Position numbers and translations under genes: made by a program
NCBI RefSeq assembly: GCF_003611465.1
Contig: NZ_RAXV01000034.1
Coordinates: 1 to 40,000, forward strand
Source: Acinetobacter tianfuensis
Lineage (GTDB): Bacteria; Pseudomonadota; Gammaproteobacteria; Pseudomonadales; Moraxellaceae
Reading direction: 5' to 3'
Length of the DNA: 40,000 nt
Part shown: positions 1 through 40,000 of the stretch, one piece after another
Layout of the letters: the number at the start of each line of letters is the position of its first letter
How positions within the stretch are numbered: position 1 is the first letter of the stretch
Notes under the pieces: model-generated
The model's database searches: none
The model's input: the letters and a program-made list of their open reading frames with translations, nothing else
What the model was told of the DNA's origin: nothing

Positions 1-1
1 A

Positions 2-457
2 ACCGATGCTAAAATTTTAAAGCATTTACAAGAAGACTCGCGCATGACCAATGCAGAACTTGCAGAACAAATTGGCATGTCGACCTCACCCTGATGGCGC
101 AGAGTCAAACATCTTGAAGATACTCAAGTGATTAAAGGCTACGGTGTTTTATTAGACCGCAAAAAAATTGGCCAAGGCGTCATGGTGTTTATTCGAGTAT
201 CTATTGACAGCCACAGTGAAAAAGAAGCGAAAAAATTTGAAGAACGTGTGACCGAGCTTGAACATGTAGTCGCCTGCTATAGCGTGGGCGGTGATGCTGA
301 CTTTTTGCTGCAAGTGGTGTCACCCGACTTAGACACATATGCAGAGTTTTCTATGTCAATTATTCGGCGCTTGCCCGGCATTAAAGAAATGCAGAGTATT
401 TTTGTGCTGAAAGAAATTAAGCCTTTCTTGGGTTACCCGATTCATAGTCAGAAATAA
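2..457 (+). pseudogene. Lrp/AsnC-family transcriptional regulator; 5' end lies off-window and the frame is interrupted by an in-frame TGA at 92-94
   Basis: The frame from nt 2 reads TDAKILKHLQEDSRMTNAELAEQIGMSTSP*WRRVKHLEDTQVIKGY. This is the Lrp/AsnC HTH, and the stop sits where family members commonly have Cys (SPC-x-RRV). Track ORF 128..457 (GTG start) is the same frame and corresponds to the C-terminal RAM/ligand domain. Confidence 0.6.
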
Positions 458-471
458 AATACGGGCTGAAG

Positions 472-492
472 CTCTCTCCCAAAGGGAGAGGG
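472..492. repeat. Short GC-rich hairpin CTCTCCC-aaa-GGGAGAG between convergent genes (REP-like or non-canonical terminator)
   Basis: 7-bp perfect stem (474-480 / 484-490), extendable by G:U and C:G pairs. No adjacent U-run on either strand. Confidence 0.35.
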
Positions 493-505
493 AAATTCAT
501 TGTAT

Positions 506-2167
506 TTAGCGTGCAAAAGCCCGTTCTAATACTCGCTCTACATCGACCATTTTCGCTTCAATCATACCCACCACACGCCCATGAAATGCACTATAGCGGC
601 TTTGAATAAAGGCATCCGAAACAAAATCAGGGGAATAGCGTTTCAATAAAACCGCTTGCGCCAAGACCGTTAAACGGCTGACCAAACTGCGCCCCATAAA
701 CTGTAAGTCTTCAGGCGATTGATGGAACAATCTGAACAAGTCCTGCAATTCAGTTTGCAAAGTTTCATCTGTATTTGCCGTGCTAGCCAAATCTTTAAAC
801 AGCACTTCAATGGATTCAGGATCACGCCCAATGGCACGCAGTACATCTAAACACATCACATTGCCCGAACCTTCCCAGATGGTATTCACAGGCGCTTCTT
901 TAAAAATGCGCGCCATGATGCCATTATCAACATAGCCATTGCCGCCAAAGACTTCCATCATCTCACCAGTCAGCTCCACTGCACGCTTACAAATCCAAAA
1001 CTTAGCGGCTGGGGTCATAATGCGTTTCCATGCCACAGACAAAGCATCATCCGATTCATAGCACTGCGCCAAATGAAAACTCAGCTGCGTCGCCGCTTCA
1101 CTTTCTAAAGCCAAATCTGCCAAAACTGCACGCATTAAGGGTTGATCAATCAGATGTTTACCAAAAGCCTGACGCTGACGGGTATAAGCAATACATTGCA
1201 CCAAAGCTTGACGCAGCATGGCGCTCGAACCAACTGAACAGGTCAGACGAGTATAGTTCGCCATTTCAATAATGGTTGGAATGCCACGCCCTGCCTCACC
1301 AATCATGATGCCCCATGCATTTTTGAATTCGACTTCCGAGCTTGAATTACTGCGATTCCCGACTTTTTCTTTTAGGCGCTGTACCTGAATATTATTCTTG
1401 GTACCATCTTCCAGCCAACGCGGTACAAAGAAGCAGGCCAAGCCATCTTGTTCGGTTTTTGCCACCACCAAATGCGCATCACACATCGGTGCAGAGAAGA
1501 ACCATTTATGTCCTGTGAGCAAATAAGCCTTGCCTCGTCCTGTTTCTGCCACAGGCACGGCGATGGTTTCATTGGCGCGTACATCCGAACCGCCCTGCTT
1601 TTCAGTCATGCCCATACCGAGCCAAATCGACTTTTTCTGCGCAATCGGTACATCGCGTTCATCATATTCTGTCGATAATAATTGAGTGCCAATTTTCGCC
1701 CACAATTCAGGTTCTCGTTGGATTAAGGGAATACTGCCCAGCGTCATGGAGTTTGGACATAAGTTACCGCATTCGACCTGACCAGCAAGATAAAAACGTG
1801 CGGCCCACTCCACCCATTTCGTTTTGGAATTTGGCTGATTAAACGGATGTGCATGGGTATCAAACTGGCGGTTGAGACCCATCCATTTATGCCATGAAGG
1901 ATGAAATTCGATAAAGTCAGTACGGCGGCCACGGGCATCAAAGGCATGTAAAATTGGCGTGTGTTTGTTGGCTAAAGCTCCATGCTGAAAGTATTTGCTC
2001 GAACCTGCGACTTTACCCATTTCGCATAAAGTCGGCTGATCATGGCTGCCGTAGCGTTTTAAAATTTCATGTAAAACCGTATCACTTGAAAATAAGTTGT
2101 AGTTGTCCAGTTCATCAAATTGGTTGCTGATTTGATGCGTCATCCATGGTTGTTCTAATGTATTCAT
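506..2167 (-). CDS. AidB-like acyl-CoA dehydrogenase family protein
   Basis: 553-aa ORF with motifs GMGMTEKQGGSDV, GHKWFFSAP, CFFVPRW, NRSNSSSEVEF, TPAAKFWICKR and IWEGSGNVMCLDVLR. These match the AidB branch of the acyl-CoA dehydrogenases. Confidence 0.8.
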   Translation of the reverse strand: MNTLEQPWMTHQISNQFDELDNYNLFSSDTVLHEILKRYGSHDQPTLCEMGKVAGSSKYFQHGALANKHTPILHAFDARGRRTDFIEFHPSWHKWMGLNRQFDTHAHPFNQPNSKTKWVEWAARFYLAGQVECGNLCPNSMTLGSIPLIQREPELWAKIGTQLLSTEYDERDVPIAQKKSIWLGMGMTEKQGGSDVRANETIAVPVAETGRGKAYLLTGHKWFFSAPMCDAHLVVAKTEQDGLACFFVPRWLEDGTKNNIQVQRLKEKVGNRSNSSSEVEFKNAWGIMIGEAGRGIPTIIEMANYTRLTCSVGSSAMLRQALVQCIAYTRQRQAFGKHLIDQPLMRAVLADLALESEAATQLSFHLAQCYESDDALSVAWKRIMTPAAKFWICKRAVELTGEMMEVFGGNGYVDNGIMARIFKEAPVNTIWEGSGNVMCLDVLRAIGRDPESIEVLFKDLASTANTDETLQTELQDLFRLFHQSPEDLQFMGRSLVSRLTVLAQAVLLKRYSPDFVSDAFIQSRYSAFHGRVVGMIEAKMVDVERVLERAFAR

Positions 2168-2258
2168 CGTCTATATTTTCCGCTTGTTCTTGTTGGCTTT
2201 TCATTTCAGTATAGAGAAAATTTAAAGCATAGTCGTTCGGTTTTCCACGCTTAAAAAT

Positions 2259-2903
2259 ATGAAGCATTCAGCCATTCAAATACGGCGTAAGCCACGTCAA
2301 TCTCGTGCCAAACTGACCCAAGAAGCCTTACAGGACAGTTTTGTTCGGCTTTTGCATGAGCGCCCTGCCAGCCAAATTACCATTCGGGAAATTACCGACC
2401 TTGCAGGCGTTGGCTTAGGGACGTTTTATGAGTATTTTTCTAAGAAGGAAGATTTGATTGCGCTGACCATTCATTTGCATGTGAAGCACAATGCGGAAAG
2501 CTTAAAAAGTTATGCACAAAGCTTGATCAAGTTATCCACAAATTTGGAGTTTCAGGTGTATTTAGAAAGAATTATTCATTTTCAAATTGAGCAAATTCAA
2601 GCACAGCAGTTTTTATGGTCACAGGTATTTTTGCTGGAACGGCAAATTTCAGATATTGAAAGTTACCGTAAGAGCTATGCCATGATGGTGCAAATGTGGC
2701 AAAGCATTCTTGCACCGTTTATACAGAATGATAAACAGCTCACGTCGATGGCTTTAAATATGCAACGGGTGTGTTATGGCTTTGTATCGCAGACTTTGTT
2801 GATTGAGCCAGAGTTTGGGGATTGGGAAATCTTTGAAATTAATATTATTCAAATGCTAAAATCAACTAATACAAAGCAATTTCAAAATTATACAAGATAT
2901 TGA
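2259..2903 (+). CDS. TetR/AcrR-family transcriptional regulator
   Basis: 214 aa with an N-terminal HTH (ITIREITDLAGVGLGTFYEYFSKKEDL). It is divergent from the acyl-CoA dehydrogenase gene. Confidence 0.8.
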   Translation: MKHSAIQIRRKPRQSRAKLTQEALQDSFVRLLHERPASQITIREITDLAGVGLGTFYEYFSKKEDLIALTIHLHVKHNAESLKSYAQSLIKLSTNLEFQVYLERIIHFQIEQIQAQQFLWSQVFLLERQISDIESYRKSYAMMVQMWQSILAPFIQNDKQLTSMALNMQRVCYGFVSQTLLIEPEFGDWEIFEINIIQMLKSTNTKQFQNYTRY

Positions 2904-2928
2904 GATTAAATAATTTTATGGGGGATTT

Positions 2929-3858
2929 ATGAAACTAAACTATTTTACTTACTGTTTTGAAAGATTCGATGATAAACAACAATTTCGCTGTAATATTCGT
3001 GAATTTATTAAAGCTTCTACTTCACCACAAGCCCTACCATTTGCACGAGTAAATAAACATTCTGGAGAAAACCTATATTTACTCCCTGTTCTATCGGGTC
3101 TTTATTTATTCGTTCAAACAAAAGATCGAGAAATTATAAAAAAAATTGAACGAAAAGATGACGAAATTAAAGCTCACGAAATTCAGTCTTTACTAACTAA
3201 AGATGAAAGCTTAGGTTTTGCTTCATACATATATTTTCATCCTATGATCAATGTATTTGGATTTGCATCCCGAGTACTATCGCCCAAATGTACAGTTTTT
3301 CAAACTTTTATTAACAACTTGCTCTTAATGCTTAATATCCGTGACATCAATTTTTTAATACATCCATTAAAAACACAAATTACTAAAGCAGAAGCAATGA
3401 AGTTTCCATTTATTGGTACTACACGCGTTTTAGTCAATGGAAATAGTAGCTTTGGACAAAATGTTAAAGAATTTTTGCTAGGCTCCACTAATCAAAATGA
3501 TCTAGAGATTATTGAAAGTTTTGAAATTATTATTAAACCCTCTCCACGAAAGCCTCTCACTGATACTATAAAACATCAATTAGCTACATTAGATGATGAC
3601 GGTGTTAAAGGTATTATTTTACGTGCTAAACAAAATTTGGAAGATAATATCAAAGATTATTACATACATCAGGCTGGTGCATTGTACGATGAGATTACCA
3701 ATACAGAAGAAGAAAAAATATTTAATGAAATTAAAGATAAATTAGAAAACAATAGTGAGTTGGCTGAAAAGGTGTCCGAATATGAACATGAAGTCCCAGA
3801 AGGTTCTAATGAACGTATTAATCATTTTAGTCAGCCCGATAATTGGCGTACTGACTGA
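2929..3858 (+). CDS. Hypothetical soluble protein, RexA-like (candidate abortive-infection sensor)
   Basis: 309-aa ORF with a GGGGGA Shine-Dalgarno just upstream of the ATG, in very AT-rich DNA. Ordered motifs LYLFVQTKD, DESLGFASYIYF, GFASRV, FIGTTRVLV, FEIIIKPSPRK and IILRAKQN parallel lambda RexA as I recall it (FLFTKTND, DESLGFPSFLF, GFARTV, FIGRTTVKV, LDIVIKPKFKR, ISLRAKDE). Confidence 0.55.
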   Translation: MKLNYFTYCFERFDDKQQFRCNIREFIKASTSPQALPFARVNKHSGENLYLLPVLSGLYLFVQTKDREIIKKIERKDDEIKAHEIQSLLTKDESLGFASYIYFHPMINVFGFASRVLSPKCTVFQTFINNLLLMLNIRDINFLIHPLKTQITKAEAMKFPFIGTTRVLVNGNSSFGQNVKEFLLGSTNQNDLEIIESFEIIIKPSPRKPLTDTIKHQLATLDDDGVKGIILRAKQNLEDNIKDYYIHQAGALYDEITNTEEEKIFNEIKDKLENNSELAEKVSEYEHEVPEGSNERINHFSQPDNWRTD

Positions 3859-4249
3859 GCTCATATATTTTCATTATTTGAAAGAAATTATTACTATTAG
3901 TTTTTTTACAAATGCTAAAGACCTAGCAACTGCACTTCTCAGCTATGCTATCGCTATGTTTGGTATTGTCGCTATGATAATTACACTAGTTTATGGTCTA
4001 TCAAAACCAGGTGTAAGTAATTATAGGAAAAAGTTTGGTGTTCAATTTGCTTTGCTTTGGATATTTTGTATTATTTATCTATCACTTACTGGACTATTAT
4101 CCATTTTAGGATTTGCTAAAATTGATATCATGTATTTATCTATCTTAATAAAAATATTTCTTGTGCTGTTTATATCTAGCTTTATTCAATCAATCATTAC
4201 TATTTTTATTGGTATAGCAATTTTAATTAACAGCAACAAAGTCGCTTAA
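3782..4249 (+). CDS. Small four-TM membrane protein, RexB-like (candidate effector); start uncertain (3755/3782/3788/3809)
   Basis: The ORF overlaps the 3' end of the upstream gene in another frame. It has four long hydrophobic segments and is ~146-155 aa depending on start (lambda RexB is 144 aa with 4 TM). AAGGTG lies 7 nt before ATG 3782 and AGAAGG lies 5 nt before ATG 3809. Local resemblance to RexB: LIYFHYL, ATALLSYAIAM. Confidence 0.5.
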   Translation: MNMKSQKVLMNVLIILVSPIIGVLTELIYFHYLKEIITISFFTNAKDLATALLSYAIAMFGIVAMIITLVYGLSKPGVSNYRKKFGVQFALLWIFCIIYLSLTGLLSILGFAKIDIMYLSILIKIFLVLFISSFIQSIITIFIGIAILINSNKVA

Positions 4250-4250
4250 T

Positions 4251-4280
4251 AAAAAACCGCCTTTTCAGGCGGTTTTTTTT
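4251..4280. terminator. Bidirectional rho-independent terminator shared by the cassette and katG
   Basis: AAAAAA-CCGCC-ttttca-GGCGG-TTTTTTTT. Confidence 0.85.
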
Positions 4281-4295
4281 ACATCTCAATGCAAA

Positions 4296-6548
<2,253 letters not shown>

Positions 6549-6832
6549 TTAACCTTTTTAAGTGACAATATGAAGTGAGTTTTACGAATAAAAACAATCG
6601 TTTTATTCAATTTAAGCGCTTCAAAATAAATGACATTTTATTTTTCATAGAGTTAGATCTCTGCTTATGAAAAATTCATCTTTAAGCGCGTTTTCTCAAT
6701 CATTTTTATATTTTTTTATCGGTAAAAAAAGAAAACGTTAAGTTTATGGACTGAAATTAGTGTATTTTTTAAACTCATTTTAAAAATACTGATAAACTAA
6801 ACAAATAAATAAAATGAAAAGAGTGTGGATGT

Positions 6833-7273
6833 ATGCAAAACGATATCCCAAATATTTTTCAGCAGCATAATATTATTTTATTCGATGCCATCTGCGTACT
6901 TTGTAATGGCTGGGCTAAATTTTTAATTAAAAATGATCGGCAGAAAAAATTCAAATTGGCTTCCGTCCAGTCCCCGCTTGGGGAAGCAATTTTAAAACAT
7001 TATGGTATGTCTACCGAAAATTACACCACCATGGTCGTCATTTTAAAAGGTCAGCGATACCTTGAATCTGCTGCCCTCCTCAAAGTCCTGCAGCGCTTAG
7101 GCATGCCTTACTCGCTGCTCAGCGCAGGCTTCATTATTCCCCAAGCAATCCGTGATTTTTTATATCGCCGTGTCGCTCTCAACCGCTATCAGCTATTTGG
7201 CACCACAGATTATTGCCTGCTGCCGTCTGCAGAAAATCAGCAGCACTTTTTAGAATATGCCATCCATGACTAA
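6833..7273 (+). CDS. DCC-family (DUF393) thiol-disulfide oxidoreductase
   Basis: 146 aa with N-terminal LFDAICVLCNGWAKFL (C-x-x-C), as in DCC1-like proteins. Confidence 0.7.
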   Translation: MQNDIPNIFQQHNIILFDAICVLCNGWAKFLIKNDRQKKFKLASVQSPLGEAILKHYGMSTENYTTMVVILKGQRYLESAALLKVLQRLGMPYSLLSAGFIIPQAIRDFLYRRVALNRYQLFGTTDYCLLPSAENQQHFLEYAIHD

Positions 7274-7655
7274 ATCAGCCCGGCACATCGTGCTCGGCAT
7301 TCACTTCAGTCTGGCCGTTTTATGGTTCTATCAAGGTTTAGTACCCAAAATTTTAGTACAAGCGCCTGATGAACTGCGGATTTGGGCACTGCAAGGCGTA
7401 ACAGAGACTAACGCTGTTATTCTGATGCAGTTATCTGGCTGTGCAGAGATTATTTTTGGCCTGCTGTTCCTGCTATTTCGCCAAAGTCAGCGGTTACATG
7501 TGCTGAATATCGCTGGCATGCTGGGACTGAGCGCCCTCATTTTATGGCTTGATCCGCAATATTTTTTGCAGGCTTTTAACCCTTTTGTCATGAACGCTGC
7601 CATGACCGCGCTCTCAGTCATTGCCATTGTACTGATCCAAGAAGAAAAGCAATGA
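7257..7655 (+). CDS. DoxX-like small membrane protein
   Basis: 132 aa with four hydrophobic helices. It overlaps the DCC gene by 17 nt, a common DCC/DoxX-like pairing. Confidence 0.5.
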   Translation: MPSMTKSARHIVLGIHFSLAVLWFYQGLVPKILVQAPDELRIWALQGVTETNAVILMQLSGCAEIIFGLLFLLFRQSQRLHVLNIAGMLGLSALILWLDPQYFLQAFNPFVMNAAMTALSVIAIVLIQEEKQ

Positions 7656-7656
7656 C

Positions 7657-8718
7657 TTAAACCGTTAAACGCTTGCCTTCACGGATACAAATAAAAGGAT
7701 TCATCAGCTTCGAAGACTTCTGACGCGCTTTTTGCAAGTCTTCTTCCGGCTGTTCACGGCTTTCATCTGTCAGCTGGAAAGTGCGGTAGTGAATGGCCAA
7801 AGAGCATTTTGCATGCAAGTCTTTATGCGCCTGAAACGCTTCATCTGGGTTCATGTGCAAATAACGCATCAGCAGACGCGGCTCATAAGCGCCAATCGGC
7901 AGCAGCGCAATACGCGGCGCACCATATTTGGCATAGATGTCTTTAAAATGCGGTGAATAGCCTGTGTCGCCAGCAAAGAAGCAATGATCCTGACCATTCA
8001 GCACAGAAAACCCGCCCCATAAGGCACGGTTCTGATCGCGCAAACCGCGGCCTGAACCATGCTGCGCTGGCGTATAAACCAGTTTCAAATCGCCTAATAA
8101 AGAAGACTGCCACCAGTCCATTTCATAAACCTGGAAATGATCTGGCAAATAGAATGCATTGCCCAAACCTGTATAAATAGGCATCGCAAAACGCTCATGC
8201 AGCCACGTCAGGCTTGCGATATCCATGTGATCATAATGATTATGGCTCAGCAGCACGGCATGAATTTCTGGAAGCTCCTCCAAAGCAATACCGGCAGGAC
8301 AAACACGGCGCGGCCCGCTGCCCTGTCTAGGCCCTGCATACTCAGACCAGACAGGATCCGTCAGCAGGTTATAAGGGCCAATTTGAATCAGCACCGTCGC
8401 ATGGCCGACAAACCACACCTGCCAATCATCTAATTTGGCATTCGGGCGGTTTTGCGGCAAAGAGCGCGAAGCCTGTTCAAATTGCTGATACTCCTTTTTA
8501 CGGTCTACGCTCCATGTATAAGAACGGCGCTTGAGCATCCATTTTACAAAATTTGAACGCTTATGACTTTCTGGCGGCCGCAGCGCATTCAGAAAATGTT
8601 CACCATTAAAATGCTCCGATGCGAGGTAATCAAATATCGGCTGCTGCCAAGTATGCGACCAGCAGCTGGCTGCCGGCAATTGAAAATGCTTTTGTTCTAC
8701 ATCTTGCTTCATGGACAT
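7657..8718 (-). CDS. MBL-fold metallo-hydrolase (NAPE-PLD-like)
   Basis: 353 aa with the metallo-beta-lactamase motif LLSHNHYDHMD. Confidence 0.75.
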   Translation of the reverse strand: MSMKQDVEQKHFQLPAASCWSHTWQQPIFDYLASEHFNGEHFLNALRPPESHKRSNFVKWMLKRRSYTWSVDRKKEYQQFEQASRSLPQNRPNAKLDDWQVWFVGHATVLIQIGPYNLLTDPVWSEYAGPRQGSGPRRVCPAGIALEELPEIHAVLLSHNHYDHMDIASLTWLHERFAMPIYTGLGNAFYLPDHFQVYEMDWWQSSLLGDLKLVYTPAQHGSGRGLRDQNRALWGGFSVLNGQDHCFFAGDTGYSPHFKDIYAKYGAPRIALLPIGAYEPRLLMRYLHMNPDEAFQAHKDLHAKCSLAIHYRTFQLTDESREQPEEDLQKARQKSSKLMNPFICIREGKRLTV

Positions 8719-9131
8719 TCAAAGTTCTTCAATTTAAAAAATACGAAATCAGCAGCGCCTCATGCTCACAGTCTGCTTCGACAACATTATTCGCCATTCA
8801 CGCCAGCTTGACTCATTTAACAGCTGGACAAAGCTTGCCATATTTTCAGAGTCAATCTGTTGCGTTTATGATTCAAAGCGTTTATTGCTTGCATATGCCG
8901 CAGCGCTTCGTCATTTTTAAACGCTTACCTAAAAGAAGCAATACGCCTAAATGCTTAGACTGCCTAAAACCCAATTTTCAGCCGAAATTTCACGCAGCTA
9001 AGCGAAGTACAGTACATATTCAGCAAAAGTATAAAAATATTTCATGGCCCTGCTGTGCATCACTCCGCATGAATGGTCATTTTCCATAGACCAGAACACC
9101 ATAGAAAAAGGAGTCGCAGCCCCTTGATGTT

Positions 9132-10040
9132 TTATTTTGTAAAATACTGTCCGCGCCACTCTTTCCAGAAGTAAAGCACAATACCGAACATCACCGCGCT
9201 AATCCCCAATACAGCATTCGCGCTAATATGTTCATGATTTAAAGTCGCGCCCAGAACCAAAGCAATGACTGGCGTCATGACATTACTTAATGACACTGTT
9301 GAAGCGGCTAGGCGTTTGATCAGCCAGAAGTAGCACAGCATGGCCACAATGGATGACAGAATCATGGTAAATAAGAAACCGATCATGGCATTGCTGCTTG
9401 GCATCTGGGTCGGGAAATGCTGCCAGATAAATGGAATCAGCAGCAGTGAACCCAGTGCAGATACAATGAGTGATCCCGTTGCTTGCGACATCGGTTTCAG
9501 CGGCGCATTAATCTGCTTGACCCAAAAAATAGAGCTGATATATGACACCATACTGATCAGCATCAGCACGATGCCCCATGGGTTAACTTTGCTGTCGGCT
9601 GAATCAATAAATACATAACTTAAGCCCACAATCGCAATCGCCATGCCCAGCCACTGCAGCCACACCAATCTATGCGTTTTTAAAATCACATGGCCAATAA
9701 GACCTGCAATCAGCGGTGAAAAACCGAAAATCAGCGCCATCAAACCTGAGGTTAAATAATTGGCTGCCAGATAAATAAACAGCTGCGCGCCAATCAAATT
9801 CAGACTGCCTGCCACGTAACTCTGCATAGACACTTTGTCAAAAGGCAGCGGGCCGCGCATCAGCTTAAGTAAGAATAAAGCAATGATTGAAGCGCCAAAA
9901 TAGCGAATGATCAGCACCCACATTGGATGTACTTCCGCCACACTCCAGACAATCGCAAGCGGCGTAGCTGCCCAGATCAGCACCAGCAAAGCATAAATAC
10001 TTGCCGTGATCATCATGGGAGAGGATGAATTTGAACTCAT
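9132..10040 (-). CDS. EamA/DMT-family transporter
   Basis: 302 aa and ~10 TM segments, with the two-repeat architecture typical of EamA. Confidence 0.8.
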   Translation of the reverse strand: MSSNSSSPMMITASIYALLVLIWAATPLAIVWSVAEVHPMWVLIIRYFGASIIALFLLKLMRGPLPFDKVSMQSYVAGSLNLIGAQLFIYLAANYLTSGLMALIFGFSPLIAGLIGHVILKTHRLVWLQWLGMAIAIVGLSYVFIDSADSKVNPWGIVLMLISMVSYISSIFWVKQINAPLKPMSQATGSLIVSALGSLLLIPFIWQHFPTQMPSSNAMIGFLFTMILSSIVAMLCYFWLIKRLAASTVSLSNVMTPVIALVLGATLNHEHISANAVLGISAVMFGIVLYFWKEWRGQYFTK

Positions 10041-10113
10041 AAACTGCTCAATAAAAATGTATTAGAAAGAATCGAACCAAATTTATGTTCAAATCTGCAA
10101 TCAACAATACCGG

Positions 10114-10206
10114 TGGCGGCAAGGATGCCGCCAGATCGTTTGGGGTATAGAGATATACCCTCAAACGATCAAAAAAATTTTGTTACTTTTCATCTTTGAA
10201 AAGTAA
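10114..10206. other. Cluster of three strong hairpins in the eamA-hcaD intergenic region
   Basis: 10114-10133: TGGCGGCA-agga-TGCCGCCA. 10134-10170: GATCGTTTG(g)GGGTATA-gaga-TATACCC(t)CAAACGATC. 10183-10206: TTACTTTTCA-tctt-TGAAAAGTAA. Confidence 0.5.
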
Positions 10207-10283
10207 AACACACCTACGCAATGCCATTAAAAATCACAATGCAAATTGCGGTCATGTCTCAAATAATAAAATAAAACAGCCAT

Positions 10284-10315
10284 AAAAAAGCAGACCTAGG
10301 TTGCCCAAGGTCTGC
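10284..10315 (-). terminator. Rho-independent terminator after hcaD
   Basis: GCAGACCT...AGGTCTGC stem. On the minus strand it is followed by a T-run (A-run 10284-10289 on plus). Confidence 0.7.
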
Positions 10316-10344
10316 CCTGCTGTAAACTCATAAATAAAGCAAAG

Positions 10345-11574
10345 TTATTTCACAAGCTTACGAAGATCTTGGCTAAGATCTAAATATTTGTCCGCTTCAA
10401 ACAATGCATTCTTGCTGATCAGCTTTTTAAGATGACGCATGTCTTTGGCTGCGTTCACAGTGATACCGCCCACGATCACACCGTCGGTCACACCGAACAA
10501 TACGAAAGAAGATTCCGCACGCTGCTCTGCATTGATTTCACCGCGTACCTGCCATTCGCTGGCTGCCATATCACCTACGAATTGGTAGTTGATGTCTAGC
10601 TGATCTGTCCAGAACCAAGCTGGATTTGGCACAGGATGCTCAACACCCATCACATGACGCGCGAAGATGCCTGCTTGAAGGTTGGCATTTTCCCAAGTTT
10701 CCACACGGCGGTGGTTACCGCAGTCACGAAGCTGAGTCGCAACATCACCTGCAGCATAGATGTCAGCATTAGACGTTTGGCAGTTTTCATTCACAAGAAT
10801 GGCAACATTTACGTCTAAGCCAGCATCCGCTGCAAGCTGTGCATTTGGCACAATGCCGATACCATAAATCACTGCATCTGCACGTAAAACTTCGCCATCA
10901 CCTAAAGTCACAACAACTTCTTCGCCTTCAAGCTTGCAGTCTGCAATTGAAGTGGAAAGACGCACGTCTACCCCTGCAAGGCGCTGCTGTTCAAGCAAGA
11001 ATTCGCTCAAAATACGTGGCGAAGAACGGCCCATCACCATTGGACCCATTTCAATGACGGTAACGATACAGTCTTTGAAACGAGCCGATGAAGCAAGCTC
11101 TAGACCGATTACACCGCCGCCGATCAAGACAATACGCTTACCAGCCTGCAATACAGGAACAAGCGCTTGAGAATCTTCAAGGTTACGCAGTGTATAAACG
11201 TGTTTGCCCAAAGCATCGAAGTTTGGCAAACGGCGCGCTGCGCCGCCTGTTGCTAGAAGCAATTTGTCATAAGCAACAAGATCACCGTTTTGAAGTGCAA
11301 CCGTTTTCGCATCTGCATTGATTTTCACAACGCCATTGCCGCGAATGGTTTCAACACCAAGTTCTGCCAATTTGTCTTCTGACAAAATTTCAATCTTGGT
11401 GTCGGAAGGTTTTAGAATCACGTCTTTTGATAATGGCGGACGCTCATAAGGAAGATGCGTTTCATCACCAATTAAAATGATTTTGCCTTCGTATTTGTTG
11501 CCGCGAAGTTCTAAAATCGCGCTCGCACCTGCTTGGCCAGCACCTACGATTACAACGGTTTCGATGTTGCTCAT
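10345..11574 (-). CDS. hcaD: Ferredoxin-NAD(+) reductase component of 3-phenylpropionate/cinnamate dioxygenase
   Basis: The likely start MSNIETVVIVGAGQAG (FAD GxGxxG) trims 17 codons from the track ORF. The protein has two Rossmann folds and HLPYERPPLSK, as in HcaD/BphG. Confidence 0.85.
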   Translation of the reverse strand: MSNIETVVIVGAGQAGASAILELRGNKYEGKIILIGDETHLPYERPPLSKDVILKPSDTKIEILSEDKLAELGVETIRGNGVVKINADAKTVALQNGDLVAYDKLLLATGGAARRLPNFDALGKHVYTLRNLEDSQALVPVLQAGKRIVLIGGGVIGLELASSARFKDCIVTVIEMGPMVMGRSSPRILSEFLLEQQRLAGVDVRLSTSIADCKLEGEEVVVTLGDGEVLRADAVIYGIGIVPNAQLAADAGLDVNVAILVNENCQTSNADIYAAGDVATQLRDCGNHRRVETWENANLQAGIFARHVMGVEHPVPNPAWFWTDQLDINYQFVGDMAASEWQVRGEINAEQRAESSFVLFGVTDGVIVGGITVNAAKDMRHLKKLISKNALFEADKYLDLSQDLRKLVK

Positions 11575-11579
11575 GTAAA

Positions 11580-12545
11580 TTAACCTTTTAATTCTGCAGA
11601 TACGATGCCGAAGCCCGCAATCCACTCGCTAATATCTTCATAGCAGTGAGTTGTCATTTCATACTCACCAAGTTCGCTGAGCGCAGCAAAAGCAGCCATC
11701 CATGAACGGACTTCTTGACCGCCACGGCCGCCGTCACGGCGGATTTCTGCCTCTGTCATTGCTTCCAGCGCAACGAAATCAGCATTCTTGAATTTTTCAA
11801 GCAATGCGATATCCCATTCAGGACTCAATGGCACAGCAACAGACGTATCGCCTGCAGCCAATTTCTGGCCCACAGCAATAATCTTCGCTTGACGTGCATT
11901 ACGCGCTTCTGCTGTTGGGTTGCGGCCCGCAATCAGGAACTCTTCCACTTCAGGCGGCACAGCACCCATTTGCGGTGTCGGCGGATCGTGTGAAAGACCG
12001 CCAGTCCCCAGCACAAGCACACGCTCATTTTCAAGGTTTAAAGACTGGATAAACTGACCTACAGCACGGCCCAAAGCGATCGTGCGCTTTGTGGTTGGCA
12101 TCGGTGCTGCAGCGCCATTGATAAATACTGGAATCGTTGGATAACGATCAAGTTTGCCTTCGCATAAAAAATGTAAGGGCTGAGTCACACCATGATCCGC
12201 TTGCATACGGTATGAGTATGCAACGTCCACACCTTCATCGAGCACACGGCGAACCATCGCCAAAGCTTTGTCCTCAGGCACATTAATATGGTCATTGTCT
12301 TTACCGTAATCCCAGTCGCCTGCAGCTTTGGCACGGATACCCACGCAGAAACTTGGCATCAGGTCATAGAAGAAACCATTGAAATGGTCTGGACCAAACG
12401 TGATGATTAAGGTCGGGTCGTAAGCTTTTACTTCAGCAGACAGTGTTTCAAAAGCATCGCGAACTTTTTGCTCTTGAGATTGATCTTGCGGTGAAGCAAA
12501 TTCCATTAAAGGACTGTGCGATGCACAAATAAGTTTAACGGCCAT
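11580..12545 (-). CDS. mhpB: LigB-type extradiol dioxygenase, 2,3-dihydroxyphenylpropionate 1,2-dioxygenase-like
   Basis: The start MAVKLICASHSPL has TGGAG 6 nt upstream. APDHFNGFFYD-type, GGLSH and EWIAGFG motifs are shared with E. coli MhpB. Confidence 0.75.
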   Translation of the reverse strand: MAVKLICASHSPLMEFASPQDQSQEQKVRDAFETLSAEVKAYDPTLIITFGPDHFNGFFYDLMPSFCVGIRAKAAGDWDYGKDNDHINVPEDKALAMVRRVLDEGVDVAYSYRMQADHGVTQPLHFLCEGKLDRYPTIPVFINGAAAPMPTTKRTIALGRAVGQFIQSLNLENERVLVLGTGGLSHDPPTPQMGAVPPEVEEFLIAGRNPTAEARNARQAKIIAVGQKLAAGDTSVAVPLSPEWDIALLEKFKNADFVALEAMTEAEIRRDGGRGGQEVRSWMAAFAALSELGEYEMTTHCYEDISEWIAGFGIVSAELKG

Positions 12546-12555
12546 GAGAGACTCC

Positions 12556-12585
12556 AAAAAGGAAGGCAGCTAATGCTTAGCTGCC
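12556..12585 (-). terminator. Terminator-like hairpin inside the operon, between hcaB and mhpB
   Basis: Minus strand: GGCAGCTAA-gca-TTAGCTGCC followed by TTCCTTTTT. 9-bp perfect stem. Confidence 0.4.
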
Positions 12586-12610
12586 GATAAGTCCATTTAA
12601 GACTGGATTT

Positions 12611-13426
12611 TTATTCGTCAAAGAAACCTGCACGCGGCTGACGCAAGCCGCGAATTCCTAGACCGCATTCTGCATTAATCAGAACACCAGTCAGCGGACG
12701 GTTATTTTGACGAGATGCCAAGAGCACGTATGAACCCGTCATTTCTTCCGGCTCAGGCAGGAAGTTCAGCGGCATGCCGCGCGCGATTTTCTCAGGATCA
12801 CGGGCATCCAGCAGGCCAACATTGTCTTGACCCAAAGATGCAGCGCCTTTGATGTTCACATTCATACCTGACGGAGCAACAGCGTTCACTCGTACTTTAG
12901 GCGCAAGCTCATAAGCCAATTCTTTCATAATACCCACACCTGCATGCTTAGATGCAGTGTATACAGGGCCTCCGCCAGCGGAGTACAGTGCCGAATTAGA
13001 CAAAGTAAATATGATAGAACCTTCAGAAGCGATCAATGCATCCAGCGCAGCTTTAGCGCCAAGGATTAACGACTTGGTGTTAATCCCCATGATTTCATCA
13101 AAGGCTTTATCCAGCTGTTCACCGGAAGTATTGACGATATCGGCATAATGATCCCAGATACCGGCATTGCCTACGAAGCAATCCAGCTTGCCAAAACGCT
13201 CTACAGTGGCATTTACAGCACGGACATTGTCTTCATAGCTGGCAACATCACCAGCGATTGCAAGAATACGGTCACCGAAATGTTCTTTTAAAGCATCAAC
13301 TTTAGATTGCGAACGCTGAAGAACCGCAACCTGTGCGCCTTCTTCTAAGAAACGTTCAACTAAAGCCCAGCCTAAACCAGAACCGCCGCCTGTGATTAAT
13401 GCAACTTCGCCTTGCAGCCAGCCCAT
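12611..13426 (-). CDS. hcaB: cis-dihydrodiol dehydrogenase (SDR), 2,3-dihydroxy-2,3-dihydrophenylpropionate dehydrogenase
   Basis: 271 aa with ITGGGSGLG, NAGIWD and YTASKHA. Very close to E. coli HcaB as recalled. Confidence 0.85.
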   Translation of the reverse strand: MGWLQGEVALITGGGSGLGWALVERFLEEGAQVAVLQRSQSKVDALKEHFGDRILAIAGDVASYEDNVRAVNATVERFGKLDCFVGNAGIWDHYADIVNTSGEQLDKAFDEIMGINTKSLILGAKAALDALIASEGSIIFTLSNSALYSAGGGPVYTASKHAGVGIMKELAYELAPKVRVNAVAPSGMNVNIKGAASLGQDNVGLLDARDPEKIARGMPLNFLPEPEEMTGSYVLLASRQNNRPLTGVLINAECGLGIRGLRQPRAGFFDE

Positions 13427-13428
13427 GA

Positions 13429-13755
13429 TTACTCTCCTGCCATCTCAACAAATAACGCGCCATCTTCAACAACAACCGGGAATGTTTGAATTGAGTCAGT
13501 TGCCGGTAAGCAAAGCGCCTGACCTGTTTTCAAACAAAAACGTGCAGCATGAAGCGGGCACTCTACTGTACCGTCATCCTCAAGGTAGCCTTCAGACATA
13601 GACGCGTTGCCGTGTGAGCAGCGGTCATTCATTGCAAAGAACTCACCGCCGTTGTTGAATACTGCAAGCGCATCAATACCGTTTACGCCGCAATCTACTT
13701 TCAATGCTTCGCCTTCGTCTAATTCATCAACTTGGCAAACAAAAATTTTATTCAT
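13429..13755 (-). CDS. hcaC: Rieske-type ferredoxin component
   Basis: 108 aa with the CSHG...CPLH Rieske motif. Confidence 0.9.
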   Translation of the reverse strand: MNKIFVCQVDELDEGEALKVDCGVNGIDALAVFNNGGEFFAMNDRCSHGNASMSEGYLEDDGTVECPLHAARFCLKTGQALCLPATDSIQTFPVVVEDGALFVEMAGE

Positions 13756-14273
13756 TAGAAGAATACACTCAGGTTATGTGAGTTATACGTCACTTGATCA
13801 AGCACGATCTTACGGTTGAAGATCTGGAAGCCTAAGCCGCCTTCAACTTTACGGATCTTGTCATGACGCTTACCGCAGTAAATCGTTACGTCTTTCTCTT
13901 TTTGCGTACGGTATAACAAATATGTTACGTACACATCGTATTCGCCCTCTGTCTCAGCAGCTTCTACAATCACGTTGCTCACCATGTGAGTTGTACGCGA
14001 CGGAGGCTCTTCAGCCCAAGCCATGCCTGTTTCAAGACGGGCAACACGGCGCTCTAAAAGATCTTTCGAGTCGTTGAACACCCAAGTTGTAGGCGGTTCA
14101 ACTGAACGGCGGCGGTCACGGGTTTGTGCATTTGGCGTTGTACGCAGCGTATAAGAAATATCTTCCGCCAACACAGCCAGCCAATCGCGGAATTTCCAGT
14201 CATCAAGAAGCTTTGCTTCTTGATAAAGGAACTGACTAATTTGGTGATGAAGTTCTAAACTCACTTGACTCAT
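13755..14273 (-). CDS. hcaF: Ring-hydroxylating dioxygenase beta subunit
   Basis: 172 aa with an NTF2-like beta-subunit pattern. It overlaps hcaE by 4 nt, and its stop overlaps the hcaC start (TAATG). Confidence 0.85.
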
Positions 14274-15637
14274 TTCATAAGCTCCTTCTCGTATTCGTCA
14301 GCCGCTGCTTCAACGTCTTCCCATTTTTCATGAATCAATAGATCTGCCCAGCGGCGGTACATGCCGCGCGCTGCAGTTTCAGAGAAAATATAGTTGGTGA
14401 TACCAGGGATACCGTCTTCACGTACTTTCTCGTTGCCTTTACCCATTTCCATAATGAGTTTGTTTTGACGCGCTTTATAGCCGCGTAAAACTTTTTGAAT
14501 CTCAATCCAGTTTTCAGAGTCATCTTGCTCTAGGAAACCAGCTGGACCGAAGGCGCGCGTTGCCGAACGCTCAAATGCTTCTTTCACTTCTTGAGATGCT
14601 TCAGCGTCTGCAATACAGAATGCCCACACTTCAGTTTTATTTGGACCGCGCGGGTGCCATACGCGAAGTGTCGCCGTACCGTTCAGCCAAGACAGTGTCG
14701 GGAACATGGTGTTGTGACCTGCAAGACGCAGTGCGCGCACTTCACCCAAACGCTCTTTAACTTCTTCATAAGTTTCACGGAAGTAGTTTGCAACTTCACC
14801 GTCAACCCATACGTTCGCATCTGGTTTTTCTGTAAAGAAGAAACCTGAACCATGGCCGCGTGAACCGTATTGAAGCGCATCTTTCGCTGTTTCCCATACT
14901 GGACGAGCCGTTTGCGCAGCGCCTAGTTTTTTAGATGCTTCGTCGTCTGGTTTTGCGCCAAGCACTTGAATCGCAGAAGCGTGAGAGAACAAGGCATGGT
15001 ATTGGTCAGAAGCGAACTGTTCCGCTGCAAATTTCCAGTTACAGTCGATTTCCCACTTGTGCACACCGCCGATGATTTCTGTACCGCCTGGACGACGATC
15101 CAGAACACCATCTAAATACCACGCGATATCGCCCATGTATTCTTCTAGGTCAGGCGTTGTTTCATCCCAGCAAGCAAATACTAAACCTTTGTATGATTTA
15201 ACACGGTTGACTTCAATCAGGCCCCATTGCTCTTTGCAAGCGCCGTGCGGATAAGCGCGCTCTTCAAGCGGAATATCTTTGAGTGAACCGTCAATGCCGT
15301 ATGACCAGCCGTGGTACGGGCAAGTAAACGCACGGGTATTGCCGCAGTCTGCAAAGCTTACGCGCATAGAACGGTGACGGCATTGGTTTAAAAATGCTTT
15401 GATTGAACCGTCTTTTTGGCGCGCCACAATAATCGGATCTTCACCCATATAGGTATTGAAGAAATCACCAGCCTTAGGAATTTGGCTTTCATGGCATAGG
15501 AATAACCAAGTACGACCAAATACGCGCTCTAGCTCAAGCTCGTAGATGTCAGGATTAGTATAGATAGATGGCGTGATACGTCCATTTTGTGCATCGACTA
15601 AAGCATCGATTTCGCACACATCAATTTTTCCACTCAT
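14270..15637 (-). CDS. hcaE: Ring-hydroxylating dioxygenase alpha subunit (3-phenylpropionate/cinnamate dioxygenase)
   Basis: Start MSGKID with AGGAG 8 nt upstream. Rieske CRHR...CPYHGW. Long stretches are identical to E. coli HcaE as recalled ([55 protein letters not shown]). Confidence 0.9.
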
Positions 15638-15808
15638 GAAAAGCTCTCCTGTGACCAGCAATGGCACAAAGTAAATAGACTCAACTTTTCAACGATGATG
15701 GATTTTTGGCAGGTTTTGGTGAAATATTTTTTTTGTTTTAATTAAGAGATTTTAGAGATTATTAATCGGGTTATTCCTTATATTAAAACACCAAGGAAAG
15801 GCTGTAGA

Positions 15809-15827
15809 CCATTTACTTCCTAAATGG
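15809..15827. promoter_or_regulatory. Perfect inverted repeat CCATTTA-N5-TAAATGG (fits LysR T-N11-A) in the hcaR/hcaE divergent region
   Basis: 7-bp perfect arms, ~90 bp upstream of the hcaR ATG. Confidence 0.4.
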
Positions 15828-15917
15828 CAAAATAATCTGCACGCCATAGTTGATTATAGATTATACTGACTCGAACTCATAGTAAGACATTTTTTGGATT
15901 ACTCCTAGGCTGAATAT

Positions 15918-16817
15918 ATGGAATTACGACACCTTCGCTACTTTATTACCGTTGCTGAAGAATTGAACTTCAGTAAAGCTGCTTTAAAACTTTATACCGC
16001 TCAGCCTTCGCTCAGCCAGCAAATTAAGGACCTGGAAGAAGACGTAGGCGTACAGCTGCTTCACCGCACCAAGCGTAAAGTAGAACTGACTGAAGAAGGC
16101 GCCGTATTTCTAGAACAAGCCCGCTTAACCCTTGCGCAAGCCGACAAAGCCATTGCGATGGCGCGTCAGGTTTCACAAGCTAAACAGCAAATGCTGCGCA
16201 TTGGCTTTGTGCCTGTTGCAGAGATGAAAATCTTCCCGTATGTCTTGCCAAACCTGCGTGTACAGAACCCTGACCTCAAAATTGAACTGCTAAGCCTCAA
16301 CAATATTGAGCAAATGAAATTGCTGAAAAAAGGTGAGCTCGATATCACCTTTACCCGCCATAATTTCAACAGTGACGAAATTGAAAGCCAGTTTGTGCTG
16401 CGCGAACCCTTGCTGTTTATTTTGCCAAAAGACCACCCGCTGGCAAAACATGAGAGAATCCCCGTTAAAGCATTGAATGGTATAGATTTTATTATCCCAG
16501 CGGCTGAACAGTCACTAACCCTGCACAACACAATTTTAGACTTTGCGAAAACCAATAATATCGAATTCAATATTGTTCAAAAAGCGGATAATATTCTATT
16601 TAATATCAACTCGATCGGCATGGGCCTAGGCTGTACAATTCTGCCGGGCTATATTGCGCCGCTGACCATGAACAATACGGTCATCCGTCCGCTGGATATC
16701 GAGCTGCCATATTTGGACCTATACGTCAGCTGGCGTAAAAACAGTGAATCCGTCGCAGTCAATAAATTTATGGAATTGCTGACACGCGTATTTTATTTAG
16801 ATATTACACGTGACTAG
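15918..16817 (+). CDS. hcaR: LysR-family transcriptional regulator, divergent from hcaE
   Basis: 299 aa. MELRHLRYFITVAEELNFSKAA is a LysR HTH. Its position matches E. coli hcaR. Confidence 0.8.
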   Translation: MELRHLRYFITVAEELNFSKAALKLYTAQPSLSQQIKDLEEDVGVQLLHRTKRKVELTEEGAVFLEQARLTLAQADKAIAMARQVSQAKQQMLRIGFVPVAEMKIFPYVLPNLRVQNPDLKIELLSLNNIEQMKLLKKGELDITFTRHNFNSDEIESQFVLREPLLFILPKDHPLAKHERIPVKALNGIDFIIPAAEQSLTLHNTILDFAKTNNIEFNIVQKADNILFNINSIGMGLGCTILPGYIAPLTMNNTVIRPLDIELPYLDLYVSWRKNSESVAVNKFMELLTRVFYLDITRD

Positions 16818-16854
16818 CCCCAATCCACTCAAACGTTTGTATTAAAATTAAACA

Positions 16855-16891
16855 GCACCATTATTTCCTTGGTAAATAATGGTGCTTTTTT
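16855..16891 (+). terminator. Rho-independent terminator of hcaR
   Basis: GCACCATTATTT-ccttggt-AAATAATGGTGC followed by TTTTTT. Confidence 0.85.
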
Positions 16892-17170
16892 ATGCGCAAA
16901 AAGTTTATTTTTCACTCATTCCAGACTTAAGTATGAGTCTATTTAAGTCATTGCCGATCTTTTTTTCCAATAACAGTCATGCAAATTTTTACTGCCGCCG
17001 GCTTTCAAAAATATCAAAGCATTCAAATTACAACTTAAGTCTAATACTTGAACCTTATGCTCTTCCCATTTTTGAGCCGCTCATTCTGCAGCAAATGAAA
17101 GATTTTCTGAATATATTTTAAAATACATGATAATAATACTCATTTAATTATACCGCTTTATTTTTAAGCT

Positions 17171-17199
17171 AAAAAAAGGGATGCCGCAGCATCCCTTTT
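17171..17199 (-). terminator. Terminator after mhpC (usable on both strands)
   Basis: AAAAAAA-GGGATGC-cgca-GCATCCC-TTTT. Confidence 0.75.
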
Positions 17200-17217
17200 A
17201 TCTAACAATGATAATGT

Positions 17218-18078
17218 TTATTCAACACCATGAACCGCTAAGTAGTTTTTAATGACTGTATTAAATTCATCAGCTTTTTCAACTTGAGACCAATGGCCGC
17301 ATTGGCTGAAAATGTGCGCATCAGCATTTGGAACAATATTTAAAATGTCCCAAGTCCGTGAAACTGGGATCACCACGTCTTGCGTACCGTGAATCAAAAG
17401 TACAGGCACAGTGATTTCTTTCATTTTTTCGAAGTCTAACGGGAATTCGAAACGGTCACGGTCACGTGCGCCCACAACATCCATCAAACGGTTTGATGCA
17501 TAGTCATTTGCAGCAGATGCAAAGCGTACTTTTACCAATTCATCAGTGATCAAATCTTTGTTCACAACAAACATAGATAATGTTTTCTTGATGCCTTCTT
17601 CTGTTAATACCGGATTTGCATGTGCTTTAAGCGCTGCTGTTTGTTTCGCGCCGCCAGTCCCCATAGACACGATACCCAATACACGCTCAGGATAATCCAG
17701 CGCCATTTGAAAAGCTAACCAGCCGCCTAGTGAGTTGCCCACTAACCATGTTTTTTCAATGCCAAGCGCATCTAAAGTACGTACAGCATGATCCACCCAA
17801 GCGCGGATACCGTAAGCTGTATTTGGCGCAACAACAGTTTGGCCATAGCCAATCGTGTCAATTGCGATGCAGCGCGCCTGCTCGCCAATTTGCGGCAAAT
17901 TCAGCCACCAGTTTGCAGCTGCAGATACACCCGTACCTGAACCGTGCAAGAATAGAATTGGAGTACCTTCACCAATTTCGTGATAGTGAGTGAGCTCACC
18001 TTCAGCTGTTTCAATCCATTTATCTTCTAAACCGAAAAATGAATCAGTTGTGTATTCAGGGATTTGAACTGTGCTCAT
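17218..18078 (-). CDS. mhpC: Meta-cleavage product (C-C bond) hydrolase, alpha/beta fold
   Basis: 286 aa with the nucleophile elbow GNSLGG, HGSG, and a C-terminal catalytic His (CGHW). MhpC/BphD family. Confidence 0.8.
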   Translation of the reverse strand: MSTVQIPEYTTDSFFGLEDKWIETAEGELTHYHEIGEGTPILFLHGSGTGVSAAANWWLNLPQIGEQARCIAIDTIGYGQTVVAPNTAYGIRAWVDHAVRTLDALGIEKTWLVGNSLGGWLAFQMALDYPERVLGIVSMGTGGAKQTAALKAHANPVLTEEGIKKTLSMFVVNKDLITDELVKVRFASAANDYASNRLMDVVGARDRDRFEFPLDFEKMKEITVPVLLIHGTQDVVIPVSRTWDILNIVPNADAHIFSQCGHWSQVEKADEFNTVIKNYLAVHGVE

Positions 18079-18316
18079 ACATACTCCTCGTACAGCGTAG
18101 CGCTTGCGTTTTCATCCGATCCAGATTTAAACGCTAATGGATTAAACATTTTTGTGTTTGACTCAATCATATTAACCGCTATCGCATGCCTAACTGATAC
18201 AAAATTACGATCATAAACAACATATTAAATATAATTTATCCTTTTGTTTTAAAACAGTTTTTTAAAACAAATACCCTTAGTTTCTGTCAGGTATTTTCCA
18301 GCCAAATACATTTGGC

Positions 18317-18347
18317 AAAAAAAGCAGCTGTGTACAGCTGCTTTTTT
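18317..18347 (-). terminator. Terminator after the porin gene (bidirectional shape)
   Basis: AAAAAAA-GCAGCTG-tgta-CAGCTGC-TTTTTT. Confidence 0.8.
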
Positions 18348-18364
18348 ATATAAGTTTCCGCAAA

Positions 18365-19618
18365 TTAGAACTTATAGTTATAAGTTACAGCAGTACGGTA
18401 TTCTTTTAAGTCTGATTTATAGTCAAAGTCTGCATCAATATACATTGCCTGCACACCTAAACCTTTCAGCTTGCCCTCTGGAACGGTGTAATTCACAATT
18501 AAATTCAGCTCATCTGAATCTTGATCTTTCTTACCATTGGTCTCAGCATCTTGACCCAGCATGTAAACCGCAGTCGCATTTAAACCTTTAGCACCCATTT
18601 CAGAGAAATCATAGCCATAGGTTAAGCCATACGATTTTTCATTTTTTGCCGTGAATGTCGCAACACCCCAGTTCACTAAATAAGGCTGCGGCACCCAGCC
18701 GCCCAAAGTCGGGAATGCTGAATCGCCAAACATTTGTTGATAACCTAGCCCTACTGTGTGCGCGCCATAATTTAATTTTGCACCGACAGAGAGTGCTTGG
18801 TTATCAATTTCGCCATACAGCTTGTCGCCAGACTCTGAGTTATCGAAGTAACGGATATGGCTGTCTAGTTTGGCTTTTTCACCCAGCTTAGTTTTGTAGT
18901 TTACGCCTGCATAATGCTGCTGATAAATATCTTGAACATCTGCATACCAGTAGCTGCCGCCAATTTCAGGTGTGAATTGATGGTCTACACCTGCAATCCA
19001 CATACCGTCTGCTGCAGGGCCATTATCATAAAAGTTTTTACCTTTCGCAGGCGCAAACAGCGTCAAATCACGGAATTGGTTGTCATAACGGTTATTGATG
19101 CTGTCGATGTACGCCAAAGTCAGCTTCGTGTCTTTAATGTCTTTAGACTCTAGCCAAGCACCGCCAAAAGTCGTTAAAAGCTGACGCGATGGATCAAATA
19201 CCAGCACTGGAGATACTGGAAGCAGTTCACCTACTTTTAATTCAGTTTGTGACACTTTTGCTTTTAATGTCGCGCCGGCTTTACCGAAATTATCTTTTGA
19301 CTCTTTGCCGTTATGCGGCAAGATGAAATCTGCGTTTTTATCACGTGCATTTAATTTAAATGCATGCTGCACCAAAAGGTCTGCACCGACTTGAATACCC
19401 GCGCCAATATCGTGATAGCCAGACTTTGCATCCAAAGTCACGCCCTGTGTCCAAGAACCCCAGTTATTTTGCGGCGCATCCGCAATTTGACGGTCTAAAT
19501 AGAAATTTTTTAATTTCAATTGAACCTGACTGTCGTCAATAAAATCTGCATAAGTTGCAGCTGTTCCCAAGGTTGCTGTCACAGCAATAATTGCTTTCCA
19601 TAAATTTTGACGACGCAT
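18365..19618 (-). CDS. OprD-family outer-membrane porin
   Basis: 417 aa with a signal peptide ending ...TYA/DF, an N-terminal FIDDSQVQLKLKNFY, and a C-terminal aromatic residue (YKF). Confidence 0.8.
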   Translation of the reverse strand: MRRQNLWKAIIAVTATLGTAATYADFIDDSQVQLKLKNFYLDRQIADAPQNNWGSWTQGVTLDAKSGYHDIGAGIQVGADLLVQHAFKLNARDKNADFILPHNGKESKDNFGKAGATLKAKVSQTELKVGELLPVSPVLVFDPSRQLLTTFGGAWLESKDIKDTKLTLAYIDSINNRYDNQFRDLTLFAPAKGKNFYDNGPAADGMWIAGVDHQFTPEIGGSYWYADVQDIYQQHYAGVNYKTKLGEKAKLDSHIRYFDNSESGDKLYGEIDNQALSVGAKLNYGAHTVGLGYQQMFGDSAFPTLGGWVPQPYLVNWGVATFTAKNEKSYGLTYGYDFSEMGAKGLNATAVYMLGQDAETNGKKDQDSDELNLIVNYTVPEGKLKGLGVQAMYIDADFDYKSDLKEYRTAVTYNYKF

Positions 19619-20135
19619 GGCTCTCTTCCTAAATCATCAGATTAAGCTATGGCGCTATCATGCTGAACAATACGCTTTGGAGAAATCAGACCACAGTATT
19701 AAGTATTTTCGACGAAGATACTCAGCCGATAACCCTGATGATTTTGCATGCTTTTTTTTAGAGCTTTCAGCAATAACCATTTTTTCAATAGTTTACCAAA
19801 CAATAAAAACAAGCAAATGATTTTAAATATTTAATATCTATTTTCATATTTTTTTATTTATATTTTCACTCTACTTATTGCTTTTAAGTTTAATACCTTA
19901 AAAAAAGGCTGGCGTTTTTCATTAAAACCCATATCTAAAACAAATTATTCAATACTTGAAAACTATCAATATCAAATATTTAGAATAAATTTTCCCTCAT
20001 TTTTATATGCTTTTTATTGATCACCGCCCATCTTCAGATCCAGCTGCCGCATACCAGCCTAATCTTTCAATAGCGCGGCTGTGGCAAATAAAAGAAAAAC
20101 GCCATACAAGATAAACTGCCTTTTGTACAAAACGG

Positions 20136-20163
20136 AAAAAGCACCCCAAATGGAGTGCTTTTA
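20136..20163 (-). terminator. Terminator after mhpE
   Basis: Minus strand: AAGCACTCCA-ttt-GGGGTGCTT (one mismatch) followed by TTTTCC. Confidence 0.55.
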
Positions 20164-20181
20164 TTGAATCAAACTTAAAAA

Positions 20182-21201
20182 TTAAGCTTGCAATTCACGC
20201 GCTTTAGACATGGTTAACGCTAAATCTTCAATCATGTCTTCCTGACCGCCAACAGTACCGCGGCGGCCAAGTTCTAATAAGATTTCACGAGCTGATACAC
20301 CATATTTCGCTTCAGCACGTTTTGCGAACAATAGGAATGATGAGTAAACACCTGCATAGCCTAAAGTTGCTGCATCACGGTCAGCACGAATTGGGTTGTG
20401 CATCATTGGAATAACCAAATCTTCAGCAATATCTTGTACTTTGAACAAGTCTACGCCAGTTTCCATTTGCATACGGTTTGCAACAGCTACAAATAGCTCA
20501 AGCGGCGTATTGCCTGCGCCTGCACCCAAACCTGCAGATGCTAAGTCGACACGAATTGCGCCAGCTTCCACAGCTGCAACAGTATTTGCTACACCCATAC
20601 CTAAGTTATGGTGGCCGTGGAAACCAATTTCGATATTTGAATCTAGATTTTGACGTAAAGCGCCAACGCGGTCTTTCACATCTTGCGGAAGCATATAACC
20701 TGCAGAGTCAGTCACATAGATACAGTTTGCACCGTAAGAGACCATCTTTTTCGCTTCTTCTAAAAGACGCTCAGGAGAAGCCATGTGCGCCATCATTAAG
20801 AAGCCCACAGTGTCCATACCCAACTTGCGCGCAGCTGTAATGTGCTGTTCAGAACAGTCCGCTTCCGTTGAATGCGTTGCTACACGAATGGTTGATACAC
20901 CAATTTCATGCGCCATTTTTAAATGGTCAACCGTACCGATACCCGGTAACAGCAGTGCAGTTACTTTGGCATTTTTCATACGCGGCACAACTGCAGACAA
21001 ATACTCTTCATCTGTTGCCGCTGCAAAACCGTAGTTGACTGAGTTGCCGCCAAGGCCATCACCATGTGTCACCTCAATTAAAGGCACACCTGCTTCATCC
21101 AAAGCAGTTGAAATGGCAATCATTTGCTCAACAGTGGTTTGATGGCGCTGCGGGTGCATGCCATCACGCAGTGTCATATCATTAATAATCACTTTAGACA
21201 T
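20182..21201 (-). CDS. mhpE: 4-hydroxy-2-oxovalerate aldolase
   Basis: Start [16 protein letters not shown] with GGAG upstream; 12 codons trimmed from the track ORF. DmpG/MhpE family. Confidence 0.9.
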
Positions 21202-21211
21202 GGTGTGCTCC

Positions 21212-22114
21212 TTAAGCTTCAGCAACTTGTGATGCAATTAAACGCTCTGCAAACATTTCTGCAGTACGCGCCGCAGCAGCCGTCATAATATCGAGGTTAC
21301 CCGCATATTTAGGCAGGAAGTCACCCAAACCTTCTACTTCTAAGAAGATTGATACACGGTTGCCGTCAAAAATAGGACCATTGACAAGCTTGTAGCCTGG
21401 TACATATTTTTGAACTTGCGCAAGCATTGCATGAACTGCCTCAATAATCGCTGCTTGATCAGGCTCACCTTCAACCAAGCAATGCACTGTGTCACGCATG
21501 TATACTGGCGGCTCAGCAGGGTTAATAATGATGATGGCTTTACCTTGTTTTGCACCGCCCACTTTTTCAATGGCGCTTGCTGTTGTACGGGTAAATTCAT
21601 CAATATTTTTACGTGTACCTGGACCAATAGATTTTGTTGATGCTGTCGCGATGATTTCGCCATAGTTCACTGGCTGAACACTAGCAATAGCAGCAATCAT
21701 TGGAATCGTTGCCTGACCGCCGCATGTCACCATATTTACGTTTGGCACTTCACCTTGTGCAAGCAATGCTTCAAGGTTTACAGGCGGTACGCAGAATGGA
21801 CCAATTGCAGCAGGCGTTAAGTCAATCATGAGCACGCCAAGTTCGTTTAACTTGCGGCTGTTTTCAGCATGTACATAAGCTGAAGTTGCATCAAATGCAA
21901 TTTTGATATCATCTGCAATCACGTGCGGAAGCAAACCGTCTACGCCTTCAGCCGTGGTTTTCAAACCCATTTTTGCAGCACGGGCAAGACCTTCAGAAGT
22001 CGGGTCAATACCAACCATCCAAACTGGCTCTAACCATTCGCTGCGCTGAAGTTTGTAAAGCAAATCAGTACCGATGTTACCTGGACCGATCATTGCACAT
22101 TTAATCTTTTTCAT
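21212..22114 (-). CDS. mhpF: Acetaldehyde dehydrogenase (acetylating)
   Basis: 300 aa with [18 protein letters not shown] and [11 protein letters not shown]. DmpF/MhpF family. Confidence 0.9.
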
Positions 22115-22150
22115 TAACGTACTCTCTAAAAATTTTGCTCAGGCAGGATC

Positions 22151-22948
22151 TTATGCAGCAGCAAATGCAGCTGTTACTGAACCAAAGCCTTCAATTTCAA
22201 CCACGAATTCATCACCGGCATTTGCCACAACCATTGGACCTAAAGCACCAGTCAAAATGATGTCGCCTTTGAGCAATGGACGGCCGCGGCGCACCATTTC
22301 GTCAGCCAGCCAAATTGCAGCATTCAGCGGGTTAGCCAAACATGCTTTGCCTACCCCTTGAGATACAACTTCGCCTGCGCGGGTCATGGTCATTTTGCAA
22401 TTTACAAGATCAAGGTTTTCAAGTTTTACAGGACGTGAACCCAAAACAAATGCAGCGCTTGATGCGTTATCAGCAACGGTATCAATCAAAGAGATTTTCC
22501 AGTTTTCGATACGGCTATCTACGACTTCTACAGCAGGAAGCGCATAATCCGCCGCGCTGATAATGTCTGCATAAGTGTGTTTTTCTTTGGTTAAATCTTC
22601 TTTGATCACCAAAGCGATTTCTGCTTCAACTTTAGGCTGAATCAAAAGGCCTGCTGGAATCGCTTCGCCATCGCCATAAGACATGTCGGCAAACAGCATG
22701 CCGAAATCAGGCTGATCGACACCCAGCTGCGCTTGAACAACTTTAGACGTTAAGCCAATTTTACGGCCTACAAGACGGCGGCCTTCTTTTAATGCGCGCT
22801 CAGTATTTACTTCTTGAACAGCATAAGCGATATCTACGTCAGCAGCTTCACCGCCAAGCTCTGGGCGGATTGGCGCAATCGCAGCTTGATTTACTTCAGC
22901 ATCGCGAAGCGCTTGTGCAACGGATTCAACAACAGCAGAATTCGACAT
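22151..22948 (-). CDS. mhpD: 2-keto-4-pentenoate hydratase
   Basis: Start MSNSAVV with AAGGAA 6 nt upstream. MhpD/XylJ-type hydratase (GRKIGLTS, EAEIA). Confidence 0.85.
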   Translation of the reverse strand: MSNSAVVESVAQALRDAEVNQAAIAPIRPELGGEAADVDIAYAVQEVNTERALKEGRRLVGRKIGLTSKVVQAQLGVDQPDFGMLFADMSYGDGEAIPAGLLIQPKVEAEIALVIKEDLTKEKHTYADIISAADYALPAVEVVDSRIENWKISLIDTVADNASSAAFVLGSRPVKLENLDLVNCKMTMTRAGEVVSQGVGKACLANPLNAAIWLADEMVRRGRPLLKGDIILTGALGPMVVANAGDEFVVEIEGFGSVTAAFAAA

Positions 22949-23363
22949 CAATGTTTCCTTGAACTGCAAAATTTGGACTTACAGCGCTATCTGTGAAAAT
23001 GTAAAAGAACATTTATTTGAACGAAAAGATCAGCTCAATTTACGCAGCGCCTCCCAATACGAAGGCATTTCAACAGAAAACGCGAATATGAATACACTGA
23101 TTTAGAATCGAGATTTTGAGGTTTAAACGCCAATACTTATTTTATTTATAACAATAGCTAATTCCTATAAATTAACTCGGATTTATTATTTAAAAACAAA
23201 ACCTTAAACTTAAACAATGTACTGCATTCAAAATCAGGGTTTGTATGCCAATTCTGCAAGATAAGAAAAAAACACCGCATATACGACTAAAAGACTAGAT
23301 CGTTTGCTGTTTTTTTAAGACGGCAATTCAGCTTACAGGCTTTAAAACAAGCATGATTGGATA

Positions 23364-23404
23364 CAAAAAAAGGCGGGATAAAACCGCTCTTGCAGCCACC
23401 CGCC
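23364..23404 (-). terminator. Probable terminator after the HAD hydrolase gene
   Basis: Minus strand: GGCGGG...CCCGCC (long loop) followed by an 8-T run. Confidence 0.45.
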
Positions 23405-23432
23405 TCTAACAGCACTCTAAAGTGATTTAATG

Positions 23433-24101
23433 CTAAATCAGCTCAAAATCCTGTACTTTCGCCAGAAGAAAATCATGCAGCTTACGCACATCTGACACCA
23501 TTGCCAGCGGTTCAAATTGCGACAGCACCTGCTGATCATGCACACCATACAGCACCCCCACCCGAGGCATTTCAATATTCTGCGCCATTTGCAAATCATA
23601 TGAGGTGTCACCCACCATAATAGCGCGTTCCGCTGCAATACCTGTTTGCGTCAAAATTTCCGACAGCATTAAAGGGTCAGGCTTCGATTTGGTTTCACTG
23701 GCAGCACGTGTCGCCGCAAATAAGTCTGCACTTTGCGTCTGCTGCAGCACACGGTCTAAACCTTTACGGCTCTTGCCTGTTGCCACGGCCAGCTGTACAC
23801 CTTGCATTTTCAAGTCTGTCAGCATCTCAGACACACCGGAAAACCAAGCATCGCCTTTCGAATTCGCCACATAGTGCGCTGAATAGCACTGCAAAATATC
23901 AGCATGCAGCTCTGGCACATTTGGAAATAAACGCTGCGCCACTTCAGGCAATCCTAAACCAATAATGCTTTTAGCATCATCGTCCGTCAGCGGCTGCTGA
24001 TAGGTCTGCGCTGCAAACTGCAGGCTCGCGACAATCTGCCCCACTGAATCAAATAAAGTGCCATCCCAATCAAAAATGATCAGTTCAACTGGTTTTTTCA
24101 T
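23433..24101 (-). CDS. HAD-family hydrolase (phosphoglycolate phosphatase-like)
   Basis: 222 aa with FDWDGTLFDS (DxDxT motif I) and GDTSYD (motif IV). It lies downstream of rluC, as in other gammaproteobacteria. Confidence 0.8.
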   Translation of the reverse strand: MKKPVELIIFDWDGTLFDSVGQIVASLQFAAQTYQQPLTDDDAKSIIGLGLPEVAQRLFPNVPELHADILQCYSAHYVANSKGDAWFSGVSEMLTDLKMQGVQLAVATGKSRKGLDRVLQQTQSADLFAATRAASETKSKPDPLMLSEILTQTGIAAERAIMVGDTSYDLQMAQNIEMPRVGVLYGVHDQQVLSQFEPLAMVSDVRKLHDFLLAKVQDFELI

Positions 24102-24249
24102 ATGTGATTTTCCAATGTTTGATACAACTGCGAAGCCCTCTCCTGAACGAGTTTAAAGCGCTGCTTTAAACGATGTGCAAGAAAGGAGACTTTCGCAGCA
24201 ATGCTTTTAAATTGAAGCGCAAGTGAGGGTTTGGGAGAGGCCTAATGAA

Positions 24250-25212
24250 TTAATCGTCAGACGGTACAGCTGGCTTATCCGCCTTTTGCGCACGCAGCTG
24301 CGCCACTAAGCTTTGCATATCTTCAGGTAAAGGCGCTTCAATGACAGCATAGCCAGGAATTTCAAGGCGCATTGCATGCAGGCATAAACGGCGCGGTTTT
24401 GGACCTTTATAATCCGTTTCATGGCCATATTTATCATCGCCAATTAGAGGATGGCCAATACTTAAACCATGCACACGGATCTGATGGGTACGGCCAGACA
24501 GCGGCGATGCATACACTAAAGTGCCATGCATAAAACGCTCTTGCACATTCCACTGTGTTTTCGACTCTTTACCGTCTTTAGACACCCGTACGCGGCGCTC
24601 ACCATTGGACAGCTCATAACGCAGCAAAGGCAGATCAATCAGCTGTTTATCTAAACTGACAACGCCCTTCACGACTGCCGCATAGGTTTTTTGTATTTTG
24701 TGTTCACGCAGCATGTCCTGTAACGTTTTCAGCACACTGCGCTTTTTAGAAATCATCACCAAACCAGATGTATCACGGTCAATACGGTGAATCAGTTCAA
24801 GATATTTTTTACCTGTCGCTGCGCGCAAGCTCTCAATTAAGCCATATGCCACACCGCTGCCGCCATGCACAGCTATGCCAGATGGCTTATTGACTACCAT
24901 GAGGCCTTCATCTTCATACACCACACGTGACAAAAGGCTTTGCGCAACTTTGTCAGATACAGGCGCAGCCGTTTCATCTTTTTGTTCATAACGGATTGGC
25001 GCCACGCGGATTTGGTCGCCAATATTCAATTTCGTTTCCGCTTTGACACGCTTTTTATTGACACGGACTTGGCTTTCTCGGATCAAGCGGTAAATACGGC
25101 TTTTAGGCACGCCTTTTAAACGGCTAAACAGAAAGTTATCAATGCGCTGTCCCGCTTGATGCTCATCCACTTCAAACCAAGTGACGCTTTGCCATTGCTG
25201 TGTAGAATTCAT
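24250..25212 (-). CDS. rluC: 23S rRNA pseudouridine synthase, RluC-type
   Basis: S4 domain plus the RluA-family catalytic motif HRIDRDTSG. Start taken at MNSTQQW (21 codons trimmed). Divergent from rne. Confidence 0.85.
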   Translation of the reverse strand: MNSTQQWQSVTWFEVDEHQAGQRIDNFLFSRLKGVPKSRIYRLIRESQVRVNKKRVKAETKLNIGDQIRVAPIRYEQKDETAAPVSDKVAQSLLSRVVYEDEGLMVVNKPSGIAVHGGSGVAYGLIESLRAATGKKYLELIHRIDRDTSGLVMISKKRSVLKTLQDMLREHKIQKTYAAVVKGVVSLDKQLIDLPLLRYELSNGERRVRVSKDGKESKTQWNVQERFMHGTLVYASPLSGRTHQIRVHGLSIGHPLIGDDKYGHETDYKGPKPRRLCLHAMRLEIPGYAVIEAPLPEDMQSLVAQLRAQKADKPAVPSDD

Positions 25213-25973
25213 ACAGTTACTGTGACCTAAAAAAATACTAAAATTGATTAAAAATTGATCATTTGGGCTATACATTACACAAGAAACATAAGCTTAGCCC
25301 ATAGGCAGATGATGCAAGGTTTGATATAGTCAGCGCACGGAAACCATCGTTGATGAACAAAAGTTGAATCGTTTCAGTTTTCTGAACACGTTCATTCAAT
25401 GCACTGAACATCAAAACACGCATAGGTCCCAAAAGAATTATGCCGACGCCGAAGGCTTATTATATCGGCAAAACTGTAAGCTGTTGCGTTTAATTGCATC
25501 TTAAAAATGCATAAAGCAGCTTGCCCAAAAAAATATGTCGCCAACGATTCGTTGGTTTTTAAACGTAAACTGATACACATCAGACTAGTCGCTCCCTGAT
25601 GCTGCATTCAGGCTACTGCGTTTGATGCATTGGATCTGCACAATTTGTAAAGATACGACGATAATTCCGTATCAAGACGCTCTATCTATTAAAGAAGGGA
25701 TGATCTTCGAGCAATGTGACAGTGAAAGTTACTCACATCCAATGCACCGCATGTCCGCCAGTGAATCAGTCAGGTGACTTTAATCGTTTAAAGATTGAAG
25801 CCGTATTGCCTTCATCAATACGTAAATCAAAAACCGAAGCCCACTATAAAGAAGGCCGGTAAAAAGTTCAGACCGCAATCGTTATATTTGAGTTCTGAAC
25901 GTTGATCCGTTTTTTGATGTTCGCTGCGTAAATAGCGATATTTTGCTGTGTATCACAAATAGGTGTTACACCC
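25213..25973. promoter_or_regulatory. rluC/rne divergent promoter region and long rne 5' leader
   Basis: 761 bp with no credible ORF. It contains local hairpins, e.g. CGTATTG-ccttcat-CAATACG at 25802-25822. In E. coli the long rne leader mediates autoregulation. Confidence 0.4.
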
Positions 25974-28900
25974 ATGAAACGTATGTTGATTAATGCAACA
26001 CATGCTGAAGAGATTCGCGTTGCACTTGTCACTGGACAGCGTCTTTACGATTTCGACTTAGAAAATCGTACCCGTGAACAAAAAAAATCGAATATCTATA
26101 AAGGTCACGTGACTCGCGTTGAACCTTCTTTAGAAGCTGTATTCGTTGAATATGGCGCAGGCCGCCAAGGCTTCCTGTCTATGCGGGAAATTGCCAATTC
26201 ATATTACAAAGCTGACCCTCGCCAAACTTCAAATATCCGTGAATTGATCACTGAAGGCACAGAGCTTTTAGTTCAAGTGGAAAAAGAAGAACGCGGCAAC
26301 AAAGGCGCTGCCCTTTCTACATTTATTTCACTTGCTGGCCGCTATTTGGTACTGATGCCAAACAACCCGAAAGGCGGCGGCATCAGCCGTCAAATTTCTG
26401 GTTCAGTTCGTGAAGAGTTGAAAGAAATGCTGGCTTCGTTAAATGTACCGCGCGGCATGAGCGTGATTGTACGTACTGCCGGTATTGGCCGTTCGCAAGA
26501 AGAGCTGCAGCTGGATCTTCAGCACTTGCTGGATCTTTGGGCGCAAATCCAAAGCACATCAAGCTCTGGCCCTTCACCAATGCTTGTACATCAAGAAGCG
26601 GGCGTGGTCACACGTGCGATTCGTGACTACCTGCGTGATGACGTTGCAGAAATCCTAATTGACTCAGAGCAAGCGTATAACGAAGCCTACAACTTTGTGA
26701 AAGCGGTGATGCCGCGTCAATTAGACAAACTGAAAACTTATACTTTAAATGAGCCTTTATTTGCTCACTTTGGTATTGAAAGCCAAATTCAAACGGCATA
26801 TGAACGTGAAGTAAAACTTCCTTCAGGCGGTTCAATCGTCATTGACCAAACTGAAGCTTTGGTTTCTATCGATATCAACTCTGCAAAATCGACCCGCGGT
26901 CATGACGTTGAAGAAACAGCGCTCAACACCAACTTAGAAGCAGCTGAAGAAATTGCCCGTCAATTGCGTTTACGCGACATCGGCGGTTTAGTTGTGATCG
27001 ACTTCATCGACATGACCAAAGACCGCAACCAGCGTATGGTTGAAGCAAAACTTCGTGAAGCAACTCAAAGCGACCGCGCACGCATTCAATTCGGTCAATT
27101 GTCCCGCTTCGGCTTGATGGAAATGAGCCGCCAGCGCTTACGCCCATCGCTAGAAGAAGCAACAGGTTATGTATGCCCGCGCTGTCATGGCACAGGCATG
27201 GTACGTGACTTGCGCTCACTTTCTCTTTCAATCATGCGTAAGGTTGAAGAAATTGCGCTTCGTGAACGTCACGGTGAAGTTCAGGTTCAAGTTCCTGTCG
27301 AAATCGCTGCCTTCCTATTGAATGAAAAGCGCCACAGCCTTGTCTACCTAGAGCAAACATCGAATGTGCGTGTGACAGTTCTGCCGCACCCGCATTTAGA
27401 AACGCCGCACTACGAAATTTCTTATAACCCTGAAGGCTTTGCGCCAACAAGTTACGAGCGTACAGAAGCAACGCGTAACAGTGAAAAAGAATTGGGCTAT
27501 GAGTCTTCTGAATGGCATTTGGAAGATGAGCATCAGGCCGCTCAATCACCTGCAGCTCAATCGCATGAAAAGAGCCAGAAGAAATACAGTAAACACCAGC
27601 AGCACGCTCATGCTGCACAGCAAGCGCCAGCTCAAGCTGCAGTACCTGCTGCGCCAGCAACAAGCCCATGCGCTTGGTTAGAAAACCTGTTTGTACAAAA
27701 GCAAGCTGCAACCATTGATCAATCACGCACTGCAAATAACGCCGCTGCGTCTATTGAACAAATGGTGAATGGCGGTGCTGTCAGCCGCGGCCAATTCGGT
27801 CAAGTTGCTGTCCCTGCTCCAGCTGCCGCTGCTGCAAGCAATGTGTACTTAGCGCCGTCAACTTCTGTAACGCATAAGCCTGAAGTTCGTGAAAACGACA
27901 AACTTGCAGACAAAGAAGAAAAAGCGCACCGCAGCAATAACAATAAAAAACCGCGCAATAAGCACAAAGAACAGCGTGAACATGCGCCTCAAGAGCAAAC
28001 GTCACAGCAAAACCAAGTGCATGAAGAAGTGCTGCAGCCAACGCGCCAAGAACAGCGTCAAGAATCACGTGAAAACAAACGCAATTCACGCCGCCAGCAC
28101 AACAGCGATCAGCAGCAAGATGTTCAAAACAATCATGAACAGCAGCATGCGGTACCTCGCCGTGACCGTAACAGCAGCCAGCGCCCGAACCGCCCAAACC
28201 GCCACCGCGATCCAAGCGTTTTAAACGAGCCAGCTGCAGCGCCTCAGCAACAGCAGCCAGCTGCTGAAACTCATGCGCCGCGCGCTCCTAAAGTTGAAAC
28301 TGTAGATGTGCCTCAGCAAGAGATCATGCCGACAGCGATGCTGGTGAACATTGATCAAGCGCAAAGCGAAATCGTTGCTTTAACGCCTGAAGCTGCAGCG
28401 CCTGCTAAAGCGAAAAGACAGCACCATGCAGCGCCTGCCGAAACAGCAGCGCCTGTTGCTGAAACTGCGGCGCCTGCTGAAGAAACTCCTAAAGCAGAGA
28501 AAACGCCTGCAGAGCAGCCAGCCAAAGCGCAGCAAGCTCAGGTTAAACGCGCAAGCAATGACCCGCGCCAGCGCCGCCGCCAACAGCGTGAAGCGCAAGC
28601 CCGTCAAGCTCAAGCGCCTAAACTTGCACCTTCGCAAGTGCCTACACTTGGTCAATATACAGTCGGCAGCTTAATCCGCCATGTATATGGTGAAGACTGT
28701 TCAGTACTGATTGAACAATTTGGCTTAATCCCGACATTCAACCGTGCATTGCAAAAATTCACGGAAGAATTCGCTGCGACGATGACTGTACAAACTGAAG
28801 CGCCTGCAGAGAAAAAACCGGTCACACGTGATGCGGTGATTACCAAAGCTGCGCCTGAAGCAGAGCCTGCTCCAGTGCTTGACTTAACGCCGCCAAAAGC

Positions 28901-29366
28901 AGAAACGCAAAACCGCGTTGCTAACGATCCGCGTGAACGCCGCCGTTTAGCGAAGCAAGCGCTTGAACAAGCAAAGCTCAGTCAGACTGAGAGTGCTGAA
29001 ACCGCTCCTGCTGACGCGCCTGCAGCTGAAACAGTGCAAGAAACTGCTCCCGTCGACGCCCCTGCAGCAGAAATCGTGCAAGAAGCTGCTCCTGTTGCTT
29101 CTGCACCAGCAGAAACAGCACAAGAATCAGCTGCTGAAGCTGTTATCGACGCTCCAGCCGAAGAAACTGGATCTTCTGTAGCGCCTGCTGAGCCTGAACC
29201 AGTACAAGCTGAGCTTGAAGTCGAGGCTGAACAGGCTAAGCTGCCTGAGCAAGCTGAAACAGCGGAAGCTGATGATGATCAAGCCAAAGCAGACAAAGAA
29301 AAACCAGCGCGTCCGCGCCGTCCGCGCGGCCGTCCGCCAAAGAAAGCCAACACCGCAGCGGAGTAA
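25974..29366 (+). CDS. rne: Ribonuclease E
   Basis: 1130 aa. [20 protein letters not shown]1 domain, DNase I-like domain, and Zn-link CPRCHGTG. The C-terminal half is long, low-complexity, and Arg-, Pro-, Ala- and Gln-rich. Confidence 0.95.
28998..29123 (+). repeat. Three in-frame 42-nt tandem repeats inside the rne C-terminal region
   Basis: The units encode [14 protein letters not shown] / [14 protein letters not shown] / [14 protein letters not shown], followed by a partial fourth unit. Confidence 0.8.
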
Positions 29367-29390
29367 GTATTTGCTCAATTGCAGGTAATT

Positions 29391-29428
29391 AAAAAAATCC
29401 AGTCATTTCGGTGACTGGATTTTTTTTG
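29391..29428 (+). terminator. rne terminator
   Basis: ATCCAGTCA-tttcgg-TGACTGGAT followed by TTTTTTTT. Confidence 0.9.
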
Positions 29429-29554
29429 CTATTTTTGTCAAATTAGGTTGATTGCACTAGACCTAAACGATTAAAAGACAATTGTAGAATTTGCCGCAAA
29501 ATTAATTGCAAAGAAATAAACCCTAACGGGTTACAAAAAATAAATAGGATTCAC

Positions 29555-31396
29555 ATGAACCAAACTACACAACACGACCTTATTGGGATTGCTGATGTTG
29601 CAGCAAAAATTCCCGCCTTCATTAGCAAAGTCCCTAATTTGTTGAGTGGTCTAAAGCAAGCCTATTTACGCACTCCCAACACCCCAGCAGGCCTTGGCCT
29701 TGCATTTGAAAGAGCAGTCAAGCGCAATCCAAACGGCTTTGCGCTGCTGTTTGAAGATCAAAAATATACCTATACAGAACTCAACCAATGGGCGAATCAG
29801 ATCGGCCACTACTATTTATCTCTAGGCGCGCAAAAAGGCGACGTCATTGCGGTAATGATTGAAAACCGTTCTGAATTGGCCGCAACCATTATCGCTTTAG
29901 CGAAAATTGGCGTCACTGCGGCACTGGTCAATACTGCACAGACAGGCAAAGTACTGACACACAGCGTAAACTTGGTAAAACCTATTGCTTTAATTACAGG
30001 CGAGGAATGCCGCGCAGCTGTCGATGAAGTCCGTGATACGCTGGACTTGCCTGTCGACCGCTTTCATTGGTTTGCAGATCAGGCGACGCGTCAGCATCCG
30101 GGCCGTGCGCCAAAGGGCTATATCAATCTTGCAGAAGCCATTGATGCCTTTGCGAAATTCAATACCCCGACGACACAATCAGTCAAGGGTAAAGACGGTC
30201 TATTTTATATCTACACCTCTGGCACTACAGGCCTGCCTAAAGCCGTTATTTTCACCAACAGCCGCTGGACGCTGGCATACGGCACCTATGGCCATGTACT
30301 GAATTTAAATCCTGACGATGTCATGTACGTCACTTTGCCGCTGTATCATGCGACAGGCACGGTGGTGTGCTGGTGCGGTGTCATCGCCGGCGCATCAACA
30401 CTTGCGATCCGCCGCAAGTTTTCAACATCAGCCTTCTGGAAAGATGTGCAGAAGTTCGATGCTTCAGCAATTGGCTATGTGGGCGAGCTTTGCCGCTACC
30501 TCATGGATGCGCCGCCTTCAGGACTGGAAAAAGGCCACCGTGTCAAAAAAATGATCGGCAATGGCATGCGCCCCAATATTTGGGACAAATTTAAAGAACG
30601 ATTCGGCATCGAAGAAGTCTTAGAGCTGTATGCATCCAGTGAAGGCAATGTCGGTTTCAGCAATGTTTTCAACTTTGACAATACGGTCGGCTTCTCTCCT
30701 ACACCTTATGCCATCATTCAATTTGATAAAGAAAAAAATGAACCCGTATATGATAAAAAAGGCCGCTGCCTGAAGGTTAAAAAAGGTGACGTCGGCTTAT
30801 TGGTCGGTAAAATCACCAGCCGCTCGCCATTTGACGGTTATACCGATCAGGAAAAAAACAAATCAGTGATTTTAGAAAATGTATTCAAACTTGGCGACCG
30901 CTACTTCAATACTGGTGACCTTGTGCGTGACATTGGCTTCCGTCATGCCCAGTTTGTTGACCGTCTAGGCGATACTTTCCGCTGGAAAGGGGAAAATGTC
31001 TCGACCACAGAAGTTGAAAATATTGTCAGTGAATATTCTAAAATTTCAGAAGCCGTTGTGTACGGCGTAGAAATTCCAAATACCAATGGCCGTGCAGGCA
31101 TGGCAGCCATCACCCTGCTCACAGATATTGAACTGAATGATCAGGACTGCAAAGATATGGCAGCAGATTTTAAAAAGAACCTGCCCGCTTATGCCGTTCC
31201 CGTATTTTTACGCGTGCAAAAGCAAGTTGAAACTACTGGCACATTTAAATATCAGAAAAATAAACTGAAAGAGCAGGCTTTCGACCCCAATAAAACGGAT
31301 GAAAGAATTTTGGTTTTATTGCCGCAAACTGATGCTTACTGTGATTTAACCGCCGATATTTATACTGGCATTCAAGCCTACAAATACCGTTTCTAA
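29555..31396 (+). CDS. FATP-type (very-)long-chain acyl-CoA synthetase
   Basis: 613 aa with the AMP-binding motif YIYTSGTTGLPKA and the FATP signature region DRLGDTFRWKGENVST. Confidence 0.85.
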   Translation: MNQTTQHDLIGIADVAAKIPAFISKVPNLLSGLKQAYLRTPNTPAGLGLAFERAVKRNPNGFALLFEDQKYTYTELNQWANQIGHYYLSLGAQKGDVIAVMIENRSELAATIIALAKIGVTAALVNTAQTGKVLTHSVNLVKPIALITGEECRAAVDEVRDTLDLPVDRFHWFADQATRQHPGRAPKGYINLAEAIDAFAKFNTPTTQSVKGKDGLFYIYTSGTTGLPKAVIFTNSRWTLAYGTYGHVLNLNPDDVMYVTLPLYHATGTVVCWCGVIAGASTLAIRRKFSTSAFWKDVQKFDASAIGYVGELCRYLMDAPPSGLEKGHRVKKMIGNGMRPNIWDKFKERFGIEEVLELYASSEGNVGFSNVFNFDNTVGFSPTPYAIIQFDKEKNEPVYDKKGRCLKVKKGDVGLLVGKITSRSPFDGYTDQEKNKSVILENVFKLGDRYFNTGDLVRDIGFRHAQFVDRLGDTFRWKGENVSTTEVENIVSEYSKISEAVVYGVEIPNTNGRAGMAAITLLTDIELNDQDCKDMAADFKKNLPAYAVPVFLRVQKQVETTGTFKYQKNKLKEQAFDPNKTDERILVLLPQTDAYCDLTADIYTGIQAYKYRF

Positions 31397-31404
31397 GCAT
31401 AGAG

Positions 31405-31440
31405 TTGCCCGTTTTATTGATAAAAACGGGCAATTTTGTT
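31405..31440 (+). terminator. Terminator after the acyl-CoA synthetase gene
   Basis: TTGCCCGTTTT-attgata-AAAACGGGCAA followed by TTTTGTT. Confidence 0.8.
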
Positions 31441-31480
31441 GTATTTATAATCAAACAAAAGCAAGTTTATGATTTTTTAC

Positions 31481-31508
31481 TTGCGCTACAATGAGATCTT
31501 GCTACAAT
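31481..31508 (+). promoter_or_regulatory. Candidate sigma70 promoter for the tRNA-Lys array
   Basis: TTGCGC, 16 nt, then TACAAT, ending ~20 nt before the first tRNA. GCTACAAT occurs twice (31485 and 31501). Confidence 0.3.
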
Positions 31509-31527
31509 ACGCACCATCAAGTGATAT

Positions 31528-31603
31528 GGGTCGTTAGCTCAGTTGGTAGAGCAGTAGACTTTTAATCTATTGGTCCCGCGTTCGAGTCGCGGACGACCCA
31601 CCA
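31528..31603 (+). tRNA. tRNA-Lys (anticodon UUU), copy 1
   Basis: 76-nt cloverleaf folded by hand: acceptor GGGTCGT/ACGACCC, anticodon loop CTTTTAA, T-arm CCGCG-TTCGAGT-CGCGG, encoded CCA. Confidence 0.95.
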
Positions 31604-31627
31604 TTTACTTCGATACCATGCAAAGAT

Positions 31628-31703
31628 GGGTCGTTAGCTCAGTTGGTAGAGCAGTAGACTTTTAATCTATTGGTCCCGCGTTCGAGTCGCGGACGACCCA
31701 CCA
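31628..31703 (+). tRNA. tRNA-Lys (anticodon UUU), copy 2
   Basis: Identical 76-nt sequence, 24-nt spacer after copy 1. Confidence 0.95.
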
Positions 31704-31748
31704 TCTTTCTAAATATCTTCATTTAGAGTAAAATTTGCAAATCCCTAA

Positions 31749-31824
31749 GGGTCGTTAGCTCAGTTGGTAGAGCAGTAGACTTTTAATCTATTGGTCCCGC
31801 GTTCGAGTCGCGGACGACCCACCA
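31749..31824 (+). tRNA. tRNA-Lys (anticodon UUU), copy 3
   Basis: Identical 76-nt sequence, 45-nt spacer after copy 2. Confidence 0.95.
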
Positions 31825-32028
31825 TTTACTTAGGGCATTCACTTCATTTGCAATCATCTGCAAATATTTTCCAAAAACTTTTAAATATTTAAAATTGACC
31901 ATTCAGGTCGTTTTTTCACGTCTATATCTTTTAGTCTTCTGACCACTCCTTGTTTCAGCAGTCTTGCTATACAAAATCAAAGAAACCTTTTTTGCTTATC
32001 CCTCTCAGCAGCCGGCATAAATTCCCCT

Positions 32029-32682
32029 TTACTCATCCGATTTCTTTTTCAGCACATAAGCATGATCTGGAAAAGCTTTTTTATTGGTAAAATAGCGCCG
32101 ATTAATTTCTGTAGCCGTCAGCGTTTTTTCTAGATCCATAATCATATGCCCAGCATGATCTATATGGTAAAAAAATTGAACTCCGCCTGCGTACTGCACA
32201 ACAATTTGATGGCTGTTCTCATCATAAAACCAGCTGTCTTGGCGGTACTGCCTGCTGGATGAAAAAGTTATCGCGCCTGAATGCACAACGGAGCGGTGTA
32301 CAATTCCGTTAGGCAGCAACGTGATAATTAAATTAGCACTGCCCTTTTCACAGTCTGCAAACTTATCTGCACAGTCAATTTTGACATCATAGCGCCCCAC
32401 GTATGGCTGAGCATTTTCTGGAATGATCTGCTCAGCAGAATGACGCGCACGAGTTGAGGCATGCGCAGCAGCTTCAGTCAACTTTCGGCCTTCATCTGCC
32501 TGCTCGCTTTTGCCGCGGCCAACTTGTTCGCCATAGCGCTCTACAAGCTGTGCAGAATCTGCAGAACCGCCGCATGCGCTTAGCCCGCACGGCAGGACTG
32601 CTAAACACAGAGCAAAACGGAATGCTTTCGCTTTTACATGCCGCTGAATTGACATAACAGCAATTTGTATTTGTTTTTTCAT
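32029..32682 (-). CDS. Hypothetical lipoprotein
   Basis: Signal peptide with lipobox LSAC (..LAVLPCGLSACGG). No family recognised. Alternative start at 32655. Confidence 0.5.
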   Translation of the reverse strand: MKKQIQIAVMSIQRHVKAKAFRFALCLAVLPCGLSACGGSADSAQLVERYGEQVGRGKSEQADEGRKLTEAAAHASTRARHSAEQIIPENAQPYVGRYDVKIDCADKFADCEKGSANLIITLLPNGIVHRSVVHSGAITFSSSRQYRQDSWFYDENSHQIVVQYAGGVQFFYHIDHAGHMIMDLEKTLTATEINRRYFTNKKAFPDHAYVLKKKSDE

Positions 32683-32974
32683 CGACTTCTTACAATATTC
32701 TCTTGCAGTCTGTCAGCTTGGAGCGCACTGACAGCACGCTAAAAAAATATCACACACCCATTTGATTTGTATAGTTATTTTTATATTTCATCCATTCTGT
32801 TTTAAATTTTAGCCCAGTAAAGCAAAACCATTTTTACATAACATTACTTTTTTTATGCGCAGCGGCCCTTTAAAAAACATCATGCCGCCGCCATTTTTAA
32901 AAACATGAGGCAAGAACATGTCTCATATTCATTTTTTGATGAAAGACCATTTCTGAACTTTTAAGGAGACCTGA

Positions 32975-33226
32975 ATGGCCAATGTTGGTTTATATCGCTC
33001 TAACCGCTCAAACATGATTGCTGGTGTAATGGGCGGTATTGCTGAACGTTTTGGTTGGAATGCAAACTTGCTGCGTCTTATTTTTATCATTGTGTCAATT
33101 ATAAGCGCCGCGTTCCCAGGCATTTTGGTATATCTGATTTTATGGCTGATCATGCCTAAACAGCAAATTCAATACACACCGCCATATTCTTCAAATATGC
33201 GCACTGTGAACAAAGACCCGCTGTAA
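32975..33226 (+). CDS. PspC-domain membrane protein
   Basis: 83 aa. LYRSNRSNMIAGVMGGIAERFGWNANLLRLIFII is the PspC domain. AAGGAG SD. Confidence 0.8.
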   Translation: MANVGLYRSNRSNMIAGVMGGIAERFGWNANLLRLIFIIVSIISAAFPGILVYLILWLIMPKQQIQYTPPYSSNMRTVNKDPL

Positions 33227-33273
33227 TCAATGCAAATTTAACTGTTTTTATATTTTAAGCTTTCCCTTTTAGC

Positions 33274-33309
33274 AGCCATAACCCTCCCCAACGGTTATGG
33301 CTTTTTTTT
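33274..33309 (+). terminator. Terminator after the pspC-domain gene
   Basis: AGCCATAACC-ctccccaac-GGTTATGGCT followed by TTTTTTT. Confidence 0.85.
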
Positions 33310-33361
33310 ACAAGAATTTTGGCAGGCAGATATTTAAATTTGATGAATTTCAGCAGCCAGC

Positions 33362-34468
33362 TTAGGTTTGCTGCTGTGCATTCAGTTCTTGATATAGCGC
33401 TGCGATCATATCCGCGCGGCTGATCATGCCCACCAATTTTTTTGCTTCAACCACAGGAATATAATTAAACGACCGTTCCACAAAATAAGGCACTAAATCC
33501 TGAATAGGCTGATCAGGCCGCACCGTCACGACTTTTGGATTCATAATTTGATAAACGTGATTTTCCCAGCTGGCTTTTGGATCTGCTGCACGTTTAAACC
33601 ACTCCACAACATCATACAGCGCCAAATTGCCGACCAAACGGTCTAGATCGCTCACGACTGGCAGGCTCATTAAATTCACCTGTTTAAATTTCTCTAAGGC
33701 TGATTGAATATCATCTTCAGCACGCAAGGAAATCACTTGCCTGCTCATAATGTCCCTGCAGCTGAATTGACTTAAACCGCGGCGGTTCGCCAGCTGCTGC
33801 GCTTCTAAAATAATTTTTTGCAGATCATATTCACTGATGTCGAGCAGCTGACTCTGCTGCTCCAGCACTTGATGAATGTCAGCAGGCTGAATTGACACTT
33901 TTTGGGTCGGAGTCGGGTCAGCCGTACGCGTATTCACTTGTAATTTTTGCGGATACTGCTTGCCCAGCAGCCGATTATAGAAAATGGCGATCACCATCAG
34001 CAGGACTGAATTTAAAAGCACAGGATAAAAGAGAAACGCATAGCCTAAATCACGCACAGCCTCTCCACCCAATATCGCAGTAATGGCCACTGCACCGCTG
34101 GGCGGATGCAGTGAGTCTGTGGTCATCATTAAAATAATTGCCAGAGCCACCGCTAGGCTGAATGCTTCGGTCTGGTTCGGAATGAACAAAGCGCACGTCA
34201 CGCCAATGAGCGCTGCAATACTGTTGCCGACCACCATATTCCACGGCTGCGCCAAAGGACTGGCAGGCACAGCAAATAACAGTACAGATGAAGCCCCCAT
34301 CGGCGCGATATACCATGCATTGATATCACCCAGCACCAGCCAGCTAAGCAATGAAGAAAGCCCCAAACCGAGCAATGCCCCAACGCCGCACAAAATGCGG
34401 TCTTTGAGCGGCAGAACTTTAAAATTAGGTTTTAGCGTATTAAGCCAAGCTGCTTTTGCATGAAACAC
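33362..34468 (-). CDS. HPP-family membrane protein with C-terminal CBS pair
   Basis: 368 aa. The membrane domain contains LHPPSGA (HPP motif). The C-terminal ~130 aa have a tandem CBS pattern. Confidence 0.75.
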   Translation of the reverse strand: MFHAKAAWLNTLKPNFKVLPLKDRILCGVGALLGLGLSSLLSWLVLGDINAWYIAPMGASSVLLFAVPASPLAQPWNMVVGNSIAALIGVTCALFIPNQTEAFSLAVALAIILMMTTDSLHPPSGAVAITAILGGEAVRDLGYAFLFYPVLLNSVLLMVIAIFYNRLLGKQYPQKLQVNTRTADPTPTQKVSIQPADIHQVLEQQSQLLDISEYDLQKIILEAQQLANRRGLSQFSCRDIMSRQVISLRAEDDIQSALEKFKQVNLMSLPVVSDLDRLVGNLALYDVVEWFKRAADPKASWENHVYQIMNPKVVTVRPDQPIQDLVPYFVERSFNYIPVVEAKKLVGMISRADMIAALYQELNAQQQT

Positions 34469-34687
34469 AGGATGCCCGATTTGTAATTTTCTAATGGGAC
34501 TGCATTATAAAGCGTTAACCAGCTAAGATGTATTCATTTTATATCTTTTAATAATTCATAGAACTGCTTTAAGCCTCCCATATAAATCCCGCTATTCACA
34601 GCTTCCGTCTTCTAGCGTTTTCAACTTTACCTCATGTTCGATTCAGCTTAAAGTAGATGCTTATAACAATACAGGATACGGTAAAGC

Positions 34688-35452
34688 ATGGCGCAATCGG
34701 AATGGCTTGCTCTCGTCATCTGCTTAGCGGCGGCCATCTTACATGGCCTATGCGGTTTTGGCTTTCCCATGATGAGTACCGCAGCGCTGTCAATGCAATA
34801 CTCGATGCAAACTGCTGTTGCACTGGTTCTGCTGCCCTGCTTAGCGCTGAATATACTGATGCTGAAAGCAGATGCATCCCGCAGCTTCTGGCAAAGCACC
34901 GTGCACTATACAGCCCAATACTGGCCGCTGATTTTAAGCAGCTTAATTGGCAGTTTTATTGGCGTACAGGCCTTGCTGATGCTCAGCGAAGCTTTTCTCA
35001 AGTTTGCCTTAGCAGGCATCCTGTTTATTTATCTAGCCGATCAGCTGCGCTCACAGCCTATGCATATTGCGCCCACAACATTTAACATGCTGGTTTTCGG
35101 CAGCTTAGCCGGTGTCATTGGCGGCGCAACCAACGCCATGGCGCCTTTTTTGATGATGTATCTTTTAAGCTCCAAGCATCAAAAGATTGAGATCATCATG
35201 ATTAGCAACTTATGCTTTATTGTCAGCAAATTGATTCAGCTCGGTTTGCTTTTCCCGCATATTGCCAATTTTGATGCGCAGCAAAATTTCTTATTAATTC
35301 TATTATTTGCAGCAGCTTTAGCAGGAATGTATCTGGGCAGCCATATCCGAGCTTATTTGTCCCAAGAAAAATTTAAAAACTTCATTTTATGGATTTTGGC
35401 ATTGCTGGGGCTGAGTTCATTTTGGCAGGCACTTCAGCTGATCAATCTATAA
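34688..35452 (+). CDS. TauE/SafE-family anion (sulfite) exporter
   Basis: 254 aa, ~7-8 TM, with the duplicated 4-TM pattern typical of TauE/SafE. Confidence 0.65.
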   Translation: MAQSEWLALVICLAAAILHGLCGFGFPMMSTAALSMQYSMQTAVALVLLPCLALNILMLKADASRSFWQSTVHYTAQYWPLILSSLIGSFIGVQALLMLSEAFLKFALAGILFIYLADQLRSQPMHIAPTTFNMLVFGSLAGVIGGATNAMAPFLMMYLLSSKHQKIEIIMISNLCFIVSKLIQLGLLFPHIANFDAQQNFLLILLFAAALAGMYLGSHIRAYLSQEKFKNFILWILALLGLSSFWQALQLINL

Positions 35453-35553
35453 TTGGTCTAAATAAACTTTGAATAGTCTATCAATTGCTCTACCATCGAC
35501 ACCTTTATGCTTAAACTACAGCTATATCAATTAAATTGCAGAGAAAGAAACAG

Positions 35554-36969
35554 ATGAATCAAGTTCCTAATCTTGCTACTCCCACCAACATTATGCCTAA
35601 AGGCCTAATAAAAGGCTGGATTGTCATTTTCATAGCACTCATTGTCTCCCTCGGGCTATATCAAGTTCTGCCCTACGATGATTATGCGAATAAAGGCCTT
35701 TCCTTACTGGTCTTCATTGGTATTTTATGGCTGACTGAAGCTATTCACATCACCATTACCGCACTGTTAATTCCTATATTAGCAGTACTGATCGGCATGC
35801 CAATGGCTAAGGGCGATGAACTGGTGCCTATCACCACCAAAGCCGCTTTAGCCAACTTTGCCGATCCAATTATTTTCTTATTCTTTGGCGGTTTTGCCCT
35901 CGCCACAGCCCTGCATATTCAAAAGCTGGATAAAAAAATTGCTACGTGGATTATTTCCATGTCCGGCGGGCATTTGGGAATTTCCGTTTTGGCCATTTTC
36001 ATCGTGACCGCAGTGCTGTCGATGTGGATTTCCAACACGGCAACCGCAGCAATGATGCTGCCTTTAGCTTTGGGCTTATTGTCACACTTTGATGGCGAAA
36101 AAGACCGTAAAACCTTTGTGTTCATCTTACTTGGTATTGCTTATTCAGCCAGTATTGGCGGTTTAGGCACGCTGGTCGGCTCACCCCCAAATGCAATTGC
36201 AGCCAAGGCTTTAGATTATGATTTTGCAGATTGGATGAAGATCGGCTTGCCAATGATGCTGGTGGTTTTACCAGCCATGATTGCATGCCTGTACTTCATT
36301 TTACGTCCTAAGCTCAATCACAAAGTAGACTTTAAAACCGAAGTGATTCCATGGACTAAAACCCGTATTGCGACCATGATCCTGTTTTTGACGACAGCTT
36401 GCGCTTGGATTTTCAGCAAACAAGTCGGCGATGCTCTAAGCTTGTCTCAAACAGATACATGGATTGCTTTAGCAGCAGCCTGCCTTGTGGTGATTTTAGG
36501 CACAGCAACATGGAAACAGATTTCTGAAAATACTGACTGGGGTGTACTGTTCCTATTTGGCGGCGGCTTAACCCTCAGCGCCATTTTAAAAGACTCCGGC
36601 AGTTCGCTGGTCTTGGGTCAAACCATTGCCAATACCTTTGGCGACACGTCACCGCTGGTCATCATTTTTGTCGTTGCAACCTTTATTATTTTCTTAACAG
36701 AATTTACCAGCAACACCGCTTCTGCTGCGCTGCTGGTTCCAGTGTTTGCCGTAATTGCAGACCAAATGGGCATGCCGAAAGAAATTCTGGTGATTATTAT
36801 CGGTATTGGAGCATCGTGCGCCTTTATGCTGCCTGTGGCTACGCCGCCAAATGCAATTGTCTTCGGTACAGGACATATTCAGCAAAGTGAGATGATGAAA
36901 GTCGGATTCGTACTGAATGTCTTATGTATTTTCATTATTTCTCTGTTTGTGTACTGGTTCTTTATTTAA
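35554..36969 (+). CDS. DASS/SLC13-family anion:sodium symporter
   Basis: Duplicated SNT motifs (ISNTATAAMMLP and TSNTASAALLVP). ATG at 35554 is preferred over the TTG at 35536. Confidence 0.8.
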   Translation: MNQVPNLATPTNIMPKGLIKGWIVIFIALIVSLGLYQVLPYDDYANKGLSLLVFIGILWLTEAIHITITALLIPILAVLIGMPMAKGDELVPITTKAALANFADPIIFLFFGGFALATALHIQKLDKKIATWIISMSGGHLGISVLAIFIVTAVLSMWISNTATAAMMLPLALGLLSHFDGEKDRKTFVFILLGIAYSASIGGLGTLVGSPPNAIAAKALDYDFADWMKIGLPMMLVVLPAMIACLYFILRPKLNHKVDFKTEVIPWTKTRIATMILFLTTACAWIFSKQVGDALSLSQTDTWIALAAACLVVILGTATWKQISENTDWGVLFLFGGGLTLSAILKDSGSSLVLGQTIANTFGDTSPLVIIFVVATFIIFLTEFTSNTASAALLVPVFAVIADQMGMPKEILVIIIGIGASCAFMLPVATPPNAIVFGTGHIQQSEMMKVGFVLNVLCIFIISLFVYWFFI

Positions 36970-36981
36970 ACTTTAAACCAT

Positions 36982-37009
36982 AAAAAAGCGCCTGAAGGCG
37001 CTTTTTTTT
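36982..37009. terminator. Bidirectional terminator between convergent genes
   Basis: AAAAAA-GCGCC-tgaa-GGCGC-TTTTTTTT. Confidence 0.9.
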
Positions 37010-37028
37010 AGCTCAATCAAAACATGTT

Positions 37029-37823
37029 TTAAAGCTGCTTTTCATTTAAATAACGCCAATAGCGCTGAGGTACATATTGCACATGCAGTTTGAGATTTTG
37101 CCGCTCTTGAATATTTACACTTTGAAAATAGGTCTTCCACAAACGGTCACACAGCTCTTCCGCATCATTCAAAGCAATGATGAAATGCTGACTATGCCCA
37201 GCTGCAATTTGCGCATCAATATGGTGCGCATTCAAACTCACCTCATGAATTTGACTCAGATCATAATACAAACCGTATTGACGCGTTTCATCATAAATCA
37301 GCCATTTTTGGTCTTGATAACGGGTTTTAAAGTGCGGAGCAATCACTGGCAAGACATTAAAATCGGGCGCGATCAAACTTAAATACACATCATCTGCCGT
37401 TTTCTTAAACCGTACAAAAGCCTCCATACGATGCTTTTCACGTCCAACCTTTTTTGCCCATTGCGCAACTGCCAGCACACTGGTCTGCATATAGTTTTTT
37501 TCAACAGCGTATGAGTTTAAAAACACATGCACTGCATAATCAAACAAATGCTGAAAGGCATCTAAGGATTCAGATAAATAAGCCAAATAAAACTGACGCA
37601 GAGCCGTCCTCGACAGCCGCTGCTGCAGCCCTGCCCACACCCGTTCTGCATGAGCAGGATTATTCGCCACGTCAATACTGTCATCCGCAAGCAATAAATG
37701 CTGACAGTGATTGGGCAAACTTAAGCTGACATCAAACTCTTTAAACTGAAAAGCGCGAAAAATACAGCTCAGCAAGCCAACTTTAGAGCCATCGAAAACA
37801 TACTGAATTTGCGCAGCTGGCAT
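37029..37823 (-). CDS. DUF4130-type 'probable DNA metabolism protein', partner of the radical SAM gene
   Basis: 264 aa with REKHRMEAFVRF and a C-terminal VPQRYWRYLNE, as in the DUF4130 family. It starts 4 nt after the radical SAM gene. Confidence 0.7.
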   Translation of the reverse strand: MPAAQIQYVFDGSKVGLLSCIFRAFQFKEFDVSLSLPNHCQHLLLADDSIDVANNPAHAERVWAGLQQRLSRTALRQFYLAYLSESLDAFQHLFDYAVHVFLNSYAVEKNYMQTSVLAVAQWAKKVGREKHRMEAFVRFKKTADDVYLSLIAPDFNVLPVIAPHFKTRYQDQKWLIYDETRQYGLYYDLSQIHEVSLNAHHIDAQIAAGHSQHFIIALNDAEELCDRLWKTYFQSVNIQERQNLKLHVQYVPQRYWRYLNEKQL

Positions 37824-37827
37824 CTGA

Positions 37828-39087
37828 TTAAAAACCTAAATTTAACTGAGGAGATAACGGTTTTTCATATTTAGACGAGCCGCCTTGCACAATATTTTGC
37901 CGAATTTGCGCAGAGGCCAATTCCCGCTGAAACGCAGGGCTATCTTCACAGCGGATAAAATATTGCGCCCGCTGATAAGCAACACCCAGTTTTTTCAACA
38001 AGTCACTGCGCACTTTGCCAAACTTTCGAGCCTGCACAATTTTCTTGGCCGAACGGACACCGATGCCCGGCACACGTAAAATCATCCAATACGGCGCTCG
38101 GTTTAAATCGACAGGAAACTGCTCTGGATGCCTTAAAGCCCAGCTCAGTTTCGGGTCAACCTGCAAGTCTAAATTGGGATGAAGATCATCTACAATTTCA
38201 TGCGCTTCAAAGCCATAAAAGCGCATGAGCCAGTCACTTTGATACAGGCGGTTTTCACGCAGCAGCGGCGGCGCTGAGCCGACTGCAGGCAAATGATTAT
38301 TGTCTGTATTGATTGGAATATAGCCTGAGTAATACACGCGTTTAAGTTTAAATTCTTTGTAATGATGATCAGCCATCAGCAGGACATCACGGTCCGTTTC
38401 CTGATGCGCCCCCACCACCATTTGCGTGGTTTGCCCTGCGGGCACATATTTCGGCACATGACGAATCACCAGACCTTCATCTTTCAGCTGAATTAAGCGG
38501 TCACGCACTAAGGCCAAATCTTTTTGAACTTCTTGATGTGATTTTTCAGGTGCAAATGTCTGCAAGCCCAATGCAGTTGGCATTTCCAAATTAATGCTCA
38601 TGCGGTCTGCATATAAACCGGCTTCATGAATCAGCTCTGGCGATGCGCCCGGAATGGTTTTTAAATGAATATAGCCATTAAAATTTTCTTCTAAACGTAA
38701 TTTTTTAACCACCTGCATCATGCGTTCCATGGTGTGGTCAGCAGATTTAAAAATACCTGAACTTAAAAACAAGCCTTCAATATAATTGCGCCGATAAAAA
38801 TTAATAGTGAGATCAACAACTTCCTGCACTGTAAATGCTGCGCGCTGCACATCATTTGAACGGCGCGACACACAGTAGGCACAGTCATAAATGCAGACAT
38901 TGCTGAACAAAATTTTCAGCAGCGATACACAGCGCCCGTCCTCAGTATAGCTATGACAAATCCCAGAGCCAGTATTCCCCAGTCCTTTTTCCTTATTTTT
39001 ACGGTCACTTCCACTCGAAGAACAGGACACATCATATTTGGCGGCATCTGCCAAAATACTCAGTTTTTCTTGGATTCGATCTGTCAT
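37828..39087 (-). CDS. Putative DNA modification/repair radical SAM protein
   Basis: 419 aa with CIYDCAYC (CxxxCxxC) and a C-terminal helix-hairpin-helix-like LRVPGIGVRSAKKIV. GGTGG SD. Confidence 0.8.
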   Translation of the reverse strand: MTDRIQEKLSILADAAKYDVSCSSSGSDRKNKEKGLGNTGSGICHSYTEDGRCVSLLKILFSNVCIYDCAYCVSRRSNDVQRAAFTVQEVVDLTINFYRRNYIEGLFLSSGIFKSADHTMERMMQVVKKLRLEENFNGYIHLKTIPGASPELIHEAGLYADRMSINLEMPTALGLQTFAPEKSHQEVQKDLALVRDRLIQLKDEGLVIRHVPKYVPAGQTTQMVVGAHQETDRDVLLMADHHYKEFKLKRVYYSGYIPINTDNNHLPAVGSAPPLLRENRLYQSDWLMRFYGFEAHEIVDDLHPNLDLQVDPKLSWALRHPEQFPVDLNRAPYWMILRVPGIGVRSAKKIVQARKFGKVRSDLLKKLGVAYQRAQYFIRCEDSPAFQRELASAQIRQNIVQGGSSKYEKPLSPQLNLGF

Positions 39088-39398
39088 AAAACCACCATTT
39101 CAGTTCAAACATGACAGCAAGTATAGAGACTGCCGCACCCACAGAACCGGACTGGACGACACCATATGTCGCAGTAAAAATATTGCAAATAAAATGAAGC
39201 CTTTGCTCAGCAAGATTTTTGTAACAGAAGGTCTGGACAAGCAGCAAGCCAGTATCTTTTTTAAATCCGATCTGCGCTTTACAAAACATTCGGACAGATA
39301 CTGCAAATCAAACATGAAATTTAAGCGAAGCCTTTGCCACTCTCCTGCAAAATCCTTATACTTAGAAGCAATTTTTTTCTAATTTTAAGTGGATGACC

Positions 39399-40000
39399 AT
39401 GAGTCGCGCCATATCGCATATTGATACTTTCCAAGGCTTAATTTTAGCCTTACAAAACTACTGGGCTGAACAAGGCTGTGTTGTTTTACAGCCTTACGAC
39501 ATGGAAATGGGCGCTGGTACATTCCACACTGCAACATTCCTGCGCGCTTTAGGCCCTGAAACTTGGAACGCGGCATACGTTCAGCCTTCACGCCGTCCTA
39601 AAGACGGCCGTTATGGCGAAAACCCAAACCGTCTGCAGCACTACTACCAATTCCAAGTGGTACTAAAGCCGAACCCAGACAACATCCAGCAGCTTTACCT
39701 CGACTCGTTAAAAGCAATTGGTATTGACCCGCTTGTACATGACATCCGTTTTGTCGAAGACAACTGGGAATCACCAACACTCGGCGCTTGGGGCTTGGGC
39801 TGGGAAGTTTGGCTCAACGGCATGGAAGTGACTCAGTTTACTTACTTCCAGCAAGTCGGCGGTGTTGAATGCTACCCTGTAACAGGTGAAATTACTTACG
39901 GCCTAGAACGTCTTGCCATGTACCTTCAAGGTGTAGACTCTGTTTACGATCTTGTTTGGACTAAGGGCCAGTTCGGTACAGTCACTTATGGCGATGTATT
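39399..40000 (+). CDS. glyQ: Glycine-tRNA ligase alpha subunit, 3' end off-window (alternative start 39393)
   Basis: Absent from the ORF track because it has no stop in the window. Translation [43 protein letters not shown]...[15 protein letters not shown]...[22 protein letters not shown] is near-identical in its blocks to E. coli GlyQ. Confidence 0.9.

Follow-up and report, generated by a model that had tools for sequence, protein, structure and literature searches.

A stand-alone RexAB-like gene pair between tetR and katG in Acinetobacter tianfuensis

To our knowledge, RexAB is the abortive-infection system that has been known for longest. Whether phage exclusion is the true task of its proteins, or a by-product of their part in the lysis-lysogeny switch, is a question still raised in the paper on the lambda RexA structure (PMC11077077). 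Two AT-rich genes of Acinetobacter tianfuensis sit between a tetR-family regulator gene (2259-2903, plus strand; Pfam TetR_N, 2.8e-8) and the catalase-peroxidase gene katG (4296-6482, minus strand; Pfam peroxidase). We studied them within the first 40,000 nt of contig NZ_RAXV01000034.1, which we refer to as the window. A preliminary description of this DNA had proposed a rexA/rexB-like pair, domesticated as a chromosomal defence islet. We consider it likely that positions 2904-4295 hold an intact anti-phage module of the RexAB type, made up of two genes and acquired horizontally, that stands alone in a hypervariable defence slot, function included. For the membership of the pair in the RexAB family alone, we are close to certain.

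The gene pair and its family

The two ORFs are co-oriented on the plus strand, overlap, and were found where the preliminary description had placed them. The rexA-like gene (2929-3858) encodes 309 aa and starts 25 nt after the tetR stop (gap 2904-2928). The rexB-like gene probably covers 3782-4249, i.e., 155 aa from ATG 3782 for a predicted four-helix inner-membrane protein; its ORF is open from GTG 3755 (164 aa), and ATG 3809 is an alternative start (146 aa). Candidate ribosome-binding sites can be read from the sequence for both genes, namely a Shine-Dalgarno-like GGGGGA at 2920-2925 (plus strand) ahead of the rexA ATG and an RBS-like AAAGG at 3768-3772 (plus strand), 9 nt ahead of ATG 3782. 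A GGGGGA/GGGGGG run also precedes the starts of plasmid homologues, and the N-terminus MNMKSQK of the RexB-like protein resembles their MNKKSQN.

With regard to base composition, the cassette (2904-4295) has 30.0% G+C, compared to 38.8% for tetR, 47.2% for katG and 44.2% for the whole window. Among all 1392-bp segments of the 40 kb (5th percentile 0.382, median about 0.445), the minimum of 0.295 is found at position 2851, i.e., in the cassette region. The G+C counts on 60-nt lines from which the AT-richness had first been read (22, 16, 31 and 35) are all exact.

Gene 1 encodes, as had been proposed, a homologue of RexA, and this protein has the lambda RexA fold. It matches Pfam PF15969 with E=1.4e-53 and 182 bits (cutoff 25), where residues 1-240 cover profile positions 1-234 of 235, i.e., the full length. 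Further matches are found to the PADLOC RexA model (3.3e-51), to the RexA-like family of PHROG (3.6e-25) and, by sequence, to the lambda RexA structure 8TWQ (8.2e-17; ~28% identity to lambda RexA), while no NCBIfam model matches either protein of the pair. The best Foldseek matches of its AF2 model (pLDDT 78, pTM 0.69) are 8twq_B and 8twq_A (E=1.1e-16 and 2e-15; probability 1.00), and these two lambda RexA chains are the only significant ones in the PDB. The TM score against 8twq is only 0.45-0.53 with an rmsd of ~18 A, for which a differing relative orientation of the two domains is a plausible cause. Rank 3 is taken by the CCAN kinetochore chain 7xhn_N (E=0.03). We take this match to fit the reported distant kinship of RexA to the RdgC / IML3-CHL4 (CENP-L/N) fold, a similarity that is remote and structural only, with no RdgC signal seen at the sequence level.

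Residues R232/K234 of the RexA-like protein correspond to lambda R219/K221, which are needed for DNA binding, and lie within an identical LRAK motif. Differences from lambda RexA are seen at the hinge residue G140 (here Q150) and at D215 (here G228), both not conserved, as well as at the C-terminus, where the acidic, helical tail (residues ~256-309) extends ~30 aa beyond the lambda protein. By analogy, the RexA-like protein is probably a soluble, two-domain, dimeric DNA-binding sensor or activator.

Judged by profile matches and hydrophobicity, the product of gene 2 is homologous to RexB, though divergent, and has four hydrophobic helices, again in line with the original proposal. It matches PADLOC RexB (9e-9; 135/141 profile positions), and an hhalign comparison of its 14-member family with lambda RexB yields 95.8% probability (E=6.8e-9; 129 columns), at ~21% identity between the two proteins. 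Its Kyte-Doolittle segments (12-30, 52-70, 91-109, 125-143) run parallel to those of lambda RexB (8-26, 48-66, 84-102, 116-134), and both proteins have a basic loop joining helices 2 and 3. The AF2 model has four long helices, but its pLDDT is only ~60 (60.5; shallow 6-sequence alignment), and no relative of this protein with a solved structure was found. We regard it as a putative inner-membrane effector. Pfam, including the RexB model PF15968, gives no match for the RexB-like protein, and PF15968 matches 3/14 members of its family (best 1.9e-7). Pipelines relying only on Pfam RexB may therefore miss the pair. In the public Acinetobacter records examined, rexAB-type genes are labelled "hypothetical protein".

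Compared with the RexAB definition of PADLOC/DefenseFinder, the locus has a full-length RexA and an adjacent, co-oriented RexB; in addition, it has a RexB of four helices and ~144-160 aa, the two-domain fold of RexA, and equivalents of lambda R219/K221. It shares with lambda the families, order and strand of the genes, with a soluble RexA first and a four-TM RexB of ~150 aa second, as well as the RexA fold with its LRAK motif and the RexB helix positions with the basic loop. The lambda RexA and RexB motifs that the preliminary description had listed all agree with the real lambda proteins. In contrast to the 15-nt gap between lambda rexA and rexB, the genes overlap here, and they stand without the cI/cro of the prophage immunity region in which lambda rex resides.

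Depending on the rexB start, the overlap comprises 50-104 nt (77 nt, 3782-3858, from ATG 3782), with rexB in frame +1 relative to rexA. A coding overlap is kept in 15/15 homologous pairs examined, down to ~30% identity, and translational coupling of rexA and rexB through it is probable. Within the overlap, synonymous divergence of the rexA frame is 0.27-0.60 (only ~13 synonymous sites) versus at least 1.4 elsewhere. The dN/dS values are 0.07-0.11 for rexA and 0.13-0.20 for rexB, i.e., both genes are under purifying selection. The RexA ORF is of full length when compared to ~230 clade representatives (305-320 aa), and three sequencing runs yielded the identical RexA sequence. The RexA clade as a whole amounts to about 300 clusters at 50% identity.

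A variable slot between conserved flanks

The aidB-tetR...katG backbone is common to 57 other Acinetobacter species, and rexAB is present at the junction in 0/57 of them; this comparison is between species only, based on species-representative genomes with a best TetR match of 89%, and a search for the exact KatG sequence led back to this contig only. Where relatives retain katG, its orthologues are found in the same position with 80-93% identity. Other species carry differing AT-rich genes in the slot, some of them defence genes, among them Uzume UzuA (3.8e-66), a retron-type RT (3e-47) and PDC-S29 (4.5e-89). Judged from these gene contents, the tetR-katG slot is a small hypervariable defence hotspot.

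On the left, DNA homology to relatives fades at about 2835-2870, inside the 3' end of tetR, such that its last ~12-17 codons (~2850-2903) fall within variable DNA. On the right, the edge is given by a bidirectional intrinsic terminator at 4251-4278, a perfect 12-bp inverted repeat with a 4-nt loop (AAAAAACCGCCT-tttc-AGGCGGTTTTTT, A and T runs on either side) that folds with -15.7 kcal/mol (z = -5.84 vs shuffles). This bears out the shared cassette-katG terminator of the preliminary description. In A. cumulans, A. bouvetii, A. chengduensis and A. pragensis, too, the hairpin follows katG, next to unrelated left-hand DNA; it is thus katG's native terminator, at which the variable DNA ends on the right. 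It was identified by repeat finding and folding, while a rule-based terminator scan of the region reported none; we suspect that the stem and tail rules are ill-suited to a stem that includes A and T runs.

No recombination site of the types sought was found at the cassette, be it integron, attC-like or other. A pdif (XerC/D) consensus scan yields no site within 13 kb, only a weak window match at 17195, so that inverse 28-bp XerC/XerD sites, as they bracket Acinetobacter pdif modules, are not seen here. Flanking direct or inverted repeats are restricted to short AT-rich matches. The best of these pairs was rejected as a terminal repeat, since its right arm (4276-4290) is backbone sequence conserved in other species. 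Our guess is that the cassette arrived by homologous recombination via the conserved tetR and katG flanks.

With regard to expression, a promoter-like TTGAAA-18 nt-TAAAAT with TG (2833-2862, plus strand; 10/12 consensus matches) lies 67 nt upstream of rexA. It is possibly the cassette's own promoter, on weak evidence, given that the consensus scan finds fewer sites in the region (7) than expected from shuffles (10.6). With the same numbers, an internal promoter like lambda PLIT cannot be claimed. The terminator scan reports none between tetR and rexA, and read-through from tetR into rexAB is therefore physically possible. The 25-nt spacing given in the preliminary description is right. Its tetR-as-cI layout, an echo of cI-rexA-rexB, finds no support as an evolved feature. 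Rather, tetR is divergently paired with aidB in 57/57 species, whatever cargo follows it, and this synteny marks it as a backbone gene, on which grounds we reject it as a cI analogue. Homologous cassettes elsewhere have no co-oriented repressor upstream.

Phage, integrase or cI-like genes are absent by Pfam from the called genes and sizeable ORFs (at least about 100 aa) of the 40 kb, as the preliminary description had stated. The locus differs in this respect, and by its TetR-family upstream gene, from a lambda-type cI-rexA-rexB operon in a prophage. Only one sizeable ORF of the window (32029-32682) has no Pfam match; on visual inspection it resembles a lipoprotein, with a hydrophobic N-terminus and then a Cys. 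The islet is hence stand-alone and chromosomal, but a phage-only origin would be too narrow a reading, since the subfamily is present on plasmids and at other chromosomal sites as well as in a prophage.

Relatives at 70-80% identity are found on small Acinetobacter plasmids, elsewhere on chromosomes and within an A. baumannii prophage. On the plasmids pAJ14 and p1_010005, the homologous pair and the candidate system PDC-M21 A/B/C stand back to back, and in pAJ14 the pair is bracketed by pdif-like sites at 2711-2738 and 6345-6372. A pair with 75% identity resides within a genuine A. baumannii prophage, and the A. lactucae pair has an AbiJ-like gene at a distance of ~1.5 kb. Upstream of rexA, only the RBS and a short GATATT-like stretch can be aligned to the plasmid, prophage and A. 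lactucae copies, which is why the left end of a mobile unit cannot be defined by alignment.

Mode of action and competing explanations

Lambda RexA forms a dimer, binds DNA and interacts with the four-TM protein RexB (PMC11077077). Overexpression of RexA leads to RexB-dependent membrane damage and growth arrest, where stoichiometry matters (PMC12894663). Only five Rex-like systems are characterised, all of them prophage-encoded (PMC12894663). The P. putida, Sbash and CarolAnn systems resemble lambda with RexB as the effector, while the roles of the two proteins are reversed in gp30/gp31 of mycobacteriophage Butters (PMC12894663). Because of this reversal, homology does not tell in which direction the signal passes.

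P. putida prophage P1 RexABpp (PP_5643/5644), Sbash gp30/31 and CarolAnn gp44/43 share with our pair the two-gene arrangement of a sensor and a four-TM effector. Their DNA-binding RexA and membrane-damaging, growth-arresting RexB (PMC12894663) are presumed for Acinetobacter as well, the likeness being one of description. They differ in being prophage-encoded, while the Acinetobacter pair stands alone in a chromosomal hotspot. Furthermore, RexApp is recognisable only by HHpred, whereas the Acinetobacter RexA matches the Pfam model strongly. Outside prophages, a parallel in layout is Sucellos (SclA/SclB), a Rex-like two-gene cassette that was shown to defend and is carried in Vibrio cholerae superintegron cassettes (bioRxiv 10.1101/2024.07.02.601686). 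In contrast to our pair, Sucellos is only structurally similar, has no Pfam Rex match and is an integron cassette. Orphan RexA proteins of Shewanella khirikhana and Salinisphaera sp. are likewise located outside an integrated prophage (Adams et al. 2024, PMC11077077); they are described as lacking an adjacent RexB and/or prophage context, while RexB is present and conserved here.

Based on lambda RexAB, RexABpp, Sbash gp30/31 and CarolAnn gp44/43, we propose the following course. Transcripts would probably originate at a promoter in the adjacent AT-rich upstream DNA, in tetR read-through, or in both, and end at the katG terminator. Translational coupling in the overlap would provide the RexA-like dimer and the RexB-like protein in a fixed ratio. 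Upon infection, a phage protein or a DNA-protein intermediate of the phage may activate the dimer, which would engage the RexB-like protein in the inner membrane; the latter protein would then dissipate membrane potential or integrity and halt growth such that phage replication fails. The defence function itself we infer from these relatives.

The roles might also be exchanged as described for Butters, i.e., for one of the five characterised systems (PMC12894663), with a cytosolic RexA-like protein as the toxic or antiviral effector that the membrane RexB-like protein sequesters until infection. The conserved overlap, and hence a fixed stoichiometry, suits sequestration as well as activation, and the long conserved acidic RexA tail could serve as a RexB-docking element. 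However, the pair matches the lambda-type Rex models of Pfam and PADLOC (the other four systems are compared by description), and RexB is the effector in lambda, P. putida, Sbash and CarolAnn, so that we give the exchange of roles a small chance.

Equally improbable in our view is a non-defence role for which the pair is kept, be it in host energetics or proteolysis, or as an addiction or stabilisation module of mobile elements. In lambda, RexB inhibits ClpXP/ClpAP and has NADH dehydrogenase as an interaction partner, the Rex proteins have several non-defence activities, and exclusion is doubted as their true function (PMC11077077); homologues also reside on small plasmids, where addiction modules are common. 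Against this, the chromosomal copy is not part of any element that it could stabilise, RexA finds no cI/Cro switch to modulate, and the equivalent slot, like the plasmid neighbourhoods, contains genes of defence or candidate defence systems.

A decaying, non-functional remnant of a former prophage or plasmid insertion, as the foreign base composition and the A. baumannii prophage copy might suggest, is highly improbable given two full-length ORFs with dN/dS of 0.07-0.2, intact RBS motifs, overlap and terminator, tight edges at tetR and the katG terminator without flanking phage or plasmid fragments, and a RexA sequence identical in three runs.

Meaning for the Rex family

We thus retain the reading as a horizontally acquired anti-phage module, in which the Acinetobacter pair is a real, fairly ordinary addition to a known defence family. 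A conserved RexAB under purifying selection, without a prophage and amid defence genes, is comparative evidence for a defence role selected in its own right. With only two genes, the pair is also a simple object for tests in a genus of clinical relevance, one in which phage therapy is being pursued, and the tetR-katG slot is a compact site for seeking further small defence genes.

More tentatively, and with somewhat more doubt than conviction, the Acinetobacter RexAB branch may be a phage-independent, freely moving defence cassette, found as a prophage moron, in a chromosomal hotspot and, on plasmids, next to PDC-M21 in pdif-type modules. Exclusion would then be its selected function, overlap and acidic tail a device for stoichiometry and docking, and the slot a previously undescribed hotspot. 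If so, the unannotated occupants of the slot would include new defence genes, with the 319-aa ORF of A. cumulans, the 435-aa ORF of ANC 3903 and the 310-aa ORF of UBA3106 as candidates, and the persistence of the pair without cI/Cro would show that exclusion, and not the tuning of lysis versus lysogeny, is the selected function of Rex.

Locus layout and family membership

The rexA-like gene 1 (2929-3858, +; 309 aa) and the rexB-like gene 2 (+; open frame from GTG 3755 to 4249) lie between tetR (2259-2903, +; Pfam TetR_N 2.8e-8) and the right-hand flank gene katG (4296-6482, -). They are followed by a perfect 12-bp hairpin with A6 and T8 runs on either side (4251-4278; free energy -15.7 kcal/mol, z = -5.8). 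The tetR-katG interval shows a G+C content of 30.0% vs. 44.2% for the window and is the G+C minimum among all 1392-bp windows of the 40 kb. The base counts given in the preliminary description were exact on recount; together with this G+C content, the ORF coordinates and the hairpin, this confirms its observation of two co-oriented ORFs in AT-rich tetR-katG DNA. A second very AT-rich stretch (6483-6832, G+C 0.25-0.27) separates the divergently oriented katG and DCC1-like genes and presumably represents promoter/regulatory DNA, not acquired cargo.

Gene 1 matches the Pfam RexA profile (PF15969) along its entire length (E=1.4e-53; 182 bits for a cutoff of 25 bits) as well as the RexA profile of PADLOC (3.3e-51) and the PHROG "RexA-like exclusion protein" (3.6e-25). 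Among all PDB sequences, lambda RexA (8TWQ) is the single strong match (8.2e-17). Based on an AlphaFold2 model (24 homologues in the alignment, pLDDT 78, pTM 0.69), the only significant Foldseek matches are 8twq_B (E=1e-16) and 8twq_A (2e-15), both with probability 1.00. Respective TM-scores are only 0.45-0.53 with large rmsd; a differing domain orientation between model and crystal is a plausible cause, since a "closed" conformation is reported for the RexA crystal form. [quoted passage not shown]

A global alignment with lambda RexA yields 77 identities in 270 aligned positions, and all six motif pairs listed in the preliminary description are present in the lambda sequence. Lambda R219/K221, whose double mutation abolishes DNA binding (PMC11077077), correspond to R232/K234 of gene 1, where the LRAK motif is identical in both proteins; the lambda hinge G140 (aligned to Q150) and D215 (aligned to G228) are not kept. 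Gene 1 is about 30 residues longer than lambda RexA. Its tail (256-309), modelled as helical, is acidic (15 D/E vs. 6 K/R) and has near-invariant positions at N275, L278, K281, V282 and W306. A profile search among 1.84 billion cluster representatives identified 299 relatives at E<=1e-3, 227 of them at E<=1e-30. The best 150 of the 299 are mostly 300-320 aa long, with matches extending into the C-terminal tail, i.e., long-tailed RexA proteins are the norm of this clade. Judged from profiles and model, gene 1 is a RexA.

Gene 2 has no match in Pfam. It matches the PADLOC RexB profile (9e-9) over 135 of 141 profile positions, and in a direct BLASTP comparison it shows weak similarity to lambda RexB (21% identity; E=2e-4 for a single comparison). 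For 14 RexA homologues, the downstream ORFs were aligned; the resulting family profile matches lambda RexB at 95.8% probability (E=6.8e-9, 129 columns), and 3/14 family members match Pfam RexB directly (best 1.9e-7). The proposed four-helix, RexB-like nature of the protein is borne out by its hydropathy, i.e., the four segments 12-30, 52-70, 91-109 and 125-143 parallel those of lambda RexB (8-26, 48-66, 84-102, 116-134). Basic residues occur in both proteins at the N-terminus and in the loop joining helices 2 and 3, such that the positive-inside rule for membrane-protein topology would place both termini in the cytoplasm. The AF2 model shows four long helices at low confidence (pLDDT 60). A 100% identical counterpart of the RexB-like protein is known from A. 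tianfuensis. That is, by sequence comparison gene 2 is a divergent RexB, and for both proteins membership in the respective Rex family is established at this level.

As rexB start we favour ATG 3782 (155 aa) because an AAAGG motif sits 9 nt upstream and because the encoded MNMKSQK resembles MNKKSQN of plasmid homologues. The gene callers picked ATG 3809 (146 aa); either start overlaps rexA.

The tetR-katG slot

The Pfam content of the window comprises metabolic, regulatory and housekeeping genes plus three tRNA-Lys genes. The reported lack of phage genes was reproduced: a Pfam search of the genes called on matching contigs and of the remaining large ORFs revealed no integrase, no repressor and no structural phage gene. 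The tRNA-Lys(UUU) genes are arranged in tandem (31528-31824) and are followed by a lipoprotein-looking ORF of 217 aa with native G+C and no Pfam match (32029-32682, -). A radical-SAM/HHH protein adjoining a DUF4130 protein (37029-39087, -) may be linked to DNA repair or modification. A further cluster (10345-22969, -) resembles aromatic-compound catabolism; it encodes Rieske ring-hydroxylating dioxygenase alpha and beta subunits, ferredoxin, reductase, a LigB-type dioxygenase, a short-chain dehydrogenase, a LysR regulator, an OprD-family porin and meta-cleavage-type genes (HMGL-like aldolase, acetaldehyde dehydrogenase, FAA hydrolase).

Scanning the TetR protein against one genome per species provided 57 other Acinetobacter loci. 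The aidB-tetR order is found in 56/56 loci having the upstream flank, and most of the 57 continue into katG-DCC1-DoxX. Neither RexA nor RexB is present at any of the 57 loci. Aligned with DNA of its closest relatives (A. cumulans, A. bouvetii, others), the locus loses homology in the final ~12-17 codons of tetR and regains it exactly at the hairpin 4251-4278. The latter is katG's own terminator, conserved with katG in the relatives, and is thus part of the backbone; the preliminary description was right to call it bidirectional and shared.

At these loci, tetR and katG are 0.5 to >3 kb apart. In the ~40 species that keep katG, the slot usually has 26-35% G+C (few at 40-47%) and mostly unrelated ORFs, of which we tested 17 for matches. 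Matches to defence or candidate-defence genes were Uzume UzuA in A. sichuanensis (locus L063, 6632-7444; 3.8e-66), a reverse transcriptase of retron type alongside a 214-aa partner in Acinetobacter sp. CFCC 10889 (L017, 6797-7522 and 7734-8378; 3e-47) and PDC-S29 in A. gerneri (L052, 7071-7700; 4.5e-89). Other occupants are a DUF5677 protein (L034), an IS30-like transposase (L041), LysR/LysE pairs (L033, L054), a Sel1 protein (L023) and a DUF4142 protein. No match was obtained for the slot ORFs L008 6874-7833, L012 6701-8008, L019 6926-7858, L018 7324-8028 and L040 6816-7607. The slot (equivalent to 2850-4250), hypervariable over the 57 species, is therefore a candidate defence hotspot, and the first three occupants support the suggested reading of the cassette as a defence islet. 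A functional tie of tetR to rexAB, proposed as an echo of cI, is not supported: since the cargo downstream of tetR differs between species, the association is positional.

Relatives on plasmids, phages and chromosomes

Pairs with 70-72% RexA identity reside on small plasmids of A. johnsonii (pAJ14), A. baumannii, A. chinensis and A. pittii. On pAJ14 (NZ_CP045100; 2711-6372) and p1_010005 (NZ_CP032127; 3743-7400), rexAB adjoins the PADLOC candidate system PDC-M21 in a back-to-back arrangement (A/B/C genes: 2.5e-42, 8e-78, 2.2e-23). The five pAJ14 genes have pdif-like XerC/D sites in inverse orientation on either side (2711-2738, 6345-6372; one XerC arm poor), which suggests a mobile two-system defence module.

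A genuine temperate phage of A. baumannii, of Ab105-2phi type (IMGVR_UViG_2684622683_000003, 7017-10638), encodes a 75%-identical pair between a Q-like antiterminator and NinB/terminase/portal. We read this position as moron-like; unlike in lambda, there is no repressor alongside. In the phage collection searched, no isolate carries an Acinetobacter-type pair of >60% identity, and the sole matches in isolates are lambda-type RexA genes (~26-30% identity). On chromosomes, an 80% pair in A. lactucae has an AbiJ-like gene ~1.5 kb upstream, and a 40% pair in A. vivianii is located between queA and a histidine-kinase gene, with glnE next downstream.

More distant clade members occur in phage-like settings, which roots the clade in temperate phages, in agreement with the literature. 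One is near a tape-measure gene. Another (P0041, on metagenome contig L081, 882-3807) follows a Phage_CI_repr gene and an unknown 274-aa gene and precedes a small ORF. With its cI-type repressor two genes upstream of RexA, this layout is lambda-like, i.e., the cI-linked arrangement exists within the long-tailed clade. The Acinetobacter RexAB branch itself moves among prophage, plasmids and chromosomal sites.

Gene overlap, proposed function and significance

The rexB gene begins within the 3' end of rexA in all 15 homologous pairs compared (RexA identity as low as ~30%), whereas the lambda genes are separated by a 15-nt gap. Counted from the first in-frame start, the overlap spans ~60-110 nt across these pairs (3782-3858 in the window). 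Within the overlap, rexA-frame synonymous divergence is 0.27-0.60 (only ~13 synonymous sites) vs. at least 1.4 elsewhere, a reduction as predicted by dual coding. We infer translational coupling that sets the RexA:RexB ratio, which is plausible because Rex activity is stoichiometry-sensitive in lambda and P. putida (PMC12894663). Transcription may start from a candidate promoter (2833-2862), for which a promoter scan gave no statistical support, and/or result from tetR read-through.

Following the model drawn from the lambda RexAB, P. putida, Sbash and CarolAnn systems (PMC11077077; PMC12894663), the RexA-like dimer would sense infection and, by interacting with the four-helix RexB-like protein, activate it. 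The latter would compromise membrane potential or integrity, such that growth arrests and infection is aborted. Less likely rival readings reverse this logic in a Butters-type manner or assign the pair a role other than defence. As for an inert remnant, the cassette is intact and under selection, with dN/dS against four homologous pairs of 0.07-0.11 for rexA and 0.13-0.20 for rexB at dS near saturation.

RexAB is a textbook system. According to DefenseFinder, it is encoded "in majority" on prophages (PMC9090908), which implies a minority elsewhere, and there are reports of orphan RexA genes outside prophages (PMC11077077). Sucellos, a structurally Rex-like pair, works from Vibrio integron cassettes. 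We found no paper on RexAB in Acinetobacter, and the Acinetobacter database records examined label rexAB genes as hypothetical. What is mildly interesting here is the complete phage-independent pair, the clade-wide gene overlap together with the RexA tail, and the compact tetR-katG slot as a candidate defence hotspot.
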